Assembly: GCA_963749985.1 (NCBI GenBank) | Contig: CAVVOS010000006.1 | Coordinates: 429,590-493,589, forward strand | DNA from: an uncultured Acidobacteriaceae bacterium | Lineage (GTDB): Bacteria; Acidobacteriota; Terriglobia; Terriglobales; Acidobacteriaceae | Reading direction: 5' to 3' | Length of the DNA stretch: 64,000 bases | Part shown: positions 1 to 64,000 of the stretch, piece by piece | Position numbering within the stretch: the first letter of the stretch is position 1 | Layout: each line of letters begins with the position of its first letter | The notes under the pieces: generated by a model | Told to the model about the DNA's origin: nothing | The model's input: the letters and a program-made list of their open reading frames with translations, nothing else | The model's database searches: none | Program-made: the position numbers and the translations under genes

Positions 1-2180
1 ATTGCACCTTCGAGAACAAGCCCTTCGAGCCCGGCGTCCCCGCCTTTGAACTGACCAACACCGATGGCAGTGGCCGCTACCGGATTTACAAGGAGATCCT
101 CACCGATCCTTACCGCAACGTGGTTCTGCAGAAGATTCGCTTCGAACCGCTGCAGGGACAACTCTCCGATTATCGCCTCTACGCCCTGCTCTCGCCGCAC
201 CTGGCCAATTGCGGAAACGGCAACACCGCCTGGGTGGGTGACTACAAAGGCGTACCCATGTTCCTCGCCGGGCGCGACGGCACTGCGCTCGCCCTGGCCT
301 CATCCGTGCCCTGGAAAAAAATGTCCGTCGGATTCGTCGGTGCCTCCGACGGATGGCAGGATCTTTCCGCTCACTTCCAGATGGAGTGGGAATACCAGCG
401 CGCCGAAAATGGCAACCTCGCCTGCACCGGAGAGATCGATCTCGCCGCTTGCAATGGAGAGTTCGTCCTGGCCCTGGGTTTCGGCTCGAAGTGGACCGAG
501 GCCGGGCAGCAAGTCCGCTCCACCCTCCTCGAAGATTACTCGGAACTTCGCGAGCAGTACGTCTTCCACTGGAAAAACTGGCAGAACACTCTGCTCAAAC
601 TCGATGAACCCCCGCGCCAGTACGATCTTTACCGCTCTTCCACCGCGGTCTTACGCACTCACGAGTCCAAGGATTTTCTGGGCGGCATCATCGCCAGCCT
701 TTCCATCCCCTGGGGATTTAGCAAAGGCGATGAAGACCTCGGCGGCTATCACCTGGTATGGCCGCGCGATCTCGTCGAGACCGCGGGAGCGCTGCTCGCC
801 GCCGGCGCCGTCTCTGACGCAGTTCGAGTGCTCCGCTACCTCGAGGCCACGCAGGAGGCTGACGGCAACTGGGCGCAGAATCTCTGGCTCGATGGCCGCT
901 CCTATTGGGCCGGCGTCCAGATGGACGAAACCGCCTTCCCCATCCTGCTGCTGGATCTGCTGCGCCGCGAATCCGCGCACGGTCTGGGCAAATTGGAGCG
1001 CTGGTGGCCCATGGTGCGCAACGCCGCCAGCTATATTCTGCGCAACGGCCCGGTCACGCAGCAGGATCGTTGGGAAGAAGATGGCGGCTATTCTCCCTTC
1101 ACGCTCGCCGTGGAGATCTCTGCGCTCCTCGCAGCCGCCGACATCGCCGAACTCACCGGACACAGTGACGCTGCCTCCACTCTTCGCGACGCCGCCGATG
1201 CCTGGAACGACAACATCGAACGCTGGGTTTACGCCACCGGCGGCGATCTCGCCCAGCAGGTCGGCGTGGAAGGCTACTACGTGCGCATCGCTCCTCCGGA
1301 CACCGACGACGCCGCGTCTCCCACCCAGGGCTTCGTTCCCATCAAGAATCGTCCTCCCGGCAAAGACGGACAGAACACGGAGCGCGCCTTTCGCATTATC
1401 AGTCCGGACTCGCTGGCGCTTGTGCGTTTCGGACTGCGCGCGCCCGATGATCCCCGCATTCTAAATACGATTCGCGTCATCGACGCTCTGTTGCGCGTGC
1501 AACTACCGCAGGGCCCATGCTGGTACCGCTACAACGGCGATGGTTATGGCGAGCACGAGGATGGCTCGGCTTTCGACGGCACCGGCATCGGCCGCCCCTG
1601 GCCGCTGCTCGCCGGAGAGCGCGCTCACTACGAACTCGCCGCAGGCCGCCCCTCCGCAGCCGAAGCTTTGCTCTCGATGATGGAACAATGCCCCACCGGC
1701 CACGGCCGCCTGCTGCCCGAGCAGGTCTGGGACGCCGCCGATATTCCCGCGCTGGAGTTATTTCGCGGTAAACCCTCCGGCTCGGCCTGCCCTCTGGTCT
1801 GGGCGCATTCCGAATACATCAAACTTCGCCGCTCGCTGCGCGACGGTAAAATCTTCGACCAACCTCCCCAAACCGTACAACGCTACCTGGTCGAGAAACC
1901 CGCGCGGCAAGTTTTCGGCTGGAGGTTTAACAACAAGTGCCGCTCCCTGCCCCGCAACAAGAAGCTGCGCATCGTGCTACTCACCCCCGCTCTCGTGCAC
2001 TGGAGTATCGACGGCTGGACAACTTCCCAGGACACCAACACCCGCGACACCGGCCTGGGCACCCACGTTCTCGACTTGCCGACCGCCTCACTGCCCGCGG
2101 GAAGCCAAGTCACATTCACGTTTTACTGGCCGCAGGAGAGTCGCTGGGAGGGAACAAATTACAGCGTGGCTGTCGAGTAG
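1..2180 (+). CDS. Glycoside hydrolase family 15 glucoamylase/glucodextranase-like protein (5' partial)
   Basis: Track ORF 120..2180. The same frame stays open back to nt 3, so the start lies upstream of the window. Motifs typical of bacterial GH15: QQDRWEEDGGYSPFT, GRPWPLLAGERAHYEL, LLPEQVWD. About 100 aa of beta-rich C-terminal tail. Confidence 0.85.
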   Translation, partial: CTFENKPFEPGVPAFELTNTDGSGRYRIYKEILTDPYRNVVLQKIRFEPLQGQLSDYRLYALLSPHLANCGNGNTAWVGDYKGVPMFLAGRDGTALALASSVPWKKMSVGFVGASDGWQDLSAHFQMEWEYQRAENGNLACTGEIDLAACNGEFVLALGFGSKWTEAGQQVRSTLLEDYSELREQYVFHWKNWQNTLLKLDEPPRQYDLYRSSTAVLRTHESKDFLGGIIASLSIPWGFSKGDEDLGGYHLVWPRDLVETAGALLAAGAVSDAVRVLRYLEATQEADGNWAQNLWLDGRSYWAGVQMDETAFPILLLDLLRRESAHGLGKLERWWPMVRNAASYILRNGPVTQQDRWEEDGGYSPFTLAVEISALLAAADIAELTGHSDAASTLRDAADAWNDNIERWVYATGGDLAQQVGVEGYYVRIAPPDTDDAASPTQGFVPIKNRPPGKDGQNTERAFRIISPDSLALVRFGLRAPDDPRILNTIRVIDALLRVQLPQGPCWYRYNGDGYGEHEDGSAFDGTGIGRPWPLLAGERAHYELAAGRPSAAEALLSMMEQCPTGHGRLLPEQVWDAADIPALELFRGKPSGSACPLVWAHSEYIKLRRSLRDGKIFDQPPQTVQRYLVEKPARQVFGWRFNNKCRSLPRNKKLRIVLLTPALVHWSIDGWTTSQDTNTRDTGLGTHVLDLPTASLPAGSQVTFTFYWPQESRWEGTNYSVAVE

Positions 2181-2198
2181 GGAAGTTGGTACGTGTGG

Positions 2199-2218
2199 AG
2201 CGGACACTCCTGTCCGCT
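2199..2218. terminator. Hairpin between convergent genes (possible bidirectional terminator or dispersed element)
   Basis: Perfect 8-bp stem AGCGGACA/TGTCCGCT with CTCC loop, between stops at 2180 and 2286. It is followed by GCCTTTGACTTTGA, not a clean U-tract. Degenerate look-alikes occur near 24010 and 24365. Confidence 0.3.
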
Positions 2219-2285
2219 GCCTTTGACTTTGATCTTGCCTCTGCCTTTGATTCCAACTCTGAATGCCGTTGTGCCGATAGGAGCC

Positions 2286-4010
2286 TTACGCCTCCGCCGC
2301 ACTCGAATAAACGATCTCCACCACCGTGCAATCGTCATTCAAGGGATTCCCTGCGCAGAACTCCGAGACCGCCGAGAAAATTCCTTCCAGCGTCGGAGCC
2401 TTAGCTGCCGCCGCTTCCAGCCTGAAGTCTTCGAAGAAATCGCCCATGGCATTCTCCGCCTCGGTCACACCATCCGTTACCAGAATAAAGCGATCACCCG
2501 AATTGAGCTGGCAGCGCGCGCTTTCAAAGGTCGCATCGGCCAGCAAACCGACCGGCACATTGCCGTGCGGCGGCCGCATCACTTCCCCGCCACACACCAG
2601 CAGCGGCTGCACGTGGCCGCAGTTCACATATTCCAGGTCGCCGTCGCGGCGCAGGCGCGCCAGCAGCACGGTGGCATATTTTTCGCCCACCAGCTTTTCG
2701 GTGAAAAAACGGTTCACCGCCGCCACCACCTCCAGCAACGGCATGCCCGAACTCAAATGCGAATAAATCATCCCTTGCAAAGTGGAAGCCAGCAGCGCCG
2801 CCGACACTCCCTTGCCGCTCACGTCGGCGAGCACCACGGCGAGACCTTCCTTTGTATTCACCGCATCGAAGAAGTCTCCACCGATTTCCTTACAAGAAAG
2901 ATTCTTCCCGCGCAGCTTGGCAAACGGCACTTCGGGAATCTTCACCTGCATCAGCCGCTGCTGAATGCTGGCTGCAATCGTCAACTCCTGCTGGTAGCGC
3001 CGCGATTCTTCTTCCGCCTGCACCAGCCGCGCGTTCTCGATCAGCGACGCGGCTTCTGTCGCGATCGCCCGCAGAATGTCGTGGCCCACGCCGGAAAATT
3101 CCCGCGAAGCAAACCGCGAGTCCACATACAAAACTCCCGTCACCTCCGCCGCCGCGTCTGACACCGGCGCCTGCTGCTCGCGCGTCGACTGCACCTGCCG
3201 CTTGCGCAGCGGAATGCAAATCACGGTACGAAGATCGTAGGCCACAATGCTCTGCCGCGCCGCCAGGTCCATCGAACTGCCGGTGTCGGTGAGCAGAAAC
3301 TCCGAATTCGAACGCAGCGACTCGTCCAGCGCGGAATGCGAAATTGTCTTGTCATCCAGCAGCGGCTCGCCTTTGTTGTTGCGTCCCGCCATCAACCGCA
3401 GCTTGCCCTCGTCGTCCTTTAGAAAAACGTAGCCCCGCTCGGCCCGCGTCAGCCGCAGCGTTACGTCCAGCATGGTCATCAGGATTTCGTCGAGCACACC
3501 GGCGGTGTTCAACTTGGCCGCAGCCTCAAGAAACAACGTCAACTTTTCCAGATCGGTGGTTTCCTGCGAAATCTGGATTCCGGAAATCTGGCTTAAAAAA
3601 TCACGCGCCGTATTCGACGTGCGGTGCGCCGGATTGAAAATGGCATAGGTCGAATCGCGCGCCCCAAATTCCAGCCGGTCATTGCGCTCCAGCTTTTGCC
3701 GCTGAATGCGTTCCCCATTCACGAACGTGCCGTGCTTGCTGCCCAGGTCGACCAGAAAAAATCCGTCTTCTTCCAGAATGATCTGCGCATGATCGCGCGA
3801 CACCCGCGGATCGGCAATCACCAGATCCTTATCCACCTTGCGCCCCACACTGAAAGGAGTCCGGTTGAGAACAATATTTTTCTGCTCGTTTCCCTGCACC
3901 AGCACCAGCGCCGGAAACACGCCGGAACCGGAAGACGAACGAGCTATCGCATTTAAGGCCATGAGATTTCGCGCTGAAAGCGGCTCCATCCTTGTCGGGT
4001 TCTTTGCCAC
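2286..4010 (-). CDS. FHA-GAF-PP2C (SpoIIE-type) serine/threonine phosphatase
   Basis: N-terminal FHA (FSVGRKVDKDLVIADPRVSRDHAQI...GSKHGTFVNGERI), central GAF-like (RAERGYVFLKDDEGKLRL...ICIPLR), C-terminal PP2C/SpoIIE (CKEIGGDFFD...VLADVSGKGVSAALL...ILVTDGVTEA). Confidence 0.9.
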   Translation of the reverse strand: MAKNPTRMEPLSARNLMALNAIARSSSGSGVFPALVLVQGNEQKNIVLNRTPFSVGRKVDKDLVIADPRVSRDHAQIILEEDGFFLVDLGSKHGTFVNGERIQRQKLERNDRLEFGARDSTYAIFNPAHRTSNTARDFLSQISGIQISQETTDLEKLTLFLEAAAKLNTAGVLDEILMTMLDVTLRLTRAERGYVFLKDDEGKLRLMAGRNNKGEPLLDDKTISHSALDESLRSNSEFLLTDTGSSMDLAARQSIVAYDLRTVICIPLRKRQVQSTREQQAPVSDAAAEVTGVLYVDSRFASREFSGVGHDILRAIATEAASLIENARLVQAEEESRRYQQELTIAASIQQRLMQVKIPEVPFAKLRGKNLSCKEIGGDFFDAVNTKEGLAVVLADVSGKGVSAALLASTLQGMIYSHLSSGMPLLEVVAAVNRFFTEKLVGEKYATVLLARLRRDGDLEYVNCGHVQPLLVCGGEVMRPPHGNVPVGLLADATFESARCQLNSGDRFILVTDGVTEAENAMGDFFEDFRLEAAAAKAPTLEGIFSAVSEFCAGNPLNDDCTVVEIVYSSAAEA

Positions 4011-4169
4011 AAGGTCGGGCTTTGCCCGGCATTCGCGCCGCTATGCATAATGACAGGAATCAGGCCCCGGCGGGAAGAGCCTTTCGCTTCCTCAGTTTTG
4101 TTTTACCACCAGCGCCTGTTTTCGCGCACAGGAACACCCGTTATTTTCGGCCTATCCGTGCCCGCACCT

Positions 4170-5483
4170 TTACGCTTGCGGCCCCTGCTGTCTCCCTCGG
4201 ACATCCACCAGAATCATCGCAAACACCAACACCGGCGTGGCGAACGTCGCCAGGAAAGGCCACTTCCACCCGCTGAGCGCCCACGCCGTCGCCCCGCTTA
4301 GAAAAACAACGCTCAAGCCCAGACTGGCAATCCACTGCCAAGCCAGGACGAAGCCTCCCATCCCATATCCCAATCGAAACCCGCGCGACCGTGCCACAAA
4401 AAACGTTCGATCCCGTACCACCGCCAGCACTGCAGGCAGAAGCAACACCTGGTTATAGGGCGCGTACATCGGGACCACCAGCACGGTCAGCGCCATTACC
4501 AGCGCCGTCGCCCCGCCGAATTCCACCTCCTCGGCGCGCTGTCGTCGAAGTTTCCACAGAAACACAGCGCACGCCAGCACCGCCCCCGCCGCCAAAATCT
4601 TACCCGCAAACCCCCACGGCACCAGTTGATCCAGCACCGATTGGTTCTGCGTATAGCGGTGATATTGCCCGATCGCGTGCACAAACATCCGCCACCACCC
4701 CGGCAAAATAATCTCCGAGCCCGCCAGCAACAGCACCATCACCAGCCCAAAGCCAAACACCAATTTCCGTCGCGCCCGCCAATCGCTCACCGCCCACACC
4801 AGCAGCCACGCCACCAAAGGCCACGCCAGTTGCGGTTTGATCGTCGCCAGCGCCAGCAACGCTCCGCCGCAAAACAAGAACCCGCTGGCCACGCACGCCG
4901 CCGACCCCGCCAGCAGTGCCGCCACCAACAAGCTCAATTGCTGCAGCTTGATCCCTTGCACTGCTGGCACGCTCCCCAGCGTCAGGACGACAGCAGTAGC
5001 AGTTGCCAGCGGTGGCAACCGCCAGCGCAGCGCGCATAGCCACAGCCAAACGCTCGCTGCCGTCAGCCCCACGAGTAGCCAGTGAAAAAATATCTGCACT
5101 TCGTGAAACGGCAGCCCGATCAGCGGCGCCAGCAGAAACACCACATAAACAGGATAAGCAAACCCCTGCTGGTCCTTGGGATCATTCGGCCGCGCTGCAT
5201 CCAGCACGCGCCCGTAATATCCCTTCTGGATTTCTATCGCGATATCGTCGCCGTAAGGATTGCGCTGGTGCAGCAGCAGTTCCCTTGCACCCAGCCAGCG
5301 CGGATAAAGATCCGACAAATTCCCGCGCGGACGCTCATGCGCCGCCGCATCCGCCACCTGGTAGCCCACCAGAATTCGGTCGACATAGAACCACATACTC
5401 GCCGCGGCGATCACGGCCGCTAAAAACCCGAATTGCGCGCGCTTCCCCAAGGTCGCCGGCCATCTCCTCAATTCAGATCTCAA
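4170..5483 (-). CDS. DUF2029 / GT87-type polytopic membrane glycosyltransferase
   Basis: 437-aa protein with many hydrophobic helices. N-terminal region LSDLYPRWLGARELLLHQRNPYGDD...GFAYPVYVVFLLAPL matches the DUF2029 pattern. Paralog of 6620..7897. Confidence 0.7.
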   Translation of the reverse strand: MRSELRRWPATLGKRAQFGFLAAVIAAASMWFYVDRILVGYQVADAAAHERPRGNLSDLYPRWLGARELLLHQRNPYGDDIAIEIQKGYYGRVLDAARPNDPKDQQGFAYPVYVVFLLAPLIGLPFHEVQIFFHWLLVGLTAASVWLWLCALRWRLPPLATATAVVLTLGSVPAVQGIKLQQLSLLVAALLAGSAACVASGFLFCGGALLALATIKPQLAWPLVAWLLVWAVSDWRARRKLVFGFGLVMVLLLAGSEIILPGWWRMFVHAIGQYHRYTQNQSVLDQLVPWGFAGKILAAGAVLACAVFLWKLRRQRAEEVEFGGATALVMALTVLVVPMYAPYNQVLLLPAVLAVVRDRTFFVARSRGFRLGYGMGGFVLAWQWIASLGLSVVFLSGATAWALSGWKWPFLATFATPVLVFAMILVDVRGRQQGPQA

Positions 5484-5539
5484 ACAATCCGCCCCATGTT
5501 ACAACTGATCGGGCCACGCCCATCGGACGAAGATCAAGC

Positions 5540-6418
5540 TTGCGACTGCGGATCGCAATTTCGGCGGCCATCGGACTGGCCAGCGCCTTCTACTGCTGGT
5601 TCCTGCTGGCGCATTTTCAACAAGGCGCTGGCGACTTTACCTGGGCCATCTGGGCCGCACAGGACCTGCTCGCCCATCGCAACCCTTACCTGCGTCCCAT
5701 GCAGCTGTATCCCATCCCCAGCGCTATCTTTGGCCTGCCTTTTGCGTGGATGCGTCTCGACGTTGCCGGCGGTGCCTTCTACGGGATCAGTTCCGCTCTC
5801 ATGGCATTTGGCCTGTCACGCAACGGCTACCGTCGCCTGCTCGTCTTCCTCGCCTATCCTTATTGGGCCGGGTTGCTCACCGTTCAGTGGACGCCCCTCC
5901 TCGTGGCCAGCGCTTTTCTTCCACCGCTGCTGCCCGCCACGCTGGCCAAGCCGCAACTGGGATTGCCCGTGCTCCTTACCCGAGCAACGCGGCGGGGCTT
6001 GCTCGCCTGCGCCCTGGTCCTCGCACTCAGCTTTCTGGTTTTGCCCAGGTGGCCGTGGCTCTGGGTCGGCAACTTTCACTTCTATGCGCGATTTTTCCCG
6101 CTCCTGATCTGGCCCGGCCCATTGCTGGCTCTGGCTCTACTCCGCTACCGCGACCGCGACGCTCGTCTTCTCTTCCTGATGGCGATCACTCCTCAGCGCT
6201 GGTTCTACGACATGCTCATTCTCTGGCTCATCCCCAAATCGCGCCGTGAGCTGTGCGCCACCATCTTCATCAGTTGGGCCGCTGGCATCTGGCGCTGGTA
6301 CTACCCTCCTCACAGCTTCACCCAAGTCGGCCGTTGTGCCGTCCTCGTTTTCTACCTGCCCATGCTGATAATCGTGCTGCTGCGAAACAGACGGGACGAT
6401 ACCCCCTCAACCGTCTAG
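5540..6418 (+). CDS. DUF2029-like integral membrane protein (start uncertain)
   Basis: Track ORF 5003..6418 overlaps the divergent gene. Only the part from about 5540 (in-frame TTG, no nearby in-frame ATG) is membrane-like: GDFTWAIWAAQDLLAHRNPYLRPMQLYPIPSAIFGLPFAWM. Confidence 0.55.
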   Translation: MRLRIAISAAIGLASAFYCWFLLAHFQQGAGDFTWAIWAAQDLLAHRNPYLRPMQLYPIPSAIFGLPFAWMRLDVAGGAFYGISSALMAFGLSRNGYRRLLVFLAYPYWAGLLTVQWTPLLVASAFLPPLLPATLAKPQLGLPVLLTRATRRGLLACALVLALSFLVLPRWPWLWVGNFHFYARFFPLLIWPGPLLALALLRYRDRDARLLFLMAITPQRWFYDMLILWLIPKSRRELCATIFISWAAGIWRWYYPPHSFTQVGRCAVLVFYLPMLIIVLLRNRRDDTPSTV

Positions 6419-6474
6419 CCCGGAATCGCCGCTTGCGCCGTCGACCTCCACCGCGACCGGGTGGTGCAGTTTCA

Positions 6475-6648
6475 TTGTCATCCTGAGCAAGCGCTTTTTG
6501 CGCAGCGAAGGATCTGGGCGGGCCGCGCGACGGAGCCTGCCCTGAGCAAGCGAAGCGCGTCGAAGGGTCGCGGCTTGCCCTGAGAGAGCGCCAGCGACCG
6601 AAGGGTTCTTTGCGACCCATCAATCGCGCGTTTGGCTCGCTTCCTTAC
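6475..6648. repeat. GTCATYC-family dispersed element (long composite copy)
   Basis: TTGTCATCCTGAGCAAGCG...GCGCAGCGAAGGATCTGGGCG...AATCGCGCGTTTGGCTCGCTTCCTTA. Both termini are shared with 13846..13952; this copy has an extra internal segment. Confidence 0.85.
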
Positions 6649-7897
6649 CAAACTGCACCACTACCCTCGATCGCCCGGCCCCGGAAATCTCCCTGCCAAT
6701 CTCCCACGCCCACCACAACAACGGAATCGCCATCAGATTCACTCGGCCGGCCGCGAGCCAAAGCACGATCCACAGCGGGCTCAGCAAGACCGGCAGAACG
6801 GGAAGCAGCAAGGCAAATCTCCTACTCCGCGTCGGCATCTGCACACAATAGTCCAAAATCAAAACCAGTGGTAAGACGAGCAAACTCAGATCATGCGCAT
6901 TGGTTTGCCAGCCGATCAATCCTGATACCACCACAGCCAATGCAAATTGCAACTCAAGCTTTTCCGGTTGAGCCGTCGTCCGCCCCGCCCACGCTGCGAA
7001 AAGAAACAGTATCACCGAACTCACCAAAGCCACTGCGGACCAAACCACCTTCGGAAACAGGAAAGGCCAACCTTGCACCAAGCCATTCAGGTTCGGCATT
7101 AGTTCCAGCGGGATCCCTCCCAGACTCGGTGTCTTCACCACCTGCAGAACATATTCCGGATAGTGAAGCGCTCCCTCCCACCCCACCAACCCCACTGAAA
7201 CCAGCGCCAGCAAAATCGACACTGCCGCGAACCCCATCGCCACCCGCCTTCGCGTCGAGAGGATGAGTAGCAAAACAATCGGAACGATCAACTGAAACTT
7301 AAATATCCCCAGAGCGAACCAGCAGCCGGCGAGAAAATTCGCTTCTCTCTTCAGCGCATTGAACCCTAATGTGCAAAGCAACAACAGCAGAATAGAGTCC
7401 TGCCCCTGCAATAAACAGGCGAAAACTGGAAAGAATGCCAGGCATCCCAACACAAACTCCCAAGGCGGAATCGCGCCCAGCATACGAACCGATCGGCGCA
7501 GCAGCCAGGCCACCCCAAACAGGGCGCCGAAATTCAGCAGATCCCACGCCGCAAATGCGTGGCGATAAGGCAACTGAGTCAGCGGCATGAAGATCAATGC
7601 TTCAAACGGCGGGTGGATATAGGGCAACGGCCCGCGCCGCGAAGGGATCTCTCCCGCGAAGCTCTTCTGCGCTTGATATTGCACCTGCGGGTCATAAAGC
7701 CGATGCCCGAGTCCCCCGCGCAACACTTTGGCCGCGGTGTAGAAGACCGTGAAGTCCGGATACCCCCGGCTAATCCGCCCCCAAAGATTGACGACCAGCA
7801 GTAGGTGCAAGCCCACCATCCCAGCCACAAACATCCAAGCTAGGCGCCGCCATCTGCTCCCCCCAGCCGCCGCGGATTGTCTTTCCCTGGCCAACAC
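6620..7897 (-). CDS. DUF2029 / GT87-type polytopic membrane glycosyltransferase
   Basis: GYPDFTVFYTAAKVLRGGLGHRLYDPQVQY...LPYIHPPFEALIFMPL. Polytopic. The last ~10 codons (GKEASQTRD*) lie inside repeat 6475..6648. Confidence 0.75.
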   Translation of the reverse strand: MLARERQSAAAGGSRWRRLAWMFVAGMVGLHLLLVVNLWGRISRGYPDFTVFYTAAKVLRGGLGHRLYDPQVQYQAQKSFAGEIPSRRGPLPYIHPPFEALIFMPLTQLPYRHAFAAWDLLNFGALFGVAWLLRRSVRMLGAIPPWEFVLGCLAFFPVFACLLQGQDSILLLLLCTLGFNALKREANFLAGCWFALGIFKFQLIVPIVLLLILSTRRRVAMGFAAVSILLALVSVGLVGWEGALHYPEYVLQVVKTPSLGGIPLELMPNLNGLVQGWPFLFPKVVWSAVALVSSVILFLFAAWAGRTTAQPEKLELQFALAVVVSGLIGWQTNAHDLSLLVLPLVLILDYCVQMPTRSRRFALLLPVLPVLLSPLWIVLWLAAGRVNLMAIPLLWWAWEIGREISGAGRSRVVVQFGKEASQTRD

Positions 7898-8226
7898 GAT
7901 GGATCGCGATTGTACCCCTTACGCGGCGCAACCGGTTCAGATAAACTCCCTAGATCCTCCCGCTCCTGTTCCTCCACTGCGACGAAGTTCGCTTCAGCAC
8001 ACAGCTGTCGCAAGGCAGACCCGGTAAGGACCATCGCGAAACAGCACGGCAGTTACTTTCGGTATCCAAGAAATTACACCTGTGGGAGCATTTTGCGGGT
8101 TATTATGAGTTGGATTAAATCTCCCAGCAGAGTTGTGCGAAACGGGATGAAATCCCCCGGCGGCCACGGGGCGTGAGCCGCGCTGCGGAATGTTTTGCAA
8201 GATCGATCTTAAGGAGGCGGGAAACT

Positions 8227-8388
8227 ATGAATCAGCTTTGGAGATTGTGGCGCGACGAAGAAGGACAAGACATCGCCGAATACGCCGTTATGCTGGCCGT
8301 GATTCTTGTGATTGTCGTCGGCACCATCCGGCTCATCGGCTCGAACGCAAATAACGTTTTCTCGAACGTATCCAGTTCGATTCAATAA
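8227..8388 (+). CDS. flp: Flp family type IVb prepilin
   Basis: 53 aa from the internal ATG of track ORF 8173..8388, with AGGAGG 9 nt upstream. Flp motif EEG/QDIAEYAVMLAVILVIVVG (G-X4-EY plus a hydrophobic stretch). Confidence 0.9.
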   Translation: MNQLWRLWRDEEGQDIAEYAVMLAVILVIVVGTIRLIGSNANNVFSNVSSSIQ

Positions 8389-8473
8389 GAGTTTGCTCGG
8401 CGCGGTGCTAAATCGCCGATTCTCGCCAGCTTACGGCCAGAATCCGTGTCTTCCCACGGTCTAACGGAGTGCT

Positions 8474-9337
8474 ATGAACCGTACTCGTTTGTTGATGATC
8501 GGGGCCCTGGCCTTGGCCTTGGGAGCCATTGTCAGCCTTATCGTCTTCAAGAAGCTGCAAGGCGGAAGCTCGTCCAGCAACGAGCCCGGCGCCGACGTCA
8601 TCGTGGCCGCCGACGACATCCAGGTCGGCGCCAGAATCGGAGAGCATGACGTCCGCACGGTCCGCTACCCTGCCTCTGCTCTGCCCCCTGGGTTCTACAG
8701 CAAGCGCTCTCAAGTCATGGGGCTCGGCGTGATCCTTCCCATCACCAAGGGAGAATTTATTTTGCCCAGCAAACTGGCTCCCGAAAATGCCGGGTCCGGC
8801 TTGCCTTCTCTGATTCCTCGCGGCATGCGCGCCGTCTCCGTCCGGGTCAATGAAGTCGTCTCCGTCGCTGGCTTCGTCGGTCCTGGCACTCGCGTCGACA
8901 TCCTCCTTACCGGAACCCCCAACGGCAGCGCAGAATCTCAAACCACCACCGTTTTGCAGAATGTCGCCGTGATTGCTTCCGGCCACACTCTCGAGCGCAA
9001 TGCCGCCGGCGAAGCCCAGAACACTCCGGTGATCACTCTTCTGGTTTCGCCCGACGACGCCGAACGCCTTACTCTGGCCAGTTCCGAAGGCCACATTCAG
9101 CTCGCCCTGCGCAACCCGCTCGATACGGAGCAGGACGAAGTGACCGCGGCCAATGCCAAGGGGCTATACAAGGGCGGTACCCCAGTAGCGCCTCCGCCCC
9201 GCGTACATGTTCGTCCCGTGAAACAGAAAACTGAGCAACCGCCCCCCGCTCCTTCGGTCCTCAACGTCGAGGTCTACAAAGGTGACAAGAGAACGGTCGT
9301 ACCGTTGCCGGAACAAAGCGGTGAAGACCCTAAGTAG
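8474..9337 (+). CDS. cpaB: Flp pilus assembly protein CpaB/RcpC
   Basis: N-terminal TM helix, then a SAF-like and RcpC/CpaB domain (IPRGMRAVSVRVNEVVSVAGFVGPGTRVDILLT...LLVSPDDAERLTLASSEGHIQLALRNP). Sits directly after flp. Confidence 0.88.
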   Translation: MNRTRLLMIGALALALGAIVSLIVFKKLQGGSSSSNEPGADVIVAADDIQVGARIGEHDVRTVRYPASALPPGFYSKRSQVMGLGVILPITKGEFILPSKLAPENAGSGLPSLIPRGMRAVSVRVNEVVSVAGFVGPGTRVDILLTGTPNGSAESQTTTVLQNVAVIASGHTLERNAAGEAQNTPVITLLVSPDDAERLTLASSEGHIQLALRNPLDTEQDEVTAANAKGLYKGGTPVAPPPRVHVRPVKQKTEQPPPAPSVLNVEVYKGDKRTVVPLPEQSGEDPK

Positions 9338-9408
9338 TCGGAGAAAAGTTCGGCTTACGCGCTCTACGCGTTGCATTGCAGGTTTCTCATGTGGATAGGA
9401 ATCACACG

Positions 9409-10821
9409 ATGAAGGTTCGCACCACACTTTTCGTAGCCGTCGCCCTGTCGTTACTCATCCCGGCCGGTGCACTCGCCGAGCTACTCCAACAGCCCGCGGT
9501 TCAGGCGCCCCAGGAACCCACTCCACCCGCCACCACCCAGACCACTCTTCCGCCCCCGTCCGCCCAGCCTCAAGGCTCCGCTCCACTGCGCGTCATGGTC
9601 GATAAGTCTCTGCTCATCAATACCACCGAGCGCATCAAACGCATCTCGGTCACCGACCCCTCGATCGCCGATCCCCAGGTACTTACTCCCACCCAGATCC
9701 TCGTCCACGGCCGCGCCCCCGGCGAAGTCTCTCTCATCATCTGGGACGAACTCGAGCGCTCCCGCAGCTTCGATCTCCGCGTCGACGTCGACGTCAGCGC
9801 CTGCGCCGAGGAAGAACACCGCATCTTTCCCGACGAGCAGATTTCCGTAACTCCTTCGCGCGCCGCCATTGTTCTCGCCGGCCACGTCACCACCGAAGAT
9901 GTCGCCAAGCGCGCCGGAGAACTCGCTTCCGCCTATTCCAAGAATGTCATCAACGTGCTCACCTTCGGCCCCGTGGGTGCTCAGGAAGTCCTGCTCGAGG
10001 TCAAGTTCGCCGAGGTTGACCGCAGCGCTCTCACCCAACTTGGCGCGAACGCCTTTTCCACCGGCGCCGCCAATCTGGTCGGAACTACCACCACCGGTCA
10101 ATACGGCGGCTTCGCCCCCCAGTCCATCACCCAAACCCAGGGACAAAACTCAAATTTCCAGATCAGCCAGACCGTCAATAACGTCCTCAACATGTTTCTT
10201 TTCTCGCCCAATCTCCACGTGGGCGCCGTCATCGAGGCCTTGCAGACCAAGAACCTTCTCCAGATCCTGGCTGAGCCCAATCTCATCGCCGTCAATGGCA
10301 AGAAAGCCAGTTTCCTCGCTGGCGGCCAATTTCCCTTCCCCATCGTGCAACCTGGACAGGGATTCACCGCCGTAACCATCTCCTTCAAGGAATTTGGCGT
10401 CAAACTCGAATTCACCCCCGTCATCATGCCCAACGGCAACATTCACCTCACCGTTGCCCCGGAGGTCAGCACCCTCGATTTTGCCGATGCTCTCACCATT
10501 TCCGGCTTCACCATCCCGGCCTTGAGTACCCGCAAAGCTGAAACCGAATTCGAACTGCGGGATGGACAAAGTTTCGTCATCGCCGGCTTGATCGACAATC
10601 GCGTCACCGACATCTGGAACAAGGTTCCCGGCCTCGGCGATATTCCAATCCTGGGCGCCTTTTTCAAAAGCAAGAGCATCCAGAAAAGTAATTCCGAACT
10701 GATGGTCCTGTGTACCGTGCACCGGATCTCCCCCAATGCCGAAACCCCGCCCGGTCCCAAGGACCCGGAACCTTTCATCAACAACGATAAATTCGACGGG
10801 AAAAAACCTTCTGGAAAGTAG
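9409..10821 (+). CDS. cpaC: Tad secretin CpaC/RcpA
   Basis: Signal peptide MKVRTTLFVAVALSLLIPAGALA. Secretin C-domain (LQILAEPNLIAVNGKKASFLAGGQFPFP...VPGLGDIPILGAFFKS). Confidence 0.92.
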   Translation: MKVRTTLFVAVALSLLIPAGALAELLQQPAVQAPQEPTPPATTQTTLPPPSAQPQGSAPLRVMVDKSLLINTTERIKRISVTDPSIADPQVLTPTQILVHGRAPGEVSLIIWDELERSRSFDLRVDVDVSACAEEEHRIFPDEQISVTPSRAAIVLAGHVTTEDVAKRAGELASAYSKNVINVLTFGPVGAQEVLLEVKFAEVDRSALTQLGANAFSTGAANLVGTTTTGQYGGFAPQSITQTQGQNSNFQISQTVNNVLNMFLFSPNLHVGAVIEALQTKNLLQILAEPNLIAVNGKKASFLAGGQFPFPIVQPGQGFTAVTISFKEFGVKLEFTPVIMPNGNIHLTVAPEVSTLDFADALTISGFTIPALSTRKAETEFELRDGQSFVIAGLIDNRVTDIWNKVPGLGDIPILGAFFKSKSIQKSNSELMVLCTVHRISPNAETPPGPKDPEPFINNDKFDGKKPSGK

Positions 10822-10840
10822 ACCATTCGAGCAAGATGCG

Positions 10841-11047
10841 TTTGGAATTCGCACGGAAGAAACAACGATGCAGCAGCGGTAGATTACCAGTGGCCAGTTA
10901 AAGGAAAACCCACTGGCAACTGGCAACTGGATACTGGCAACTGAGGGTGCTTTGGAACTCGCACGGAAGAAACAACGATGCAGCAGCGGTAGATCACCAG
11001 TTGCCAGTTAAAGGAAAACCCACTGGCAACTGGATACTGGCAACTGG
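10841..11047. repeat. Tandem ~110-bp duplication built from CCAGTTG/ACTGGCAACTGG motifs
   Basis: Two near-identical units (10841-10943 and 10951-11047): TTTGGAAYTCGCACGGAAGAAACAACGATGCAGCAGCGGTAGAT. The second contains a perfect 12-bp hairpin, CCAGTTGCCAGT (10997-11008) / ACTGGCAACTGG (11022-11033). Confidence 0.9.
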
Positions 11048-11056
11048 ATTTTCGCT

Positions 11057-12229
11057 ATGCCCGAGCTTTCTGTCGTCATCGTAGCCACCGACAACGAACA
11101 GCGCACCGTCCTCCAGGTGCTGGTCGATGGCACCAGTGTGGCCAGCACGGTTCATACCTGTGCCAGTTTTCCCGTCGCTGCCGCCGATCCCATCATGCGC
11201 CGCATCGAGGCCGCCCATCCTGACGTCCTCCTGGTTGATATTCCCGCCGATAATCCCGCCCCCGCCATGCGCGCCGTTGAACTCCTTCGCCAGGAACTTC
11301 CCGACTCCGCCGTGTTCGCCATCGGAAGCCTCAACCAGCCGCACGTCATCGTCAATGCCATGCGGGCCGGCGCTCGCGAGTTCATTGACCGCCCCACCAC
11401 CACCACCGACCTCCTCGAGGCCTTTGTTCGCCTCACCACCGCCCAACGCCGGGTTCAGAAAGAAGGCCCCCGCGGCAAAGTCTTCTCCGTCGTCAACGCC
11501 AAGGGTGGCAGCGGATCCACAACCGTAGCCGTCAACCTCGCCCTCGCATTGCAATCCGCTTACGGCCACACCGCCCTCATCGATCTCGCCCCCCTCGGAC
11601 ATACCGCGCTCCATTTGAATCTCAAACCTCTGTTCACCGTCGCCGACGCCACTCGCAATCTCCACCGCATGGATAGTTCCCTGCTTGAGAGTTTCATGAC
11701 CCGGCATGGCGGCGGCCTGCAGTTGCTCGCCGGTACCAACGCCCCCGCCGCCATCGAACCCTCCACCGCTGAATTTGTCCGGCTCTTCGACATGTTGGTG
11801 GGCCACTACCGCTATGTGGTCGTCGACATTTCCTCGCGCCTCGATGCCGCCAGCCGCCTCGTCGCCAATCTTTCCGAGTACGTGCTGCTCGTCGCCTGCA
11901 CCGACGTCGCTTCCCTCTGGAGTGCCGCCCGCGTGCAACAGTATCTCGGAGAAACCGGCAACCGCGAACGCGTCCGCCTCGTTCTCAACCGCTTCCGCAA
12001 AGTCCCCGGCTTCAGCGAAGCCGACGCCGAAAACGCCGCTGGCGTAAAATTGATTTGGCGCGTTCCCAATCAGTACTTTGCCATCTCCTCCGCCATCGAT
12101 CGCGGGTCGCCGGTCATGGAACAAAGTCACACGGACATTGCCCGTTGTTTTTCCGGCTTGGCTCAGGAACTGACCCGCGACGATGTCGACGTCAAACGCG
12201 CCGCCTGGTCGTTGTTCAAGAGCGTATAA
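11057..12229 (+). CDS. cpaE: Tad pilus localization ATPase-like protein CpaE/TadZ
   Basis: N-terminal receiver-like domain plus a MinD/ParA-like domain with the deviant Walker A NAKGGSGST. The missing signature Lys is as described for TadZ atypical ATPase domains. Confidence 0.85.
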   Translation: MPELSVVIVATDNEQRTVLQVLVDGTSVASTVHTCASFPVAAADPIMRRIEAAHPDVLLVDIPADNPAPAMRAVELLRQELPDSAVFAIGSLNQPHVIVNAMRAGAREFIDRPTTTTDLLEAFVRLTTAQRRVQKEGPRGKVFSVVNAKGGSGSTTVAVNLALALQSAYGHTALIDLAPLGHTALHLNLKPLFTVADATRNLHRMDSSLLESFMTRHGGGLQLLAGTNAPAAIEPSTAEFVRLFDMLVGHYRYVVVDISSRLDAASRLVANLSEYVLLVACTDVASLWSAARVQQYLGETGNRERVRLVLNRFRKVPGFSEADAENAAGVKLIWRVPNQYFAISSAIDRGSPVMEQSHTDIARCFSGLAQELTRDDVDVKRAAWSLFKSV

Positions 12230-12295
12230 GGTTTATTGAAAGATGCGGCTTTGCAAGGGTGCGGCTTAAAGGTTGCGGGAGAAATCGACTTTGCA

Positions 12296-12440
12296 CGTGA
12301 TTTTGGGTGGCGCTTGATTTTGGGTGCGCAGCGCACGCGATTTTGGGTGGCGCAGCGCCCCGGAGGGGCGTTTGACGATAGCCCGGCGCTTTCAGCGCCG
12401 GGTAAGGTGGGGATTTGAAGCGCGTCCCGGAGGGACGCTT
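12296..12440. repeat. Cluster of GC-rich REP-like hairpins in the cpaE-cpaF spacer
   Basis: Three hairpins: CGCCCC-GGA-GGGGCG (12355-12370), CCCGGCGC-TTTCA-GCGCCGGG (12382-12402), GCGTCCC-GGA-GGGACGC (12422-12438). They are preceded by three GATTTTGGGTG repeats. Confidence 0.75.
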
Positions 12441-12523
12441 GAACGTCTCACCCAGACTCTTCGGCGCTACCATAAGCGATTTGTTTTAAGAACGGCTTTA
12501 GCCGACACCGACCGATAAGACTT

Positions 12524-13819
12524 ATGGCCAATCTGCAGACCTTCGAACACAGCGAGTATCAGCAGGTAAAGGCCGATCTCCATCGCAAGATCCTCGACCG
12601 CCTTGACCTGGAAAAACTCGGCCGCACGGCCAACGACGCCGCCCGCGATGAAGTTCTCGTCCTCATCCGCAACTCGGTCAATAGCGAGGTCATTCCTCTC
12701 AGCTTTGCCGAACGCGAGCGCCTCTCCCGCGAAATCCTCGACGAAATCTTCGGCCTCGGTCCGCTCGAACCCCTGCTCAAGGACAACACCATCTCCGACA
12801 TTCTCGTCAATCGTTACGACCGGGTTTACATCGAGCGCGCCGGCAAACTCGAACTCACCGGCTTGTCCTTCAAGGACAACCAGCACCTCATGCAGATCAT
12901 CGAGCGCATCGTTTCCCGCGTCGGCCGCCGCGTCGATGAATCTTCCCCCATGGTCGACGCTCGCCTCGCCGATGGCTCCCGCGTCAACGCCATTATTCCT
13001 CCGCTGGCGCTCGACGGCGCTTGCCTCTCCATCCGCCGCTTCGGCCGCGATCCCGTCACCGCCCGCAACATGATCGAGAACCATACCCTCACCGAAGCCA
13101 TGCTCGAACTGCTCTCCACCATGGTCAAGGGACGTTTAAATCTGCTCATCTCCGGCGGCACCGGCGCCGGCAAAACCACCTTGCTCAATGTGCTTTCCGG
13201 CTATATCCCCAACGTGGAGCGCATTGTCACCATCGAGGACGCCGCCGAACTCCAGCTCAAGCAGGAGCACGTCGTCCGCCTCGAAACCCGCGCCCCCAAC
13301 ATCGAAGGCAAAGGCGCCGTCCGCCAGCGGCAACTGGTCATCAACAGCTTGCGTATGCGTCCCGACCGCATCGTCGTCGGCGAGGTCCGCGGCGAAGAGG
13401 CCTTCGATATGTTGCAGGCCATGAACACCGGACACGAAGGTTCCCTCACCACCGTCCACGCCAATTCCGTCCGCGACGCCCTGGCCCGCGTCGAGAACAT
13501 GGTTTCCATGGCCAATCTCAACATTCCCGAGCGCGCCGTCCGCCACCAGATCGCCTCCGCCATTCATGCCGTCGTGCAAGTCGCCCGCTTGTCCGACGGC
13601 ACCCGCAAGGTGATCTCTATTTCCGAAGTCACCGGCATGGAGGGCGACCTCATCGGCATGCAGGATATTTTCGTGTTTGAACGCCGCGCCATCGACGAAG
13701 CTGGCAAGGTGCGCGGAACCTTCCACGCTACCGGTCTCCGCCCCCAGTTCGCCGATCGCCTGGCCACCTTCGGCGCAAAATTGCGCCCCGCGTTATTCGA
13801 GTCGAAGACCGAAGTTTGA
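12524..13819 (+). CDS. cpaF: Tad pilus secretion ATPase CpaF/TadA
   Basis: T2SS/T4SS ATPase family: Walker [16 protein letters not shown], Asp/His boxes ([32 protein letters not shown]). Confidence 0.95.
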
Positions 13820-13845
13820 GTTCGTTCGTTCGTAGTTTAGTTGGA

Positions 13846-13952
13846 TTGTCATCCTGAGCAAGCGTTCTTTGCGCAGCGAAGGATCTGGGCGAGCCGCGCG
13901 ATGTGTCGCGTTCTTTGCGACACAATAATCGCGCGTTTGGCTCGCTTCCTTA
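13846..13952. repeat. GTCATYC-family dispersed element (short copy of 6475..6648)
   Basis: TTGTCATCCTGAGCAAGCGTTCTTTGCGCAGCGAAGGATCTGGGCGAGCCGCGCGA...AATCGCGCGTTTGGCTCGCTTCCTTA. Confidence 0.85.
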
Positions 13953-13987
13953 TCCCCCTGCGGAGCTTTGCGAATGCCGACTGCCTT

Positions 13988-14956
13988 ATGCCAGCGCTGA
14001 TCGCTCTTCTCGTCTTCTTCTTCGTCGCTCTCGCGGCCTTTGCCGCTGGATCGCTCATCGATCAGCGCAACGCCCGCGCCCGCCTTATCAAAGACCGGCT
14101 CGCCACCGTTCAGAAAGCCCCCGAACGCGATCCCAACGAAGAACTCGCCCTGCTGCGCGACGAGCAACTCAGCCAGATCCCCGCCTTCGACACTCTGCTG
14201 CGGCGTTCCGCCCGCGTTTCCGCCGTCCAGGACGCGCTATTGCAGGCCGGCATGAAGTTTCGCGCCGGCAATTTCCTCATCTTATGCGTGTTCTGCGGTG
14301 TTCTCTCCGCCCTTGCCACCATCCTCTATACCAGGAATGCCCCCATCGCCACAGCCGCGCTCATCATCGGTGCTTTCCTTCCTTATTCGTTCATCTCCTA
14401 CCGCCGCCAGAAGCGCTTTGAGAAATTTGAGGAGCTTTTTCCCGAGGCCATCGACACTCTCGCCCGCGCCGTCCGCGCCGGTCACGCCTTCACCACCGCC
14501 CTCGAAATGATTTCCAACGAAATCGCCGACCCTCTCGCCACCGAGTTCCGCAAACTCTTTGAAGAACAGAAGTTCGGCATGCCCGTGCGCGATGCCCTCA
14601 TGAACCTCGCCGAGCGCGTTCCTCTGGTCGACGTGAAATTCTTCGTCACCGCCGTCATGCTGCAGCGCGAAACCGGCGGCAACCTCGCCGAAATTCTCGA
14701 TAACCTCTCTTACGTCATTCGCGAGCGCTTCAAGATTCAGCGCCAGGTCCGGGTTCACACCGCGCAAGGCCGCCTCACCATGGCCCTGCTCATGGCCATG
14801 CCCCCCACCGTGGTCGCCATTCTTTTCGTGTTCAGCCCGGAATTTGTCGCGCCTCTTTTTCACGATCCCATCGGCCACGCCCTCCTGGTGGCCAGTATTG
14901 CTTTGCAGACGACCGGCTATTTCGTGATCCGCAAGATCATTAAGATTCAGGTATAG
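13988..14956 (+). CDS. tadB: Tad pilus inner-membrane platform protein TadB
   Basis: T2SSF-type domain (FPEAIDTLARAVRAGHAFTTALEMIS...). The start is taken at internal Met MPALIALLVFFF, because the first 49 codons of track ORF 13841..14956 are repeat sequence. Confidence 0.85.
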   Translation: MPALIALLVFFFVALAAFAAGSLIDQRNARARLIKDRLATVQKAPERDPNEELALLRDEQLSQIPAFDTLLRRSARVSAVQDALLQAGMKFRAGNFLILCVFCGVLSALATILYTRNAPIATAALIIGAFLPYSFISYRRQKRFEKFEELFPEAIDTLARAVRAGHAFTTALEMISNEIADPLATEFRKLFEEQKFGMPVRDALMNLAERVPLVDVKFFVTAVMLQRETGGNLAEILDNLSYVIRERFKIQRQVRVHTAQGRLTMALLMAMPPTVVAILFVFSPEFVAPLFHDPIGHALLVASIALQTTGYFVIRKIIKIQV

Positions 14957-14968
14957 GGACTTCTAAAG

Positions 14969-15868
14969 ATGCCGTGGCTTCTAACCATCGTCGTATTCGT
15001 CACCGTCGTGCTGGTGGTGTTCGCCTTCGGCGCCGCCGTCGTCACTCCCTCTTCCACGCTGGGAGCCCGCTTGCGCGCCCTTGGCGGCCACCCCTCCATG
15101 GATCGCGAAAAGCCGGCACTCAAAGTCAGACAGCGCTTCGAGCAGGCCCTCGATCCCATCAGCAAAGCCATCCCTCTTTCTCCTTCCGACGTCTCCCGCA
15201 CCCGTCTCTGGCTGATTCAGGCCGGCCTTCGCGAACCCCGCCATCTCAGCTACTATTTCGGTTCCCGCATCATGCTCGCATTCCTCGGCCTCGCCGGCGT
15301 CGTGGCTTTTTCCGGCGTCGAGAGCATGCCCCTGCTGGTCTGCGTTCCCGCTCTCGGTTTCTTCATTCCCCGCTTCTTTCTCAAGCGCATGATCAAGGAC
15401 CGTCAGCAGCGCATCCGCATCGCGCTCCCCGACGCTCTCGATCTCACCGTCATTTGCGTCGAAGCCGGACTCGCCCTCGACCAGGCCCTCATGCGCGTCG
15501 GCCAGGATCTGCACCACGCTCATCCCGATCTCAGCGACGAATTTCATCTCGTCAACCTCGAGATGCGCGCCGGCAAGCCCCGCGCCGAAGCTCTGCGCAA
15601 TCTCGTCGAGCGCACCGGCGTCGACGACATTCGCGCCCTCGTCGGCACTCTTATCCAAACCGATCGCTTCGGCACCAGCGTCGCCCAGGCCTTGCGCGTC
15701 CACTCCGATTCCTTGCGCACCGCCCGCCGTCAGCGCGCCGAAGAGCAGGCCGCCAAAACCACCATCAAAATGGTTCCTCCCCTCGTCATATTCATTCTGT
15801 TACCCTTCCTCTTCGTCACCGTCGGTCCCGCACTCATTCAGGCCTATCACTCCCTCGTCAGCAAGTAG
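14969..15868 (+). CDS. tadC: Tad pilus inner-membrane platform protein TadC
   Basis: T2SSF-type domain (LPDALDLTVICVEAGLALDQALMRVGQDL...), with N- and C-terminal TM helices. Confidence 0.88.
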   Translation: MPWLLTIVVFVTVVLVVFAFGAAVVTPSSTLGARLRALGGHPSMDREKPALKVRQRFEQALDPISKAIPLSPSDVSRTRLWLIQAGLREPRHLSYYFGSRIMLAFLGLAGVVAFSGVESMPLLVCVPALGFFIPRFFLKRMIKDRQQRIRIALPDALDLTVICVEAGLALDQALMRVGQDLHHAHPDLSDEFHLVNLEMRAGKPRAEALRNLVERTGVDDIRALVGTLIQTDRFGTSVAQALRVHSDSLRTARRQRAEEQAAKTTIKMVPPLVIFILLPFLFVTVGPALIQAYHSLVSK

Positions 15869-15876
15869 CCGGTGGG

Positions 15877-16100
15877 GCAGCGGCGATTCAGTACCGGGAA
15901 GAACGGCAATTTACTACCGTTGAGCAACGGCGATTCAGTACCGTGGAAGAGCGGCGATTCAGTACCGTGGAAGAGCGGCGATTCAGCACCGTGGAAGAGC
16001 GGCGATTCAGCACCGTGGAAGAGCGGCGATTCAGCACCGTGGAAGAGCGGCGCTTCAGCGCCGCGTAAAGCTTCCAAAATGACTGGGGCTTTAGCCCCTG
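15877..16100. repeat. 24-bp tandem repeat x8 ending in a canonical REP hairpin
   Basis: Units GAGCGGCGATTCAG(T/C)ACCGTGGAA at 15877-16068. The last unit is the palindromic form GAGCGGCGCTTCAGCGCCGCGTAA, followed by GGGGCTTTAGCCCCTGAGG. Confidence 0.95.
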
Positions 16101-16153
16101 AGGAACGCCCTTGGGCGCCCGCGGCCGCACAACACTAACCCCAGGAGTCCTTC

Positions 16154-16543
16154 ATGCCGCAACCCATCCCGCACCCTCACGCCTTCAACCAAACCCGCCA
16201 GCGCTATCTCGCCACCAACCTCGCCGTGGCTCAGACCCACTGGACTCGCCTCCGCGGCCTCCTCGGAACCAAAGAAAGTGACTTCCGTAACGGTGCCGGC
16301 CTCTGGATTCGCCCCTGCCGCGGCGTTCATACTCTAGCCATGCGATTCCCCATCGACGTCGTCTACCTCGACCGCAGCGGCATCGTAGTTCACCTCGAGC
16401 CCAACCTCCACCCCTGGCGCTTCGCCCCCATCCGCCTGCAGGCGGCCTCGGTCCTGGAATTGCCTAGCCACACAATCGTTCAAACAGAAACCGCTTTGGG
16501 CGATAGAATTGAAATCAAGATAAAGGGGGAAGCCGGGCTTTGA
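16154..16543 (+). CDS. DUF192 domain protein
   Basis: LWIRPCRGVHTLAMRFPIDVVYLDRSGIVVHL...ASVLELPSHT matches the DUF192 pattern. Confidence 0.75.
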   Translation: MPQPIPHPHAFNQTRQRYLATNLAVAQTHWTRLRGLLGTKESDFRNGAGLWIRPCRGVHTLAMRFPIDVVYLDRSGIVVHLEPNLHPWRFAPIRLQAASVLELPSHTIVQTETALGDRIEIKIKGEAGL

Positions 16544-16545
16544 AA

Positions 16546-16645
16546 GGGTGCGGCTTCAGCCGCGCCGCGTAAGGCTTTTGGGTGGCGCAGCGCTTCAGCG
16601 CTGCGATAAGTTACTTGCTTTCAACCGGGGCTTTAGCCCCTGAGG
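16546..16645. repeat. Composite REP (three hairpin modules)
   Basis: GGGTGCGGCTTCAGCCGCGCCGCGTAAGG + GGTGGCGCAGCGCTTCAGCGCTGCGATAAG + GGGGCTTTAGCCCCTGAGG. The same modules recur at 16045-16100, 19228-19255, 22278-22345 and 24456-24533. Confidence 0.85.
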
Positions 16646-16675
16646 CTCATCCCCCGAAACACATTCAATAACTCC

Positions 16676-19210
16676 GTGACCGACACTCTCCAACTCGAAC
16701 CCACCACCCACCTCCACGACGCTCCCAAGCTCCTGGTCGAGTGGTCTCCGCGTTGGCACGAGTTCGTCACTTCCATCCGCCCCGCCTTTGCCCGCTCCGG
16801 CGCCCGCCTCGCCGGAGAAGCTCCCCACGGTCTTTTCCCGTATCGTGGACTCTTCGCCTCCTGGTTTCTCGAAGCCCTTCTGCTCTTCGCGGTCATCATC
16901 ATTCCCCGCGAAGTCAACCGACTGCGCCCCTACGCCCCGCCCCGTCTGCAGCCCAATGAAGTCATTTACTATTCCGGCGACGAACTCCCCCGCATCGAAG
17001 ATCTCGGCGGAGCCCAATCCGGCGCTACTGCCCGCGCCGGAGGCCACGAAGCCCATCACCGTACCCAGACCATTCACGTCGCGCGCGGCGCATCGCTCAC
17101 CCCGCAGGTCGTCGACGCCCCCGACCTTAAGCTTCCCGCTTCCTCCATCGCCGTCGCCAACCTGCTCGCCTTCAAGTCCCACCCCGGACCGCCTCCCGCC
17201 GAAGGCCTGCATTCTTCCCTCGTCGCGCCCAGCCTTCCCACCAACATAATTCCTCCCGCCCAGCTCAACCTCGCCCGCGACCAATCCCGCGCCGGCCTCA
17301 CTCTCAATTCCAGTCCCATCGTCCCGCCGGCTCCCAGCGTCTCTGCCGACAGATCCCGCACCGCACCTGCTCTGAATGCCGCAGTCGTGCCGCCCGCGCC
17401 CACCGTCCATACCGAGCACACCCTCATCGCGCCGTCTCTGAACCCCAGCATCATCGCCCCGGCGCCAAATGTCTCGCGCGATCAGTCGCGATCCGCGCCC
17501 GCTCTCAACCGCGGCGTCGTCCCGCCCGCACCCGCATCCGTCAGCCATGAAGTTTCCCAATCGCGGGTGCAGATGAACAACGTCACCGTCGTCCCTCCAC
17601 CCGTCTCTGCGCCGGAGCGTGAAACTTCACGCACTGCGAAACTCAATCTGCCCGCGCCTTCCGTCGTCGCTCCTCCACCTTCCGCCGATTCCGTCCGTGA
17701 CCTGCGTCGCCTCGAAAGCGGCAGCCTCGGCTCTTCTTCGCCCAGAGTAGTCCCGCCTCCACCCACTCAAGCGAATAGCGGATCGCTCGTCAGCAACCTG
17801 ATCGGCAAGCTTTTCGGCACGCAGGACGTTGTCCCGCCTCCGCCCACGGTCACCGCGGGATCCTCCTCGGCAACCTCGCGCAACTCCTCCGCCGGATCAG
17901 CCGCCACGCTCGCCAACAACGTCATTCCACCTCCGCCTTCGTATGCCGCTTCCGGCGCAGCCAGCGGACGCTCGCCCTCTGGACGATCTCCATCTTCTCC
18001 CGGCGCATCGAACGTGATCCCTCCGCCTCCCTCCGTCTCCGGCTCTGGCAACGCTGGTGGGTCAGCTTCCGGAACCTCGCGTCGCGCCTCTCTCGGCACG
18101 AATAACAACGTTGTTCCCCCGCCTCCATCCCTGCCCGGCTCAACTGCGAATGGATCTTCAGGATCGTCAGGAAATCGAAGCGGAATCCCAGGCGGCATGG
18201 GCAACGGCCTCGCCAGCAACATCGTTCCGCCCCCACCCTCGCTCGGCGGCGCTTCGGATTCCTCTGGTTCCGGTTCCGGCAGAAAAGGCCTCGGCCTCGG
18301 CGGTCCCGGCGACGCCGGTTCCGTTCTCGCTCCTCCCAAAGGCGCAGGCGGAAGCAGCGACCGCTCCGGCATCGTGGTCTCGACCCAGCCCGGCCCCAGC
18401 GTCGGCGTACCCAGCGGCGGCAAAGGTTCGCTCGCCCTGTCGCCCGCTGGTGGCGACCAGCCCGGCCTCGGCGGCTCTGGCGGCGGCTCCGGCATCGGCC
18501 ACGGCACAGGCCCCGGCAGCGGTTTAAACACAGCGCCCACAGAAAAATCCGGCACAGCCACAGGCGCAGGCAAAACCGGCTCAGGCCATGGCTCCGACCC
18601 CAACGCCCGCGCCGGAATCTCTCCCACACCCGGTCCCGGCGGCGCAGGCACCGCTCCCACCGGATCTCCCGCCGTCCCCGGCGTCGACGTTCGCGGCGGC
18701 AGCTCCGTCGTCACCCTGCCCAGCTTCGGCTCAGGAGACAGCAGCGCCCCCACCGTTCCGGGACGTTCCTCCGTAAAAGGCGCCCAGGGCCCCGCCATCA
18801 CCATCGTCGCCACCGCCAGTTCCGGCGGAGGATTTGATTTCTACGGCAAGCTTCCCGGTGACAATTACACCGTCTACGTCGATACCTCGATCGGCATGGT
18901 CGTCATGCAATTCGCCGAAGCCGATCCCAACTCTGCCGCGCATCACCCCGGCGCACTCATCGGCCCCCAAAGCCTTCGCACCGATCTCCCCGCAAATCTT
19001 CCCCACGCCCGCGTCGTCATCAAATGCAAACTTGACGCTTCCGGCAACCTGAAAGATCTCCAGGTCCTCGAACCCGGTCCCGCCGCCATGACCGCGAAAA
19101 TCATGGCCGCCCTGCCCAGCTGGAAATTCCGCCCCGCCACCCGCGGCGCTCAGCCCGTAGAAGTCAACGCCATCCTCGGCTTCAACATCGACACCAACGA
19201 CCGCAATTAA
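16676..19210 (+). CDS. Proline-motif repeat membrane protein with TonB C-terminal-like domain
   Basis: GTG start. One TM helix (FLEALLLFAVIIIP). About 14 copies of a (V/I)(V/I)PP(P/A)P motif separated by Ser/Gly-rich linkers, then a Gly-rich tract. C-terminus ...KCKLDASGNLKDLQVLEPGPAAMTAKIMAALPSWKFRPATRGAQPVEV resembles TonB_C. Confidence 0.75.
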   Translation: MTDTLQLEPTTHLHDAPKLLVEWSPRWHEFVTSIRPAFARSGARLAGEAPHGLFPYRGLFASWFLEALLLFAVIIIPREVNRLRPYAPPRLQPNEVIYYSGDELPRIEDLGGAQSGATARAGGHEAHHRTQTIHVARGASLTPQVVDAPDLKLPASSIAVANLLAFKSHPGPPPAEGLHSSLVAPSLPTNIIPPAQLNLARDQSRAGLTLNSSPIVPPAPSVSADRSRTAPALNAAVVPPAPTVHTEHTLIAPSLNPSIIAPAPNVSRDQSRSAPALNRGVVPPAPASVSHEVSQSRVQMNNVTVVPPPVSAPERETSRTAKLNLPAPSVVAPPPSADSVRDLRRLESGSLGSSSPRVVPPPPTQANSGSLVSNLIGKLFGTQDVVPPPPTVTAGSSSATSRNSSAGSAATLANNVIPPPPSYAASGAASGRSPSGRSPSSPGASNVIPPPPSVSGSGNAGGSASGTSRRASLGTNNNVVPPPPSLPGSTANGSSGSSGNRSGIPGGMGNGLASNIVPPPPSLGGASDSSGSGSGRKGLGLGGPGDAGSVLAPPKGAGGSSDRSGIVVSTQPGPSVGVPSGGKGSLALSPAGGDQPGLGGSGGGSGIGHGTGPGSGLNTAPTEKSGTATGAGKTGSGHGSDPNARAGISPTPGPGGAGTAPTGSPAVPGVDVRGGSSVVTLPSFGSGDSSAPTVPGRSSVKGAQGPAITIVATASSGGGFDFYGKLPGDNYTVYVDTSIGMVVMQFAEADPNSAAHHPGALIGPQSLRTDLPANLPHARVVIKCKLDASGNLKDLQVLEPGPAAMTAKIMAALPSWKFRPATRGAQPVEVNAILGFNIDTNDRN

Positions 19211-19274
19211 TCGCTATTTGCTTTCGGTTGGCGCAGCGCTTCAGCGCTGCGATGACTCCGTGGCAACAGCCGCC

Positions 19275-19638
19275 CTCGGGCTTCGGGCTTCAGGCTCCAG
19301 GTTTCGGCAAACCCGCTGATGATCGTTCCACCCAGTCACCGGGCAAAACCCACGTGTGTCACAACACAGAATGGATAACGCGAGCACGACGAGCCGAAGC
19401 CCGATTGCCAAAGCCCGAAGCCCGCCTTTGCCGAAGCCCGAAAGCCGAAGCCCGAAGCCCGGCCTACTGCAGCGACGAGCCGAAGCCCGATTGCCAAAGC
19501 CCGAAGCCCGCCTTTGCCGAAGCCCGAAAGCCCGAAGCCCGGCCTACTGCAGCGACGAGCCGAAGCCCGATTGCCAAAGCCCGAAGCCCGCCTTTGCCGA
19601 AGCCCGAAAGCCGAAGCCCGAAGCCCGGCCTACTGCAG
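19275..19638. repeat. GAAGCC-hexamer inverted-repeat element plus 3 tandem ~80-85-bp units
   Basis: Left arm GGGCTTCGGGCTTCAGG (19279-), conserved core GTGTGTCACAA...TGGATAACGCGA, then GACGAGCCGAAGCCCGATTGCCAAAGCCCGAAGCCCGCCTTTGCCGAAGCCCGAAAGC...CCTACTGCAGC three times (19388-19472, 19473-19552, 19553-19638). Confidence 0.9.
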
Positions 19639-20370
19639 CCGCATCCGCGCCAGCAGCGTATACGCCTTCCTAAACCACACCCGCTCCCGCCGCTGCTGAT
19701 ACCCCGGCATCGTCCGCCGCTGATCCAGAATCTTCTGCGCCCACTCTCGCGCTTCCGCAGCCCGCCCCTGCGACTGCAGAAATGTCGCGTAGTTGTAATA
19801 CGTCTCGCAGCTCGTCGAAATCTTCGTCGCCTGCCGAAAGAGATTCTCCGCCTTTTCCGCTTGCCCCGTCTGCGCATAAGCATGCGCCAGCAATCCCTTA
19901 GCCCGGTGAAAGTCGTAATCGGCGTCCGCCGTCACCGCGCGTTCCAGGTCCGGCACCGCCGCCGCAAAATCTCCCAACTCCACCTCGGCCACACCCCGCC
20001 GGTAAAATGCATCCACGGAATCCGTTCGCGACGCAATCGCCTTGTCGTAACTCGCCCGCGCCCGCGCAAAATTTCCATCGTCCAAATACAGCAGTCCCAA
20101 CTCTTCGTAATTCCCCGCTGAAGGATTGTCCAGGATCGCCCGCTCCAGCTCATGTATCCGCCGCCGCCGGGGAAACATCTGAAACGATCCCCGCAGCAAC
20201 CCGGCGTCCGGTATCACTTCCGCCACAATGTAAACCAGCGCCCCAATCCATCCCAGAAACAGAATGACGAAAATCCAATACGTGTCCGGCCGCCGGCGAA
20301 TAAAATGCACAATCGCCACCGCCTGCAGCACAAATCCCCATCCGCCTAGAAAAAATAGAAGCGATCCCAT
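19630..20370 (-). CDS. Membrane-anchored TPR repeat protein (PLDc_N-like N-terminus)
   Basis: N-terminus GWGFVLQAVAIVHFIRRRPDTYWIFVILFLGWIGALVYIVAEVIPD (two TM helices, PLD-nuclease-N-like), followed by several TPR-like repeats. Confidence 0.75.
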   Translation of the reverse strand: MGSLLFFLGGWGFVLQAVAIVHFIRRRPDTYWIFVILFLGWIGALVYIVAEVIPDAGLLRGSFQMFPRRRRIHELERAILDNPSAGNYEELGLLYLDDGNFARARASYDKAIASRTDSVDAFYRRGVAEVELGDFAAAVPDLERAVTADADYDFHRAKGLLAHAYAQTGQAEKAENLFRQATKISTSCETYYNYATFLQSQGRAAEAREWAQKILDQRRTMPGYQQRRERVWFRKAYTLLARMRLQ

Positions 20371-20394
20371 GCGTCAGCGAATATAGCACGCGTT

Positions 20395-20498
20395 CAGGCT
20401 TCGGCTTTCGGGCTTCGGGCTTCAGCAAACCGGCAGCCCCTGTGTCACAATGTGGAGTGGATGACGCGAAAACGACCAGCCGAAGCCCGAAGCCCGCC
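20395..20498. repeat. GAAGCC-hexamer inverted-repeat element (second copy)
   Basis: GGCTTCGGCTTTCGGGCTTCGGGCTTCAGCAAACC...TGTGTCACAATGTGGAGTGGATGACGCGAAAACGACCAGCCGAAGCCCGAAGCCC. Same orientation and core as 19275-19404. Confidence 0.85.
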
Positions 20499-21329
20499 TC
20501 CATCCGTCTCCTCGCCACCGACATCGACGGCACCCTCCTCAATCCCCAATTCAAGATTTCCCCCGACGACCTCGCCGCCCTCCGCCGCGCCCACGCCGCC
20601 GGCATCGAAATCGTCCTCGTTACCGGCCGCCGCCACACCTTCGCCCTGCCCATCGCCCAACAGCTCGGCTTCGACCTCTGGCTCATCAGCTCCAACGGCG
20701 CCATAACCCGCTCCCTCGCCGGAGAAACTTTCCATCGCGACCTCATGCCCCGCGAAACCTGCCGCGATCTCTGCTCCGCCATGCAAGATTTCCGCGGCCA
20801 CACCGTTCTTACCTTTGACAAAGAGACCAAAGGCGCCATCGTCCTCGAGCACCTCGAAGCCCTGAACGCCAGCATCCGCCGCTGGCTCGAAAAGAACATG
20901 GAATACATCGAGTTCGTCGTTCCCATCGAACGCTCCCTGGTCGCCGACCCCGTGCAAACCATGTTCTGCGGCTCCATGGCTCGCATGGCCGAAGCCCTCG
21001 TCGCTCTCGAAGCCAGCGGCATGAGCGACCGCATCACCGTTCTTCGCACCGAATATCCCGATCGCGATCTCTCCATGATCGACATCCTCAATACCGGTTG
21101 TTCCAAGGGACACGCCCTCAGCCGCTGGGCCGCCCATCGCGGCTTCCGTCGCGATCAGGTCATGGCCATTGGTGACAACCATAATGATGTCGAAATGCTT
21201 GAGTTTGCCGGCTATCCGGTTATCATGGGGAATGCCTGTGCGGAGCTCCGCAACCGCGGCTGGAGCGTCACCCTCGCCAACGACCGCTGCGGCGTAGCCG
21301 CCGCCGTCGCCGAGTTAGGAATCGGTTAG
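20442..21329 (+). CDS. HAD-IIB (Cof-type) phosphatase
   Basis: LLATDIDGTLLN (motif I), VLVTGR, AIGDNHNDVEMLEFAGYPVIMGNA (motif IV). GTG starts at 20442 or 20457, and the first ~20 codons lie inside repeat 20395..20498, so the start is uncertain. Confidence 0.85.
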   Translation: MSQCGVDDAKTTSRSPKPASIRLLATDIDGTLLNPQFKISPDDLAALRRAHAAGIEIVLVTGRRHTFALPIAQQLGFDLWLISSNGAITRSLAGETFHRDLMPRETCRDLCSAMQDFRGHTVLTFDKETKGAIVLEHLEALNASIRRWLEKNMEYIEFVVPIERSLVADPVQTMFCGSMARMAEALVALEASGMSDRITVLRTEYPDRDLSMIDILNTGCSKGHALSRWAAHRGFRRDQVMAIGDNHNDVEMLEFAGYPVIMGNACAELRNRGWSVTLANDRCGVAAAVAELGIG

Positions 21330-21376
21330 CAACTAAATTCAGATGTGGAAGAGACTCGAAGCGCAATGCCAACGCT

Positions 21377-21429
21377 GTCATCCCGACCGGAGCGCAGCGC
21401 AGCAAGCGAAGTGGAGGGACCTGCTTTTC
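21377..21429. repeat. GTCATYC-family REP
   Basis: GTCATCCCGACCGGAGCGCAGCGCAGCAAGCGAAGTGGAGGGACCTGCTTTTC. Confidence 0.8.
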
Positions 21430-21458
21430 TGTCGTTCGCGGATGAACGAATCTCGTAG

Positions 21459-22238
21459 ATGATGAACCCAACTCAACTCGGCCTCTGCGCAGCGCTACTC
21501 ATCGCGCTCGCCCTTCCCTGCGCAGCCGCCGACTCCGCCGTCCTCCGCAACGGATTCTCCATCCGCCACCAGCGCCGCCAAATCATCGGCACCGTAACCC
21601 GTCTCTATATCGACGGAGATCAATCTAGCTTCGTCGACATCCCCACCGCCGAAATCGACCACTTCGAAGCCCTTCCCGACGATCCCACTCCACCCGCCGA
21701 TCCCCAACCCGCCGCATCCACCACGGCTCATCCCTTCGATCTCACCGAAGCCGTAAAAGCCGCCAGCGGCACTTACAAACTCGATCCCGATCTCGTCACC
21801 AGCGTCATCCGCGCCGAAAGCGGATTCAACGTCCGCGCCGTCTCCCCCAAAGGCGCCCAAGGCCTCATGCAGTTAATGCCCCAGACCGCCTCCCAACTCG
21901 GCGTGCACAACGCCTTCGACCCCCAGGCCAACGTCGAGGCCGGCACCCGCTATCTCCGCGAACTGCTCGAGCGCTATGACTTCGATCTCGTCAAGGCCCT
22001 CGCCGCCTACAACGCCGGGCCGCAGCGCATCGACCAATACGGCGGCGTCCCTCCCTACTTCGAAACCAAGGCCTACGTCGCCCGCATCGTCCGCGACTTC
22101 AACCAAAAGAAAATCGCCGCCGGAACCGTACCCAACAAGGTCCCATCCAAATCGCCCGCCCATCCCCCCGCCAAGAACCCCCCCGCGCCCACCGTCACCA
22201 AAGCCCAAACAAAATCCACCACCACCCCCACTGAGTAG
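21459..22238 (+). CDS. Lytic transglycosylase (SLT domain), secreted
   Basis: Signal peptide. SLT motifs VIRAESGFNVRAVSPKGAQGLMQLMPQTA and AYNAGPQRI. Pro-rich C-terminal tail. Confidence 0.9.
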   Translation: MMNPTQLGLCAALLIALALPCAAADSAVLRNGFSIRHQRRQIIGTVTRLYIDGDQSSFVDIPTAEIDHFEALPDDPTPPADPQPAASTTAHPFDLTEAVKAASGTYKLDPDLVTSVIRAESGFNVRAVSPKGAQGLMQLMPQTASQLGVHNAFDPQANVEAGTRYLRELLERYDFDLVKALAAYNAGPQRIDQYGGVPPYFETKAYVARIVRDFNQKKIAAGTVPNKVPSKSPAHPPAKNPPAPTVTKAQTKSTTTPTE

Positions 22239-22277
22239 CGTCCTCGGATTGCGAAAAAATCGAAAATGCCGGCACAA

Positions 22278-22345
22278 CCGTGGAAGAGCGGCGCTTCAGC
22301 GCCGCGTAAAGCGTCCAAAATGATTCCGGGCTTTAGCCCCTTGAG
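22278..22345. repeat. REP hairpin pair
   Basis: CCGTGGAAGAGCGGCGCTTCAGCGCCGCGTAAAGCGTCCAAAATGATTCCGGGCTTTAGCCCCTTGAG. Near-identical to 16036-16100. Confidence 0.85.
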
Positions 22346-22354
22346 CAGACTCTC

Positions 22355-23548
22355 TTATTTCCCCTTCTCCGGCCCAATCTGCACCTGCACCGCCCGCACG
22401 TTATCCGACTTTGCCGTATCCACGCGAACCACGCCCATACTTCCATTCACATCGCGCATCTCAACCGTCTCCGTCGCCTGCGCTCCCGAAGTCCCCGTCC
22501 GCACCGCATCCGTCGTCACAATACTCACCCGCACCCCCGCCCCCGGATCTCCCGCGTCCACCTGCTCCACCTGCCGCACCGTATTCTGCCGCCCATCTCC
22601 GCTTCGCTGCACCGTCGTCTCCCGCTCCACCAGATGCAGACTCCCATCCCTCGGCGTTCCCGGAACATCCTCCGAATAGCTATCCACCGTCTCCCGCTTT
22701 TCCACCCCGCCCCCCGATTCCTGCTTCACCGTGCGCGACACTACCCCCAACTTCCCATCCCCATCCGGCCGCGACACCACTTCTTCCCGGCTGCTGTTCT
22801 CCCCCTCCTGCTTCACCGTGCTGCGCCGCACCTCGCCCACCTGCCAGTTCCCTTCGCCATCCGGAAGCAGCGTAGTCTTTTCGGTTTCCACCACAGTGCC
22901 GCTCCGCTTCTCCCGCTCCACAATCCTCGTCGCCTCCGCCAGTCCGCCATCGATGCCCGGCAGCATCACCGTAGTCTTCGTCTCCTTCACATCCGCGCCG
23001 ATCTTTTTCGTCTCCTCGACTTCCCTCTGCACCACCTGCAAATTCCCGTTCCCATCCGGATTCGACGTCGCCCGCACCACCTTCACATCTCCGCTCGGCA
23101 GCGACCGCTTTTCTTCCTCCGTCTGCTGCACCAGCGTTCTCTCTCCGCTCGCCAGCCCAAACGTGCGAGTCGTAGTTCGCACCGTCGTACCATTCACCTG
23201 CACCGACTCTTTCTCAATATCCTGGTAAGGCTCGTAGTTCCCGTTCTCACCCCGCCGCTCGATCGTTTGCCTATCCGCCGTCCGATTCCCGCTCCGGACG
23301 TGGCTTTCCACCGTCCGCGTCGGATTCACATCCCCATTCTCCGACTCCCTGGTCACCCTCCACGACTCCGCCCCACTCCGCGAAGAAGAACTTGAAGAAG
23401 ACGAAGATGAAGATGAAGAAGAAGAAGCCGCAGAAGACGAATCACCCGTCTGCCCCCACATCCCCACGCAGACAAACAAACTCGCCCCCAGCACCACAGC
23501 TCTGATCAAATATTTATCCCACTCAGAAATTCGATTCAAGCTCAGCAT
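22355..23548 (-). CDS. Secreted repetitive protein with poly-Ser tract (hypothetical)
   Basis: Start taken at MLSLNRISEWDKYLIRAVVLGASLFVCVGMWGQ (signal-like). A run of 16 consecutive Ser within a longer Ser/Ala stretch, then repeated modules of type PDG-G-...VV.R.V..E. Confidence 0.6.
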   Translation of the reverse strand: MLSLNRISEWDKYLIRAVVLGASLFVCVGMWGQTGDSSSAASSSSSSSSSSSSSSSRSGAESWRVTRESENGDVNPTRTVESHVRSGNRTADRQTIERRGENGNYEPYQDIEKESVQVNGTTVRTTTRTFGLASGERTLVQQTEEEKRSLPSGDVKVVRATSNPDGNGNLQVVQREVEETKKIGADVKETKTTVMLPGIDGGLAEATRIVEREKRSGTVVETEKTTLLPDGEGNWQVGEVRRSTVKQEGENSSREEVVSRPDGDGKLGVVSRTVKQESGGGVEKRETVDSYSEDVPGTPRDGSLHLVERETTVQRSGDGRQNTVRQVEQVDAGDPGAGVRVSIVTTDAVRTGTSGAQATETVEMRDVNGSMGVVRVDTAKSDNVRAVQVQIGPEKGK

Positions 23549-23654
23549 CTTCACCCACCCCTCCCCACAAACTCTCATTCTCCGCCCCCCCACCTCCAAG
23601 AGTCCAGCCATACAAATGTGTCGACGGCCCGCCCATTCGAGCGCAGCTCTTCAT

Positions 23655-24410
23655 GTGAGACGCACACTCTTTCCCATCCCCTTTCCCGCTCTGTCACCCT
23701 GAGCGCAGCATAACGTCCACGAAGTGGACGTCATGCGCAGTCGAAGGATCCCTACCCCCCTACACCCCACCGTCGGCCTAGCAAGGCATTTCCACGACGT
23801 ATGCAGCGTAAAGCCTTCGGGTGCGCAGCTTCCAGCGCCGCGAACAACCCCACCCCCACCACAACCCCTGTCATTCCGACGCGCGAGCGCAGCGAGACAG
23901 AAGGAACCTGCTGTTGACTTTCGCATGCACCACTCCCCCGGCGTCATCCCGAGCGCAGCCGTTCTTCCGGCGGAGCGAGGGATCTCCCGCAAATCCTCAC
24001 CGCGCTCCTGTGGGACGCACACTCCTGTCCCTCGCCTTTGCCCCTTCTCTGTCATCCTGAGCGCAGCATAACGTCCACGAAGTGGACGTCATGCGCAGTC
24101 GAAGGATCCCTACCCCCTACACCCCACCGTCGGCCTAGCAAGGCATTTCCACCACGTATGCAGCGTAAAGCCTTCGGGTGCGCGGCTTCCAACGCTGCGA
24201 ACAACCCCACCCCCACCACCAACCCTTGTCATTCCGACGCGCGAGCGCAGCGAGACAGGAGGAACCTGCTGTTGACTCTTGCATGCGCCACTCCCCGGCG
24301 TCATCCCGAGCGCAGCCGTTCTTCAGGCGGAGCGAGGGATCTCCCGCAAATCCTCACCGCGCTCGTGTGAGACGGACACCCTCTCCGTCGCCTTTGACCC
24401 TGATTTGCTT
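23655..24410. repeat. 358-bp tandem duplication (~2.1 copies), each unit made of three GTCATYC-type REPs
   Basis: CTGTCA(C/T)CCTGAGCGCAGCATAACGTCCACGAAGTGGACGTCATGCGCAGTCGAAGGATCCCTACC starts at both 23691 and 24049 (period 358). The internal GTCATTCCGACGCGCGAGCGCAGCGAGACAG and GTCATCCCGAGCGCAGCCGTTCTTC modules are also repeated. Confidence 0.95.
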
Positions 24411-24455
24411 TTGACCTCGCCGCCGAACCAACAGGACCACCACCGCCGCCAGCAC

Positions 24456-24594
24456 GACCGTGGAAGAGCGGCGCTTCAGCGCCGCGTAAAGCCTTTGGGT
24501 GGCGCAGCGCTTCCAGCGCTGCGATAAGAACCACTCAAAAATTAACCTTGTCATTCCGAACCGGGCCGAAGGCCCGGTGAGGGACCTGCTTTTC
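24456..24594. repeat. Composite REP block
   Basis: GACCGTGGAAGAGCGGCGCTTCAGCGCCGCGTAAAGCC + GGTGGCGCAGCGCTTCCAGCGCTGCGATAAG + GTCATTCCGAACCGGGCCGAAGGCCCGGTGAGGGACCTGCTTTTC. Confidence 0.85.
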
Positions 24595-24629
24595 ACTTTG
24601 TGCCCACCCGAGTCGATCATTGCGCGTAA

Positions 24630-24737
24630 GGAAATCCGGGGACACAGAAATCCGGGGACAGACGGGACGTTCACCATTTTCTGGAGAGTTACCTCCTCAA
24701 CGTCACATCACAAATCCTCCACCTTCAACCGCGTATC
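24630..24737. repeat. GAAATCCGGGGACAG-headed element (copy 1)
   Basis: GGAAATCCGGGGACACAGAAATCCGGGGACAGACGGGACGTTCACCATTTTCTGGAGAGTTACCTCCTCAACGTCACATCACAAATCCTCCACCTTCAACCGCGTATC. The last ~75 bp are identical to 26367-26442. Confidence 0.95.
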
Positions 24738-25052
24738 CGCGTAACCGTCTCGCTGCAATGTGATGTGGGAAGAACCTTTGTGCGCCTTAGCAGACCATCC
24801 GATGCGCAACAAAGCTCGATAGCTTCGATGATCGGCTTTTCGTTGGAGTAACATCCGGCGTGCCCTGAGTTTCACGTCCAGCAAAGGCACGGATTCCGCT
24901 TTCCCCGACTGGATTTCCTCCATCCGGCGAGCGACTTCGTGCTGCCATGCCTCCTCAACGTCCAGATCAGGTTCGCCCTCATCCAGACTTTCGATCAGGT
25001 AGCCGCGCTTGTTTTCACCAATTTGGGAGCAAAGCAATTCGCGAATCCCCAA
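24708..25052 (-). pseudogene. In-frame remnant: addiction-module antitoxin-like segment fused to a HicA-like fragment, terminated inside a repeat
   Basis: YLIESLDEGEPDLDVEEAWQHEVARRMEEIQSGKAESVPLLDV parallels the antitoxin at 25960..26196. The following ...LLRIGWSAKAHKGSSHITLQRDGYA resembles the HicA N-terminal half. The last codons (TRLKVEDL*) come from repeat 24630..24737. Confidence 0.45.
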
Positions 25053-25220
25053 TTTGGTTTCGATGGCTACGTCACAGAGGGCCGCGTTTATTCTGATGTT
25101 GAGGAGTTCTTCACGAAGCTAAAAGATGCACTCGGAAAACATTATCCGAACGCGATCATCCCAACGCTCTTCAAGAACCTGAGCAAGTGTAAACACCTAT
25201 ACACCGTTGCGGCATGAACA

Positions 25221-25622
25221 CTAAGTCCTGCGGGGGATCCGGGGTGCCCCATTTCTCGCGTCCTTTGCGAGAAGTGGGCCACCGCTGCAACGTACTCGCT
25301 CCCCCACGCTCTTCCCCACATCCTCAAACTGATTAATCTCCACCGTCCCCTCCGGAAACCGCGCCGTGATCTTCAACTTTCCACCCATCGCTTTCACAAA
25401 ACTCTGCACCGTGCTCACATACATGTCCGCGCGCCGCTCCAGCTTTGACACTGCCGCCTGATTTACTCCCAGAATCTTCGCCAAGTGCACCTGAGTCATC
25501 TCCCGCGCCTCGCGCAGCATGTGCATCGGTAGCTCCGCCTGGTATTTCTCGTACAGAACACGAGAGCGCTCCAGCGATTCCGGCGACATCTTTGCTTCAA
25601 GCTCGCGAAAATTTCTGGCCAT
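25221..25622 (-). CDS. XRE-family HTH antitoxin-like regulator
   Basis: MARNFRELEAKMSPE...MTQVHLAKILGVNQAAVSKLERRADMYVSTVQSFVKAMGGKLKITARFPEGTVEINQF is typical of HigA-type antitoxins. The C-terminal ~25 aa read into the REP at 25239-25278. Confidence 0.8.
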   Translation of the reverse strand: MARNFRELEAKMSPESLERSRVLYEKYQAELPMHMLREAREMTQVHLAKILGVNQAAVSKLERRADMYVSTVQSFVKAMGGKLKITARFPEGTVEINQFEDVGKSVGERVRCSGGPLLAKDARNGAPRIPRRT

Positions 25623-25656
25623 CTCTTCCTCTGGTTAATGTCGCTCCGAAAGCCGA

Positions 25657-25956
25657 TTACGCGCGGTCCATCCAATACCCCGGCCTGCGACGCCCATGTG
25701 CCACCGCCAGCACGAACGTCCTCGAAGCTTCTACACGGTACACGAGGCTGAAGGGAAACTGATGCAGCGTATATCGGCGAAAGTGAGATAAGTAAACAGG
25801 CCAGCGTTCAGGCGCATCCTCCACAACGTGGATTGCTTGCCAAAAGGCGCTGTCGAATTTCTCCGCCGTAGAGAAGTTCCGGTCTCGATACCAAGCCAGC
25901 GATTTCAGGTAATCTTCTTCCGCACCGGGATGAAGCTCCAGCGGCTTGACTGGCAT
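25657..25956 (-). CDS. ParE/RelE-family type II toxin
   Basis: 99 aa. ...AEEDYLKSLAWYRDRNFSTAEKF...HFRRYTLHQFPFSLVYRVEASRTFVLAVAHGRRRP fits the ParE_toxin pattern. The start is 4 nt after the upstream antitoxin stop. Confidence 0.8.
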   Translation of the reverse strand: MPVKPLELHPGAEEDYLKSLAWYRDRNFSTAEKFDSAFWQAIHVVEDAPERWPVYLSHFRRYTLHQFPFSLVYRVEASRTFVLAVAHGRRRPGYWMDRA

Positions 25957-25959
25957 CGA

Positions 25960-26196
25960 TTACTTCCCGTGCAACAGCGCCCGCCCCTTGCGCTGGACCT
26001 CGCGCCACGGAATGGTCTTGACCTTGCCCGAGCGAATCTCATCCATGCGGCGGGCAACTTCCTGCTGCCAGGCTACCTCGGCATCCTCATCCACGGACTC
26101 ATCCAGACTATCGATCAGAGAACAAGCGAGCTCAGCCCGAGCTTCAAGAGGAAGCGTCATGGCTTTCTGCAGCAATTCGTCGGTTTCCGGAGACAT
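25960..26196 (-). CDS. Addiction-module antitoxin (TIGR02574-like)
   Basis: 78 aa. ELLQKAMTLPLEARAELACSLIDSLDESVDEDAEVAWQQEVARRMDEIRSGKVKTIPWREV. Confidence 0.8.
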   Translation of the reverse strand: MSPETDELLQKAMTLPLEARAELACSLIDSLDESVDEDAEVAWQQEVARRMDEIRSGKVKTIPWREVQRKGRALLHGK

Positions 26197-26275
26197 GCCC
26201 AGATTCTAGTCCGCAGTTTGCGGATCGGCAAAAACAAAATGAGATGCCGTCGATGCGGCTTTGCCTAATAACTGG

Positions 26276-26442
26276 GGGAAATCCGGGGACAGGGAAATCC
26301 GGAAATCCGGGGACAGGAAATCCGGGGACAGACAGGAAATCCGGGGACAAGGAAATCCGGGGACAGACGGGACGTTCACCATTTTCTGGAGAGTTACCTC
26401 CTCAACGTCACATCACAAATCCTCCACCTTCAACCGCGTATC
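26276..26442. repeat. GAAATCCGGGGACAG-headed element (copy 2, expanded head)
   Basis: 5-6 tandem GAAATCCGG(GGACAG) units (26276-26366), then the same ~75-bp tail as copy 1. Confidence 0.95.
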
Positions 26443-26791
26443 ACCGGGCCTTTCTGTGCAAAGCCCGTCGATGCTACCCGCCCCTTTTCCTTTCAACAAC
26501 TTACCCCCACCCAATCCCCCATTTCCCCGCTAAACCCCGTTTTTCCCCCATTCGTTGGGATAAAGATGCGCATCTCCTTCCCCTCCAATAGGATGGCCTC
26601 AGACCAACACCCAGGGAAAAGTGTAAGAACCAGGTTCAATTCCCGGGGAGAACCGCAGTTCGTTGGGTTACATGGACTGAGCTTTATTGACCAGGTTTTG
26701 TGGACAGTCCCAGGTGAAGCCAAGCCAAATTTCCGCTAGGGTTTCCCGGACCGAACTCCCAAGACCTGACAACGAGCCAAGAGTCCCAAAA

Positions 26792-26826
26792 GGCTGAAGC
26801 CCGAAAGCCGAAGCCCGAAGCCCGAA
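26792..26826. repeat. GAAGCC-hexamer tract
   Basis: GGCTGAAGCCCGAAAGCCGAAGCCCGAAGCCCGAA, directly upstream of the radical SAM gene RBS (CAGGAGCC). Confidence 0.8.
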
Positions 26827-26846
26827 TTCAGGAGCCAGAAACTAAC

Positions 26847-29042
26847 ATGCGCAAGCCGATCAAGTACGTAGAAAAAGCAGTCACCGTCGCCGCCAAAGGC
26901 GCGTGGGTTGTGTTCGACCGCTTAAATCGCATCAACCCCGGCGCGTCCCCCACCCCCAAGTGGTCCGACAAGCCTCTGCTCAAGTCCTACGAAAAATCCA
27001 AGCCACCCCTCGGCTGGCCCCGCTCCACCGACTCTCTCTGCCCCAAGTGTGTCCCTGAAATCCGCCAGCAGATCCTCGACGGCAAGCTGCCTCACGAGGT
27101 TCTGATGAACGAAAAGGTCGGCGAGATCAAGGCCACCATCGTCGAGCGCGACGGCAAGATCCTCATGGTCAAGGACTGCCCCAAACACGGCCACTTCGAA
27201 GACGTCATGTCCATCGACACCGAGTTCTCCAAGCACTTGGAAGACGTGTTCCCCGGCCGCGACATCGTTGCCCATAACGACGAGAAACTCCATCATCACG
27301 GCTCCTCCACCGTCAAGTACGGCCGCGGCTCGGTCCTCACTATCGATCTCACCAACCGCTGCAACATGATGTGCGATCCCTGCTTCATGGACGCCAACCA
27401 GGTCGGCTTCGTTCACGAACTCACCTGGGAAGAAATCAAGACCATGCTCGACAACGCCATCACCATCAAGCCCCGTCGCCAGATGAGCGTTCAGTTCTCC
27501 GGCGGCGAACCCACGTTGTCTCCGTACTTCCTCGACGCCGTTCGCTACGCCCGCAAAGTCGGATACAACTCCGTCCAGGCCGCCACCAACGGAATCGAAT
27601 TCGCGAAAAGTTTCGAGTTCTGCCAGCAGGCCGTCGAAGCCGGCATGCGCTACGCTTACCTGCAATTCGATGGCATCGGCAACGCCGCCAACGCCCACCG
27701 CATGGTCGGCAACCTGTTCGATGTGAAATTAAAAGCCATCGAAAACCTCCACAACGCCGGAGTCGAAATCGTCCCCGTCGTGACCATCGTGAATGGCATC
27801 AACAACGAACAAGTAGGACGCATCATCAAGTTCGCGCTGGATAATCCGCGCACCATCAGCTTCCTAAGCTTCCAGCCAGTAAGCTTCACCGGCCGCGACG
27901 AAGCCGTAACCGACGACCGCCGCCAAGCCCAGCGTTACACCTTGTCTCACCTCGCCCACGACGTAAAAAACCAAACCGGCCTGGGCGACCCAAGCCGCGA
28001 CTGGTTCCCAATCAGTTTCATGGGCACCTTCAGCGACTGGGCCGACCTAATGCACGCCGAAGACAAAAACAACGACTGGGGCCAACTCTCCTGCGGTTGC
28101 CACCCGAACTGTGGGACTGGGATGGCGGTGATGATCGATAAGGAAACTAAGGAAGCGGTTCCGGTGACGGCGTTTTTGAAGGGGGATCAGCTGGCGAAGG
28201 ATATTGCCAAGGTGAACGATGCGGCGCGGGGGAAGTTTCTTACCGTGTTTGGGATGGCGTTGTGTTTGATGAAGAACTACGATCCGTATCAGGCGCCGAC
28301 GCATTTCAAGCTGATGGATCTGCTGCGGAAGTTCGATAAGAACTTTAATGCTACCGGAAAGAACTACGGTAAGGTTGGACCGGATCGGACAGTCGACGAT
28401 GTGATGAAGCGGAGGCAGGACCGGTGGAACTTCCTGTTCATCGCGGGGATGTGGTTCCAGGATCTGTTCAACTATGACTTCCGGCGGACGGAGCAGTGCA
28501 TTATTCCGTACGCGACGCAGGAAGGCGAGATTTCGTTCTGCGCGTACAACACGGGCGTGGGATGGCGGAACATCATCGAGAAGATGCATATGACGGCCAC
28601 GCTGACCAAGTGGTACGAAGAACACGGACGGCACGAAATTTTTGCGGGCGGGAAGAAAGTGAAGATGGACGACGAGATGCACACGCTTCTGCTGCGCGAG
28701 AATATTGTGACGACGGAGTTGCAGCACGATCTGGATAATTTGGGGATCGCAAAGAACGCGCGGGAAGAGAAGAAGCGGGCGAGAGATGCGAAGGCGGCTT
28801 CCGGCTCTCGGCTTCCGGCTCCCGGAGTGGAATCTGATGTGGAAGGTGAGCACCGCGGGCCGCAGAAGAATGACGATGCTTACAACGCGCGCATGGCATC
28901 GCTTTACCGTGAAGTCGTGCTGAAGGAAAAGCCGGCGGTGGCGGAGAATGGATTCATCCCGCTGGGGGCGCTGGGGAAGGGCAATGGCAACGGAGCGCAT
29001 GCTGCGAAGCCGGAAGTGGCTGAGCCGGTGGCTGGGGATTAG
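26847..29042 (+). CDS. Multi-cluster radical SAM enzyme, COG1964 / tetraether lipid synthase (Tes, GDGT-MAS)-like
   Basis: Radical SAM CxxxCxxC (LTNRCNMMCDPCF). N-terminal rubredoxin-like CPKC...CPKHGHF. Further Cys clusters (SCGCHPNCGTG; EQCIIPYATQEGEISFCAYN). 731 aa with a charged C-terminal tail. Confidence 0.8.
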   Translation: MRKPIKYVEKAVTVAAKGAWVVFDRLNRINPGASPTPKWSDKPLLKSYEKSKPPLGWPRSTDSLCPKCVPEIRQQILDGKLPHEVLMNEKVGEIKATIVERDGKILMVKDCPKHGHFEDVMSIDTEFSKHLEDVFPGRDIVAHNDEKLHHHGSSTVKYGRGSVLTIDLTNRCNMMCDPCFMDANQVGFVHELTWEEIKTMLDNAITIKPRRQMSVQFSGGEPTLSPYFLDAVRYARKVGYNSVQAATNGIEFAKSFEFCQQAVEAGMRYAYLQFDGIGNAANAHRMVGNLFDVKLKAIENLHNAGVEIVPVVTIVNGINNEQVGRIIKFALDNPRTISFLSFQPVSFTGRDEAVTDDRRQAQRYTLSHLAHDVKNQTGLGDPSRDWFPISFMGTFSDWADLMHAEDKNNDWGQLSCGCHPNCGTGMAVMIDKETKEAVPVTAFLKGDQLAKDIAKVNDAARGKFLTVFGMALCLMKNYDPYQAPTHFKLMDLLRKFDKNFNATGKNYGKVGPDRTVDDVMKRRQDRWNFLFIAGMWFQDLFNYDFRRTEQCIIPYATQEGEISFCAYNTGVGWRNIIEKMHMTATLTKWYEEHGRHEIFAGGKKVKMDDEMHTLLLRENIVTTELQHDLDNLGIAKNAREEKKRARDAKAASGSRLPAPGVESDVEGEHRGPQKNDDAYNARMASLYREVVLKEKPAVAENGFIPLGALGKGNGNGAHAAKPEVAEPVAGD

Positions 29043-29368
29043 GCTTCGGCTGACGTGCATCGAGTGGGAAAACCTGGGAGGTTTCTTCCGAGGAAATCGG
29101 GGAACGTCCCGTCTGTCCCCAGGTTTCGCCGGTGGTAAACGCTGACAAGAATGCCAGCCATGATAAGCACAGCGGCGACGCTGGGAAGAAAGAACCACCT
29201 GCTGCGGCGGAGGCCCCCATAGAAGCACAGGACTGCGCCTAACAACATCAGCCCGATCCACAGTGGGAATGAAAAGGCGCTGATGCTCGCGATCAGCAGC
29301 CAGCTTGCGAGAAACAAGGCTGTGCCGCCCCATCCAACCCACAGCGCATCTGCCCGTTGGGCAGCCAT
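29039..29368 (-). CDS. Small hypothetical membrane protein (3' end reads into REP)
   Basis: Three hydrophobic helices (GGTALFLASWLLIASISAFSF, LWIGLMLLGAVLCFYGG, FFLPSVAAVLIMAGILVSV). The C-terminal NLGTDGTFPDF... is REP-derived. Confidence 0.4.
   Translation of the reverse strand: MAAQRADALWVGWGGTALFLASWLLIASISAFSFPLWIGLMLLGAVLCFYGGLRRSRWFFLPSVAAVLIMAGILVSVYHRRNLGTDGTFPDFLGRNLPGFPTRCTSAEA
29090..29127. repeat. REP (GGGGAACGTCCCGTCTGTCCCC type)
   Basis: GAGGAAATCGGGGAACGTCCCGTCTGTCCCCAGGTTTC. Same as 32129..32167 and the inverse of 31298..31333. Confidence 0.9.
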
Positions 29369-29381
29369 TAGATTTGCCTCT

Positions 29382-29876
29382 CTAGGGGCACTGCTTCAGT
29401 GCGTCGTTGAGCTTCCCCTGGCTCTGCTTCTTCAGCAGATCGTCGAGCTGCTTAGCTTTCGCGTTCGGCTTTTGTTTCAGGATTACCTGGTAGGTCTTTA
29501 GTACGCTTTCCACAGCAGCGATAGCAGTTGCCTTTGCGTCGGCGGCCTTGTCAGGATTCTCGATCTGGAAGGCACCGCTGGCCAGCATGTACTGCCGCGT
29601 GATCGTGTGCGCGTAAACGTACTTCATTCCGTTGAACTCGCCCAGCAGCGCCGGACACAGTAGCACGTGGACATCGTGCACATCACTGAGCCGTTTGAAT
29701 GCCGCTTCGCCTTGCTGGTTCATGCTGTCATCCAGCGGGCTGCTCTCCAGTTTGTGCGTGATCTCTACCCACTGCGCCCGCTCCTCCGATGTCGAAGTAT
29801 CCTGTGCTGCGGCCTTCTGCACAATCAATGCCGTGGCGCAGCCGAGCAGAACCCCGATCACCATTTTTTTTTGCAT
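29382..29876 (-). CDS. Hypothetical secreted protein
   Basis: Start taken at MQKKMVIGVLLGCATALIVQKAAAQ (signal peptide). Lower-GC segment. No recognisable family. Confidence 0.55.
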   Translation of the reverse strand: MQKKMVIGVLLGCATALIVQKAAAQDTSTSEERAQWVEITHKLESSPLDDSMNQQGEAAFKRLSDVHDVHVLLCPALLGEFNGMKYVYAHTITRQYMLASGAFQIENPDKAADAKATAIAAVESVLKTYQVILKQKPNAKAKQLDDLLKKQSQGKLNDALKQCP

Positions 29877-29904
29877 GCTTCTTCCTCCAACATTTTCTGA
29901 CAAC

Positions 29905-30123
29905 CTAATGGAGTCGAAACCCGACGAACAGTAGGGTTCCGATTCCAAGTGCCGTTACGAGCCACCAAAGTCTTGAACCATAGATCGCTGATACGGCCGA
30001 TAAGGGTATCGAGCCCAGAATGCAAAACAGCAGAACGATAGGATTGAACGGGCATGCCCTATTTGAAAGTTTGAAAACAGCCAAACAAAACCAAAGGTAT
30101 CCGCTGGGGCATGCAGCGAGCAC
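29905..30123 (-). CDS. Small two-TM protein, candidate immunity protein for the upstream Rhs C-terminal toxin
   Basis: In-frame GTG at 30123 gives 72 aa: VLAACPSGYLWFCLAVF...IVLLFCILGSIPLSAVSAIYGSRLWWLVTALGIGTLLFVGF. It lies immediately downstream of the Rhs-CT stop (30174). Confidence 0.3.
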   Translation of the reverse strand: MLAACPSGYLWFCLAVFKLSNRACPFNPIVLLFCILGSIPLSAVSAIYGSRLWWLVTALGIGTLLFVGFRLH

Positions 30124-30173
30124 ACCAGTAAGAGTCGTCCAATCAATGATGTCTATCCACTCGCGTTGATCGC

Positions 30174-31277
30174 TCACTGCTCGTTTCCGATATGCTGCAG
30201 AAAGGATTGACCTGAAACAGTCGGGTTGGTTTCTCCGGTATGGAGATTGAAAGTCTGAGCCCACGGTACGGTCGCAGAGGGCGTTCGGTCGAGCAGCAGA
30301 TGCGTTGAATTCGCCCCTGTGCCCGGATCGCCGGACGACCGAAAATTAAGTGCGCCAGGATGGTCAACCATTTCACGCAGATTGAAAATGGTGTCCAGCA
30401 TGCTAAATCTGATTCCGGCTGCCCCCAACTTCCTTATGGCGTCCTCTGGCGAACCCACGTGATATCCGAAGGCATTCAGTTTCTGGCCAGTACCGTGCTG
30501 CGCGAATGTAAAATGGAAGCTGTCGTCAAGGGCTCCTCCGCCCGTTATCCCACTCGTCGGATCGCTGCCTTCCTTCCACACTCCCGTTGACGACTGGGTA
30601 CTGCCATTTTGGGTGAAGCTCACATTCGTACCGTCGAACGTGCCGCTATACTGGTTTCCGCTCTGGTCAACCAAATTGCCGTTCTTGTCGTTGCTGATCT
30701 CCGTGGCAGTGAAGGTTGAAGTCGTCGTTTGGTTACCATTGGCATCTGTGGTCGTGGTTGTTGTAGTGGTCCCTTGCAGCCCGCCCTGACACGTAGCGGT
30801 GTCCGGACCAGAGCAGCCGGGGTTAAAGTTCAACCCAGTTGGATCGGTCAACTTGAGCGGATTGTTCCGAACGTAGGCGTAGCGGTTTAGGCTCTGCGGG
30901 TCTTTGGTATCCCCACCCATTGGATCGGGCGACATGAAGCGTCCAAGGCTAGACCCGAGGTATCGAGCCTCGAAGTTATCGAGGCCGGATTCGGCATCGC
31001 GTTCTTTGCCGGTGAATTTGTAGTGGTTCGCGTCGCTGCCGCTCGTGTATGCGATGCCACCAAACGGGTAGTAGTCGGTTTGTTGTTCGATGTTTCCGGA
31101 GGCGTCGGTGATAACGCTGGCCGACCCGAGGTGATTCGAGAAATAGTAATGGATCGTTCCGCTCGGTTGATCTACACGGGCGATGCGTTCGCCGTTGAGG
31201 TAAACATACTCCTCGTTGAGAGTGCCAGTAAGGGCGGCTTCGGTAAGAACTTCTCCGCCGGGACCTGGCCAGTACAT
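30174..31277 (-). pseudogene. Orphan Rhs repeat-associated core end plus C-terminal toxin domain (N-terminally truncated)
   Basis: YYFSNHLGSASVITDASGNIEQQTDYYPFGG...YKFTGKERDAESGLDNFEARYLGSSLGRFMSPDP...LNRYAYVRNNPLKLTDPTGL, then ~225 aa of unrecognised C-terminal domain with a poly-Thr linker. There is no Rhs shell upstream; the track ORF N-terminus reads through REP 31298..31333. Confidence 0.75.
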
Positions 31278-31297
31278 CGTCCCGGAAGACCCGGAGG

Positions 31298-32167
31298 GGA
31301 AACCCGGGGACAGACGGGACGTTCCCCGGTTTTCGGCGACCAATATGGGAACGAGCCACCCAATACTAACCCGAAACCTGTGCTGTCTGGTTCCTAACAC
31401 GCCTTCCCGATGATATTTTCTGGGCATGGCTCGCTTGCCTCGCGTGGTTCTTGCCGACGTTGCTCATCATGTTACGCAGCGCGGCAATGCCCGGCAAGTG
31501 ATCTTGGCCGACGACGCGGACCGCACGGCTTACCTCGACTTGCTGCGGCAATATTCCCAACTCTACCGTCTTTGCGTGTTGGGCTACTGCCTGATGTCCA
31601 ATCACGTGCACTTAGTCGTGATTCCCCGCACCCCTGAGGCCTTGTGGCAAGCTCTCAAACAGATACACGGACGCTATGCGGCGTATTGGAACGCGCGCGC
31701 GTCGTCCAGTGGGCACGTGTGGCAGGGGCGATTTTATTCCTGCCCTCTGGACGACGCGCACCTGTGGGCGGCGCTGCGCTACGTGGAGTTGAACCCGGTG
31801 CGCGCCGGCATGGCATTCGCGGCGCAGGAGTGGCGATGGTCGAGCGCGGCGGCTCACTGTATGTCCGGTGCCGCCGACCCGATGCTGGAAATGGAAGCGT
31901 GGCACAAACGATGGACGGTGGCGGAGTGGAAGGCGCATCTGACGGCCGGAGAGTCGGCGATCGATATTGACGCCCTGCGCCGGTGCACGCACACCGGCCG
32001 ACCGCTTGGAACAACCGAATTCGTCGCTCAGCTCGAACAGGCGACCTCGCGCCCGCTGGCTCCGCGCAAGGGAGGACGGCCCAAAAAGCCCGCCGCCGAT
32101 GCGCAGGATGGTTTTGCATTTGTTGCCTGAGGAAATCGGGGAACGTCCCGTCTGTCCCCAGGTTTTC
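31298..32167 (+). mobile_element. REPtron: RAYT gene bracketed by inverted REPs
   Basis: Left GAAACCCGGGGACAGACGGGACGTTCCCCGGTTTTC (31298-31333) is the near-exact reverse complement of right GAGGAAATCGGGGAACGTCCCGTCTGTCCCCAGGTTTTC (32129-32167). The right copy overlaps the RAYT stop codon. Confidence 0.8.
31426..32130 (+). CDS. IS200/Y1-type REP-associated tyrosine transposase (RAYT)
   Basis: HUH motif (CLMSNHVHLVVIP) and catalytic Tyr region (ALRYVELNPVRAGM). 234 aa. Confidence 0.88.
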   Translation: MARLPRVVLADVAHHVTQRGNARQVILADDADRTAYLDLLRQYSQLYRLCVLGYCLMSNHVHLVVIPRTPEALWQALKQIHGRYAAYWNARASSSGHVWQGRFYSCPLDDAHLWAALRYVELNPVRAGMAFAAQEWRWSSAAAHCMSGAADPMLEMEAWHKRWTVAEWKAHLTAGESAIDIDALRRCTHTGRPLGTTEFVAQLEQATSRPLAPRKGGRPKKPAADAQDGFAFVA

Positions 32168-32308
32168 CATTACGGCAGGAACGGGTGGAAGCTCAGGGCG
32201 GGCGACGAGTTGGAGGTGGCGATTTGGAACCCGCAGAGTGGGATGGGGCCTGCGCTGTACCGTGTGAGGGTGATGGCGTCGCAATGACATTGGTCGGCTG
32301 GAAAAAAG

Positions 32309-32348
32309 CCCCACTTCTCGCGAAGGACGCGGGAAATGGGGCACCCGG
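32309..32348. repeat. REP (CCACTTCTCGCG...GGGGCACCCGG type)
   Basis: CCCCACTTCTCGCGAAGGACGCGGGAAATGGGGCACCCGG. Other copies at 36094-36136 and, inverted, at 25239-25278. Confidence 0.85.
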
Positions 32349-32533
32349 CTACTAGCTTCTGGCTTAAACCAGCGGGCCGCCTGCGGGCGGCCCGATTTGT
32401 TTTGTATTTCGAGGGGCGGGACACATTAAGAGCGCGAGCTGCCGGCAGCATCGTGCCCACCCGTCGAAAACCGCGACGGGTGGGGCAGCCACAGTCGTGG
32501 TGGTGCAAAGGTGGACCAGCCCCCGCTGATAGA

Positions 32534-32593
32534 GATCCTTCGACTGCGCATGACGTCCACTTCGTGGACGTTATGCTTCGCTCAGGATGACAG
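32534..32593. repeat. GTCATYC-family REP (reverse orientation)
   Basis: GATCCTTCGACTGCGCATGACGTCCACTTCGTGGACGTTATGCTTCGCTCAGGATGACAG. Reverse complement of the 23693/24051 type. Confidence 0.9.
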
Positions 32594-32596
32594 GGG

Positions 32597-33172
32597 TTAT
32601 TGGGGCTCTTGGAATTCGATCTCCGGGTCGCAGCCTTCTGGATAGGGTTCCTCTGGATAATCTTCTTCCGGGTAATCGGGGTCGATGCAGGCGTGGATGG
32701 TGATGGGGGGATTGGGCAAGGGGGGATCGAGTAAGGACCAGGCTTCGCGATATTTTTCCAGGCGCATGCGTTTGGCTTGGCGGTGGGGATAGAAGCGGAG
32801 CATGGGTTGGGGAGTGCAGACTTCGACGGGGATGATGTACCAGATGTCGAGGGGGACGACGTGGGCGGCGATGAAGTCGATGTCGCGTTTGGTGTAGACG
32901 GCGCGGCGTTTGCCGACGGTGTAGGTGGCGCGGGTTTCGTAGGCGCCGGCGTGGAGGGAGTCGGTGCACTTGATCTGGACGCGGAAGAGGTGGACTTGCG
33001 GCTGGGGACGGTTGTCGAGGATGAAGTCGTAGCGCTCGCTGTCTCCCCAGGGCTTGGAGATGGCGAAGCGGCGCTGGCTGGCCTGGTAGAGGAAAGCGGC
33101 TTCGGAACGCTCTCCGGTGCGCTTGGGGTTGGGGCGGTTGGGGTTGTCGGGGCGGGAACGCGAGTTGAACAT
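32597..33172 (-). CDS. PD-(D/E)XK endonuclease-like protein (group I intron-associated endonuclease family-like)
   Basis: Start taken at MFNSRSRPDN. GERSEAAFLYQASQRRFAISKPWGDSERYDFILD...FRVQIKCT...DIDFIAAHVVPLDIWYIIPV. Acidic, Pro-rich tail DPDYPEEDYPEEPYPEG. Confidence 0.6.
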   Translation of the reverse strand: MFNSRSRPDNPNRPNPKRTGERSEAAFLYQASQRRFAISKPWGDSERYDFILDNRPQPQVHLFRVQIKCTDSLHAGAYETRATYTVGKRRAVYTKRDIDFIAAHVVPLDIWYIIPVEVCTPQPMLRFYPHRQAKRMRLEKYREAWSLLDPPLPNPPITIHACIDPDYPEEDYPEEPYPEGCDPEIEFQEPQ

Positions 33173-33334
33173 GGGAACTCCTGAGAGTGAAGCTGATTCT
33201 GAAGGAACGAAAAGGCGGAGCTTGCGGGCTCCGCCTGAACTGCGACATTGAGATAATTTCCTATAGCTATTATAGCATTGGGGGTCAAGCGCTATAGGGA
33301 GAGGGATCCGGGCGGCAGTCGTTGCGCCGATAGG

Positions 33335-33394
33335 GATCCTTCGACTGCGCAAGACACCCACTTCGTGGGCGTCATGCTTCGCTCTGGATGACAG
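33335..33394. repeat. GTCATYC-family REP (reverse orientation)
   Basis: GATCCTTCGACTGCGCAAGACACCCACTTCGTGGGCGTCATGCTTCGCTCTGGATGACAG. Direct repeat of 32534..32593. Confidence 0.9.
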
Positions 33395-33483
33395 AGCATC
33401 CAGCTGAGGCGTCGCGCGACGCAAGGGATTTACGCGCGTCCATGCGGCTTCGCTCAGGGTGGGTTTGCTACAATCACCTTATT

Positions 33484-34653
33484 ATGGGGCTGCAAACGTC
33501 ATTTGCGGATGTGCCGACGGCGATCGAGGAGATCCGCGCGGGGCGGATGATTGTGGTTGTGGACGACGAGGATCGCGAGAACGAAGGCGATATCACGCTG
33601 GCGGCGGAGAAGGTGACTCCGGAAGCGATCAACTTCATGGCCAAGTATGGGCGCGGGCTGGTGTGCCTGGCGATGACGGAGGAGCGGCTGGATCATCTGC
33701 GGCTGGGGCCGATGAGCGCGGAGAATACTTCGCAATATGGGACGGCGTTTTGCGAGGCGATTGATGCGCGGGCGGGAGTGACGACGGGGATATCGGCATT
33801 CGACCGGGCGAGGACGATTCAGGTGGCGATTGATCCGGCGACGAAGGCAACGGATTTGGCGCGGCCGGGGCATGTGTTTCCGCTGCGCGCACGAAAGGGC
33901 GGGGTGCTGGTGCGGGCGGGGCAGACGGAAGCGTCGGTGGACCTGGCGCGGCTGGCGGGATTGATTCCGGCAGGAATTATTTGCGAGATCATGAAAGATG
34001 ACGGGACCATGGCGCGGGTTCCTGACCTGATCGAGTTCTGCGGGCAGCATGGAATGAAGATGCTGACGGTGGCGGAGCTGATTCGGTATCGCATGGCGCA
34101 TGAGAGGTATGTGCATCGCGTGGGTGAGGCGCTGGTGGAGACGCGGTTTGGGGAGTTTCGGCTGATCGCGTATGAAAGCGAAGTGGATGGTGGAGAGTCG
34201 CATGTGGCGTTGATTCGCGGCGACGTGGAAAATAGCGAATCCGCGGTGCTGGTGCGCATGCATGCGCATTGCCTGATGGGCGACGTGTTTGGAGCGACGG
34301 GGTGCGAATGTCATGCGACGCTGGAAGGGTCGTTGCGGCGGATTGCGCAGGAGGGACGCGGGGCGCTGATCTATCTGCATCAGACGTCGCAGGGATTTTC
34401 GGTGGAAAAAGTTGGGGAGCGCAGCGGGCTTACGTTTCACAAGGGGCGGAAACTGCCGGCGTTACTCGACAACGAAAGGCAGACGCAGCGGGAAATTGGA
34501 ATTGGGGCGCAGATTTTGTCGGATCTGAATCTGCGGAGAATTCGGTTGCTCACGAACCGTCCGAAACGGGTGGCGGCGCTGGAAGGATTTGGGATTGAGA
34601 TTGTGGATCAGGTGCCGGTGGAGTTGAGCGGAGTGCGGGCGGGAAAGAGCTGA
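33484..34653 (+). CDS. ribBA: Bifunctional 3,4-dihydroxy-2-butanone-4-phosphate synthase / GTP cyclohydrolase II
   Basis: Start at [36 protein letters not shown] (RibB). The C-terminal half has the RibA Cys motif ([16 protein letters not shown]). Confidence 0.93.
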
Positions 34654-34696
34654 GGGTGGCCGGGTTTGATTTCTAGGTGGCGAGAAACAGCGGGTT

Positions 34697-34752
34697 CCTC
34701 CACTCCGCATTCCGTTGCCTACGGCAACGAAATGCTCCGGTCGGAATGACAG
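34697..34752. repeat. GTCATYC-family REP (reverse orientation)
   Basis: CCTCCACTCCGCATTCCGTTGCCTACGGCAACGAAATGCTCCGGTCGGAATGACAG, with internal hairpin CGTTGCC-TAC-GGCAACG. Confidence 0.85.
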
Positions 34753-34774
34753 TTGATATGGGATGAACCGTTCG

Positions 34775-35038
34775 CTAGAACGGTTTGCGGACGACGACTT
34801 CGCTCTCGCGAATGAAAAACTGGGCGGAACATTGCTCGGAGCCGCAGATGACGGGGACGAGGCCGCTGATTTGGCGGCGGGTGATGAGGCCCAGCATGCC
34901 GCAGGATGGACAGGCGAGCACGGCCCAGTAGGGGTCTTCTTTTTCGCCGACTTCGCCGGCGTTCTCGAGCACAAAGACGGTTCCGGGCTGCATTTGTTCC
35001 GGGATCCACTCATTGAGGATGTCCAGTTCGCCGACCAT
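34775..35038 (-). CDS. Small hypothetical protein with CxxC...C..C zinc-ribbon-like motif
   Basis: 87 aa. AAGGGGGAA upstream of the ATG. ...ACPSCGMLGLITRRQISGLVPVICGSEQC... Confidence 0.5.
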   Translation of the reverse strand: MVGELDILNEWIPEQMQPGTVFVLENAGEVGEKEDPYWAVLACPSCGMLGLITRRQISGLVPVICGSEQCSAQFFIRESEVVVRKPF

Positions 35039-35082
35039 GTGTTCCCCCTTGTGAAGCGCTTTCTGAACGCAACCTTTTGTGC

Positions 35083-35556
35083 CTAAGAAACCTTTCTAGC
35101 ACGCCGACGCTGAATCGACGATGTTACGGAGGTACTCGCTTTCCTTGCGATGACATCGGCGCGCACCTGGCGGACCGCGTCGCTGAGGCAAATTCCCAAA
35201 ATGGGCTGGCTGGAATTTCGCAGAATGTCGACGATTTGGCGGGCCGAGGTTTCGAGATAGAGATGGGTGCCGTCGGTGAGCAGGTGAACGTCGGAGTTGC
35301 GGCCGACGATTTCGGCGAGGCCTTTGCCGAGCTCGCGCTCGAGGTAACGCATGACCTTGCGGACTCCCTGCAGGGAAAAACCTTTGCGGCGCAACTCGCA
35401 GATGACGGCGATTTCGGTGAGGTTTTCGATGGAATAAAGACGGCGATGGCCCTGACGCTGGGGCTTGACGACTCCGCGCTCGTCCCACCACTGGAGCTGG
35501 CGGGCGGTGATGCCGGTTAAGGCGATTACGTCGTGTGATGGAAAGCTATCTGGCAT
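35083..35556 (-). CDS. MerR-family transcriptional regulator
   Basis: HTH: VIALTGITARQLQWWDERGVVKPQRQGHRRLYSIENLTEIAVICELRRKGFSLQGV. Confidence 0.85.
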   Translation of the reverse strand: MPDSFPSHDVIALTGITARQLQWWDERGVVKPQRQGHRRLYSIENLTEIAVICELRRKGFSLQGVRKVMRYLERELGKGLAEIVGRNSDVHLLTDGTHLYLETSARQIVDILRNSSQPILGICLSDAVRQVRADVIARKASTSVTSSIQRRRARKVS

Positions 35557-35569
35557 TCTTACCCGTTTC

Positions 35570-35632
35570 TGTTTGAAACAATCTGCGTGCTCAATGTTTC
35601 AAACATTTTAGACATGAGTGGGTGGGTGTCAA
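35570..35632 (-). promoter_or_regulatory. Candidate sigma70-like promoter and inverted-repeat operator upstream of the MerR gene
   Basis: On the minus strand: TTGACA (35632-35627), 16-nt spacer, TAAAAT (35610-35605), then inverted repeat TGTTTGAAACA (35605-35595) / TGTTTCAAACA (35580-35570) in the 5' leader. Confidence 0.35.
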
Positions 35633-35677
35633 CGAAGAATCGGCGGGGAGGGGGTAACTAGAAGAGTGCGGGGAGGG

Positions 35678-35721
35678 GATTTAGTAATTTGGTAATTTTG
35701 TAATTGGGTAATTTGAAAAGC
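35678..35721. repeat. AT-rich GTAATTT-heptad element (solo arm)
   Basis: GATTTAGTAATTTGGTAATTTTGTAATTGGGTAATTTGAAAAGC. Confidence 0.9.
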
Positions 35722-35770
35722 TGAAGGCCAAAGAGCTTCACCACAGTCGGACAGCCGGGTAGGCGCGGGC

Positions 35771-35803
35771 AAACACCAGGTCCCTCGCTGCGCTCGGGAT
35801 GAC
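35771..35803. repeat. GTCATYC-family REP (reverse orientation)
   Basis: AAACACCAGGTCCCTCGCTGCGCTCGGGATGAC. Confidence 0.8.
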
Positions 35804-35816
35804 AATCTGTTCTGGT

Positions 35817-36041
35817 TTACGCTGGCCTGCCACCGCCTACGAAGTGGACGATTTCGAGGCGGTCGCCGTCTTTCAGCAGGGTTTCGGGCCAGCGGTCGCG
35901 GGGGACGATGGCGCGGTTGAGTTCGACGGCGACGCGGTCGGACTGCATGGCGAGGGATTCGATCAGGGCTGCGAGGGTGAATGGGGCGGGAGGCGCGGGG
36001 TCTGGGAAGGTGCGGGGTTCGTCGTTGATGTGGAGGTTCAT
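35817..36041 (-). CDS. thiS: ThiS/MoaD-like sulfur carrier protein with 3-aa extension past the Gly-Gly
   Basis: MNLHINDEPRTF...VAVELNRAIVPRDRWPETLLKDGDRLEIVHFVGGGRPA*. ThiS-like throughout, but it ends GGG-RPA. Confidence 0.6.
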   Translation of the reverse strand: MNLHINDEPRTFPDPAPPAPFTLAALIESLAMQSDRVAVELNRAIVPRDRWPETLLKDGDRLEIVHFVGGGRPA

Positions 36042-36093
36042 GGGACGCGGGATGCCGCATGAAATCGGCTTAGATCAGTTTAGCAGTTGCCTT

Positions 36094-36136
36094 CCCACTT
36101 CTCGCGCAAAGGGCGCGCGAGAAATGGGGCACCCGG
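36094..36136. repeat. REP (CCACTTCTCGCG...GGGGCACCCGG type)
   Basis: CCCACTTCTCGCGCAAAGGGCGCGCGAGAAATGGGGCACCCGG. Confidence 0.85.
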
Positions 36137-36263
36137 CATTCTCTCATGAGCCGCGCTACGCTTGGCTGGACAGCCGAGGCGGCTGTCCCTACATGGTCCA
36201 TCTCCCTACATGGTGCGGGTGTGGCTTCCGACAAAAATGCCGCCGCGCTACGCAGATCGATGA

Positions 36264-36848
36264 TTACTCGGTTTTGCGGAGGGCGAATTTGCGGGTGGCG
36301 GTGCGGCCTTCGTGGGTGGCTTGGACGAGGACGGAGGAGTCGGACAGGACGGACTCTTCGACTTCGATGGAGATGCCGGCGCTGCCGGCGGCGTCGGTGA
36401 CGGCCTGGGTATAGAAAGGAGCGGCGTCGGGACGAGCGAAACGGAAGATGAGGCGAGCCCCGGGGACGGCGGTGCCGGATTCGGTGACGCGGAGTTGCAT
36501 GGTCAGGCTGCGATCGGCGAGGACGGAGGCGGCGTTCACCCATTCGACTTCCAACTGCTTGATGGTGGCCAGAACTTCGGATTCGGCGTGGTCGAGGACG
36601 GCCTCCAACTTGCCTTCGCGAATGGCTTCCAGGACCAGGCGATGCTGGTCGCGGAGTTGCTGCTCTTTTTGGGGATCGCCGAAACCGGCCTGGGTGGCGG
36701 AGGTGGCATAGGAGACCGCCTTCTTGCCGACGCAGCGGCCGCGGACGAAGACCTGGGTCTGGAGCAGTTTTTCGCTCTCGCGGGCCTCACTTTGCACGTG
36801 GTAGATGGTGTCGCCGTGCTTGACGTCGGTATTGAAGCCAAAAATCAT
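36264..36848 (-). CDS. Hypothetical protein
   Basis: 194 aa with a coherent, non-repetitive sequence and an Ig-like beta-rich C-terminal half. No family recognised. Confidence 0.55.
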   Translation of the reverse strand: MIFGFNTDVKHGDTIYHVQSEARESEKLLQTQVFVRGRCVGKKAVSYATSATQAGFGDPQKEQQLRDQHRLVLEAIREGKLEAVLDHAESEVLATIKQLEVEWVNAASVLADRSLTMQLRVTESGTAVPGARLIFRFARPDAAPFYTQAVTDAAGSAGISIEVEESVLSDSSVLVQATHEGRTATRKFALRKTE

Positions 36849-36880
36849 TTTGTAATTTGGTAATTTTGTAATTTGGTAAA
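36849..36880. repeat. AT-rich GTAATTT-heptad element
   Basis: TTTGTAATTTGGTAATTTTGTAATTTGGTAAA fills the whole spacer between the start of 36264..36848 and the stop of 36881..37237. Confidence 0.9.
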
Positions 36881-37237
36881 TTAACCAGCTCGTCGCGCTG
36901 TGTGCTGAGACGCTGTGAAAATCGCACTCGGTTCACGCGCTTCTTTCAAAATGTCTTCGCAACGCTTAACGGGCACGATTTCACAGTCTGACAGCATTTC
37001 CAGCCAGAAGACAGTTTCGTCCGCCTCCTCTACCACCAGTCCGATTTTAGCAATCCACTCGGCACGCGATCTTCCTCTGCATGCAGCTCGATAGTTCGCC
37101 GCGACCGACGTGCCACAACGAAGCAACTGCTTGCCCACAACCTGCGCGTCGGCTGTGTGGGGCAGCGAGCGGTAAAGTCTAACAATCCGAATTGCAAAGG
37201 TCTTCGTCCGGTCACGCAAATCCTCGGGTGTCGACAT
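36881..37237 (-). CDS. Four-helix-bundle protein (23S rRNA intervening-sequence protein / Avd-like family), copy 1
   Basis: 118 aa. LRDRTKTFAIRIVRLYRSLPHTADAQVVGKQLLRCGTSVAANYRAACRGRSRAEWIAKIGLVVEEADETVFWLEML. Confidence 0.85.
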   Translation of the reverse strand: MSTPEDLRDRTKTFAIRIVRLYRSLPHTADAQVVGKQLLRCGTSVAANYRAACRGRSRAEWIAKIGLVVEEADETVFWLEMLSDCEIVPVKRCEDILKEAREPSAIFTASQHTARRAG

Positions 37238-37249
37238 GGGAGAAGTCTA

Positions 37250-37284
37250 ATCTTGTAATTTGGTAATTTAGTAATTTGAAAAAC
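37250..37284. repeat. AT-rich GTAATTT-heptad element
   Basis: TCTTGTAATTTGGTAATTTAGTAATTTGAAAAACC. Confidence 0.9.
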
Positions 37285-37409
37285 CTGGACACCCTGAGCT
37301 TACAACGTTTGGGCGGGTATCTGGGTTCGAATTTCAATCACCCGATTACGCGATCAGACGGTTGCTGAATTTTTCCTTTCCCGAATCTGCAAAATGACGC
37401 GTCCTTCCC

Positions 37410-37439
37410 TTGACACTGTTGCGCACCAGCCCCTAATCT
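37410..37439 (+). promoter_or_regulatory. Candidate promoter of the nuo operon
   Basis: TTGACA (37410-37415), 18-nt spacer, TAATCT (37434-37439), about 45 nt upstream of the nuoA start. Confidence 0.25.
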
Positions 37440-37484
37440 AGAATGTTTAATCAGTGCTGGCGCGAATTATATATATCCCATCCT

Positions 37485-37880
37485 ATGCCCGACAATTATT
37501 TCGCTGGCTACCTGCCGTTTCTGATCCACATTCTGCTGGCGGGCGGGATTGCGACTGCCATTATTGTGCTTTCCTGGCTGATCGGGCAGCGAAAACCGAC
37601 GCGGGCCAAGATGTCGGCGTATGAGTGCGGGATGACGCCGGTGGGCGACTCGCGAGGGCGCTTCTCGGTGCAGTTCTACATGGTAGCTATGCTGTTCATT
37701 CTGTTCGACGTAGAGGCGGTTTTCCTGTATCCCTGGGCGGTAATTCTGCGCGATCTGAAGCATTTCGGGCTGTGGGAGATGCTGGTGTACATCGGGATTG
37801 TTCTGGTGGGCTTCTTCTATATATGGAAGAAGGGCGTGCTGGAATGGGGCCCGGCGAAGGCGCGGAGGGGGGAACTCTGA
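37485..37880 (+). CDS. nuoA: NADH-quinone oxidoreductase subunit A
   Basis: Start at MPDNYFAGYLPFL. SAYECGM...FYMVAMLFILFDVEAVFLYPWA. Confidence 0.92.
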   Translation: MPDNYFAGYLPFLIHILLAGGIATAIIVLSWLIGQRKPTRAKMSAYECGMTPVGDSRGRFSVQFYMVAMLFILFDVEAVFLYPWAVILRDLKHFGLWEMLVYIGIVLVGFFYIWKKGVLEWGPAKARRGEL

Positions 37881-38377
37881 TGCCTTTGGCGCCCGCGATC
37901 ACGGATGTGGAGGAACTGAAGGGTCATCCGGCGGTGGCTTGTCTGCTGGCGTGGAATGCGGCGGCGGTGACGGGAGTGAAGTTCGATCGGGAAGAGATGA
38001 CGATCTGGGTTGATCGGGCAAACATTCGCGAGGCGTGCGCGATTCTGCGGGACGATGCGGAATGCGTGTTCAATTTCCTTTCCGACGTGACTTGTGTGGA
38101 CTGGTATCCGGCGGAGCCCAGGTTTGAAGTGGTCTACCACCTGCTTTCGATTCCCAAGAAAGAACGGGTACGGCTGAAAGTGCGGCTGGATAGTGCGAGT
38201 CCGGCGGTGGAGTCGCTGACCTCGATTTGGCCGGGGGCGAATTATTTCGAGCGCGAAGTGTTTGACCTGTTCGGGATCCGGTTTAACGGGCATCCTTATA
38301 TGAGGCGGATTCTGATGCCGGAGGATTGGGAAGGCCATCCGCTGCGGAAAGATTATCCGGTGGAGGGCTACCGCTAG
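37880..38377 (+). CDS. nuoC: NADH-quinone oxidoreductase subunit C
   Basis: ATG overlaps the nuoA stop (TGATG). WPGANYFEREVFDLFGIRFNGHP...DWEGHPLRKDYP. Confidence 0.93.
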   Translation: MPLAPAITDVEELKGHPAVACLLAWNAAAVTGVKFDREEMTIWVDRANIREACAILRDDAECVFNFLSDVTCVDWYPAEPRFEVVYHLLSIPKKERVRLKVRLDSASPAVESLTSIWPGANYFEREVFDLFGIRFNGHPYMRRILMPEDWEGHPLRKDYPVEGYR

Positions 38378-38383
38378 TTCGCT

Positions 38384-39589
38384 ATGGCCCATCTAGCTCC
38401 CACACCTGTTCTTGAGCCCGGCCAGGATCGGACCATGATCCTGAACATGGGGCCGCAGCATCCGTCGACGCACGGGGTGCTGCGGGTTCTGCTGGAAATT
38501 GATGGCGAAACCATTGTGCGGATCATGCCGGATATCGGCTTTCTGCATACGGGGATCGAGAAGACCTGCGAGGCCAAGTTTTATCAGCAAGTGGTGCCGC
38601 TGACCGACCGCATCGACTACCTGTGTCCGATGACCAACAATCTGTGCTACGTGCTGGCGGTAGAAAAGCTGCTGGGGCTGGAGATTCCGCCGAAGGCACA
38701 GTGGATGCGGGTGCTGATGAACGAGTTGACGAGGATCAACTCACACCTGGTGTGGCTGGGCACGCATGCGATGGATATTGGGGCGCTGACGGTGTTCTTG
38801 TATTGCTTCCGGGAGCGCGAAGAAGTGCTGAAGATGTTCGAGATGATCAGCGGACAGCGCATGATGACCTCGTACTTTCGAGTGGGAGGGATTGCGCTGG
38901 AGCCGCCGCTGGGATTCTTTGAGAGGGTGCGGGAGTTTGCGGGACGCTTTCCGGAGAAGGTGGATGAATACGAAAACCTGCTGACGGGAAATCCGATCTT
39001 TCTGATGCGCACCAAGGGCGTGGCCAAGCTGAGCGCGGAAGATGCGATTGCGTTGGGCGCGACTGGGCCGACGCTGCGCGGGAGCGGAGTGGACATCGAC
39101 CTGCGGCGGGATATGCCGTACTCGGGCTATGAGAACTTTAAGTTCAAAGTGCCGGTGGCGCAGGAAGGCGACGTTTTCGCGCGGTACATGTGCCGCGTGC
39201 TGGAGTTGCGGGAGTCGATTGAAATTGTGAAGCAGGCGCTGGATGGTATGCCGGAAGGGCCGATCAAGGCCGACGCTCCGGGCATTGTGCTGCCCCACCG
39301 GGAGAAGATGAAGACGCAGATGGAAGCGCTCATCTACCACTTTAAGATTATTACGGAAGGCTTTGCGGTGCCGGCGGGCGAGGTGTATCAGGCGGTGGAA
39401 TCGCCGCGCGGCGAGATGGGCTACTACATCGTGAGCGATGGGACGGCGAAGCCTTATCGAGTACACATGCGGGCCGCGTGCTTCGCGAATCTGCAGACGT
39501 TGGCCAAGATGTGCGAAGGCGGGCTGATTGCAGATGTGGTTGCGGCTATCGGATCGATTGATATCGTGCTGGGAGAGATCGACCGGTGA
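38384..39589 (+). CDS. nuoD: NADH-quinone oxidoreductase subunit D
   Basis: LNMGPQHPSTHGVLRVLLEIDGE...IDYLCPMTNN...SPRGEMGYYIVSDG. Confidence 0.96.
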   Translation: MAHLAPTPVLEPGQDRTMILNMGPQHPSTHGVLRVLLEIDGETIVRIMPDIGFLHTGIEKTCEAKFYQQVVPLTDRIDYLCPMTNNLCYVLAVEKLLGLEIPPKAQWMRVLMNELTRINSHLVWLGTHAMDIGALTVFLYCFREREEVLKMFEMISGQRMMTSYFRVGGIALEPPLGFFERVREFAGRFPEKVDEYENLLTGNPIFLMRTKGVAKLSAEDAIALGATGPTLRGSGVDIDLRRDMPYSGYENFKFKVPVAQEGDVFARYMCRVLELRESIEIVKQALDGMPEGPIKADAPGIVLPHREKMKTQMEALIYHFKIITEGFAVPAGEVYQAVESPRGEMGYYIVSDGTAKPYRVHMRAACFANLQTLAKMCEGGLIADVVAAIGSIDIVLGEIDR

Positions 39590-39633
39590 GGAATTTGTAA
39601 TTTTGTAATCGGGTAATTTGTAAATTGAAAAGC
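39590..39633. repeat. AT-rich heptad element, left arm of cassette 2
   Basis: GGAATTTGTAATTTTGTAATCGGGTAATTTGTAAATTGAAAAGC. Begins at the nuoD stop. Confidence 0.9.
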
Positions 39634-39646
39634 GGGCGGTGATCAG

Positions 39647-40006
39647 ATGTCCACCGGGCCCCAAGAATTGCGTGATCGAACGAAGGCTTTTGCTGTTCGA
39701 ATCGTGAGGCTTTATCGATCGCTGCCACACACCGCCGACTCGCAGGTGGTCGGCAAACAGTTGTTGCGCTGCGGCACCGCGGTTGCGGCAAATTATCGAG
39801 CAGCTTGTCGAGGACGTTCGCGCGCAGAATGGCTTGCCAAGATCGGTTTGGTGGTGGAAGAAGCGGATGAGACGGTGTTTCGGCTGGAAATGCTTTCGGA
39901 CTGCGATATCGTGAAGGGTGAGGGCTGCAAGGATATTTTGAAGGAAGCGCATGAGTTGAGTGCGATTTTTACCGCGTCTCAGCACACGGCGCGGAAGGCA
40001 AGTTGA
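39647..40006 (+). CDS. Four-helix-bundle protein (23S rRNA IVS / Avd-like family), copy 2
   Basis: 119 aa. Highly similar by eye (most positions identical) to copy 1: LRDRTKAFAVRIVRLYRSLPHTADSQVVGKQLLRCGTAVAANYRAACRGRSRAEWLAKIGLVVEEADETVF. Confidence 0.88.
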   Translation: MSTGPQELRDRTKAFAVRIVRLYRSLPHTADSQVVGKQLLRCGTAVAANYRAACRGRSRAEWLAKIGLVVEEADETVFRLEMLSDCDIVKGEGCKDILKEAHELSAIFTASQHTARKAS

Positions 40007-40035
40007 ATTACAAATTACCGATTACCGAATTACAA
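40005..40035. repeat. AT-rich heptad element, right arm of cassette 2 (inverted)
   Basis: GAATTACAAATTACCGATTACCGAATTACAA. Reverse-complement type of the left arm. It ends at the nuoE ATG. Confidence 0.9.
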
Positions 40036-40509
40036 ATGAGATTTTCGGACGAATTCGAGGCGCGGTTTGCGGAGATGGTGCCACATTATCCGACCAAGCG
40101 GTCGGCGCTGGTGCCGACTCTGCTTTATGCGCAGGATGAAGTTGGATTTTTGTCCGATGAGGTGATCGCGGAGCTGGCGGGGCGGCTTGAATTGACGGAA
40201 CTCGAAGTGCGGAACGTGATCAGCTATTACTCGATGCTGACCACGAAGCCGCGCGGGAAATTTAATGTGCAGGTTTGTACGAATATCAGTTGCCTGGTGC
40301 GGGGCGGCGAGGACATTTTGCGCCACTGCGCGAAGAAGTTGGGGGTTGGCCACAAAGGAACGACTCCTGACGGTATGTTTACGCTCGAAGAGGTGGAATG
40401 CATTGGGGCGTGCAGTTGGGCTCCGGCGGCGCAGGTGAACTACGATTTTCATGAGAACCTGAGCGTGGAGAAGATGGACAAGATCCTGGAGGACTATCGA
40501 CGTGGTTAA
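40036..40509 (+). CDS. nuoE: NADH-quinone oxidoreductase subunit E
   Basis: Start at MRFSDEFEARF (the earlier codons of the track ORF are repeat sequence). VCTNISCLVRGG...ECIGACSWAP (2Fe-2S ligands). Confidence 0.93.
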   Translation: MRFSDEFEARFAEMVPHYPTKRSALVPTLLYAQDEVGFLSDEVIAELAGRLELTELEVRNVISYYSMLTTKPRGKFNVQVCTNISCLVRGGEDILRHCAKKLGVGHKGTTPDGMFTLEEVECIGACSWAPAAQVNYDFHENLSVEKMDKILEDYRRG

Positions 40510-40615
40510 GGAATTTGTAATTTGGTAATCGGGTAATTTTGTAACTTAAGAACCGGACGGAGTCAGGGGCCGACGGGTTTCAAATTACAAATTTACCCGA
40601 TTACAAAATTACAAA
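40510..40615. repeat. Gene-less inverted pair of AT-rich heptad arms
   Basis: GGAATTTGTAATTTGGTAATCGGGTAATTTTGTAACTT (40510-40547), a 31-nt GC-rich centre, then TTCAAATTACAAATTTACCCGATTACAAAATTACAAA (40579-40615). This fills the nuoE-nuoF spacer exactly. Confidence 0.92.
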
Positions 40616-41929
40616 ATGGCAACTCTGGTTTCCCATCCCGATGAGGTAAAGGTCGTTAGCCGACGCTTTGGTCTGGGCGCGACGAACATCGATCGTTATC
40701 TCGAGCTGGACGGCTACAAAGCCGTGCAGAAGGCGCTTGGGATGGACGCGGACGGCATTATTAATGAGGTGAAGAATTCGGGACTGCGCGGGCGCGGCGG
40801 GGCCGGGTTTTCGACCGGGATGAAGTGGTCATTTGTACCGAAGCAATCGGCTAAGCCGAAGTATGTGCTGTGCAACGGCGACGAGAGCGAACCGGGCACT
40901 TGCAAAGATCGGCTGATTTTTGAGCAGGATCCGCACTCGGTGATCGAAGGAGTGATGATTGCCGCGCTGGCAGTGGGCGCAGCCAGCGGGTATATCTACA
41001 TTCGCGGCGAATATCGATATTTGTCGATCATCATGCAGAAGGCGATTCGCGAGGCCTATGCCAAGGGCTTTGTTGGCAAGAACATTTTTGGCAGCGGGCG
41101 CGATCTGGATATTTACTGGCACGGGGGAGCCGGGGCTTACGAAGTGGGCGAGGAATCGGCGTTAATGGAATCGCTCGAGGGCAAGCGCGGGATTCCGCGG
41201 ATTCGGCCACCGTTTCCGGCGGTGGTGGGACTGTGGGGCGGGCCTACCGTTATTAATAATGCGGAAACTTTGGCCAGCGTGCCGCACATTATTCTGGGGG
41301 GCGCGGATTGGTTTGCCAAGATTGGGACGCCGAAGAATGGCGGCACGCGGCTGTTCTGCTTGAGCGGCAATGTGGCGAAGCCTGGGGTTTACGAACTGCC
41401 GATGGGTTACAACTTGAAGAAGATGATTTACGAGGTGGGTGGCGGCATTCCGAACGGGCGCGCGCTGAAAGCCGTGGTGCCGGGCGGGGCGTCGTGTCCG
41501 TGCCTTACCGCCGACGAGGTCGATGTCAACATGGATTTCGATTCGCTGGCAAAGGCCGGTTCCATGCTGGGTTCCGGCGGCGTGGTGGTGATCGACGACA
41601 CGCAGTGCATTGTGAAGTTCGCGTTGCGGACGATGAAGTTCTATCAGCATGAAAGTTGCGGATGGTGCATTCCTTGCCGTGAAGGCACGGACTGGCTCAA
41701 GAAAACTCTGCTGCGAGTTCACTCCGGCGGCGGTGTGAAGAAAGACATCGACAACATGCAATACCTGGCGGAGAACATGCTGGGGAGGACGTTCTGTCCG
41801 CTGGGCGATGCGGCCGCGATGCCGACGATTGCGTTCGTGAAAAAATTCCGGAAGGAATTTGAGGATCATTTGGAAGGCAGGCCGTGCCCGTATGAAAAGG
41901 CTGGCATGGCGGAAGCGGTGTTGGCGTAG
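40616..41929 (+). CDS. nuoF: NADH-quinone oxidoreductase subunit F
   Basis: GLRGRGGAGFSTGMKWSF (FMN/NADH site). ESCGWCIPCREG (4Fe-4S N3). Confidence 0.97.
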   Translation: MATLVSHPDEVKVVSRRFGLGATNIDRYLELDGYKAVQKALGMDADGIINEVKNSGLRGRGGAGFSTGMKWSFVPKQSAKPKYVLCNGDESEPGTCKDRLIFEQDPHSVIEGVMIAALAVGAASGYIYIRGEYRYLSIIMQKAIREAYAKGFVGKNIFGSGRDLDIYWHGGAGAYEVGEESALMESLEGKRGIPRIRPPFPAVVGLWGGPTVINNAETLASVPHIILGGADWFAKIGTPKNGGTRLFCLSGNVAKPGVYELPMGYNLKKMIYEVGGGIPNGRALKAVVPGGASCPCLTADEVDVNMDFDSLAKAGSMLGSGGVVVIDDTQCIVKFALRTMKFYQHESCGWCIPCREGTDWLKKTLLRVHSGGGVKKDIDNMQYLAENMLGRTFCPLGDAAAMPTIAFVKKFRKEFEDHLEGRPCPYEKAGMAEAVLA

Positions 41930-41934
41930 CGAGA

Positions 41935-41975
41935 CGATTTAGTAATTGGGAAATTTAGTAATTGAGTAATTTGGT
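41935..41975. repeat. AT-rich heptad element, left arm of cassette 3
   Basis: GATTTAGTAATTGGGAAATTTAGTAATTGAGTAATTTGGTG. Confidence 0.9.
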
Positions 41976-41983
41976 GTTGCGGT

Positions 41984-42343
41984 ATGCGTTCGCGACCTGA
42001 AGAGCTTCGAGATCGTACCAAGGCTTTTGCTCTTCGTGTCATTCGGCTGTTTCGCTCGTTGCCGTATAAGACCGATACTCAAGTCTTAGGCAAACAGCTT
42101 TTGCGTTGCGGGACTTCGGTGGCGGCGAACTACCGGGCCGTTTGTCGCGCACGATCGAAAGCGGAGTTCGTAGCCCGCTTGGGAATTGTGGCGGAGGAGG
42201 CGGACGAAGCGGTGCTGTGGCTCGAATTGCTGATCGAATCAGGAATTCTAAAGTCGGAGATGACAGAAGAGATCTTGAAAGAGGCCCGAGAGCTAGCGGC
42301 AATACTGACTGCGTCTCGGGAAACGGCGAGGAAGGCGGCTTGA
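41984..42343 (+). CDS. Four-helix-bundle protein (23S rRNA IVS / Avd-like family), copy 3
   Basis: 119 aa. LRDRTKAFALRVIRLFRSLPYKTDTQVLGKQLLRCGTSVAANYRAVCRARSKAEFVARLGIVAEEADEAVLWLELL. Confidence 0.88.
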   Translation: MRSRPEELRDRTKAFALRVIRLFRSLPYKTDTQVLGKQLLRCGTSVAANYRAVCRARSKAEFVARLGIVAEEADEAVLWLELLIESGILKSEMTEEILKEARELAAILTASRETARKAA

Positions 42344-42345
42344 TG

Positions 42346-42387
42346 TCAAATTACTCAATTACTAAATTGCCCAATTACTAAATTCCC
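42346..42387. repeat. AT-rich heptad element, right arm of cassette 3 (inverted)
   Basis: TCAAATTACTCAATTACTAAATTGCCCAATTACTAAATTCCC. Ends at the nuoG ATG. Confidence 0.9.
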
Positions 42388-44745
42388 ATGGCTGACGTAA
42401 CACTCACTGTCGACGGCAAGAAGGTGACGGCTCCGGCCGGGACGCTCCTTATTGAGGCCTGCAAGAGCGCGGGCATCGAGGTGCCTTCGTTTTGCTATTA
42501 CCCCAACCTGTCGCTGCAGGGCGCTTGCCGCATGTGTTTGGTGAAGATTGAGAAGATGCCCAAGCTGCAGACCGCATGCACGACGGTGATCAGCGAAGGC
42601 ATGATCGTGACTTCCGACAGCGACGAGATCAAGCAGGCGCGGAAGGCGATGCTGGAGATGCTGCTGGGGAATCATCCCCTGGATTGTCCGGTGTGCGATG
42701 CAGGCGGCGAGTGCGAACTGCAGGACATGACGTTCAGTTACGGCGCCGCCGAGTCGAGATTCATGGAGGCGAAGAATCATAAGGATGAGCAGCAGTGGTC
42801 GCCGGTGGTGTTCTTCGACCGGCCGCGCTGCATTCTCTGCTACCGCTGCGTGCGGGTTTGCGGCGAAGGCATGGACGTTTGGGCTCTGGGGGTGCAGAAC
42901 CGCGGCGTGAGTTCGATCATCGCGCCGAATAAAGAGGATCACCTGGAGTGCGAAGAGTGCGGGATGTGCATCGACATCTGCCCGGTGGGCGCGCTGACTT
43001 CGGGCGCGTATCGCTACAAGACGCGGCCGTGGGAGATGAAGCATGTGGGGACGATCTGCACGCACTGTGGTGACGGCTGCAAGACCACGCTGGGCGTGCG
43101 CCGCGCCGATACGGGGATGGAGATTGTGCGAGGCGATAATCGCGATAAGAGCGGCACGAACGGAGATTTCCTGTGTATTAAGGGGCGGTACGGGTTTGAC
43201 TTTGCGAATCATGAAGAGCGGCTGACGCGGCCGCTGATTCGCGTGAACGGCAAGCTCACTCCGGCGACGTGGGAAGAAGCGTTTGCAGTGATCGGCAAGA
43301 AGTTTGCGGAAGTGCGCGACCGCGATGGCGGGGCGGCGATTGGGGTGATTGGTTCAACGCGCACGACAAACGAAGAAGCCTACCTGCTTTCCAAGTTTGC
43401 GCGAGTGGTGCTGAAGACTAATAATGTGGACCACCACCGTACCGCCGACTTCCCTGCCCTGGCGGCTGCGCTTCGCGGCAAGGCTGATGCGACGGCGAGC
43501 ATGGCGGACGTTTTTGCAGCTCCGGCCATTCTGCTGATTGGGAACGATCCGACGGAGCAGCATCCGCTGCTGGCCTGGCAGATTCGTAACAACGTGCGGC
43601 TTCACCGGGCGAAGCTTTACGTGATCAACTCGAAGTCGATCAAATTGCGGCGGCAGGCTGCGAGCTTTATGCAGATTCCCGCGGAAGCGGAAGGGAGAGT
43701 TGCGGCGTTCCTGGCGGGCGATGATTCGGCGGCGGATGCGCTGGTTAGTTCGTCCGCGGGTAATGACGTCTGGGTTGCGCTGCGTGACAAGCTGCGCGGG
43801 GAACAGAATCTGGTTATCGTTTTCGGTTCCGAAGTGCGGGGAGACGACCTGGCGAGTCTGGTGAAGTTCGGGTCAGAAATCTCCGGAGCCAAGTTTATTT
43901 GCCTGGCGGACTATGCCAATTCCCGTGGCGCGGCTGACATGGGGTTGTATCCCGACTTGCTGCCGGGATATCACCCGACGGCGGGGAACAGCGAGTTCCA
44001 CAAGGAATGGGGCGACGTGCCGCAGGGTGCGGGGCTTGATCTGGCGGGCATGGTTGAGGCGGGAAGATCGGGCGCGTTGAAGGCGCTCTACGTCGTCGGG
44101 TCGAATCCGGTGGGACGGTTGGAGATCGATCCGTTCGCATTCTCGAAGAGTTTCGTGGTGGTGCAGGACATGTTTCTGACGGAGACGGCGGTGGTGGCTG
44201 ACGTGGTGCTGCCGGCGGCGAATGCTTACGAGAAGTCAGGCACGTTCACCAACACTTGCGGGGACGTGCAACTGGTAAAGAAGGCCGGCGAAGTCACGGG
44301 CACGAAAACCGATTTCGAGATGATTGTGCGCATGGCCGATGCCATGGGTTTCGATGTGCGTGGACTCGTGCCCTTCGGCGGTGGAACGCACGCGGACATG
44401 GGCCAGTCTCGCGGGGCGCAGTCGGGCGAGGCGGATCGGCATGCGGTGTGGCTGGAGGCGCACGGGCTGGAGCCGAAGATGAGCCCGTTCGACCCCACGG
44501 CGATTCTGGATGAAATTCAGCGGCTGGTTCCGGGCTATGACGTGTCCCGCATGAATTTGCTGGCGGGCAACAGCGAGCATACGTCGCTGGAGAAAGCTGG
44601 GCCGGGGGTTGCGCACAGGGCGGAATCGATTGCTCCGGCGAACGATGATCTTTTTACTTCTGGAACGCTGGGACGGTATTCGCGAGCGCTGAAGGCAGTG
44701 ATGGAGAGTCACGAGGTGAAGCCGGCGGCGGTTGCGGCGGACTGA
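42388..44745 (+). CDS. nuoG: NADH-quinone oxidoreductase subunit G
   Basis: 2Fe-2S and 4Fe-4S motifs (FCYYPNLSLQGACRMCLV; HPLDCPVCDAGGECELQ; CILCYRCVRVC; CGMCIDICPVGAL) plus a molybdopterin-oxidoreductase-like domain. Confidence 0.96.
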   Translation: MADVTLTVDGKKVTAPAGTLLIEACKSAGIEVPSFCYYPNLSLQGACRMCLVKIEKMPKLQTACTTVISEGMIVTSDSDEIKQARKAMLEMLLGNHPLDCPVCDAGGECELQDMTFSYGAAESRFMEAKNHKDEQQWSPVVFFDRPRCILCYRCVRVCGEGMDVWALGVQNRGVSSIIAPNKEDHLECEECGMCIDICPVGALTSGAYRYKTRPWEMKHVGTICTHCGDGCKTTLGVRRADTGMEIVRGDNRDKSGTNGDFLCIKGRYGFDFANHEERLTRPLIRVNGKLTPATWEEAFAVIGKKFAEVRDRDGGAAIGVIGSTRTTNEEAYLLSKFARVVLKTNNVDHHRTADFPALAAALRGKADATASMADVFAAPAILLIGNDPTEQHPLLAWQIRNNVRLHRAKLYVINSKSIKLRRQAASFMQIPAEAEGRVAAFLAGDDSAADALVSSSAGNDVWVALRDKLRGEQNLVIVFGSEVRGDDLASLVKFGSEISGAKFICLADYANSRGAADMGLYPDLLPGYHPTAGNSEFHKEWGDVPQGAGLDLAGMVEAGRSGALKALYVVGSNPVGRLEIDPFAFSKSFVVVQDMFLTETAVVADVVLPAANAYEKSGTFTNTCGDVQLVKKAGEVTGTKTDFEMIVRMADAMGFDVRGLVPFGGGTHADMGQSRGAQSGEADRHAVWLEAHGLEPKMSPFDPTAILDEIQRLVPGYDVSRMNLLAGNSEHTSLEKAGPGVAHRAESIAPANDDLFTSGTLGRYSRALKAVMESHEVKPAAVAAD

Positions 44746-44748
44746 AAA

Positions 44749-44885
44749 GATTTAGTAATTGAGTAATTTTGTAATTGGGTAATTTGAAACCCAAAATCTG
44801 CGCGTGACGAAAGGAAGGTATAGGGAATTAAGGCGAAATCGTTTTTTCCATTACAAAATTACTAAATTACCCCAATTACCCAATC
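44749..44885. repeat. Gene-less inverted pair of AT-rich heptad arms with ~60-nt centre
   Basis: GATTTAGTAATTGAGTAATTTTGTAATTGGGTAATTTGA (44749-44787) ... CCATTACAAAATTACTAAATTACCCCAATTACCCAATC (44848-44885), in the nuoG-nuoH spacer. Confidence 0.92.
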
Positions 44886-44891
44886 AAACCA

Positions 44892-45929
44892 ATGCCGGTG
44901 CCTTTTTACATTTTCATCCTCGTGTCGGTGATCAAGTCGGTGATCGTGCTCGTGGTGCTGCTCACCGCGGTCGCATACACGGTGTGGCTGGAACGCAAAG
45001 TTGTGGGCCACATGCAGAATCGGTGGGGACCCTCGCGGGTGGGGCCGTTTGGGCTGCTGCAGCCGGCGGCCGACGGACTGAAGTTCCTGTTCAAAGAAGA
45101 TCTCACGCCGCCGCACGTTTACAAGCCGCTGTTTCTGGCTGCGCCAATGATGGCGCTGATCTTCGCGCTGACTTCGATCTCGGTAATCCCTTTTGGAAAT
45201 TCGATTACGATTGGCGGCTTAAACATTCCGCTGCAAATCACCGACGTGAACATTGGGCTGCTGCTGATTCTGGGCGTGACCTCGATGGGCGTGTATGGAG
45301 TGGCGCTGGCGGGGTGGTCGTCGAACAATAAATACTCGTTGCTGGGCGGACTGCGGGCGAGCGCGCAGATGATCAGCTACGAAATTGCGCTGGGACTGTC
45401 GCTGGTGGGGGTGTTAATTCAGTCGGGAAGCTTCAGCTTGCGCGCGATCGTCGATGCGCAGGGCGGACATTTCTGGGGATTCATTCCGCGCTGGAATATT
45501 ATTCACGGGCAGTTCATTGGTTTTTTTATTTACTTGATTGCGGCTTACGCGGAAACCAACCGTATTCCATTTGACCTGCCGGAGGCCGAAACCGAACTGG
45601 TGGCGGGATACCACACGGAATACAGTTCGATGAAGTTTGCCATGTTCTTCATGGCGGAATACGCCAACATGATTACGGTGGCTTGCGTGGCCACGCTGTT
45701 GTTTTTTGGAGGATGGCATGGGCCGCTGTTTGGGCCTCCGCTGCTGCAGGCGTTGCTGCCGGTATTCTGGTTTGCGGCAAAGATTTTCTGTTTTCTCTTT
45801 CTTTACATCTGGGTGCGCGGGACGTTGCCGCGCTTCCGTTACGACCAACTGATGGCTTTCGGCTGGAAGTTTCTGCTGCCGCTGGCAATTGCGAATCTGG
45901 TGGCGACGGCGATTGCCGTGGCCTGGTGA
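44892..45929 (+). CDS. nuoH: NADH-quinone oxidoreductase subunit H
   Basis: ERKVVGHMQNRWGPSRVGPFGLLQPAADGLKF...AETNRIPFDLPEAETELVAGYHTEYS. Confidence 0.96.
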   Translation: MPVPFYIFILVSVIKSVIVLVVLLTAVAYTVWLERKVVGHMQNRWGPSRVGPFGLLQPAADGLKFLFKEDLTPPHVYKPLFLAAPMMALIFALTSISVIPFGNSITIGGLNIPLQITDVNIGLLLILGVTSMGVYGVALAGWSSNNKYSLLGGLRASAQMISYEIALGLSLVGVLIQSGSFSLRAIVDAQGGHFWGFIPRWNIIHGQFIGFFIYLIAAYAETNRIPFDLPEAETELVAGYHTEYSSMKFAMFFMAEYANMITVACVATLLFFGGWHGPLFGPPLLQALLPVFWFAAKIFCFLFLYIWVRGTLPRFRYDQLMAFGWKFLLPLAIANLVATAIAVAW

Positions 45930-46107
45930 GGCAGTACTCAGTCCCGAGTACCTAGTGCCCAGTACGACCGGGTGCTTGATTACTGCCGGGTACTGGGTAC
46001 TGGGTACTTGCTATGAGACAGTTGCCAGTACCTAGTACCCAGTTGCCAGTAGAGGCACTGGGCTTTGGTTTACTTGCGACTGGGTACTGGCAACTGGGTA
46101 CTGATTC
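45930..46107. repeat. CCAGTAC/CCAGTTG-motif repeat block occupying the position where nuoI is expected
   Basis: GGGTACTGGGTACTGGGTACTTG...CAGTTGCCAGTACCTAGTACCCAGTTGCCAGTAG...ACTGGGTACTGGCAACTGGGTACTG. 178 bp with no ferredoxin-type ORF. Confidence 0.85.
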
Positions 46108-46626
46108 ATGAGTTTTCATCTCATTTTGTTTCTGGCTTTCGGGGCGGTTTGCGTGGGCGGGGCGGTCAACCTGCTGGCGCAGCGGCATCCCATTAACAGC
46201 GCGCTGTCGCTGATCGCGGTGATGGCTGCGCTGGCCGGCGAATATCTTTTGCTGGGCGCGGAGTTCGTGGCTGCGGTGCAGGTGATTGTGTATGCCGGCG
46301 CGATTATGGTGCTGTTCGTCTTTGTCATTATGCTGCTGAATGCGGGCGAAGAAGAGCGTACGAAAGGAAGCCGTGTCGCGATTCTGCTGGGTGTGCCGGG
46401 GATGCTGACGGGCAGCATACTGACGGCGTGGGTGGTGCTGCGGCATTCGGGGACTGAGGCTGTGCCGATCGGTGCATTGCCGGGACCTCCGAAAGAGATC
46501 GCGCAGCTTCTGTTTCATGAATTTCTGTTGCCGTTTGAAGTCACGTCGGTGTTAATCCTGATCGCCATCATGGGCGCCGTGGTGCTGGCGAGCAGGCCGG
46601 ACTCTGCGGCCGGGAAGGCGGACTGA
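46108..46626 (+). CDS. nuoJ: NADH-quinone oxidoreductase subunit J
   Basis: 172-aa membrane protein. [48 protein letters not shown]. Confidence 0.93.
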
Positions 46627-46940
46627 TGGTGCAATCGTATGTGCCGCTATCTTATTACTTGCTGCTGAGCGGGTTCCTGTTTGCCTGCGGCGTGGTGGGA
46701 TTTCTGATCAAGCGCAACATCATCACCATCTTCATGTCGATTGAGCTGATGTTGAACGGGGTGAATCTTTCCTTCGTGGCGTTCGCGGCGCACTGGCATG
46801 CGCTGGCGGGGCAGGTTTTCGTCTTCTTTGTGATGGTGGTGGCGGCAGCGGAGGCGGCGGTTGGGTTGGCGATCATCATCGCGGTTTACCGCACGCGCGA
46901 GACTTTGAACGTGGATCAGGTGAACCTGCTCAAGCTATGA
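46626..46940 (+). CDS. nuoK: NADH-quinone oxidoreductase subunit K
   Basis: TGATG overlap with nuo[19 protein letters not shown]...[17 protein letters not shown]. Confidence 0.95.
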
Positions 46941-48874
46941 ATTCATCCCTCAATCTTTGGCTGATCCCGATTCTGCCGCTGGCGGGGGCTGCGATCAACG
47001 GCTTTCTGGGCAAGAAGTCGTCGCGCCAGGCTGTGACGACTGTCGCGCTGTTCTTTAGCGGGGCGGCTTTCGCGATGGCGTTTTGGGTTGCGCTGCGCTT
47101 CTCGTCGTTGACGCTTCCCTACCACGAGTATCTGGCGCACTGGATTCGTTCGGGGAGTTTCAGCGCGGATTTCGCCTTCTATCTCGATCAGCTTTCGCTG
47201 GTGATGTTGCTGGTGGTGACCGGAGTCGGATTCCTGATTCACATCTACTCTGTGGGCTACATGTGGGACGACCCCAGCTACTATCGATTTTTCAGCTATC
47301 TGAACCTGTTCATGTTTTTCATGCTGACGCTGGTGCTGGCCAACAACTATCTGGTGATGTTTATCGGGTGGGAGGGCGTGGGACTGGCGTCGTATCTGCT
47401 GATCGGATTCTGGTTCACGAAAGACTCGGCGGCATCGGCGGGGAAAAAGGCGTTCATCGTAAACCGGATTGGGGATTTCGGGTTTCTGATTGCGCTTTTT
47501 CTGCTGATCAAGCATTTTAAGTCGCTGAACTTTGACCAGGTATTTCAGAGCATCTCTCCGATGAGCCCGGAAACCGCGGGCACCGGGCTGCTCACAGCGA
47601 TCGGCATTTTGCTGATGGTGGGGGCTTGCGGAAAGTCAGCGCAGATACCTTTATATATCTGGCTGCCGGACGCGATGGAAGGTCCAACGCCGGTTTCGGC
47701 ATTGATTCACGCGGCGACCATGGTGACGGCTGGCGTGTACATGGTTGCGCGCTCGCATGTGATCTTTGAGCGCGCGCCCACGGCATTGACCGTTGTGGCG
47801 ATCATCGGGACGCTGACCGCGTTCTTTGCCGCGACGATCGGCATCGCGCAAACCGATATTAAAAAGGTGCTGGCCTACTCGACCGTTTCGCAGCTCGGCT
47901 ACATGTTTGTGGCTTGCGGCGTGGGCGCGTTCTCGGCTGGGATTTTCCATTTGATGACACATGCCTTCTTCAAAGGACTGCTGTTCCTGGCGGCGGGATC
48001 GGTGATTCATGCGGTGGGCGGCGAGCAGGACATGCGCAAGATGGGCGGGCTGAAGTCGTTTATCCCGTGGACGTTTCTCACGATGGGGATCGCGACACTG
48101 GCGATCTCCGGGATCCCGCCGCTGGCGGGCTTCTGGAGCAAAGACGAAATTCTCTGGAAGGCTTACCAGGTCAGCTGGGTGTATTGGCTGATCGGACTGA
48201 TTACGGCATTCATCACGTCATTTTACATGTTCCGACTGTTGTACATGACGTTCTTCGGCGACTATCACGGGGTGCAGGTGGACACGCACGGGCACGGACA
48301 CGACGCCCATGGACATGGCGAACCACACGAGAGTCCGATGGTGATGCTGGTGCCCCTGATGATCCTGGCGGCGCTTTCGCTGGTGGGCGGGCTGGTGGGG
48401 ATCGGAAACCGCTTCGAACATTTTCTGGCACCAGTGTTTGGCGCGACGGACGCTGTGGAAGGGGCAAGTCACGGAACAGAGGTGCTGCTGATGGGCGTGT
48501 CCGTGGCAGTGGCGCTTTCGGGATGGTGGCTGGCATATCTTCTCTATTACAAGCGGCCGGAATTGCCGCAGAAGATTGCGGACGCGCTCGGCGGGTTCTA
48601 CCAGACGGTCGTGCACAAATACTACGTGGACGAAATCTACGCAGCGGTGTTCGTCAAGCCGCTGATCGATGGCTCGACGCGAATCCTTTGGCAGGACGTG
48701 GACCGGAAAATTATCGATGCGGCGGTGAATGACGCCGGCGACGGAGCACGCCATGTTTCCGACGAAGCGCGCCATATGCAATCCGGCAACATTCGCTCGT
48801 ATGCGGGCTGGATCGCGGCCGGGTCGGCGGTGGTGATTGCCTTCATGATCTGGATGTGGACGGGAACGCGATGA
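46937..48874 (+). CDS. nuoL: NADH-quinone oxidoreductase subunit L
   Basis: 645-aa antiporter-like subunit. ATGA overlap with nuo[16 protein letters not shown]...[36 protein letters not shown]. Confidence 0.96.
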
Positions 48875-50394
48875 ACGCCGACACCTGGAGCCCATACATT
48901 CTCTCGCTGGTGACGTTCGCTCCCTTGCTGGGCGGATTCCTGCTCGTATTTTTTCCCAGACGCGACCGCGACATCCGGGCTTTTGCGCTGGTCATCTCGT
49001 TGCTGACGTTTGTGTTGTCTCTGCATCTGCCAGTTTATTTCCATCGCGGACAGGCTGGTTTTCAGTATCAAATCGACAAGCAGTGGGTTTCGACTCCGAA
49101 TATTCACTACCACATGGGAGTCGACGGTATCTCAATGTGGCTGGTGGTGCTGACCACATTTCTTACGCCGCTGTGCGTGCTGATTTCGTGGAAGTCGATT
49201 CACGAGCGGGCGAAGGAATTTTTTATCCTGCTGCTGATTTTGGAGACGGCGCTGATCGGGGTTTTCACCTCGCTCGACCTGTTCCTCTTCTATTTCTTCT
49301 GGGAAGCGACGCTGATTCCGATGGCGTTGCTGATTGGGATTTTCGGTCACGGGCGCAAGGTGTATGCGGCGGTAAAGTTTTTCATGTACACCATGATCGG
49401 GTCGGTGTTCATGCTGGCGGCGATCCTGTGGCTTTACGCGCATACCGGCAGCTTCGACTTTGTGGTGATTCGGGAACAGATTGCGAGTGGCGCTGTGCCT
49501 GGGTTTCCAGCCGCGGCGCAGTGGTTGTTCCTTGGATTCTTTCTGGCGTTTGCGGTGAAGGTTCCGCTGTTTCCTTTTCATACGTGGTTGCCGGATGCGC
49601 ACGTGGAAGCGCCGACTGCCGGGTCCGTGCTGCTGGCGGGCGTCTTGCTCAAGATGGGGACGTATGGACTGCTGCGCTTTAATCTTGGGCTGTTTCCCGA
49701 GCAGTCGCGGCACAATGCTCCATGGGTGATGGCACTGGCGTTGATTGGGATCATCTACGGCGCGCTGGTTGCAATGGTGCAGCCGAACATGAAGAAGTTG
49801 ATTGCGTACTCATCGGTCAGCCATCTGGGATTCGTGGTGCTGGGGATCTTCAGCTTCACGCAGGCCGGACTGGACGGCGCGATGTTCGTGATGCTGGCGC
49901 ACGGGATTTCGACGGGCGGGCTATTCATGCTGGCGGGGATTCTGCATGAGCGCCGTCACACCTATGAGATTAGCGAGTTCGGCGGACTGGCTTCAACGAT
50001 GCCGGTGTACGCCGCGTCGTATCTGGTGATCGTGCTGGCATCGGCGGGGCTGCCTTTGTTGAACGGCTTCATTGGGGAATTTCTAGTGTTAAGCGGAGCG
50101 TTCCAAGACAAGGCGATCTACGGAATACTCGGAGCCACCGGCATTATTTGGAGCGCGATCTACTTGCTGTGGATGTATCAGCGAGTTTTCTACGGCAAGG
50201 TGACGCACTCGGTGAACAATTCTCTCAGCGATCTTTCGGGATTTGAGAAGCTGGCGATTTGGCCTTGCGCCGCGGCGGCGCTGGTGATGGGAATCGCGCC
50301 TATCTTGTGGCTGGGGGCGATTGGTCCGGCGGTTCACGCCGTGCTGAATCCCACTCCGTTCGTGCAAGTGGTCGGCCGGGTGGTGGGACAATGA
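48871..50394 (+). CDS. nuoM: NADH-quinone oxidoreductase subunit M
   Basis: ATGA overlap with the nuoL stop. FAVKVPLFPFHTWLPDAHVEAPTAGSVLLAGVLLKMGTYG. Confidence 0.96.
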   Translation: MNADTWSPYILSLVTFAPLLGGFLLVFFPRRDRDIRAFALVISLLTFVLSLHLPVYFHRGQAGFQYQIDKQWVSTPNIHYHMGVDGISMWLVVLTTFLTPLCVLISWKSIHERAKEFFILLLILETALIGVFTSLDLFLFYFFWEATLIPMALLIGIFGHGRKVYAAVKFFMYTMIGSVFMLAAILWLYAHTGSFDFVVIREQIASGAVPGFPAAAQWLFLGFFLAFAVKVPLFPFHTWLPDAHVEAPTAGSVLLAGVLLKMGTYGLLRFNLGLFPEQSRHNAPWVMALALIGIIYGALVAMVQPNMKKLIAYSSVSHLGFVVLGIFSFTQAGLDGAMFVMLAHGISTGGLFMLAGILHERRHTYEISEFGGLASTMPVYAASYLVIVLASAGLPLLNGFIGEFLVLSGAFQDKAIYGILGATGIIWSAIYLLWMYQRVFYGKVTHSVNNSLSDLSGFEKLAIWPCAAAALVMGIAPILWLGAIGPAVHAVLNPTPFVQVVGRVVGQ

Positions 50395-51974
50395 TCGTGA
50401 CTCGGATCGCGACGTTTATCCCAGCCTTATTGCTGACGCTGCCGCAAGGCGCGGATTACGTCCGCATCCTGCCCGAGATTGTGCTCTCGGTGTTTGGCAT
50501 GATCGTGATGGTGCTCGAACCTCTGATTGACGAGGAAAAGAGTCAGAAGGTTCTGGGGCTGATCGCACTGGTGGGCACTCTGGCGGGACTGGGGGCAACG
50601 TGGTTCATGGCACAGTCTCCGGGTCTGGCCTTCTGGAACATGGTGCAAGTGGACGAGTTCAGCGTTTTCTTCCATGCTCTGGTGATTGCGATTGCTGGCG
50701 TCGTCATCCTGATCTCTTACGAATACATGGCCGTGCAGAGGATCAGGGCTGGAGAATACTATGCGCTGATCCTTTTCGGCGTGGTTGGCATGGCGTTGAT
50801 GTCGTCGGCAATCGAACTGGTTCTGATTTTCATCGCGCTGGAGATTTCCTCGATCTCTTCGTATGTGTTGGCGGGATTCCGGCGGCATGAAGCCGCGAGC
50901 GCCGAATCTTCGCTGAAATACTTTTTGCTGGGTTCCTTCGCCACGGCGTTTTTTCTGTATGGAGTGGCGCTGATGTTTGGCGCCACGGGCTCGACGAATA
51001 TCGACCTGATCAGCCAGACATTACGGTCGGGACCGATTCCATTGCTCGCATTCGTGGCGGTGGCGTTCATGTTTGTGGGCCTGGGATTTAAGGTGGGGGC
51101 GGCTCCATTCCACAGCTGGACGCCGGACGTCTACGAAGGAGCGCCTGCGCCGATTGTGGGCTTGATGTCGACCGCACCGAAGGCAGCGGCGTTTGCAGTC
51201 TTGTTGCGCGTGGTTTTCGTGATCAACGTGCATGCCATCTTCTGGGTCATTTGGGTTGCGGCAGCGCTATCCATGACTTTGGGCAACGTGAGCGCTTTGG
51301 TGCAAAATAATGTGAAGCGCCTGCTGGCTTACTCTTCGATCGCGCACGCGGGCTATCTTCTGGTGGCTTTCGCGGCCGCGCCGGGCATGGGAATCTCTGC
51401 GGCGATGTTCTACACCGCAGCCTACGCAGCGATGAACCTGGGCGCGTTTGCGGTGGTGAGCCATTTCGCCAATGCCGGCGAACGCTACGTGACACTGGAG
51501 GACTACGAAGGCCTGGGCCGGAGTTCTCCACTGCTGGCGGCGACGCTCACCATCTTTCTGCTCTCGCTGATCGGTATCCCGATGACCGGCGGCTTCTTTG
51601 CCAAGTTCTATGTGTTCAGCGCGGCGGTGAAAGCTAATCTGATCTGGCTCACGATCATCGGCGTCCTCAACAGCGGAGTGGGGGCGTACTACTACCTGCG
51701 CATCATTGTGATGATGTACATGCGCGAATCGCGGAAGGAAGTTCCGGTAATGCGCGTCCCCTTTGCGCTTCGGCTGGCGCTGGCAGTCTGCCTGACCGCG
51801 ACCATTTATCTCGGAATATTTCCCAACGGCGTTTTGCAGTATGCGCAGGACTCGGCGCGACAACTCGTTCAGCCGGCGCTGCCCGAAACGTTTTCTACGG
51901 CGCCCGTCTCGGCGCTGCCGAGACATTCCAGAGAGTCAGGGAGGCTTGTGGAAATCGTGCAAACTGGCATTTGA
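50391..51974 (+). CDS. nuoN: NADH-quinone oxidoreductase subunit N
   Basis: ATGA overlap with the nuoM stop. Start MIVTRIATFIP. GFKVGAAPFHSWTPDVYEGAPAPIVGLMSTAPKAAAF. ~45-aa non-membrane C-terminal tail. Confidence 0.94.
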   Translation: MIVTRIATFIPALLLTLPQGADYVRILPEIVLSVFGMIVMVLEPLIDEEKSQKVLGLIALVGTLAGLGATWFMAQSPGLAFWNMVQVDEFSVFFHALVIAIAGVVILISYEYMAVQRIRAGEYYALILFGVVGMALMSSAIELVLIFIALEISSISSYVLAGFRRHEAASAESSLKYFLLGSFATAFFLYGVALMFGATGSTNIDLISQTLRSGPIPLLAFVAVAFMFVGLGFKVGAAPFHSWTPDVYEGAPAPIVGLMSTAPKAAAFAVLLRVVFVINVHAIFWVIWVAAALSMTLGNVSALVQNNVKRLLAYSSIAHAGYLLVAFAAAPGMGISAAMFYTAAYAAMNLGAFAVVSHFANAGERYVTLEDYEGLGRSSPLLAATLTIFLLSLIGIPMTGGFFAKFYVFSAAVKANLIWLTIIGVLNSGVGAYYYLRIIVMMYMRESRKEVPVMRVPFALRLALAVCLTATIYLGIFPNGVLQYAQDSARQLVQPALPETFSTAPVSALPRHSRESGRLVEIVQTGI

Positions 51975-52054
51975 CAAGCGCCTCATGCTGCGGCATGATG
52001 TGTGCTTCAAATGCAAGGCTACCCTCACACAGGGAAGATGTCGACTGGAGGGAA

Positions 52055-52222
52055 ATGATGTCCGAGTTCATTCGTAGAATCTGGTCGGAAGATGCAGGGC
52101 AGGATATTGCCGAATATGCGGTAATGCTGGCGGTGATCCTGGTGCTGGTAGTGGGCACGATACGCCTGATCGGATCCAACTCAAATAATGCCTTTTCCAA
52201 CGTAGCCAGTTCGATACAATAA
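52055..52222 (+). CDS. flp: Flp family type IVb prepilin (second copy)
   Basis: MMSEFIRRIWSEDAG/QDIAEYAVMLAVILVLVVGTIRLIGSNSNNAFSNVASSIQ. The mature part is near-identical in protein to 8227..8388, with many synonymous differences. Confidence 0.88.
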   Translation: MMSEFIRRIWSEDAGQDIAEYAVMLAVILVLVVGTIRLIGSNSNNAFSNVASSIQ

Positions 52223-52449
52223 CCGAGTCGGCTGCGCAAGCAACAATGCGGGATCTTAGCGGGAGCTTTTTTATGACGCGATTTACCTCGTTTACCGGGC
52301 AGTTTCGCTACTACTGGTTTACCAGAGTAGCGGCTGCGGCGGAACTTGCGGGGAGATCGAGTGAGCCATGATCGACTAGATTCAAGCAAGTTTCAGCCGG
52401 GGGCCGCGATTCTAGATCGCGGCCCTTGTTTTTTGGAGAGGAAAGGGCT

Positions 52450-52483
52450 TTCACCACGGAGACACAGAGGCACGGAGAAAATC
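52450..52483. repeat. REP (CACCACRGAGRCACAGAG type)
   Basis: TTCACCACGGAGACACAGAGGCACGGAGAAAATC. Confidence 0.8.
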
Positions 52484-52516
52484 GTAAGAAACACAGACTC
52501 ATTCAGGAGAGAGCCA

Positions 52517-53530
52517 ATGATCGTCAATATGTCCGAGAAGGCAAGCGAACAGGAGATTGCGCACGTAATCGAGCGCATTCGCGAGGCAGGCTACCAGCCG
52601 CACGTCACGCGGGGAGTGGAGCGCACCATCGTGGCTGCCGTGGGGAACGGGCGGCGTCACGAAATCGAGGCGCTGCTGGTGGCGCCCGGGGTGGAGAATG
52701 TGGTCGCGATCGCGCAGCCTTTCAAACTGGTGAGCCGGCAGGTGAAGCCGGAGCGATCCGTGGTGAACGTGGGCGGAGTCTTGATCGGCGGACCGGGAGT
52801 TGTGATCATTGCCGGACCGTGCTCGGTGGAATCTCGGGAACAGTTGTTGAGCACAGCGCATGCCGTGAAGCGGGCGGGGGCCACGATGCTTCGCGGCGGG
52901 GCCTACAAGCCGCGGACTTCTCCTTATGACTTTCAGGGGCTTGGCCTGGAGGCGCTGAAGATTTTGCGCGAAGCTCGGGAACAGTCCGGTCTGCCGGTGG
53001 TGACGGAGGTGATGAGCACGGAAGATGTGGACGTGATTTGCGAGCATGTGGACATGTTGCAGGTAGGGGCGCGGAACATGCAGAACTTCGCGCTGTTGCG
53101 GCGACTGGCAACGGTGAGCAAGCCGGTACTTTTGAAGCGTGGGCCCTCGGCGACGGTGAAGGAGTGGCTGCTCGCAGCGGAGTATTTGCTTTCGGGAGGA
53201 AACTCGCAGGTTGTGCTGTGCGAGCGTGGCATCAAGACATTCGAAACGGAAATGCGCAATACCTTCGATCTGGCGGCGGTGGCGTTGGCCCGCGATCTTT
53301 CTCATCTGCCCGTGATCGCCGATCCGTCGCATGGGACGGGCAAACAAAGTCTGATTGCGGCGGTCTCTCGCGCGGCTGTAGCCGTGGGAGCGGATGGATT
53401 GATCATCGAGGTTCACCCTTGTCCGGAGCGGGCACTTTCCGACGGGGCGCAGTCTCTCGATTTCGCCGGATTCGAGAAGGTGATGAAGGCTATTGCGGAA
53501 CCGCTGCGGCGGGCCGCAATTCCGGTGTGA
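52517..53530 (+). CDS. 3-deoxy-7-phosphoheptulonate (DAHP) synthase, type I-beta with N-terminal ferredoxin-like regulatory domain
   Basis: Start MIVNMSEK with AGGAGA upstream. [15 protein letters not shown]...[20 protein letters not shown]...[12 protein letters not shown]...ADPSHGTG. Confidence 0.92.
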
Positions 53531-53544
53531 GTGGCTGAAGGGCA

Positions 53545-53578
53545 TTCACCACAGAGGCACAGAGACACAGAGAAAACC
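53545..53578. repeat. REP (CACCACRGAGRCACAGAG type)
   Basis: TTCACCACAGAGGCACAGAGACACAGAGAAAACC. Same orientation as 52450..52483. Confidence 0.8.
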
Positions 53579-53644
53579 TCTGGACTCTTCTTTTCTTTTC
53601 TTTCTTCAGTCCTCTTCGTGTCTCGGTAGCGGAACCCTGCCGCA

Positions 53645-56600
53645 TTAGTGCGCCGGAGTTGGGACCGGCGGCTTGATTTGCATGGCAGGGTCGCCGAGCA
53701 GATTGTAGGTTTTGCGGACACCGAGATCGGTGATGCCCGATTTCGCTTTAAGGATCGCATCTCCGAGAGCTGGCTGAGGCGAAGACATTGCGCTTTGCAC
53801 GACTAACTTGTCGAGAAGCGTCTGCGGCGGTGCCTGATTGAGGCCGCTCGAAGATAAGACCGCGACCGCGCCTCCGTTGGGGGCGAGCATGAGCGTGACG
53901 GCCAGAGGCTCGTCGTACACGTCCTGGAAGAAACCGTTGAGGCAATCCATGATGAGGAAGACCGGCAAGGAAGATCCGTTGGTCAACGAATTTGCGGCTG
54001 TGTTGTCGAAGAGATCGTCTCCCGACCATTCCTCTTCGGAGCCGTGTCCCGCATAGTTCACCAGCAGTTGCCCGGAGTTGATAGCCGCCAGGATGTCCTG
54101 CTGGGCTTGAGGTATGGTCATGGTGCTGGCGAAAACATCCGTCACCTGCATGGCAGGGGGCAGTTGCGCCTGCACGATCTGGCTGTCTTTCGTAAAGTTT
54201 TCAGTATCGTTTACGTCCGCCACCATGAGGGCCTGCAAGGTCCAGGGACCGTTCGTGGATTGGCCTTCATAGGTGGCCACTTTGCCGGCCACGAGTTGGG
54301 CTTCGGCAACGGTGCTCACGGGGAAGCGTCCGGTTGCGATTGTGGGCAAGCCACTGTCCTTGAAGTCCGAGAACCAGTCGTCGGAGGCCGTCATGAGCAT
54401 GGTTGTGGGCACGATCTTGGTCGGCACGAAATCGAGGTGGCCGAAACCGAGGTAGTTGCGCGGGTCAAGCGAGGCGCGGCCATTGAGTAACAGGTATCGA
54501 GGCGCGGTATGCCAGACGTTGACCGCGGTCTGCAGGAAGTCGCGGATGGCGAACGGGCTGTGCTGGCCGAAAGTAAACTCATCATACAAGTCGTCGATCA
54601 GTATGACAGCGGTTGATTTGCCTTCTTTCTGGTGCGCGTGAAGTACCGGCACCAGAGCGGCCGCGAAGGCCTCAGGCGTTAGCATGACGATCTCACTGCC
54701 GGGCTGAGGGCTGTGCCATTGCGACGGGTGGTTCTGACGAACTCCCGCCGCGGCAGCGACCCGATCCGCCGCCAAAGCCAGAAGCGTGTGGCGAGCTGGG
54801 GCCGCTTGATTCGAGGTTGACCAGGGTACCTGCACCGCAAGTTCGTACTGACTTGGGTTGGAAGTAGCATCGGATGCGATCTGAGGCGTGAGCGCCACCG
54901 GCTGATCCGGGTTCGTGATATCCAACACGGCAACTGGAGCGGAAGTGAAGCCTGCAACTTTCAGTTCTTCCCCAGGGCGTCCGGTGAAAACCAAGCAGTC
55001 GGAATCCGCCACGTAGGAGTGGGGATAAGTGATCCGGATCGACTGCACCAGACTCGTATCGTATTCTCCATTTTGAGCTGTGAAGGTGACGGTGTTATCT
55101 CCCTCCTGTAATGAGCCAGCCGGGAGAGACATACGGAGCCTGCCCTTGCCTTGCCCTGTGAAGGTGATATCGCCGAGGGTCGCGCCGTTCAGCGCAACAG
55201 TGACATCATGGGGGACGGCGAGGATGATTCCTTGCAGAATCACTTCCAGCTGCGCCGGTTCCGCAGCGGCCGTGGCGAGGTGGGACACTTGCAAGACCTC
55301 ATCGACAGACGTGGTGGAGACGATCGGTCCGAAGAAATTGTTTCCGTTGGAAGTGATGAGCGCGGAGAAGTATGTGGTATGGGGCGTGAGTTCTACGGTG
55401 AAGGGGAAGCTTGCCGGAGGCTGGTTCGATCCGGTTGATGGGGGCAGTTGCTGAATTCGCGCGCCCTGCGATTCGCCCACAGCAAGCCAGTAAACTCTGG
55501 TGCCGGAATACGGAGTGTCGATGGGAGTGCCGTAGAAATTAATCGCAGCCTGAGGTCCGAAACCTCCGGGGCCAGCGGATGCGCCGGTGATTTCCATGGG
55601 CTGTTCGATGGCTTCGGCATAAAGATGGAGCAGAGCGGGGTCCACATTTGGGTTCAATCCGGCTGCGATCAGATCCGGCTGGGTCACTTGGTACCAGCCT
55701 TCTTGCTTCACGAAGATCTTCACTGCGGGATTGGCTGCCAGTTCGAATTGTTTCTGATGTTGGATGAGTGTGGGCGGCGTAGCCTGCAAAACGTTTTCGA
55801 GGGGATGGCTAGCCTCGCTAGAGGCTGAGGCAGGCTGCGCCTGATTCAGTTGATTCAACATCAATGCCGCCGCGGGAGTCGCGTCTCCGGCGGATGGCGA
55901 ACTCGTGGCAGCTTCGGCCGGCACCGGCCCATGCAGGGTGCGAGTGCCGTTGGTATCCACATCTTCGAGCCAGTACGAGCCGCCTGCGCCCGGGGACGAA
56001 TCAATCCAGGAGTAAGTCTTGGCGGAGTGTTTCGGCAAGGTTCCGCGCATCAGCAGGGCCGATCCGGCAATCAGCGAAGGATTCAGTTGGACGCGTTGGC
56101 CGTTCTGCTCACGGTAAACGTTGAATCCGAGATTGTGCGCTTCGCCGCCCGTCTTCCAGAAAAGTACAACGCGGTCGGAGCCGGTCTTGTCTTTGCTGCG
56201 CTGGGCAGCGAGAAACTGGAGGCCGATCTTCGTTGCAGCCGTAATGGTTTCAGTTTGGGTGGAGGAATTATTCGCGAGGTTCGGGTCTGTCTGGTCTGCA
56301 CTCACCGTGGCGGTATTGGAAGCCGAGCCTGGCGCTCCCGCAAGCGTGAGGATCGTGACCGTGGCCGTGGCCGCGTTCGCCATGGTTCCCAACAGGCAGG
56401 TGACAGTACCGCCCGCCTCCGAACAGGTGCCCACCGTGGTGTTTACCGAAAGATAGGTGACATCGGAGGGCAACACGTCCGTGACCGTCACATTCGTCGC
56501 GCTGGCAGGACCGTTATTGGTGACCGCGAGGCTGTAGGTGAGAGTGTCGCCGTCGGATACAGTGGGGCTTGGAGTCGCGGTCTTCACGATCGCCATGTCG

Positions 56601-59600
56601 GCACTATTCGCGTTAGCGACGACAACCATAGCGGTCGCGCTGTTGCTGGTCAGGTTCGGAACGATGTTGGTTGCGGTGGCAGTGGCGGTCTCTGCAATGT
56701 TTGTTCCGGAGGCGGTGCCCGCGTTGACTTGAAGTACCAAGGTAAAGGGCGCGGTGGCATTCACGGCCATGCTGGCATTCGTGCAAGTGATGGTGCCGGC
56801 GGCTCCTACGGCTGGCGTAGTGCATGTCCACCCGGCCGCTGGAGTGATGGACTGGAAGTTGGTATTGGGAGGCGTGGTTTGAGTGAAGCTGGTTGCGGTT
56901 GCCGCCGCGGGGCCGTTGTTGGTCACGCTCTGGGTGTAGGTGACGTTACTGCCTGCCGCGACGGAGGACGGCGCGGCGGTGTTGGTGGTGATTAAGTCGG
57001 CCTGGGTGGCGGTCGCGACCACGTCGTTGGCGGTTGCGGTGTTGTTGCCTGGATTAGGGTCGGTCGTTGCGGAACTTACGGTTGCGATATCGTTGATCGC
57101 CGTGCCCGCCGCGGTTCCCGCGTTAACTTTCACGACCACAGTGAAACTGGCGGTTCCGGCGGCGACGCTGGGGTCGGTGCAGGTGATGCTCCCGGTACCG
57201 CCAACAATGGGCGTGGTGCACGACCATCCGGCAGGATTGACGATGGATTGGAACGTGGTGTTCGGCGGCGTGTTCTGGGTAAAGCTTGCGGTGGTGGCCG
57301 TGCTCGGACCGGCGTTCGTTACGACCTGGGTGTAGGTGATGTTATTGCCGGCGATCACTGGAACCGGGCTAGCCGCATTGGTAACGGACAGATCAGCCGA
57401 GTCCGCCACAATTACACTAGCGGTCGCGGTATTGTTGTTGGGGTTGGGGTCAACCGTGGGAGCAGCACTAACGGAATCTGTGTCGGTGATGGTTGACCCG
57501 GCGGCTGCCGTTGAGCTCACGGCCACCACGAAAGTGAAAGTAGCGCTGGTGTGGGCGGCGAGGCTCGCGATGCTGCAAACGTAAAATGGCGAATTGAAGG
57601 CGCAGGTCCATCCCGCCGGTCCGGTCAGCGAAACATAGGTTGTATTTGCGGGAGGCTGATCAAATAACGCGACCACCGTTCCCCCCGCGGTGGCGGGCCC
57701 GTTGTTGGTCACGACCTGGGTGTAAGTGATGTTCTGGCCGGCGTTCACGGGGTTCGGGCTGGCTGAGTTGGTGACACTCAGATCAGCTTCGGTGGCTGAT
57801 GCCACAGCAATATTAACCGTGGCAGAGTTGTTGTTCTGATTCGTGTCGCGAGTGGTCGTGGTCACGGTGTCGGTATCGGTGATGATGGTTCCCGCCGCAG
57901 TACCTGCATTCACCGTCACGACCACGGTAAAGGTGCTGATCGAACCGGGTGCCACACTTGGATTGGTGCAGCCGGCGGCGAAGGAAGTACAAGTCCATCC
58001 CGGCGGAGGCCCGCTATACGAACTGAAGGTTGTATTGGCGGGAATGGCTTCGTTGAAGGCGACGGTGCTGCAGTTGCTGGGGCCGTTGTTGGTTACAACC
58101 TGCGTATAAGTAATATTGCCGCCGGCGGCGACTGGACTGGGCGTACCGCTGTTGGTCACCGCGAGGTCGCAAGCCGTGGCGACAGTCGTGTTGACGGTTG
58201 TGCTGTTATTGGCCAAGTTAGGATCGCTGGTCGCGGAAGAGACTGACGAATTGGCTGTGATGGTCGCGACGGTCACCGAGGGCGCGACATTGACGACAAC
58301 GATGATGTCAGCCGACGCACCCGCCGCCAAGCTGGGATCGGTACAGATCACGGAAGTCGTCGTCGTGCAAGACCACCCGACCGGGGCCGAAACGGAAACG
58401 AACGTGGTATTGGCGGGAATCGCCTCGGTGAAGGTGGCTGTGGTGGCTGCCGCGGGACCATTGTTCGTCACCGTCTGGGTGTAGGTGATGTCATTGCCTG
58501 CAAAAACCGAGAGGGGAGTAGCCGCCGTGCTCAGTGCAAGATCGGCTTGCCCCGCGGTGGCGACGACATCGGTCGCCACGGCGGAATTGCTGCCGAAAGC
58601 CTGGTTCGTAGCATTGACTGTGGCCAGATCGGTGATGATGGTTCCGCCAGCCGTGCCCGCGTTCACCGTATAGATGGCGGTAAATGTTCCCGTGGAGCCG
58701 GCCGCGACGCTGGGGTTGGAGCAACTCACGGGCGGTGCCGAGCAAGTCCAACCGGCTGCGGCCGCGATCGACACGAACGTCGTATTGGTTGGCGTAGCCT
58801 CCGTAAAGGTGGCGCCCGTAGCCGCGACCGATCCCGTGTTGGTGACCACTTGTGTGTAGGTAATGTGGGTCCCGGCTACGACTGGATTCGGTGACGCGGC
58901 GTTGGTTACCGTCAACTCCGCGCCGGCGGTTGTACCAACCACGGTAGACGCGGAGGCGGTATTGTTGGCCGCGTTGGGATCGCTCACCGACGAACTCACG
59001 GTGGCAGTGCCGGTGATCACCGTGCCGTTTGCGGTTCCTGTATTCACCTTTACGACCATGGAGAAGGTGGCTGCGGTGCTTCCCGGCATGTTCAGGTCGG
59101 TGCAGACTACATTGCCAGTGCCGCCGCTGGGAGGTGCAACGCAAGTCCAGCCCGCGGGGGCGGATACGGAAACGAAGGTCGTGTTCGGCGGGACCGCCTC
59201 GACCAGGGTAGCGTTGTCGGCGGCACTGGGACCGTTATTGGTGACAAGCTGCGTGTAAGTGATGTTGCTGCCTGCAGTGACTGGGTTTGGTGACGCTGCG
59301 TTGGTCACGCTCAGGTCTGCACTGGATACGACGTTGGCTACGTTGGTGGCGGTGTCGTTCGAGAGGTTGACCTCGCCTCCGCCGCTGACGGTGGCCGTGT
59401 TGGTTACGGTCGAAGGAGCGGTCTGGGCGACGTTGGCGTTAATGGTGATCGAGGGATAACTGCTGTTCGCCGCCAACACGGTCGAATCGACACAACTCAC
59501 GGTTTGGGATGCGATCGAGCAAGACCATCCGGTACCGCTGGCACTAGTTGGAATCAGTCCCAGCGGCAAGGTATCGTTGACAGTGACCGTGCCGCTGCTG

Positions 59601-62600
59601 GATCCATACGGGCTGATGTTGGAGACCGGAATCGTATAGCTGGCGGTGGAACCGCGAGTGAAAATGCCAGCGGAGTTCTTGCTCAGCGTCATGTCGGGAG
59701 TACATTGCGCGCCTGACTGCGTGCCCGAGGTCTGAGCGATCGATGCATTGGTGACACTGGTGCCTGCGGCACCGGGGGTTGCGCCGTAGGGCACGCCAGG
59801 AGTTTCGGTCAGGCCATTAGTCCCGCCCGTCACACTAATACTCGCCGGAGTGCCGGAAACCAGCACAACACCGCCGCCACCACCGCCGCCGGGTCCGTGA
59901 CGGTTCGCCAAAGTGAAGGGTTCGATTTCCCATGCGTTGCCGCCGTTGCCACCATTTGCTTGCAGAGTCAAGCCGCCTTCACCGCCGTTGGCGGAAAGAA
60001 CGACGATGCTGCCACCGGCTCCACCACCGCCTCCGGCATCGTTGAGGGTCCCGTTATAGGCGTTAATGCCGTTGGCGGTGAGGGTCGCGGTGCCGCTGAG
60101 CGCGTAGGTGCGAATGATGATGATGCCGCCGCCGGTCGAGCCGCCGCTGGCTTGAAAGTCTCCGTCGGAATTGTTGCGCGTACCCGCGCCGCCGCCACCA
60201 CCCAGCGCGATGCGGTTGATGGTTGCGGGAAAAGCAACGCCGCCTTCGCCGCCCACACTCAAGTTGCTGTTCCAGGAGTCGCCGCCGAAGCCTCCAGCGC
60301 CGCCATTACCACCACCGCCGCCGCCTGCATTCTGATCATTGGCTGCGGGATCTCCGTCCGTGCCACCGGCTCCGGCGTTGCCCGGCGCGCCCCGTGCCAT
60401 GCTGCCATCAGTTCCCGCGGTACCGCTGGGATAACCGGTGGTGGTGTGCAAGAAAGTTACGCCGGACTCGACCCAGGAAGGAGTGCCCGCGATTCCTTCG
60501 CCTTTCGGGGCATCATAGCCAGCCGATCCTCCCACTGCCCCGGTGTAGGTGGCCGGAGCGGGTTGCCGATAATCTGTGTTGGCGCCAGCTCCGCCGGTTA
60601 ACTGCATGCCCGCGCCGCCACGGAAGCCCTGTCCGCTGACCGATACGGTTGCGCCGTTCAGAGTGAGGGTGCTCGAAGTATCGATGGCAAGAACTCCGCC
60701 GGTGGAACCATTCCAGGCGAGTGCCATCGGTGGCGTGGTTGCATCGAAAGTGGCCGTGGTGTACTGCGGCACCACAATGACCTGGTAGGCGCTTTGTCCC
60801 TTGGTTGCAGTAGCCGCGGCAGAGTCGTAGGCAAATACCAATCCGCCGCCGAGCCCTGCTCCTGAAACCGTAACCGTTCCTCCGCCGGTGCCCACGGCCG
60901 ATTGCGCAGTAACGAACTCGTAGTCTCCCGCGCTGTTTAGCGCGGTGAAACCCTGACCGGTGTAACCGTTGCCATAAGCGACGGTGTTTGAGTCGTTAAT
61001 GCTGGCATCCTGCATCTGGATCACCAGCAGAAGATTTCCGGCAGCGATTGCAGTTCCCGCGCCGGTTGCCGCACCCACGGGAATCGAGGTCGCTCCGGCC
61101 GCCACGCTCGCCGTTCCCGGATAGTAGGTGTTTAAAACGCCGGTCACGTTGTTGTTGGGCACCGCCTGGGACACGGTCGCGCAAGCGGCTGACTGCACGG
61201 TTGCGACCGCTGTGAACACGTTGTTGCCGGTGTTCAGATCGGGTGGTGTGCCGGAATCGGTAACGGTGGCGGTGTTCGCGTATGCGCCCGAGGCAGTAGC
61301 GGTTTCCACCACCGCGACGGTGGCGGTGGCTCCGCTGGCCAGGGTGCCTATGGTGCAAGTGATCGGGCCGGTGCCGGTGCAGGTCACGCCCGCGCTCGGA
61401 GTCACCGAGACCAGCGTCATCCCCGCGGCGAGAGCGTCGGACAACGAGACGGCATTCGCCGCGGAAGTTCCATTGTTGAAGACGGTGATGTTGTAAGTGG
61501 TGTTCTGCCCCAGAAAAACCGCGCTGCCCACGGTGGTAGTAACTCCGATGTCGGCCGCTGTGGGATTGATCGAAACGGCTCCGAGCGACCAGTTGGAGGT
61601 GCCACTGAAGGTCTCAGAAATCGGCACGGCAGGTGCGCCGGTACGACTGCTGCCCGAGGCGGTCACGTCCGGCGGAGAGACTCCAAAACCGGTCGTCACG
61701 TTCCACTGCTGCACCTGCGGTCCGGGGACGGTAACGTTTTGATCTCCACCTGTAGCCAGTGTGTCCAGAACCATGCCGTTGACGACGCTCGGCACATTGA
61801 GCTGGGTGTACGCCGCGGTTGCACCATCGGCGGATACGAATGAACCGAGGGGCACAGTCTGATCGACGCCCGTGAAAGTAGTGGCGCCGGCAACAATGCC
61901 CACAGTCTGCGCGACAGGGACGTTCACGGACACGATGATCTGATTCGTTCCGGACACCGGATTCAGCAGATACCACATCTCAACCCGGCGCGTGGCTCCG
62001 GCGTCATTGTGAGCGCCGATGAAACTCAGCGGCGTCCCGTTGTAGGTCACACCTACCACTCCCGTGGTAGGCGCGTTCGCGATATTTATAGAGACACCGA
62101 CGATCAGAAGGCGATTCGCCGTGGCGGTGGTCGTATGGTTGAACGTGACAGTAACCGTGCCAGCGCCGGTGCGCTCGTTGCTATGAGAAGTGGTCGCATC
62201 CACCGCGACCTGAGCGCGCAGATACGGCGCTGCCAGCAGAACGATCAGCAGACCCAAGGCTCCGAGGAGATTTGCCGCGCCGCGCATGGGGCGCGAGGTT
62301 TTGGCGCGCGCGGGACGATGGAGTCCCGTGGCGCGCAAGAGGTTGTTGGCGACCGATTGTCCGCGCGCCGCGCCACGCAATAACATGCCGCCGACTCCTC
62401 TTAGGTTGGTTCGCACGCTTCTTCGTCCCAGCCGAACTTCTTTAGCTACGGCCACGCCCAGAATCTGCTCGCCGCGCAGCGGAGGATCGTCCTGCTGGCC
62501 GCAATCACCGCGCGTGATGAAGACGTCTCTAGCGGCATCGGCTTTCACCAGACGATGCAGTCTGAACCCGTAATCGCCCTTCACTAGAACAATGTCGCCT

Positions 62601-62794
62601 CTGCGCAGGTGCACTTCAGCGGAGGGTCTGACATAAACCATCTCGCCATCGCGAATTGCGGGAGACATGCTGGCTCCGCGCGCCTGAAAGCGTACCCGCA
62701 GTCCGTGCTTCAGGCAGTCAAGGACGAAAGATTCGAACTGATTCGATTGCGGACGGTCTTCTCTTTCAAGATCAGTGCTCACAAGGTCATTCAC
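53645..62794 (-). CDS. Giant multidomain protein: S24/S26-type peptidase-like module, signal-anchor, DUF11 repeat array, Gly-rich region, C-terminal C25 (gingipain-like) cysteine peptidase
   Basis: One uninterrupted ORF (track 53645..62869, 3074 aa). Preferred start is GTG 62794, which overlaps the upstream gene's stop (GTGAATGA). Alternatives are ATG 62827, TTG 62869, or internal ATG 62287. Domain evidence is in the sub-features below. Confidence 0.85.
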   Translation of the reverse strand: MNDLVSTDLEREDRPQSNQFESFVLDCLKHGLRVRFQARGASMSPAIRDGEMVYVRPSAEVHLRRGDIVLVKGDYGFRLHRLVKADAARDVFITRGDCGQQDDPPLRGEQILGVAVAKEVRLGRRSVRTNLRGVGGMLLRGAARGQSVANNLLRATGLHRPARAKTSRPMRGAANLLGALGLLIVLLAAPYLRAQVAVDATTSHSNERTGAGTVTVTFNHTTTATANRLLIVGVSINIANAPTTGVVGVTYNGTPLSFIGAHNDAGATRRVEMWYLLNPVSGTNQIIVSVNVPVAQTVGIVAGATTFTGVDQTVPLGSFVSADGATAAYTQLNVPSVVNGMVLDTLATGGDQNVTVPGPQVQQWNVTTGFGVSPPDVTASGSSRTGAPAVPISETFSGTSNWSLGAVSINPTAADIGVTTTVGSAVFLGQNTTYNITVFNNGTSAANAVSLSDALAAGMTLVSVTPSAGVTCTGTGPITCTIGTLASGATATVAVVETATASGAYANTATVTDSGTPPDLNTGNNVFTAVATVQSAACATVSQAVPNNNVTGVLNTYYPGTASVAAGATSIPVGAATGAGTAIAAGNLLLVIQMQDASINDSNTVAYGNGYTGQGFTALNSAGDYEFVTAQSAVGTGGGTVTVSGAGLGGGLVFAYDSAAATATKGQSAYQVIVVPQYTTATFDATTPPMALAWNGSTGGVLAIDTSSTLTLNGATVSVSGQGFRGGAGMQLTGGAGANTDYRQPAPATYTGAVGGSAGYDAPKGEGIAGTPSWVESGVTFLHTTTGYPSGTAGTDGSMARGAPGNAGAGGTDGDPAANDQNAGGGGGGNGGAGGFGGDSWNSNLSVGGEGGVAFPATINRIALGGGGGAGTRNNSDGDFQASGGSTGGGIIIIRTYALSGTATLTANGINAYNGTLNDAGGGGGAGGSIVVLSANGGEGGLTLQANGGNGGNAWEIEPFTLANRHGPGGGGGGGVVLVSGTPASISVTGGTNGLTETPGVPYGATPGAAGTSVTNASIAQTSGTQSGAQCTPDMTLSKNSAGIFTRGSTASYTIPVSNISPYGSSSGTVTVNDTLPLGLIPTSASGTGWSCSIASQTVSCVDSTVLAANSSYPSITINANVAQTAPSTVTNTATVSGGGEVNLSNDTATNVANVVSSADLSVTNAASPNPVTAGSNITYTQLVTNNGPSAADNATLVEAVPPNTTFVSVSAPAGWTCVAPPSGGTGNVVCTDLNMPGSTAATFSMVVKVNTGTANGTVITGTATVSSSVSDPNAANNTASASTVVGTTAGAELTVTNAASPNPVVAGTHITYTQVVTNTGSVAATGATFTEATPTNTTFVSIAAAAGWTCSAPPVSCSNPSVAAGSTGTFTAIYTVNAGTAGGTIITDLATVNATNQAFGSNSAVATDVVATAGQADLALSTAATPLSVFAGNDITYTQTVTNNGPAAATTATFTEAIPANTTFVSVSAPVGWSCTTTTSVICTDPSLAAGASADIIVVVNVAPSVTVATITANSSVSSATSDPNLANNSTTVNTTVATACDLAVTNSGTPSPVAAGGNITYTQVVTNNGPSNCSTVAFNEAIPANTTFSSYSGPPPGWTCTSFAAGCTNPSVAPGSISTFTVVVTVNAGTAAGTIITDTDTVTTTTRDTNQNNNSATVNIAVASATEADLSVTNSASPNPVNAGQNITYTQVVTNNGPATAGGTVVALFDQPPANTTYVSLTGPAGWTCAFNSPFYVCSIASLAAHTSATFTFVVAVSSTAAAGSTITDTDSVSAAPTVDPNPNNNTATASVIVADSADLSVTNAASPVPVIAGNNITYTQVVTNAGPSTATTASFTQNTPPNTTFQSIVNPAGWSCTTPIVGGTGSITCTDPSVAAGTASFTVVVKVNAGTAAGTAINDIATVSSATTDPNPGNNTATANDVVATATQADLITTNTAAPSSVAAGSNVTYTQSVTNNGPAAATATSFTQTTPPNTNFQSITPAAGWTCTTPAVGAAGTITCTNASMAVNATAPFTLVLQVNAGTASGTNIAETATATATNIVPNLTSNSATAMVVVANANSADMAIVKTATPSPTVSDGDTLTYSLAVTNNGPASATNVTVTDVLPSDVTYLSVNTTVGTCSEAGGTVTCLLGTMANAATATVTILTLAGAPGSASNTATVSADQTDPNLANNSSTQTETITAATKIGLQFLAAQRSKDKTGSDRVVLFWKTGGEAHNLGFNVYREQNGQRVQLNPSLIAGSALLMRGTLPKHSAKTYSWIDSSPGAGGSYWLEDVDTNGTRTLHGPVPAEAATSSPSAGDATPAAALMLNQLNQAQPASASSEASHPLENVLQATPPTLIQHQKQFELAANPAVKIFVKQEGWYQVTQPDLIAAGLNPNVDPALLHLYAEAIEQPMEITGASAGPGGFGPQAAINFYGTPIDTPYSGTRVYWLAVGESQGARIQQLPPSTGSNQPPASFPFTVELTPHTTYFSALITSNGNNFFGPIVSTTSVDEVLQVSHLATAAAEPAQLEVILQGIILAVPHDVTVALNGATLGDITFTGQGKGRLRMSLPAGSLQEGDNTVTFTAQNGEYDTSLVQSIRITYPHSYVADSDCLVFTGRPGEELKVAGFTSAPVAVLDITNPDQPVALTPQIASDATSNPSQYELAVQVPWSTSNQAAPARHTLLALAADRVAAAAGVRQNHPSQWHSPQPGSEIVMLTPEAFAAALVPVLHAHQKEGKSTAVILIDDLYDEFTFGQHSPFAIRDFLQTAVNVWHTAPRYLLLNGRASLDPRNYLGFGHLDFVPTKIVPTTMLMTASDDWFSDFKDSGLPTIATGRFPVSTVAEAQLVAGKVATYEGQSTNGPWTLQALMVADVNDTENFTKDSQIVQAQLPPAMQVTDVFASTMTIPQAQQDILAAINSGQLLVNYAGHGSEEEWSGDDLFDNTAANSLTNGSSLPVFLIMDCLNGFFQDVYDEPLAVTLMLAPNGGAVAVLSSSGLNQAPPQTLLDKLVVQSAMSSPQPALGDAILKAKSGITDLGVRKTYNLLGDPAMQIKPPVPTPAH
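53700..54700 (-). other. C25 peptidase-like domain of the giant protein
   Basis: TASDDWFSDF...ATGRFPV...LVNYAGHGSEEEWS (His codon 54044-54046) ... PVFLIMDCLNGFF (Cys codon 53942-53944): a gingipain-type His/Cys dyad in the expected order. Confidence 0.75.
56235..59715 (-). other. Array of ~9 DUF11 (conserved repeat domain) units
   Basis: Recurrent ADLSVTN.ASP.PV.AG.NITYTQ.VTNNGP..A...F......NTTF.S......W.C......C... modules, with a period of about 370-400 nt. Confidence 0.85.
59860..60640 (-). other. Glycine-rich region of the giant protein
   Basis: GQGFRGGAGMQLTGGAGANTDY...NAGGGGGGNGGAGGFGGDSW...ALGGGGGAGTRNN...DAGGGGGAGGSIVVLSANGGEGG...HGPGGGGGGGVVLVSG. Confidence 0.8.
61181..61553 (-). 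other. N-proximal single DUF11-like unit
   Basis: ADIGVTTTVGSAVFLGQNTTYNITVFNNGTSAANAVSLSDAL...TCTGTGPITCTIGTLASGATATV...DLNTGNNV. Confidence 0.7.
62210..62287 (-). other. Internal Met followed by signal-peptide/signal-anchor-like segment
   Basis: MRGAANLLGALGLLIVLLAAPYLRAQ|VAV (residues 195-220 of the track ORF). In frame with the upstream peptidase module, with no intervening stop. Confidence 0.8.
62435..62794 (-). other. S24/S26 (signal peptidase / LexA-like) peptidase module
   Basis: ARGASMSPAIRDGEMVYVRP (GxSMxP Ser motif) ... RRGDIVLV ... RLHRLVK (His where S26A/S24 enzymes carry the general-base Lys, as in SipW/Sec11-type S26B) ... ITRGDCGQQDDPPLRGEQILGVAV. Confidence 0.65.
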
Positions 62795-63734
62795 GGAAAT
62801 TGAGAACCCTCTCCACGGCGCGTTCATCCGGCTCGAAAGAATAGCGATAACAAGGAACGGAATCGGCAACTCGCTCCAGAAAACTCAAGGCGGAGTCAAT
62901 GTATTCGTGACGGTGAAATGGAACGAAGGCGCGAGCAAAAAGTTCGGCGACCACCTGGCTGCGGGTGAGGCGAGTGATCAGGTTGCCGTGGCCGTGTTCG
63001 AGAACGAAGATGCGGTGCAGCGGGGCGCGCTGCGGTAGAGCGAAACATCCCTCACCATGCCACGGAGTTCCGTACATGAAGACTTGGTTGTCGCTTTCAC
63101 GGACAATGATGCGGTCGTCGCTCAGGATTTCTACTTTGTGAAGAGAAGTCCACAGCCGCGCCGTCGTACTCTTCCCCGCCCCGGAGTGACCGACGAACAA
63201 GTTGGTCGCGCCGTCGGGGCCGACGATGCCGACACCATGTAATTCAATAGCCCGCTCTTGCGTGAGGCGGTGCATGATAAGGAGCTCGTCGAGGGGATAC
63301 TCCAGAGGAATGGCGGTGTCGCAACTCTCGAAACCTTCTCGACTTAGGAGCAACGAGGCGCGGCGGAATCGCTCATCGACCAGAAGCCGCTTATAGGAAG
63401 CACCGTCAAGACTCGCAACGCTGAAATCGAATTGAAATCCGGCACTCTTCTCGTACAAGCGCCAGACGCATCCCGAATCGAAAAGCTGGCGCTGCCGCGG
63501 CTTGGGAAGCCTATCGACCCATTTTACCTGGATGCTAATATCGCCCCTGCCGGACTCGATCCGAAACGGCTCCAGGGTTGGATCTAAATTGAGATCTGAA
63601 GCGTGGTCGCCAGCCACTTCTACCGTGACTCCACCCACATGGAAACCGGTGTAGCATGCCGCGCCAAAGGCTGGGGCACACGACACCGCAGGCGCTGAAT
63701 CGTCAACTATCGCGACCCCTAACCTAGCATTCAC
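62787..63734 (-). CDS. HPr kinase/phosphorylase C-terminal-domain-like P-loop protein (HprK-related kinase)
   Basis: ELHGVGIVGPDGATNLFVGHSGAGKSTTARLWTSLHKVEILSDDRIIV parallels the HprK/P P-loop and following DD motif. Start uncertain: GTG 63734 (8 nt after the peptide stop) or TTG 63818 (track). Confidence 0.7.
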   Translation of the reverse strand: MNARLGVAIVDDSAPAVSCAPAFGAACYTGFHVGGVTVEVAGDHASDLNLDPTLEPFRIESGRGDISIQVKWVDRLPKPRQRQLFDSGCVWRLYEKSAGFQFDFSVASLDGASYKRLLVDERFRRASLLLSREGFESCDTAIPLEYPLDELLIMHRLTQERAIELHGVGIVGPDGATNLFVGHSGAGKSTTARLWTSLHKVEILSDDRIIVRESDNQVFMYGTPWHGEGCFALPQRAPLHRIFVLEHGHGNLITRLTRSQVVAELFARAFVPFHRHEYIDSALSFLERVADSVPCYRYSFEPDERAVERVLNFRE

Positions 63735-63742
63735 GGGCGCCC

Positions 63743-63916
63743 CTATGACCCTGAGTTTGGGCAGGTTCCCAGCGGCATACAGCTGCCAACGGGACCGCCC
63801 GACCCGGAGACCTTGCAATGCCCGAGGACAGCCTCCTCGGGACGAAGACTGATCGTCGTCAGTTTCGGTGACGCATACTTTTTCTTGCCGTTGGCACGAT
63901 TCAGTTCGTGATCCAT
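63743..63916 (-). CDS. 57-aa candidate precursor peptide (YxxPxL leader motif, Gly/Ser/Cys-rich C-terminus)
   Basis: ATG 63916 with GAGGG 5 nt upstream. MDHELNRANGKKKYASPKLTTISLRPEEAVLGHCKVSGSGGPVGSCMPLGTCPNSGS*. Confidence 0.5.
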   Translation of the reverse strand: MDHELNRANGKKKYASPKLTTISLRPEEAVLGHCKVSGSGGPVGSCMPLGTCPNSGS

Positions 63917-63941
63917 TGAGCCCTCAATGCTTGCCTTACGG

Positions 63942-64000
63942 TCAGTGACCACCGCAGCTTCCGCAGCCGCCTGTGGCAGCGCTTGCGTTATTCAGAATTT
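63942..64000 (-). CDS. 3' end of a second small ORF with Gly/Cys-rich C-terminus (5' part beyond window)
   Basis: The reverse complement of 63942-63998 reads ...ILNNASAATGGCGSCGGH*. Too short for the ORF track and truncated by the window edge. Confidence 0.3.
   Translation of the reverse strand, partial: ILNNASAATGGCGSCGGH

What the first reader, a model, noticed from the sequence alone, without database searches (positions are those of the whole stretch)
26847..29042. Stand-alone multi-cluster radical SAM enzyme resembling archaeal tetraether lipid synthase (Tes / GDGT-MAS)
Seen:
- a CPKC...CPKHGHF rubredoxin-like N-terminus, with an intervening ...ATIVERDGKILMVKDCPKHG segment;
- the radical SAM motif CNMMCDPC;
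- additional Cys groups (SCGCHPNCGTG; CIIPY...FCAY);
- 731 aa in total, with no partner genes, and repeats on both sides.

Known:
- The COG1964 radical SAM family includes Tes/GDGT-MAS, which couples two lipid tails. It contains three 4Fe-4S clusters plus a rubredoxin-like iron.
- Bacterial homologs, notably in Acidobacteria, have been proposed as candidates for membrane-spanning (iso-diabolic acid / brGDGT) lipid synthesis.

Inference: this gene is such a candidate. I cannot confirm the family assignment without a search.
Basis: partly seen in the sequence, partly recalled or inferred. Interest (0 to 1): 0.6.

Follow-up and report, generated by a model that had tools for sequence, protein, structure and literature searches.

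The report
Acidobacterial Tes-like lipid-coupling enzyme, one cluster short
This soil-acidobacterium gene encodes a real but divergent relative of the archaeal enzyme that welds two lipid tails into a membrane-spanning lipid; its near-universal acidobacterial branch has lost one of the enzyme's four metal centres and is a published but still untested candidate maker of the bacterial lipids used as palaeoclimate proxies.

Summary
The 731-aa ORF (26847..29042 +) is real and is a Tes/GDGT-MAS-fold radical SAM enzyme: PDB 7TOL 2.8e-63, and the AlphaFold2 model matches 7TOL/7TOM at TM 0.84-0.86. It keeps the rubredoxin-like CX2C...CX2H site, the CX3CX2C radical SAM motif, the C-terminal cluster cysteines, and the equivalents of Met439, Tyr459 and the SAM-gating loop. 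It has no cysteine where the N-terminal auxiliary [4Fe-4S] cluster binds, and it scores 320 bits against NCBIfam's 450-bit Tes cut-off. Proteins lacking that cluster form one 100%-supported clade. This subclade ("type A") was found in about 55 of 61 genera sampled in the family and about half of 400 Acidobacteriota genomes. It has no conserved gene neighbour, but a conserved single-copy ~160-nt upstream element travels with it in close relatives. It is the only family member in this genome with a complete active-site set. The most likely function, not demonstrated, is tail-to-tail C-C coupling of iso-branched lipid chains (iso-diabolic acid / brGDGT). The hypothesis was published in 2022 and is still untested. 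Type A's 30-31% identity to archaeal Tes sits on the cut-off behind the published "3 of 14" objection. This scan reached the same conclusion on other genomes.

The parts
26847..29042 (+). CDS, 731 aa: Tes/GDGT-MAS-like radical SAM enzyme, 'type A' acidobacterial clade
26853..26933 (+). Residues 3-29: predicted long amphipathic helix (muH 0.57). It belongs to a conserved ~60-aa N-terminal extension that Mj GDGT-MAS lacks. It may associate with the membrane surface (inference).
27018..27212 (+). Residues 58-122: rubredoxin-like / Zn-ribbon_HMPTM domain, C65X2C68...C111X2H114, with a 22-aa insertion relative to Mj (C9X2C12X20C33X2H36)
27258..27326 (+). Residues 138-160: the segment that replaces the [4Fe-4S]N motif (Mj CPYDCGLCPNH). 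It has no Cys. H143, H149 and H151 are invariant in close orthologues.
27348..27836 (+). Residues 168-330: radical SAM core. The CX3CX2C motif is C172/C176/C179 (nt 27360-27383). The GGE motif is at 219-221.
27873..27896 (+). Residues 343-350, 'QPVSFTGR': the SAM-gating loop, equivalent to Mj Q268/S271/R275 and identical in sequence
28092..28541 (+). Residues 416-565: C-terminal auxiliary-cluster domain. C422, C551 and C565 align with Mj C338, C455 and C470. M535 aligns with the labile Met439 and Y555 with Tyr459. All are invariant across 90 bacterial and archaeal sequences. C416 and C418 ('CxCH') are additional conserved cysteines.
28647..29039 (+). Residues 601-731: variable, mostly disordered, charged tail (pLDDT largely below 60, and below 50 from residue 695 to the end). 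Two islands are conserved among close orthologues (~626-650 and ~678-707).
26481..26640 (+). Conserved non-coding upstream element. It has a promoter-like block (several loci have a perfect TATAAT) followed by the invariant blocks CCGCTAAACCCC, TTCGTTGGGAT..ATGCGC, AATAGGATAG and ACCCAGGGAAAAGTGTA. It travels with the gene in at least 16 close relatives and is single-copy in this genome.
26830..26834 (+). AGGAG ribosome-binding site, 12 nt upstream of the ATG
26334..26442 (.). Upstream flanking REP-type repeat (98% copy of 24629-24737). It is context, not part of the gene.
29090..29130 (.). Downstream flanking REP copy, 48 nt after the stop codon. It shows no special terminator-like stability (z -0.14).

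Best explanation
The gene encodes a peripheral, lipid-binding radical SAM enzyme with the GDGT-MAS/Tes fold. The proposed mechanism, by analogy with GDGT-MAS, is as follows. The enzyme reductively cleaves SAM at the CX3CX2C cluster. It abstracts a hydrogen atom from the terminal methyl of an iso-branched C15 chain of a glycerolipid. It parks the resulting radical as an S-C adduct on the C-terminal auxiliary [4Fe-4S] cluster (ligands C422, C551 and C565, plus the labile M535). A second SAM then generates a second tail radical, which attacks the adduct and forms an omega-omega' C-C bond. The product is a membrane-spanning lipid: an iso-diabolic acid backbone, or brGDGT where ether bonds are made. 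Unlike archaeal Tes, it works with two [4Fe-4S] clusters plus the rubredoxin-like iron, because the surface N-terminal auxiliary cluster has been lost. It is expressed as a monocistronic gene from its own conserved upstream region.

Shown here: the fold, the conservation of the cofactor and active-site residues, the loss of the cluster motif, the clade structure and the distribution. Inferred: the substrate, the product, the electron route and the regulation.
For: 1. Fold and family. PDB 7TOL matches at 2.8e-63. The AlphaFold2 model has pLDDT 84.4 and pTM 0.83. Foldseek gives 7TOM/7TOL at E ~1e-35 and TM 0.84-0.86 normalised to the target; the next hit (MoaA, 2.6e-7) covers only the radical SAM core.
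2. Catalytic set. C172/C176/C179, C422, M535, C551, Y555, C565 and Q343/R350 are invariant across 90 sequences that include 31 archaeal Tes. Residue numbering was verified against the structure paper.
3. Strong purifying selection. Identity among 77 orthologues is 0.8-0.99 over residues 31-600.
4. Distribution parallels the lipid. The gene was found in 39 of 41 relatives, in about 55 of 61 genera of the family that contains Acidipila rosea, and in 248 of 400 Acidobacteriota genomes, about 195 at orthologue level by my count from the table. The literature says almost all SD1/3/4/6 species make iso-diabolic acid and that no mss homologue was detected in the acidobacterial genomes examined (PMC13159169).
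5. It is the only family member in this genome with a complete C-cluster/Met/Tyr set. The C8 paralogue and the 'type B' relatives have lost several of these residues. No canonical Tes is present.
6. Chemistry is compatible. GDGT-MAS binds ester-linked bacterial phosphatidic acid (PMC9433317), and an iso-C15 terminus has the same structure as a phytanyl terminus (Zeng 2022).
7. Specificity control. At E<=1e-30 the Tes model hits only the three GDGT-producing archaea among 14 control genomes.
Against: - No bacterial Tes homologue has been tested (PMC11868695).
- The protein fails the curated Tes equivalog cut-off (319.6 against 450 bits) and lacks the [4Fe-4S]N site. In GDGT-MAS that cluster lies on the protein surface, and the authors suggest the auxiliary cofactors may tune redox potentials and electron transfer.
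- Sahonero-Canavesi et al. found Tes homologues in only 3 of 14 iso-diabolic-acid-producing acidobacteria and proposed an alternative pathway. Their >=30% identity cut-off falls exactly on this clade's 30-31% identity, so the objection is fragile.
- S. usitatus carries a type A-like gene (Acid_2410, 714 aa, 30.1%) but has no detectable iso-diabolic acid; it does make brGDGTs.
- There is no operon context linking the gene to lipid genes.
- The lipids of this organism (a MAG-level genome) are unknown.
Confidence: 0.6

Rival explanations
1. The fold is the same but the reaction is different. The enzyme modifies lipid tails or another long hydrophobic substrate in some other way, for example an intramolecular macrocyclisation only, a mid-chain cross-link, or a desaturation- or thiolation-type reaction. 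It would not perform the intermolecular tail-to-tail coupling that makes membrane-spanning lipids.
For: The clade sits on a long stem branch (0.67) away from canonical Tes. It has lost one cofactor and gained N- and C-terminal extensions. It scores below the equivalog cut-off. S. usitatus has it without detectable iso-diabolic acid. Nine of 61 genera keep a canonical Tes alongside it, in two genomes only about 3 and 11 kb away, which would fit non-redundant roles.
Against: Every residue tied to the coupling mechanism is invariant: the C-cluster ligands, the labile Met, Tyr459 and the gating loop. No cobalamin-binding or other extra catalytic domain that would suggest different chemistry was found. 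GDGT-MAS itself does both macrocyclisation and coupling.
Confidence: 0.2
2. It is an accessory or second-step enzyme. Another protein (a canonical Tes where present, or an unknown enzyme) makes the first C-C bond, and type A only closes the second bond (GTGT to GDGT type) or acts as a partner.
For: Type A co-occurs with, and in two genomes lies near, a canonical Tes. S. usitatus has both types and accumulates brGTGTs.
Against: Most genomes of the family, including this one and the cultured A. rosea, have type A as the only complete family member. According to the literature, almost all SD1 species make membrane-spanning iso-diabolic acid.
Confidence: 0.1
3. The substrate is not a lipid. Examples are pterin methylation, as in the legacy JGI name '7,8-dihydro-6-hydroxymethylpterin dimethyltransferase', or a TrsS-like selenium-related role.
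For: The legacy annotation appears on many orthologues. TrsS is the second-best NCBIfam model at 205.6 bits.
Against: The authors of the GDGT-MAS structure paper could not corroborate an earlier functional report for MJ0619; that this earlier report was the pterin methyltransferase assignment behind the JGI name is my reading. The TrsS score is far below its 490-bit cut-off. There are no conserved partner genes. I did not test for methanopterin-pathway genes.
Confidence: 0.04
4. It is a catalytically dead or purely structural protein.
For: One cofactor site has been lost.
Against: All remaining cofactor and SAM-binding residues are invariant, and identity across the phylum is 80-99% over 570 residues.
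Confidence: 0.02

Closest known systems
Archaeal tetraether synthase Tes / GDGT-MAS (M. jannaschii MJ0619, PDB 7TOL/7TOM; M. acetivorans MA_1486; NCBIfam NF045702)
   Same: - Same overall fold (TM 0.84-0.86).
- Same rubredoxin-like CX2C...CX2H site and radical SAM CX3CX2C motif.
- Same C-terminal auxiliary cluster cysteines, labile Met, conserved Tyr and SAM-gating loop 'FQPVSFTGR'.
- Also a stand-alone gene.
   Different: - Only 30-31% identical, and 319.6 bits against the 450-bit cut-off.
- The four ligands of the N-terminal auxiliary [4Fe-4S] cluster are absent.
- A 22-aa insertion in the rubredoxin-like domain.
- A conserved ~60-aa N-terminal extension with an amphipathic helix.
- A ~140-aa C-terminal extension (conserved core to about residue 600-650, then a disordered tail).
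- The host is a bacterium with ester-type, iso-branched lipids.
Published acidobacterial 'Tes homologues': E. aggregans homologue (Zeng 2022) and S. usitatus Acid_2410 (Halamka 2022)
   Same: Length (~714-731 aa), ~30-32% identity and E ~1e-61 to archaeal Tes. These are almost certainly the same orthologous group. That is inferred from the reported numbers, because the sequences could not be fetched here.
   Different: In the texts I read, those papers treat all bacterial homologues as one set. They do not separate this clade, which lacks the N-cluster, from the canonical bacterial Tes (Acid_5929, Koribacter; 40-42% identity), and they do not mention the lost cofactor site.
Bacterial membrane-spanning lipid synthase Mss (Thermotoga maritima, Thermoanaerobacter ethanolicus)
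   Same: A radical SAM enzyme shown to couple fatty-acid tails into diabolic or iso-diabolic acids. That is the reaction proposed here.
   Different: The literature describes Mss as only remotely related to Tes, restricted to anaerobes, and not detected in the acidobacterial genomes examined (PMC13159169). I did not compare sequences directly.
'Type B' acidobacterial paralogues (e.g. Terriglobus roseus WP_014786616.1) and this genome's own paralogue on contig C8
   Same: Same family and same Zn-ribbon plus radical SAM architecture. Type B is the sister subclade within the clade that lacks the N-cluster.
   Different: Most of type B (the T. roseus protein, P0149, P0184; not P0148) has lost the equivalents of C422, C551 and Y555. 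The C8 paralogue keeps the N-cluster motif but has S, T, I and D at the C422, C551, Y555 and C565 positions, so neither has the complete coupling site.

Membership tests
Tes / GDGT-MAS (NCBIfam NF045702 equivalog) | Whole-protein score at or above the curated cut-off of 450 bits | tested here: not met
   The window protein scores 319.6 bits and 318.8 in the genome search. Canonical representatives score 463-593 bits, with one at 432.5.
Tes / GDGT-MAS | Radical SAM CX3CX2C cluster motif | tested here: met
   C172/C176/C179 are invariant.
Tes / GDGT-MAS | N-terminal rubredoxin-like iron site CX2C...CX2H | tested here: met
   C65, C68, C111 and H114 are invariant in orthologues. The spacer is 42 residues against 20. 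Pfam PF23545 matches at 5e-13.
Tes / GDGT-MAS | N-terminal auxiliary [4Fe-4S] cluster ligated by C73/C77/C80 and a His | tested here: not met
   There is no Cys between C111 and C172. The aligned segment reads AHNDEKLHHHGSS. The loss is shared by a clade with 100/100 support.
Tes / GDGT-MAS | C-terminal auxiliary [4Fe-4S] cluster cysteines plus the labile Met439 | tested here: met
   C422, C551, C565 and M535 align with Mj C338, C455, C470 and M439 and are invariant across 90 sequences. That these three cysteines are the actual ligands is inferred from conservation; the paper text I could search does not number them.
Tes / GDGT-MAS | Strictly conserved Tyr459 and the SAM-gating loop Q268/S271/R275 | tested here: met
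   Y555, Q343 and R350 are invariant and S346 is at least 90% conserved.
Tes / GDGT-MAS | Overall four-domain fold | tested here: met
   Foldseek gives 7TOL/7TOM at E ~1e-35 and TM 0.84-0.86 normalised to the target.
Tes / GDGT-MAS | Catalyses tail-to-tail Csp3-Csp3 coupling of lipid chains | not testable with these tools
   This needs biochemistry or genetics. The literature says it is untested for bacterial homologues.
Mss (bacterial membrane-spanning lipid synthase) | Sequence homology to T. maritima / T. ethanolicus Mss | not tested
   No Mss sequence or profile was available in the libraries used. The literature reports no mss homologues in the acidobacterial genomes examined.
TrsS radical SAM (seleno)protein (NF045646) | Score at or above 490 bits | tested here: not met
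   205.6 bits.
Radical SAM/SPASM peptide maturases | Best profile or structure matches to SPASM maturases, or a precursor peptide or partner nearby | tested here: not met
   SPASM families match only the radical SAM core, at 1e-7 to 1e-13. There is no conserved neighbour.

The most novel reading that the evidence does not exclude
Type A is the missing acidobacterial synthase that makes the omega-omega' C-C bond of iso-diabolic acid and brGDGT lipids. It does so with a reduced cofactor set (radical SAM cluster, C-terminal cluster and rubredoxin-like iron) after a single ancestral loss of the surface-exposed N-terminal [4Fe-4S] cluster. That loss may be an adaptation to oxic soils. The conserved gene-specific upstream element would be the site where the known O2 and temperature responses of these lipids are set.
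Probability: 0.4. Interest if true: 0.8.

Novelty: new variant of a known kind. Interest (0 to 1): 0.5.

Why it matters
brGDGTs underpin widely used palaeotemperature and pH proxies, yet the enzyme that makes their membrane-spanning C-C bond in Acidobacteria is still unidentified. This analysis does not solve that, but it narrows the experiment in four ways.

- **Three kinds of homologue.** Acidobacterial 'Tes homologues' fall into canonical Tes, type A and type B. Only canonical Tes and type A (and one type B representative) keep the coupling site.
- **Best match to the lipid.** Type A is near-universal in the family whose cultured members almost all make iso-diabolic acid, so it is the copy that best matches the lipid's distribution.
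- **The published objection is fragile.** The '3 of 14' result rests on a 30% identity cut-off that this clade straddles.
- **A biochemical test.** The enzyme should carry two rather than three [4Fe-4S] clusters, which is directly testable and bears on what the N-terminal cluster does in archaeal Tes.

Tried and rejected
1. **Compensatory cysteines.** I considered that the invariant extra cysteines C416/C418 (with H149/H151) arose to replace the lost N-cluster. Rejected: the same CxCH motif occurs in canonical sequences that still have the N-cluster (P0199, P0218).
2. **Riboswitch or structured leader.** Not supported for the conserved upstream element. There is no Rfam match, and RNAalifold gives -4.1 kcal/mol with essentially no covariation. 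A conserved small ORF is excluded by 1-nt indels. A dispersed repeat or regulon motif is excluded because the element is single-copy.
3. **Terminator in the downstream REP.** No special stability (z -0.14). The sigma-70 scan found no convincing + strand promoter.
4. **Conserved gene neighbours or an operon.** None found.
5. **Strict division of labour** (type A makes only iso-diabolic acid, canonical Tes makes only brGDGT). Weakened: S. usitatus has a type A-like gene but no detectable iso-diabolic acid.
6. **PlsA/Ger ether-forming enzyme in this genome.** No HGD-D domain hit.
7. **Checks I could not run.**
   - Distance checks in the model: coordinates are not exposed.
   - Named presence/absence across cultured strains: genome handles are anonymous, the Sahonero-Canavesi supplement is not held, and PMC3131667 is not held.
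Full report
**Observation.** An AGGAG sequence lies 12 nt before the ATG. The N-terminal 60 residues are conserved in orthologues, which supports this start codon. Pfam finds Radical_SAM (residues 168-330, 9.5e-18) and the 'HMPTM' N-terminal zinc ribbon (residues 58-122, 5e-13). REP-type dispersed repeats flank the gene. The surrounding ~10 kb holds toxin-antitoxin genes, an Rhs C-terminal fragment and an IS200/RAYT-like gene, as earlier notes of this scan also recorded.

**Family.** The best NCBIfam model is tetraether lipid synthase Tes (NF045702, 3e-95). The score, 319.6 bits, is below the curated 450-bit equivalog cut-off. TrsS is second at 205.6 bits against a 490-bit cut-off, and SPASM maturases match only the radical SAM core. 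The best solved structure by sequence is M. jannaschii GDGT-MAS (7TOL, 2.8e-63, query residues 93-590). An AlphaFold2 model built on a 90-sequence alignment has mean pLDDT 84.4 and pTM 0.83. Foldseek places it on 7TOM/7TOL with E ~1e-35 and TM 0.84-0.86 normalised to the target. The next hit, MoaA (2.6e-7), covers only the radical SAM core.

**Cofactor sites.** The structure paper (PMC9433317) defines four metal sites and two conserved residues:
- a rubredoxin-type site, C9X2C12X20C33X2H36;
- [4Fe-4S]N on C73/C77/C80 plus a His;
- the radical SAM cluster on CX3CX2C;
- [4Fe-4S]C with a labile Met439;
- a strictly conserved Tyr459.

I rebuilt residues 15-492 of the Mj protein from the printed HMMER alignment. 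Its numbering reproduces all of these positions.

In the window protein these features are retained:
- the rubredoxin-like site (C65, C68, C111, H114), with a 22-residue insertion;
- the radical SAM motif (C172/C176/C179);
- C422, C551 and C565, aligned with Mj C338, C455 and C470;
- M535 (Met439) and Y555 (Tyr459);
- the SAM-gating loop 'FQPVSFTGR', which is identical.

These calls rest. In the 90-sequence alignment spanning this clade, other acidobacterial classes and 31 archaeal Tes, these residues are invariant.

The [4Fe-4S]N motif is absent. The protein has no cysteine between C111 and C172, and the aligned segment reads AHNDEKLHHHGSS. So 'three clusters plus rubredoxin' does not apply here. 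The sequence supports two [4Fe-4S] clusters plus the mononuclear site.

**Clade structure.** I took full-length representatives from an exhaustive HMMER search of 1.84 billion proteins, which found 604 clusters at E<=1e-30.
- Those with the N-cluster motif score 463-593 bits on the Tes model (one scores 432.5). Those without it score 239-414 bits.
- In an IQ-TREE analysis, 10 of the 11 sequences lacking the motif form a single clade with 100/100 support on a long stem (0.67), next to canonical Tes-like sequences. This is consistent with one ancestral loss.
- Inside that clade the window's subclade ('type A') keeps the complete C-cluster/Met/Tyr set.
- In the sister subclade ('type B'), most members (Terriglobus roseus WP_014786616.1, P0149, P0184) have lost it; one (P0148) retains it.
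- This genome's only other family member is a 554-aa paralogue on contig C8. It keeps the N-cluster motif but has S, T, I and D at the C422, C551, Y555 and C565 positions.
- No canonical Tes is present.

The window gene is therefore the only copy in this genome with a complete coupling site.

**Organism, conservation and distribution.**
- The closest named relatives (93-94% identity) are Candidatus Sulfotelmatobacter and 'uncultured Acidobacteriaceae' MAGs, order Terriglobales.
- More than 120 clusters at the 90% level match at 85-92% identity over the full length.
- Among 77 orthologues, residues 31-600 are 0.8-0.99 identical. Residues 601-731 are variable, partly gapped and predicted disordered, with two conserved islands.
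- The N-terminal extension contains a long amphipathic helix (residues 3-29, muH 0.57). There is no transmembrane segment.
- The orthologue was found in 39 of 41 relatives.
- It was found in 248 of 400 Acidobacteriota genomes at least 90% complete. About 195 of these are at orthologue level by my count from the table.
- With one genome per genus, it was found in about 55 of 61 genomes of the window's family.
- That family contains the cultured Acidipila rosea, whose genome has type A as its only Tes-family hit.
- A canonical Tes occurs in only 9 of those 61 genomes. In two of them it lies about 3 and 11 kb from type A.
- Across 80 orthologous loci no neighbouring gene is conserved; the maximum is 11 loci. 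The gene is core but sits in variable surroundings, which qualifies the earlier 'accessory segment' note.

**Upstream element.** A segment at about 26481-26640 is conserved at 70-88% identity upstream of the orthologue in at least 16 close relatives. It occurs once per locus, on the gene's strand, with its 3' conserved block 115-345 nt before the ATG. It begins with a promoter-like block; several loci have a perfect TATAAT. It continues with near-invariant blocks (CCGCTAAACCCC, TTCGTTGGGAT..ATGCGC, AATAGGATAG, ACCCAGGGAAAAGTGTA). It has no Rfam match, shows no supported consensus fold or covariation, is not coding (1-nt indels), and is single-copy in this genome. I read it as the gene's own promoter/operator and 5' leader. 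What it responds to is unknown.

**Literature.**
- Zeng et al. 2022 found 456 bacterial Tes homologues and proposed a role in brGDGT synthesis. They named E. aggregans (32%, 4e-61), Koribacter and Solibacter.
- Halamka et al. 2022 proposed the two S. usitatus homologues. Their supplement lists Acid_5929 (545 aa, 40.2%, 1e-139) and Acid_2410 (714 aa, 30.1%, 4e-62). By length and score these correspond to canonical Tes and type A respectively; this is an inference.
- Sahonero-Canavesi et al. 2022 identified the unrelated Mss/Ger route in anaerobes and detected no mss in the acidobacterial genomes they examined. They found Tes homologues in only 3 of 14 iso-diabolic-acid producers at E<=1e-50 and identity >=30%, and suggested an alternative pathway. 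BLASTP identity of the window protein to three archaeal Tes is 30-31%, so that cut-off bisects this clade and the negative result is fragile.
- A 2025 paper states that bacterial Tes homologues remain experimentally unconfirmed. A 2026 paper on Bacillota and a 2026 review add no test of an acidobacterial enzyme.

**Function.** The most likely mechanism is the GDGT-MAS mechanism applied to iso-branched bacterial lipids: two sequential SAM-derived radicals, with storage of the first tail radical as an S-C adduct on the C-terminal cluster, giving an omega-omega' bond. Support comes from the preserved fold and catalytic residues, strong purifying selection, a distribution that parallels a near-universal lipid, the lack of mss in the acidobacterial genomes examined in the literature, and the known ability of GDGT-MAS to bind ester-linked phosphatidic acid.

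This genome has no PlsA/Ger-type enzyme. It does have a FAR-type reductase / acyl-AMP ligase cluster on contig C12. The product here is therefore more likely ester-bound iso-diabolic acid than a full tetraether, unless that cluster supplies ether bonds.

Caveats:
- the function is untested;
- the protein fails two Tes membership criteria;
- S. usitatus carries a type A-like gene without detectable iso-diabolic acid, though it makes brGDGTs;
- how electrons reach the radical SAM cluster without the N-terminal cluster is unknown.

**Verdict.** The gene is a new variant of a known kind, and the hypothesis is already published.

Noticed in passing
G000:C8:~806289-807863 (-); L002:694-2358 (-): The 554-aa Tes-family paralogue carries two in-frame insertions (…CHSDRSPERSDGEWRNLL…, …CHSERSPERSDGESRNLL…) that resemble translations of the dispersed REP-type repeat found in intergenic DNA of the window (e.g. 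23688-24380). This looks like repeat insertions tolerated inside a coding sequence.
   Followed up: partly
G000:C12:412000-424000 (L089): A minus-strand cluster encodes an enoyl-CoA hydratase, an acyl-AMP ligase, a pyruvyl-transferase-like protein, a 377-aa NAD_binding_4 reductase and an 844-aa HAD + NAD_binding_4 + Sterile (FAR-type) fatty acyl reductase. It is a possible fatty-alcohol or ether-lipid (elb-like) route in a genome that lacks PlsA/Ger.
   Followed up: partly
G481:C58:41228-47658 and G497:C1:980756-995149 (relatives): In two genera of the family, a canonical Tes (about 586-589 bits) lies about 3 and 11 kb from the type A gene. Overall, 9 of 61 genera carry a canonical Tes; 8 of those also have type A and one (G470) has only the canonical gene.
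   Followed up: no
P0138 (Terriglobus roseus WP_014786616.1), P0149, P0184: The 'type B' sister subclade lacks the N-cluster, and most members also lack the C-cluster cysteines and Tyr459. Its role is unknown. In some sister families of the order it is the only family member found (39-40% identity hits).
   Followed up: partly
window 1-64000, sign change near 26000-28000: GC skew is negative to the left and positive to the right, and the cumulative skew reaches its minimum at about 26-28 kb. This could be a replication origin or terminus, or a strand-bias switch, close to the gene.
   Followed up: no
window 26780-26828: Short GCCCGAA(A/G) tandem repeats lie in the 5' untranslated region, just upstream of the ribosome-binding site.
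   Followed up: no
G011:C12:230392-230559 (relative): An isolated fragment 87% identical to residues 678-731 (the C-terminal tail) lies about 4.4 kb from that genome's full-length orthologue. It may be a remnant of a duplication or rearrangement.
   Followed up: no
P0045, P0078, P0110: Proteins 86-89% identical to this acidobacterial enzyme are labelled Candidatus Eisenbacteria, Candidatus Binatia and Verrucomicrobiae in public MAG records. This probably reflects mis-binned or mislabelled contigs rather than true cross-phylum distribution.
   Followed up: no
window 24708-26196, 30174-32130: The immediate surroundings are mobile or accessory: a ParE toxin with an antitoxin, an XRE-type HTH gene, an orphan Rhs C-terminal cassette and an IS200/RAYT-like gene bracketed by REPs. 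Earlier notes of this scan recorded the same.
   Followed up: partly

Follow-up and report, generated by a model that had tools for sequence, protein, structure and literature searches.

Hairpin cassettes with AT-rich, period-8 arms at the gene junctions of an acidobacterial nuo operon: possible relatives of the 23S rRNA intervening sequences

The 64-kb stretch of DNA analysed here (hereafter the window) belongs to a soil acidobacterium and contains, in and around its nuo operon, a set of short periodic arrays. The motif GTAATTNNGTAATT, allowing at most one mismatch, matches 28 times in the window, always within 35684-44870, in comparison to 0.04 matches in shuffles, and chaining of these matches yields exactly the eleven arms counted in an earlier note on this DNA, spread over 9.2 kb. 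They occupy the nuoD/E, E/F, F/G and G/H junctions and three places upstream of nuoA, as that note had stated, and with a G+C content of 17-30% against 59.4% for the window they are indeed AT-rich. GTAATT lies on the plus strand in seven of the eleven arms (35684, 36852, 37255, 39590, 40510, 41942, 44755) and on the minus strand in the remaining four (40006, 40583, 42349, 44849). The window also holds three genes, w1, w2 and w3, for four-helix-bundle (4HB) proteins of the TIGR02436/PF05635 family. The features are, in order:

35679..35716, plus strand: solo arm of four GTAATTNN units, with a ThiS-like and a MerR-family gene as neighbours
36847..36881, plus strand: octad arm separating the w3 stop codon from the start codon (ATG) of a RomY-like gene (both genes on the minus strand)
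36881..37237, minus strand: 4HB gene w3, 118 aa (TIGR02436, 73.7 bits)
37253..37280, plus strand: octad arm of three units, left arm of an older ORF-less hairpin, folding with 37320-37359
37320..37359, minus strand: degenerate right arm pairing with 37253-37280 (from the fold and a by-eye alignment to the hairpin of locus L105)
39590..39633, plus strand: left arm of the nuoD/nuoE cassette, five units plus an inner TTGAAAAGC end, directly 3' of the nuoD TGA
39647..40006, plus strand: 4HB gene w1, 119 aa (TIGR02436, 67.3 bits)
40004..40037, minus strand: right arm of the nuoD/nuoE cassette, overlapping the stop codon of w1 and the AT of the nuoE ATG
40510..40549, plus strand: left arm of the nuoE/nuoF ORF-less hairpin, directly 3' of the nuoE TAA
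40578..40615, minus strand: right arm of the nuoE/nuoF ORF-less hairpin, ending at the nuoF ATG
41936..41975, plus strand: left arm of the nuoF/nuoG cassette
41984..42343, plus strand: 4HB gene w2, 119 aa (TIGR02436, 86.9 bits)
42347..42387, minus strand: right arm of the nuoF/nuoG cassette, ending 0-4 nt 5' of the nuoG ATG
44749..44787, plus strand: left arm of the nuoG/nuoH ORF-less hairpin
44849..44885, minus strand: right arm of the nuoG/nuoH ORF-less hairpin, ending 6 nt 5' of the nuoH ATG
45931..46103, no strand: two nuoH/nuoJ hairpins of a sister, non-GTAATT family, built of GGGTACT/CCAGTAC heptads

Tandem Repeats Finder assigned a period of 8 to ten of the eleven arms, only the right arm of the D/E cassette (40006-40037) scoring period 7, and the unit is therefore an octad, GTAATT+NN (GTAATTNN), rather than the heptad proposed in the earlier note. 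Its consensus reads G-T-A-A-T-T-G/T-R, with an almost invariant ATT core. Tandem-unit families present in the window are GTAATTNN, GGGTACT, CCGAAGC and ACTGGCA. A GTAATT element consists of two inverted arms, each of 3-6 tandem octads, between which lies either a 4HB gene some 360 nt long, as already recognised at D/E and F/G, or a mere spacer of 20-80 nt. The arms abut the neighbouring codons closely, as described before: in the window the left arm begins 0-7 nt after a stop codon and the next ATG follows the right arm by 0-6 nt.

RNA folding brings paired arms together in stems of 30-40 bp, far better than shuffles. The 37-nt arms of the nuoF/nuoG cassette are 97% complementary (fold z -5.35), those of the nuoE/nuoF hairpin (42 nt) 86% (-43.5 kcal/mol, z -6.2), and the nuoG/nuoH hairpin folds on the sense strand with -37.1 kcal/mol (z -4.3) in comparison to a z of -1.9 on the antisense strand. 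The left arm of the nuoE/nuoF hairpin, together with a leader of about 20 nt, is homologous to the start (5' end) of the D/E cassette in L105, 50 of 58 positions being identical. For the older ORF-less hairpin upstream of nuoA (fold of 37245-37370, z -3.2), L105 has an intact counterpart at this site, to which the arm 37253..37280 is homologous. The two arms flanking w3 stand in direct orientation, as reported earlier for this third gene copy; seen from the minus strand, the arm at 36847..36881 is of the right type (AATTAC) and ends at the start codon of the RomY-like gene, whose product matched the RomY N-terminal domain in a profile search. The solo arm at 35679..35716 is without an inverted partner, and neither strand of 35670-35800 folds better than shuffles do. 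The sister hairpins at nuoH/nuoJ fold with -84.6 kcal/mol (z -7.6), and the first of them (45931-46014) is cleanly missing from near-identical strains, a strain-level indel.

All three 4HB proteins score 67-87 bits against a TIGR02436 cutoff of 24 bits, and precomputed Pfam calls assign them to PF05635. The AlphaFold model of w2 (pLDDT 91) consists of four helices; PDB entry 2RLD is matched by the 4HB sequence (E = 5.5e-18) and also heads the fold search (TM 0.8-0.9), followed by 2GSC and then by the Avd structures 4DWL and 8UB7 (TM 0.72-0.80). The earlier note was thus right in recalling the family as the S23p proteins of 23S rRNA intervening sequences (IVS), with Avd sharing the fold (PMC4990558; PMC10053308). 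Between w3 and w1 the amino-acid identity is 84%, with a dN/dS of 0.05 at a dS of about 1.9, and the F/G orthologues of w2 give a dN/dS of 0.03-0.05; the 4HB proteins are under strong purifying selection and the protein clearly is functional. Ahead of w1, GGCGGTGATC matches at nine of ten positions GGAGGTGATC, which we take to be the complement of the 16S 3' end.

The same arm and gene architecture is found identically in ten independently assembled metagenome contigs, which rules out an assembly artefact, and arms occur in at least 120 genome stretches, mainly of Acidobacteriota and Chloroflexota. Period-8 inverted arms bracket 61 of 72 related 4HB genes from metagenomes (shuffles, 0 of 360), cognate arm pairs outscoring non-cognate ones (median 21.2 versus 11.0) and period 8 being the best period in 56 of the 72 upstream and 63 of the 72 downstream flanks. 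Across 18 cassettes, 30 stem pairs are paired in 93.7% of cells and 11 pairs show compensatory changes, with none of 500 shuffles as good and slid controls 19-47% paired. Median distances from the stem base, taken over 32 nuo cassettes, are 4 nt to the stop codon and again 4 nt to the next start codon. Nitrospiraceae and Flavobacteriales, too, have arms of this type around very divergent TIGR02436 genes, and other host operons include nrdR/icd, lolE/lolD, sucC and murQ/murA. Viral contigs contain few members of the 4HB clade, with 6 loci of no more than 52% identity. The bare arm pattern is also met in AT-rich contigs of giant viruses and in a small number of AT-rich genomes, as chance low-complexity sequence would; nevertheless, the number of matches in a window of 59% G+C, the ten assemblies and the covarying stems conserved across species refute chance or artefact for the window, and we give this explanation practically no weight.

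Most elements lack the gene. In a set of 194 arms, an inverted partner was found for 114, 92 of these with loops of at most 80 nt, while loops of 330-520 nt were seen in just seven elements, five of which contain a 4HB gene. The nusG-rplK-rplA-rplJ-rplL operon carries five hairpins and has every junction occupied. The ORF-less form, which seems to derive from the gene-bearing one by deletion, is MITE-like in its behaviour and far commoner than the latter. The eleven arms packed into 9.2 kb of the 64-kb window are unlike the dispersed pattern of a typical MITE. As to selection at the RNA level, cassettes have an excess of G.U pairs on the sense strand (107 versus 62, counts that ignore phylogeny), which could reflect a transcription-associated mutation bias; ORF-less hairpins have no such excess (39 versus 45) and thus give no evidence of such selection.

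Orthologous nuo junctions among relatives are filled, empty or occupied by an ORF-less hairpin. D/E is empty in L080, where stop and start codons overlap in ATGA, and in L131-L136; F/G in L057 (12-nt spacer); and E/F in L168 (3-nt spacer) and L204. Three 4HB lineages occur at the F/G junction, the w1 lineage is found at D/E, F/G and romY/nuoA, and the unit families of the arms turn over at a single site. The comparison shows what appears to be gain, loss and exchange of elements between junctions over evolutionary time. The F/G cassette itself has long been inherited vertically across many species, which fits domestication as well as a selfish element. The gene tables contain no mobilising enzyme within 10 kb, and no convincing target-site duplication was seen; with no transposase present, we infer recombination through the arms or an enzyme acting in trans. 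The idea of mobile or once-mobile cassettes with terminal inverted repeats, put forward in the earlier note, holds up in that the arms are widespread, their junctions polymorphic and 4HB genes elsewhere almost always bracketed, the mobility as such being argued from comparison.

Could the elements be a domesticated module? Host-selected intercistronic RNA stems would then determine the coupling of translation and the stability of mRNA segments in core operons (nuo, ribosomal proteins), with the 4HB protein as a trans-acting RNA-binding regulator and mobility ancient and no longer relevant. The covariation of the stems and the sense-strand G.U excess of the cassettes lend some support to this, and to the operon-internal RNA structure with an RNA-binding protein that had been offered earlier as an alternative. 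The long vertical retention of the F/G cassette at low dN/dS, the stems adjoining stop and start codons, downstream genes without a Shine-Dalgarno sequence beside the arm, an ATT core conserved every 8 nt beyond the needs of pairing and the concentration in single operons point the same way. However, close relatives do without an element at the same junction (L080 at D/E, L057 at F/G, L168 at E/F), elements sit in many unrelated operons, the unit families turn over at one site and the ORF-less hairpins carry no strand-specific signal, and we regard domestication as rather unlikely, if worth serious attention.

Considerably less probable is an action of the arms as DNA (cruciforms or protein-binding arrays), with the Avd-like 4HB protein assisting a reverse transcriptase or recombinase, acting in trans, that would copy the cassette into further periodic hairpins much as in retrohoming. 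A DNA hairpin or cruciform does aid target recognition by diversity-generating retroelements (DGRs), one 4HB lineage occupies different hairpin sites, and the ORF-less hairpins are without RNA-strand asymmetry. Furthermore, the Avd of 8UB7 is part of a DGR reverse-transcriptase ribonucleoprotein, and PF05635 is the commonest family adjoining DGR reverse transcriptases (PMC10053308). Yet the gene tables list no reverse transcriptase within 10 kb, in agreement with the earlier note, a crude motif scan of the 64-kb window found no ORF with both reverse-transcriptase motifs, no template/variable repeat pair is evident, and the clade is rare in viral contigs. That note had seen no transposase nearby either, which needs amendment: a RAYT-like Y1 transposase gene lies 3.5 kb upstream (31426-32130), matching NF047646, the REP-associated tyrosine transposase, with E = 7e-17, though below the family cutoff. 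The hairpins resemble REPINs in having a spacer between two inverted arms, which might suggest that this enzyme mobilised the arms; but inverted REPs of its own (GGGGACAGACGGGACGTTCCCC) lie on either side of the gene, of a family that is unrelated to the GTAATT octads and recurs at 26276-26385, and none of 120 GTAATT-array loci holds a homologue of the Y1 protein. A REP/REPIN origin is close to refuted and hardly to be credited.

We incline, with some reserve, to an IVS-type family of hairpin cassettes in intercistronic mRNA junctions, mobile by gain, loss and exchange; on balance, the elements of the window probably form one palindromic family of the same kind as the S23p-encoding IVS of 23S rRNA. 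The operon transcript would include the element, whose arms would pair into an AU-rich stem of 30-40 bp and loop the insert out, so that the upstream stop codon would come to lie no more than about 8 nt from the downstream start, which would explain why insertion into very short or overlapping junctions is tolerated. By homology with the rRNA IVS and analogy with Correia MITEs, RNase III probably cuts the stem, which would segment the polycistronic mRNA and free the 4HB mRNA. The 4HB protein, a basic four-helix bundle resembling Avd and S23p, has relatives whose solved structures are pentamers, and may bind the periodic arms.

Several known systems share part of this design. In phage T7, intercistronic RNase III sites form stems which segment the polycistronic mRNA, but these are not repeats and carry no gene. 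Cyanobacterial STRR sequences are intergenic tandem arrays of 7-nt units, and a single genome holds several families of such units, as does the window (GTAATTNN, GGGTACT, CCGAAGC, ACTGGCA); they are not known to form paired inverted arms around a gene. REP/REPIN sequences with their RAYTs are intergenic hairpin doublets in many copies, too, yet the REPs of the RAYT-like gene in the window are G+C-rich, whereas the GTAATT arms are periodic and AT-rich. Avd, a basic protein whose pentamer contacts RNA within the reverse-transcriptase ribonucleoprotein, shares the four-helix-bundle fold (4DWL and 8UB7), but sequence identity is 13-14%, the sequence profile fails to reach Avd, and neither a reverse transcriptase nor template/variable repeats lie nearby. 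With the MITEs Correia/NEMIS of Neisseria and ERIC/IRU of enterobacteria, the ORF-less copies (85-140 bp) have in common terminal inverted repeats, an intergenic position, co-transcription with the neighbours and long stem-loops; NEMIS stem-loops are proposed substrates of RNase III, and ERIC affects mRNA stability (PMC2229807). Here, however, the arms are tandem octads instead of unique sequence, there is no TA target duplication or cognate IS transposase, the 'autonomous' partner encodes the 4HB protein alone and copies cluster at consecutive junctions of single operons.

The S23p IVS of 23S rRNA (Coxiella burnetii, Leptospira, Haemophilus, Brucella) come closest in sharing the loop family PF05635/TIGR02436, a size of about 430-480 nt, terminal inverted repeats that pair over about 28-40 bp, a 5' arm with short tandem repeats and a patchy distribution among relatives (PMC4990558). 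In Coxiella, the 28-bp terminal-repeat stem is cut mid-stem by RNase III, the 5' arm has tandem GACAGAT heptamers immediately before the ORF, and the S23p ORF in the loop is reported to be decaying and probably untranslated (PMC4990558), unlike the ORF here with its strong purifying selection. The IVS sit in helix 9, 25 or 45 of 23S rRNA, whereas the present elements lie between protein-coding cistrons, have period-8 arrays of 30-45 nt as arms and plentiful ORF-less derivatives; excision by RNase III, shown for the IVS, would apply here by extension. To our knowledge, such elements have long been known solely as 'intervening sequences' within rRNA genes, and the intercistronic cassettes suggest that the IVS element family is much more general.

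A search of the whole window for two adjacent GTAATTNN units (at most one mismatch) gave 28 matches, all lying between 35684 and 44870, where shuffles give 0.04, and chaining of these matches resulted in eleven arms, the same in number and coordinates as those of the earlier note, which had described them as AT-rich arrays of heptads. Their AT-richness holds (17-30% G+C against 59.4% in the window), but the heptad does not: because Tandem Repeats Finder reports period 8 in ten of the eleven arms, and period 7 only at 40006-40037, the repeat unit is an octad made up of GTAATT and two variable bases. The arms are flanked by nuoA, C, D, E, F, G, H, J, K, L, M and N, the genes of the nuo operon at 37485-51974; nuoB and nuoI are absent from this operon, neither a NuoB nor a NuoI motif occurs in the 64 kb, and both genes are presumably encoded elsewhere. 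At the nuoD/nuoE (D/E) and nuoF/nuoG (F/G) junctions a 119-aa four-helix-bundle (4HB) gene stands between a left arm and an inverted right arm, as had been noticed, in what we call a cassette, and at E/F and G/H arms of the same kind surround only 36-64 nt, forming an ORF-less hairpin. Paired arms of the window measure 34-44 nt and are 86-97% complementary. The closeness of the arms to stop and start codons that the earlier note had remarked on was measured as 0-7 nt from the upstream stop codon to the beginning of the stem and 0-6 nt from its end to the next ATG; the nuoE start codon contributes its A and U to the D/E stem.

Four-helix-bundle genes and solo arm of the window
39647-40006, plus strand: 4HB gene w1 (D/E junction), TIGR02436 67.3 bits, cutoff 24
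41984-42343, plus strand: 4HB gene w2 (F/G junction), TIGR02436 86.9 bits, cutoff 24
36881-37237, minus strand: 4HB gene w3 (upstream of nuoA), TIGR02436 73.7 bits, cutoff 24
35679-35716: solo arm without inverted partner

The same architecture recurs in ten independently assembled metagenome contigs, several of them from peat samples, and the nearest named relatives belong to Candidatus Sulfotelmatobacter (Acidobacteriota, Terriglobia). The small ORFs had been taken for members of a PF05635-like family with kinship to the Avd proteins, and both parts of this assignment are borne out: TIGR02436 scores reach 67.3-86.9 bits (cutoff 24), precomputed Pfam calls assign PF05635 to the window proteins, and Foldseek with the AlphaFold model (four helices, pLDDT 91.3) ranks 2RLD (TM 0.81-0.89) and 2GSC (TM 0.72-0.83) ahead of Avd alone (4DWL) and of Avd in the ribonucleoprotein of a diversity-generating retroelement, DGR (8UB7). 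The S23p/4HB family is very large and multi-copy in many phyla, with at least 7,990 matches for the subfamily of the window alone, and a function is known only for the distant relative Avd. PADLOC and PHROG gave no family match; the 4HB clade is rare among viral contigs, and there the DNA arm pattern returned mostly AT-rich giant-virus matches, which are uninformative. GGCGGTGATC, directly ahead of the D/E gene w1, is identical in 9/10 positions to GGAGGTGATC, the complement of the 16S 3' end, and is for this reason probably a good ribosome-binding site. The sequence match to 2RLD has an E value of 5.5e-18; this entry comprises five chains, and Xcc0516 is a pentamer, as cited in PMC4990558. 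Comparison of codons shows strong purifying selection on the 4HB gene, with dN/dS of 0.03-0.05 among F/G orthologues at dS 0.5-0.9 and of 0.05 for the w1/w3 pair, in a set leaving out the loci L105 and L057 (L numbers label related genome or metagenome loci), whose 4HB genes, as read from the sequence, appear GTG-initiated.

Arms and gene travel together across relatives. With the F/G protein as query, a metagenome scan yielded at least 80 loci (58-99% identity), and in 61 of the 72 listed loci with sufficient flank the inverted-repeat score reached the threshold of 15, compared with 0/360 shuffles and 133/566 non-cognate arm pairs; 4HB genes elsewhere are thus commonly armed as well. Period 8 is the best in 56/72 upstream and 63/72 downstream flanks of these loci. 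The unit families vary by element (GTAATTNN, GCGATTGA/GTGATCGG, GTCATTGA, GGTAAGTT and others), with a common ATT core (A 0.92, T 0.88, T 0.87 in the weight matrix). Nuo operons harbour 51 of the 80 listed relatives, the remaining ones being located between co-directional housekeeping genes (nrdR/icd, lolE/lolD, pfkB/MFS, murQ/murA, gpmI, sucC), and 32 nuo cassettes show medians of 4 nt both between stop codon and arm and between arm and the following start codon.

Folded as RNA, paired arms form stems of 30-40 bp, with a fold z of -2.2 at D/E, about -5.4 at F/G, -6.2 at E/F (-43.5 kcal/mol) and -4.3 at G/H (-37.1 kcal/mol). For 18 cassettes taken from two junctions, the RNAalifold consensus contains 30 pairs, with 93.7% of cells paired and compensatory changes in 11 pairs; none of 500 shuffles was as good, and slid alignments were 19-47% paired. 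When the ORF strand of the cassettes is read as sense, G.U exceeds A.C (107 vs 62, phylogeny and mutation bias not being accounted for), which is suggestive of selection at the RNA level; this asymmetry is absent from the ORF-less hairpins (39 vs 45). Rfam gave only sub-threshold likeness to miRNA hairpins, and nothing in L119, and promoter-like or terminator-like sites are no more frequent in the arms than in shuffles.

Orthologous nuo operons, drawn from the genome scan and the metagenome loci, exhibit filled, empty and ORF-less junctions, every state being seen at each junction.

States of three junctions among orthologous nuo operons
D/E: the window, L105, L057 and many others have a cassette; L080 and L131-L136 are empty, stop and start codons overlapping as ATGA
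E/F: about 30 species have an ORF-less hairpin, at least five unit families being represented; L168 and L204 are empty; the more distant L218 and L228 have a 4HB gene whose arms consist of units of the TTGGCAAT type
F/G: most have a cassette; L057 has a 12-nt spacer

The neighbour-joining protein tree is discordant with the insertion sites, in that F/G holds three protein lineages and the w1 lineage occupies D/E, F/G and the romY/nuoA site upstream of nuoA. Of the mobile cassettes proposed in the earlier note, gain, loss and exchange among relatives stand, as judged from these comparisons. No transposase was found with the elements, the only ORF of the full-length ones is the 4HB gene and no transposase-coding autonomous relative was seen, and filled and empty sites of the GTAATT elements reveal no clear target-site duplication, at most a possible one of TGA at D/E.

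The third 4HB gene, w3, had been described as flanked by arms in direct orientation, and read on its own (minus) strand it indeed has an AATTAC-type arm at both sides. The arm on its nuoA side (37253-37280), the partner of which has decayed, is part of an older ORF-less hairpin; the spacer of this hairpin is homologous to a hairpin that is still intact in L105 at the corresponding site, and L187 carries a canonical cassette at this romY/nuoA site. A recent origin of w3 as a copy of w1 was rejected, since their dS of about 1.9 predates the species splits. Upstream of nuoA, CCCTTGACAC-N17-TAATCTAGAA (37409-37440) is kept in all orthologues (L080, L105, L057) and is probably the nuo promoter; as the romY/nuoA hairpin precedes it, this hairpin and w3 would be outside the nuo transcript.

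The arms are not confined to this locus either. Scanning species-representative genomes for three exact octads returned at least 120 stretches, and at least the copies counted in each genome, the matches listed including about 56 from Acidobacteriota, about 35 from Chloroflexota, about 10 from Bacteroidota and 2 from Nitrospiraceae; the others come from scattered AT-rich genomes and may be chance. Of the 194 arms in the matches listed, 114 have a partner in inverted orientation (0/150 in shuffles), arms mostly count 3-5 octads, several copies occur per genome and the ORF-less form prevails, loops being at most 80 nt in 92 of the 114 partnered arms. These ORF-less hairpins are 85-140 bp long with terminal inverted repeats; one Acidobacteriota contig bears five of them, one at each junction of nusG-rplK-rplA-rplJ-rplL. 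The left arm of the E/F hairpin of the window plus about 20 nt of leader is identical in 50/58 positions to the 5' end of a D/E cassette, which fits an origin of this hairpin by loss of the ORF. Loops of 330-520 nt were seen in only seven elements among the matches listed, five of them with a TIGR02436 gene. Two of these five genes are of the classical type, one from a MAG of Nitrospiraceae (L028) and one from a MAG of Flavobacteriales (L015). BLASTP does not align the L028 protein to w2, and the L015 protein is barely detected by a profile from the clade of the window; jackhmmer and NCBIfam found both cargos. Two GTAATT-armed elements with loops of 330-380 nt have no 4HB gene (L037, 5418-5868, with a 123-aa hydrophobic ORF without family match; L096, 166-577, AT-rich and without a good ORF), and these elements may contain a different cargo or genes in decay.

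Further repeats were observed in the window. At nuoH/nuoJ (45931-46103) two G+C-rich hairpins of GGGTACT/CCAGTAC heptads represent a sister family of periodic arms; the first, of about 84 nt and bordered on both sides by GAG, at most a possible target-site duplication, is cleanly missing in the near-identical L004-L008 (L004 13932-14046), by which comparison it is a strain-level insertion or deletion. Short-period intergenic arrays of ACTGGCA or TCGGGCT/CCGAAGC heptads or CACAGAGA octads lie at 10841-11049, 19276-19639, 20393-20496, 26796-26826, 28795-28825 and 53550-53573, several as inverted pairs and some with higher-order repeats of 80-110 nt, so that the genome holds several families of periodic-arm elements. 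Repeats at 23654-24402 (357-nt unit, 2.1 copies) and 15879-16058 (24-nt unit, 7.5 copies) may lie within coding sequence. The GC skew is negative over 1-28000 and positive thereafter, with a cumulative minimum near 26-28 kb; the switch could mark a replication origin, a terminus or a mere change of gene strand.

We conclude that the elements constitute an IVS-type family of hairpin cassettes (IVS, the intervening sequence of 23S rRNA) that occupies intercistronic junctions and has ORF-less derivatives resembling MITEs. Mechanistically, the stem would loop the insert out of the operon mRNA, RNase III would cut the stem, the 4HB protein would bind the arms, and the elements would spread either via arm-mediated recombination or with the help of some enzyme. 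A serious rival is that the elements are a domesticated regulator, an explanation which is compatible with the cassette family. Going further, and with no great likelihood in our own estimate, the 4HB ring might recognise the 8-nt periodic arms in a sequence-specific manner, with roughly one octad per subunit, an idea prompted by the parallel between the usual 4-5 units of an arm and the pentamers of solved relatives. Cassettes and the dozens of ORF-less hairpins would then be one trans-acting system, in which a 13-kDa protein would regulate both translational coupling and the processing by RNase III at core-operon intercistronic junctions (complex I, ribosomal proteins) or, Avd-like, recruit a polymerase or recombinase copying the cassette between hairpins. 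If this were true, it would also explain the presence of this ORF in 23S rRNA IVSs, elements that have been a puzzle since about 1990. For the cassette family in general, RNase III-type ends in mid-stem, binding of octad arrays by 4HB and loss of downstream translation upon broken arm pairing are predicted. The elements may also give rise to segmented operon mRNAs and to annotation noise in the abundant Acidobacteriota of peat and soil.

Several known elements invite comparison. A RAYT-like Y1 transposase gene (31426-32130, region 31296-32170; NF047646 below cutoff) lies in the window, flanked by inverted REPs GGGGACAGACGGGACGTTCCCC, and a cluster of the same REP (GGAAATCCGGGGACAG...) is found at 26276-26385. 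A REP/REPIN-RAYT origin of the arms was rejected, as this gene, 3.5 kb upstream, has its own, different REPs, and no homologue of its protein occurs near GTAATT arrays. The earlier statement that no reverse transcriptase is adjacent agrees with the gene tables, which list no RVT family within 10 kb on either side, and with a crude scan, in which no window ORF had both reverse-transcriptase motifs; nor is there evidence of the template/variable repeat pair that a DGR has beside its Avd-like gene. MITEs of the Correia/NEMIS and ERIC types are co-transcribed intergenic hairpins which are RNase-processed or alter mRNA stability (PMC2229807), and the ORF-less hairpins share with MITEs the small size, terminal inverted repeats and many copies; a MITE, however, has an autonomous relative with a transposase, whereas the full-length elements here encode 4HB only. 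In the literature, incompletely covered, we found no description of 4HB cassettes in mRNA operons or of octad arms. The long terminal-repeat stem enclosing an S23p ORF is shared by the window cassettes and the 23S rRNA IVS, but the latter sits in helix 9, 25 or 45, while all window copies lie between protein-coding genes; a direct rRNA context was rejected, conserved 16S/23S probes giving one chance match and no rRNA in 356 sequences. The 428-nt IVS of Coxiella has a 28-bp terminal-repeat stem cut by RNase III in mid-stem, and its loop contains an S23p ORF that is immediately preceded by tandem GACAGAT heptamers (PMC4990558); the cassettes show this architecture in another host transcript. The stem-plus-ORF architecture in mRNA operons is the normal habitat of 4HB genes in Terriglobia, and given mRNA-operon cassettes with covarying stems, strongly conserved proteins and abundant ORF-less satellites, the 23S IVS appears as a special case within a broader cassette family.

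Follow-up and report, generated by a model that had tools for sequence, protein, structure and literature searches.

Two nuo clusters without nuoB and nuoI, and four unlinked nuoB and nuoI genes, in a Terriglobales acidobacterium

Does a nuo operon that lacks nuoB and nuoI encode a non-canonical complex I, or are the two subunits supplied from elsewhere in the genome? This question is raised by an operon in a 64,000-nucleotide stretch of DNA (hereafter the window), from a genome belonging to the Terriglobales (Acidobacteriota), near Candidatus Sulfotelmatobacter. The host is described as a soil acidobacterium, and its genome assembly is a draft of 15 contigs. Profile searches with Pfam and NCBIfam recovered the originally predicted gene order, nuoA-C-D-E-F-G-H-J-K-L-M-N, on the + strand at 37485-51974, encoding 12 of the 14 core complex I subunits (window positions):

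37485..37880, + strand: nuoA (PF00507, E 8.5e-39); the ORF is open from 37443, with ATG 37485 as the likely start
37880..38377, + strand: nuoC (PF00329, E 6e-51; TIGR01961, 155 bits, cut-off 122)
38384..39589, + strand: nuoD (PF00346, E 5.6e-119; TIGR01962, 569 bits, cut-off 459)
39647..40006, + strand: four-helix-bundle gene between nuoD and nuoE (PF05635, E 1e-11)
40003..40509, + strand: nuoE (PF01257, E 1.4e-49); start TTG 40003, with an alternative in-frame ATG 11 codons inward
40616..41929, + strand: nuoF, the FMN/NADH-binding subunit (PF01512, PF10589 and SLBB domains)
41984..42343, + strand: second PF05635 gene, between nuoF and nuoG (E 1.8e-16)
42388..44745, + strand: nuoG (PF13510, PF10588, PF22117, PF00384; TIGR01973, 482 bits, cut-off 470)
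44892..45929, + strand: nuoH (PF00146, E 8.6e-127)
45930..46107, no strand: nuoH-nuoJ spacer of 178 bp, with GGGTACT-type heptad repeats and inverted arms (sequence and repeat analysis)
46108..46626, + strand: nuoJ (PF00499, E 1e-36)
46626..46940, + strand: nuoK (PF00420, E 1.8e-30)
46937..48874, + strand: nuoL (PF00361, PF00662, PF01010)
48856..50394, + strand: nuoM (PF00361, PF01059); start GTG 48856, alternative ATG 48871
50391..51974, + strand: nuoN (PF00361, E 1.3e-72); ATG 50391 overlaps the nuoM stop (ATGA)

The NADH module is complete, with NuoE (PF01257), NuoF (PF01512 and PF10589) and the NuoG domains all present, the last with a TIGR01973 score above cut-off. NuoC, NuoD, NuoG and NuoH are canonical in length and domain content, and no substitute Fe-S domain was found in these four proteins by Pfam or NCBIfam. 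The two PF05635 genes ("23S rRNA intervening sequence protein") within the operon had gone unmentioned in the original prediction. The one at 39647-40006 is not a complex I subunit and occurs in only some of 80 related loci; the presence of the other, between nuoF and nuoG, is also variable among relatives.

The nuoA stop codon (TGA, 37878-37880) overlaps the nuoC start codon (ATG, 37880-37882) as TGATG, just as predicted, and because of this overlap there is no room for nuoB. The canonical nuoI site, between nuoH and nuoJ, is occupied by the 178-bp spacer, which had been described as a repeat block without a ferredoxin-type ORF. Indeed, it consists of heptads only, sequence and repeat analysis found no nuoI coding remnant in it, and its GGGTACT-type heptads are also dispersed elsewhere in the host genome. 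Whole-genome profile searches with PF01058 and TIGR01971 returned no NuoB or NuoI above cut-off inside the window, which bears out the earlier reading of its translations; the sole weak TIGR01971 match there, at 24.7 bits, falls on the NuoG ferredoxin domain. In this, the window operon departs from the canonical single-operon layout, with nuoB between nuoA and nuoC and nuoI between nuoH and nuoJ.

The genome-wide check that had been proposed for NuoB, NuoI and a second nuo cluster revealed all of them in the host genome (G000; C, contig):

G000:C6:370401-370958: nuoB_a, on the same contig as nuoA and about 96 kb upstream of it
G000:C12, about 182950-183478: nuoI_a
C2:562904-563485: nuoB_b
C6:72108-72569: nuoI_b
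G000:C6:654919-665370: second cluster, nuoA-C-D-H-J-K-L-M-N, also without nuoB and nuoI

The two Nuo-type nuoB and two nuoI genes all lie outside the nuo clusters, and none of the four adjoins a nuo gene; for either subunit the count equals the number of nuo clusters (two). The original prediction had considered a second nuo cluster as the source of both subunits. Supply from another locus holds, but the second cluster is itself devoid of them, and four dispersed single genes are found instead. This cluster lacks an NADH module and continues into atpZ-atpI-atpB-atpE. Four other PF01058 matches in the host genome are probably hydrogenase small subunits, and two of these adjoin NuoE/F/G-like genes.

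All four lone NuoB and NuoI proteins score above the NCBIfam cut-offs (TIGR01957 and NF005012 for NuoB, TIGR01971 for NuoI) and retain all Fe-S cysteines. Aligned to Nqo6 of Thermus thermophilus (2fug_6), NuoB_a keeps the N2 ligand motifs CC, C and C in the conserved segments GLACCAIEMM, MGACATSGG and VPGCPPRPE, that is, the four N2 cysteines (CCxxE ... GxC ... CPP); the NuoB_b sequence has the same ligand motifs. NuoI_a, aligned to Nqo9, carries both CxxCxxCxxxCP motifs (N6a and N6b), CVACFLCAANCP and CIFCGYCVEACP, and two such motifs, CIACDLCALACP and CMFCGLCEDACP, are read in the NuoI_b sequence. The best matches among solved structures are T. thermophilus Nqo6 for NuoB_a (E 1.7e-69) and Nqo9 for NuoI_a (E 4.4e-41). 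Within the genus, dN/dS is 0.013-0.08 for nuoB_a, nuoB_b and nuoI_b, the three genes tested, which are under strong purifying selection. With 12 subunits in the window and NuoB_a and NuoI_a elsewhere, the host genome encodes all 14 core subunits, NuoA-N.

Trees and co-occurrence suggest that NuoB_a and NuoI_a pair with the window operon, and NuoB_b and NuoI_b with the second cluster. Orphan NuoB_a is sister (SH-aLRT 92) to the in-cluster NuoB of the A-B-C-D-E-F-G-H-J-K-L-M clusters of family f29, and the window-cluster NuoD is sister to the NuoD of those same clusters (94). NuoB_b is nested among in-cluster NuoB of 11-subunit clusters in the NuoB tree, as is NuoI_b, in the NuoI tree, with in-cluster NuoI of the second cluster in two relatives (G075 and G136; 95). 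The NuoB, NuoD and NuoI trees agree in separating two sets. Furthermore, six single-cluster genomes, 95-100% complete (G138, G139, G141, G143, G099 and G014), hold one D1-type NuoD, one B_a-type NuoB and one I_a-type NuoI each, with no nuo gene at 1.5 kb or less from nuoB or nuoI in any of them. The co-occurrence has exceptions in G128 (98% complete), with a D2-type NuoD and no B_b match, and in G125, with B_b and no D2; both are most likely assembly gaps. In the NuoI tree, the stem branch leading to NuoI_a is long (1.14 substitutions per site), and the protein has no in-cluster relative among the sampled genomes, so that its pairing with the window operon rests on co-occurrence and exclusion.

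When synteny was compared in relatives, as had been proposed, the A-C...H-J order without nuoB and nuoI was common to all 80 related loci, and at E<=1e-5 neither NuoB nor NuoI was matched in any of them. Between A and C the median gap is 3 nt; between H and J it is 92 nt, and gaps there range from 19 to 501 nt, with no NuoI match inside. Orthologues of B_a and B_b are unlinked in the two families sampled within the order, and nuoI_a is unlinked in every sampled lineage with the window cluster type. A nuoB_a-type gene still lies between nuoA and nuoC in family f29, and G075 and G136 still have I_b inside the second cluster. This would fit an old split, in which nuoI_a and later nuoB_a left the 14-subunit-type cluster, and in which nuoB_b, and next nuoI_b, left the second, 11-subunit-type cluster. 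Other Acidobacteriota show intermediates with B kept and I gone, with I kept and B gone, or with a separate nuoB-nuoI pair, and thus present a small, clean case of stepwise operon break-up. The earlier impression that the loss of exactly these two genes looks non-random gains from the fact that nuo clusters of Acidobacteriota have lost B and/or I on several occasions, but other nuo genes (A-B, E-F, J-N, N) were likewise rearranged within the phylum.

Very probably, the window operon is the host's main nuo operon and encodes most of an ordinary NADH:quinone oxidoreductase, which receives NuoB_a and NuoI_a from unlinked genes. NuoB_a (N2) and NuoI_a (N6a/N6b) would be made separately from the operon products and join NuoC, NuoD and NuoH in a normal Q-module, a physical co-assembly that we infer from sequence comparison; nuoB_b and nuoI_b would serve the second cluster. 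The enzyme is most likely ordinary because nuoB and nuoI are intact elsewhere and the layout is lineage-wide and already published. The other option originally proposed, a non-canonical complex without N2 and N6a/b, in which electrons would not follow the usual chain from NuoG to quinone, draws only on the fact that the operon lacks nuoB and nuoI, and is very unlikely. It is contradicted by intact Nuo-type genes in a number equal to that of the clusters, three of them demonstrably under purifying selection, and by trees that match the clusters. Relatives with the window-type cluster alone always keep one B_a and one I_a, in a sister lineage B_a still lies between nuoA and nuoC, and the canonical NuoC, NuoD, NuoG and NuoH offer no replacement Fe-S domain. 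With two NuoB and two NuoI genes, the host also falls outside the redox-less or membrane-arm-only complex I-like modules.

Were both NuoB and both NuoI proteins interchangeable between the two membrane/Q-module scaffolds, the cell could, through unlinking, mix modules or co-regulate the Fe-S subunits for both isoenzymes. The physical distance of all four genes from both clusters, the 61-63% identity between NuoB_a and NuoB_b, and G128, which has both clusters and only a B_a match, would agree with such a shared pool. We nevertheless consider it improbable, as the three concordant trees keep the two sets apart, relatives hold I_b in the second cluster and B_a in cluster-1-type operons, single-cluster genomes retain only the matching B_a and I_a, and NuoI_a shares only about 32% identity with NuoI_b. 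A misassembly or binning error that dropped nuoB and nuoI from a contig is conceivable in a 15-contig draft, yet hardly credible here: nuoA and nuoC overlap at their stop and start codons, the order is identical in 80 independent assemblies, contigs over 1 Mb included, and it recurs in the sampled genomes G087, G099, G075, G111 and G014. NuoB and NuoI are unmatched in every one of the 80 related loci, so an accident of assembly does not account for their absence; in practice these independent loci refute that explanation.

Under the preferred reading of an ordinary enzyme, the lone genes would be expressed on their own. A TA[AG]AAT box lies 6-9 nt upstream of the ATG in 14 of 14 nuoB_a loci, and TGnTATnCT 7-9 nt upstream in 16 of 16 nuoI_b loci, as aligned among sampled genus members; nuoI_a has a similar -10-like box in the host genome and several relatives. 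The boxes were recognised by alignment only, and scanning with a simple sigma-70 consensus gave no + strand promoter call upstream of nuoA, nuoB_a or nuoI_a. Conserved and only 6-9 nt from the ATG, the boxes of nuoB_a and nuoI_b suggest that both genes are transcribed independently as leaderless monocistronic mRNAs. The intermediate states in other Acidobacteriota likewise prompt a hypothesis open to testing, namely that each of the two small Fe-S subunits has a leaderless transcript of its own. Independent removals may be counted in the 14-subunit-type cluster (I, later B), in the 11-subunit-type cluster (B, then I) and in family f34, with its own pair. Their repetition, together with the boxes, could tentatively be ascribed to selection for separate control of the Q-module Fe-S subunits, for example an assembly checkpoint responding to iron-sulfur supply or oxygen, although we regard this as rather doubtful; neutral operon decay is the alternative.

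For complex I biology little changes: the enzyme is, almost certainly, a standard one with scattered genes. Pathway callers that demand a contiguous nuoA-N will wrongly score the complex I of Terriglobales as incomplete. The proposed pairing can guide annotation, assigning B_a/I_a to the 14-subunit operon and B_b/I_b to the 11-subunit operon joined to atpZIBE.

Like canonical nuoA-N (E. coli; T. thermophilus nqo1-14), the host has all 14 subunits, the NuoE/F/G module included. It differs in having 2 of the 14 genes as unlinked singles, and in a window operon interrupted by two unrelated PF05635 genes and repeat-filled spacers. The ndh genes of cyanobacteria and plastids are another split complex I gene set. 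In Nitrospina gracilis, NUO-2 is divided into nuoACHIJKLMN, nuoEGD and lone nuoB2 and nuoF2 (PMC3578206). The likeness lies in scattered complex I loci, including a lone nuoB. In the host, however, exactly B and I are missing, from both clusters, and the catalytic subunits are free of the altered cofactor motifs seen in NUO-2. Within Acidobacteriota, family f34 (G044, G073, G110) has 11-subunit-type nuoA-C-D-H-J-K-L-M-N clusters, likewise without B and I. Its nuoB and nuoI adjoin each other, megabases from the cluster, whereas the host has four separate single genes. In G073, a small ferredoxin-like ORF is located just upstream of this pair.

Hausmann et al. (10.1101/197269) described nuoACDHJKLMN operons, one with nuoEFG, in the peatland Acidobacteria MAGs SbA1-7, and listed nuoB and nuoI as present outside the operons; the cause of the unlinking, the pairing with operons and the history were not discussed. 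Our host displays every trait of this type, with A-C-D-E-F-G-H-J-K-L-M-N, a second A-C-D-H-J-K-L-M-N, and B and I elsewhere. The window NuoD is 86-96% identical to those of Ca. Sulfotelmatobacter and Terriglobales MAGs. The peatland study reportedly appeared later in ISME J (2018). Nothing essential separates the operons of Ca. Sulfotelmatobacter/SbA1-7 from those of the host: the lineage and the order are the same, and one operon has nuoEFG and one does not. The layout without B and I is therefore already known from Hausmann et al.; this work adds the pairing, a stepwise history and the conserved -10-like boxes.

The nuo operon of the window carries neither nuoB nor nuoI, as the original prediction held. 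Pfam and NCBIfam scans assign nuoA, C, D, E, F, G, H, J, K, L, M and N to plus-strand open reading frames at 37443-51974, with nuoN most likely starting at the ATG at 50391, within an ATGA overlap with nuoM. The two junctions read from the sequence were also as predicted, a TGATG overlap (37878-37882) and a 178-bp repeat block (45930-46107):

37878-37880, plus strand, nuoA stop codon TGA, overlapping the nuoC start codon ATG at 37880-37882
45929, end of nuoH, and 46108, start of nuoJ, with 178 bp in between

Whole-genome searches with PF01058 and TIGR01971 located neither NuoB nor NuoI in the window, where the sole weak TIGR01971 match is the ferredoxin domain of NuoG. Because scans, junction reading and genome searches agree, we consider the observation correct. 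Further along lie a DAHP synthase gene (52346-53530) and a 3074-codon open reading frame on the minus strand (53645-62869).

The layout without nuoB and nuoI is real and lineage-wide. Proteins encoded at 80 loci in metagenome-assembled genomes, labelled Candidatus Sulfotelmatobacter, Acidobacteriaceae, Terriglobales or Terriglobia, share 86-96% identity with the window NuoD. A comparison of synteny found the A-C-D-E-F-G-H-J... order in all 80, with median gaps of 3 nt (A-C) and 92 nt (H-J), and nothing in them matched NuoB or NuoI at E<=1e-5; a NuoI match was lacking even at H-J gaps of 440-501 nt. A nuoI relic in the window's H-J spacer was rejected, as the spacer consists only of heptad repeats, of the GGGTACT and CAGTTGC types, in tandem and inverted arrays whose arms reach 39 nt. 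Dozens of other sites spread across the genome carry these heptads as well. Three further genes accompany the operon, all matching PF05635 (Pfam label "23S rRNA intervening sequence protein", a four-helix bundle):

36881-37237, minus strand, PF05635 gene upstream of the nuo operon
39647-40006, plus strand, PF05635 gene between nuoD and nuoE
41984-42343, plus strand, PF05635 gene between nuoF and nuoG

Pairwise identity among the three is 64-85%. Their patchy occurrence, in some of the 80 related loci and absent from about half, suggests mobile cassettes.

The genome (5.37 Mb, 15 contigs, completeness score 100%; the window is contig C6, 429590-493589) holds both missing genes, twice, and one second nuo cluster. 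No nuo neighbours were found beside any of the four unlinked ("orphan") genes, named here _a and _b according to the cluster with which we pair them:

Contig C6, 370401-370958, nuoB_a, 185 aa (PF01058 search)
Contig C2, 562904-563485, nuoB_b, 193 aa (PF01058 search)
Contig C12, about 182950-183478, nuoI_a, 176 aa (TIGR01971 search)
Contig C6, 72108-72569, nuoI_b, 153 aa (TIGR01971 search)
Contig C6, 654919-665370, minus strand, second cluster nuoA-C-D-H-J-K-L-M-N (tblastn with the window Nuo proteins against the genome)

Each of the four orphan genes scores over the curated NCBIfam thresholds, those of TIGR01957 and NF005012 for NuoB or that of TIGR01971 for NuoI; NuoI_a clears the equivalog model NF004537 too. 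Among solved structures, NuoB_a matches Nqo6 of Thermus thermophilus best (E 1.7e-69), and NuoI_a matches Nqo9 of the same species (E 4.4e-41). In these alignments the N2-binding motifs of NuoB (tandem-Cys, GAC and GCPP) and both CxxCxxCxxxCP motifs for N6a/b of NuoI are kept. Comparisons inside the genus gave dN/dS values of 0.013-0.039 (nuoB_a), about 0.03 (nuoB_b) and 0.045-0.08 (nuoI_b). Four remaining PF01058 matches were rejected as NuoB and are probably hydrogenase small subunits, because they have long open frames and two of them adjoin NuoE/F/G-like genes. These two clusters probably encode NAD-linked [NiFe] hydrogenases; the other two long-frame genes are on contigs C12 and C13:

Contig C4, 10795-14034, NuoE/F/G-like genes followed by a PF01058 small-subunit gene
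Contig C9, 403313-408080, NuoE/F/G-like genes followed by a PF01058 small-subunit gene

Synteny around the orphan genes is only partly conserved and adds little: citrate synthase adjoins nuoB_a in 5 of 13 other genus loci, and the gene 3' of nuoI_b is retained in most. A gene for a 117-aa Rieske [2Fe-2S] protein (contig C2, 563514-563867) starts 28 bp after nuoB_b on the same strand, and remains its neighbour in six of the seven genus loci sampled; it may be co-transcribed with nuoB_b. Separation from other nuo genes extends to 24 relatives (the genus and family f56), in which the 1.5 kb on either side of every fetched nuoB_a, nuoB_b, nuoI_a and genus nuoI_b locus contains no nuo gene.

Three lines of evidence, namely trees, co-occurrence and exclusion, agree in pairing nuoB_a and nuoI_a with the window operon, and nuoB_b and nuoI_b with the second cluster. 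In the NuoB tree, the orphan B_a sequences of the window's family and of f56, another family in that order, form a clade that is sister (SH-aLRT 92) to the in-cluster NuoB of family f29, encoded between nuoA and nuoC of A-B-C-D-E-F-G-H-J-K-L-M clusters. NuoB_b is nested among in-cluster NuoB of A-B-C-D-H-I-J-K-L-M-N clusters. The NuoD tree agrees in shape, with the window-cluster clade placed as in the NuoB tree. In the NuoI tree, NuoI_b groups (95) with the NuoI whose gene remains between nuoH and nuoJ in the second clusters of two genomes, G075 from the window's family (82% identical) and G136 from the same order. NuoI_a forms its own clade (99) on the side holding the NuoI of 14-subunit clusters, and has no in-cluster relative among the sampled genomes. 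Its long stem (1.14 substitutions per site) may reflect faster evolution after leaving the operon, or a different origin.

Six relatives with only the window-type cluster (G138, G139, G141, G143, G099 and G014; 95-100% complete) have exactly one window-type NuoD, one B_a-type NuoB and one I_a-type NuoI each, with no nuo genes within 1.5 kb of nuoB or nuoI. With nuoB_b and nuoI_b assigned to the second cluster, nuoB_a and nuoI_a are left for the window operon. Two exceptions are likely assembly gaps: in G128 (98% complete, 8 contigs), which encodes NuoD of both types, no B_b-type NuoB was found, and in G125, where B_b and I_b are present, the NuoD type of the second cluster was not found.

A survey of 40 excised nuo clusters from about 30 genomes of the phylum shows every intermediate state:

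Most families: canonical A-B-C-D...H-I-J
Family f29: B in place, I gone, an I_a-type orphan (52% identical) elsewhere
G075 and G136: B gone, I in place, second cluster
Family f29: A-B pair separate from C-D-H-I-J-K-L-M-N; the same A/B-less cluster in family f37
Family f34 (3 of 3 genomes): both gone, B and I an adjacent pair megabases away

The f34 pair (L201, G073:C1:840519-843947; L208; L209) lies on one strand, megabases from an A-C-D-H-J-K-L-M-N cluster. In G073 the two genes are 1 nt apart, and an 87-aa open reading frame just upstream is ferredoxin-like by its Cys motifs. The most parsimonious account of the window operon has nuoI_a departing first and nuoB_a later. In the second cluster nuoB_b appears to have departed first; all 15 members of the window's genus that were sampled have an unlinked nuoI_b. 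One in-cluster nuoB, in G113, is split into 90-aa and 122-aa open reading frames (L207, G113:C7:765886-769116, about 1124-1770) by an apparent single frameshift with roughly three residues missing. We do not conclude that it is a pseudogene caught in the act, as the split may be a long-read sequencing error.

Aligned upstream DNA of orthologues has a conserved -10-like box directly 5' of the start codon: TA[AG]AAT 6-9 nt before the ATG of nuoB_a (14/14 loci), TGnTATnCT 7-9 nt before that of nuoI_b (16/16 loci), and TATAAT or TATACT at a similar distance from nuoI_a in the window's genome and several relatives. The mRNAs of these three genes are probably leaderless single-gene transcripts, because the distance from box to ATG leaves no room for a ribosome-binding site. 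The promoter inference draws only on these aligned boxes; a generic sigma-70/terminator consensus scan did not call them, nor any plus-strand promoter upstream of nuoA, nuoB_a and nuoI_a.

How, then, is the enzyme completed? Supply from another locus had been proposed, with a second nuo cluster as the source. Other loci do hold both genes, but as four single genes and not in the second cluster, which lies about 160 kb downstream of the window on the same contig, has no NADH module, and itself lacks nuoB and nuoI; it was rejected as supplier. On its own strand it is directly continued by atpZ (PF09527), atpI (PF03899), atpB (PF00119) and atpE (PF00137), together spanning C6:652767-665370. The other proposal, a non-canonical complex lacking N2 and N6, is very unlikely given the intact unlinked nuoB and nuoI, the matching trees and the co-occurrence. 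Most likely the enzyme is a standard complex I, with NuoB and NuoI supplied from unlinked genes. The absence of exactly these two genes from the operon had also been said to look non-random. They do lie outside clusters repeatedly, but other nuo genes are rearranged as well (N placed before A, A-I clusters that no J-N match follows, E-F displaced). The nuo loci of this phylum are fluid in general, which tempers the argument. An adaptive, repeated departure of exactly nuoB and nuoI could be behind the pattern, and is the only reading with some novelty.

The gene layout itself is already documented. Hausmann et al. (10.1101/197269), who described nuoACD(EFG)HJKLMN operons in the Acidobacteria genomes SbA1-7, counted nuoB and nuoI as present. 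The present analysis adds the assignment of each orphan to an operon, a stepwise history whose intermediates still exist, the f34 pair of nuoB and nuoI, and the promoter-like boxes. Among known systems, the arrangement resembles NUO-2 of Nitrospina, with its scattered nuo genes including a lone nuoB (PMC3578206).
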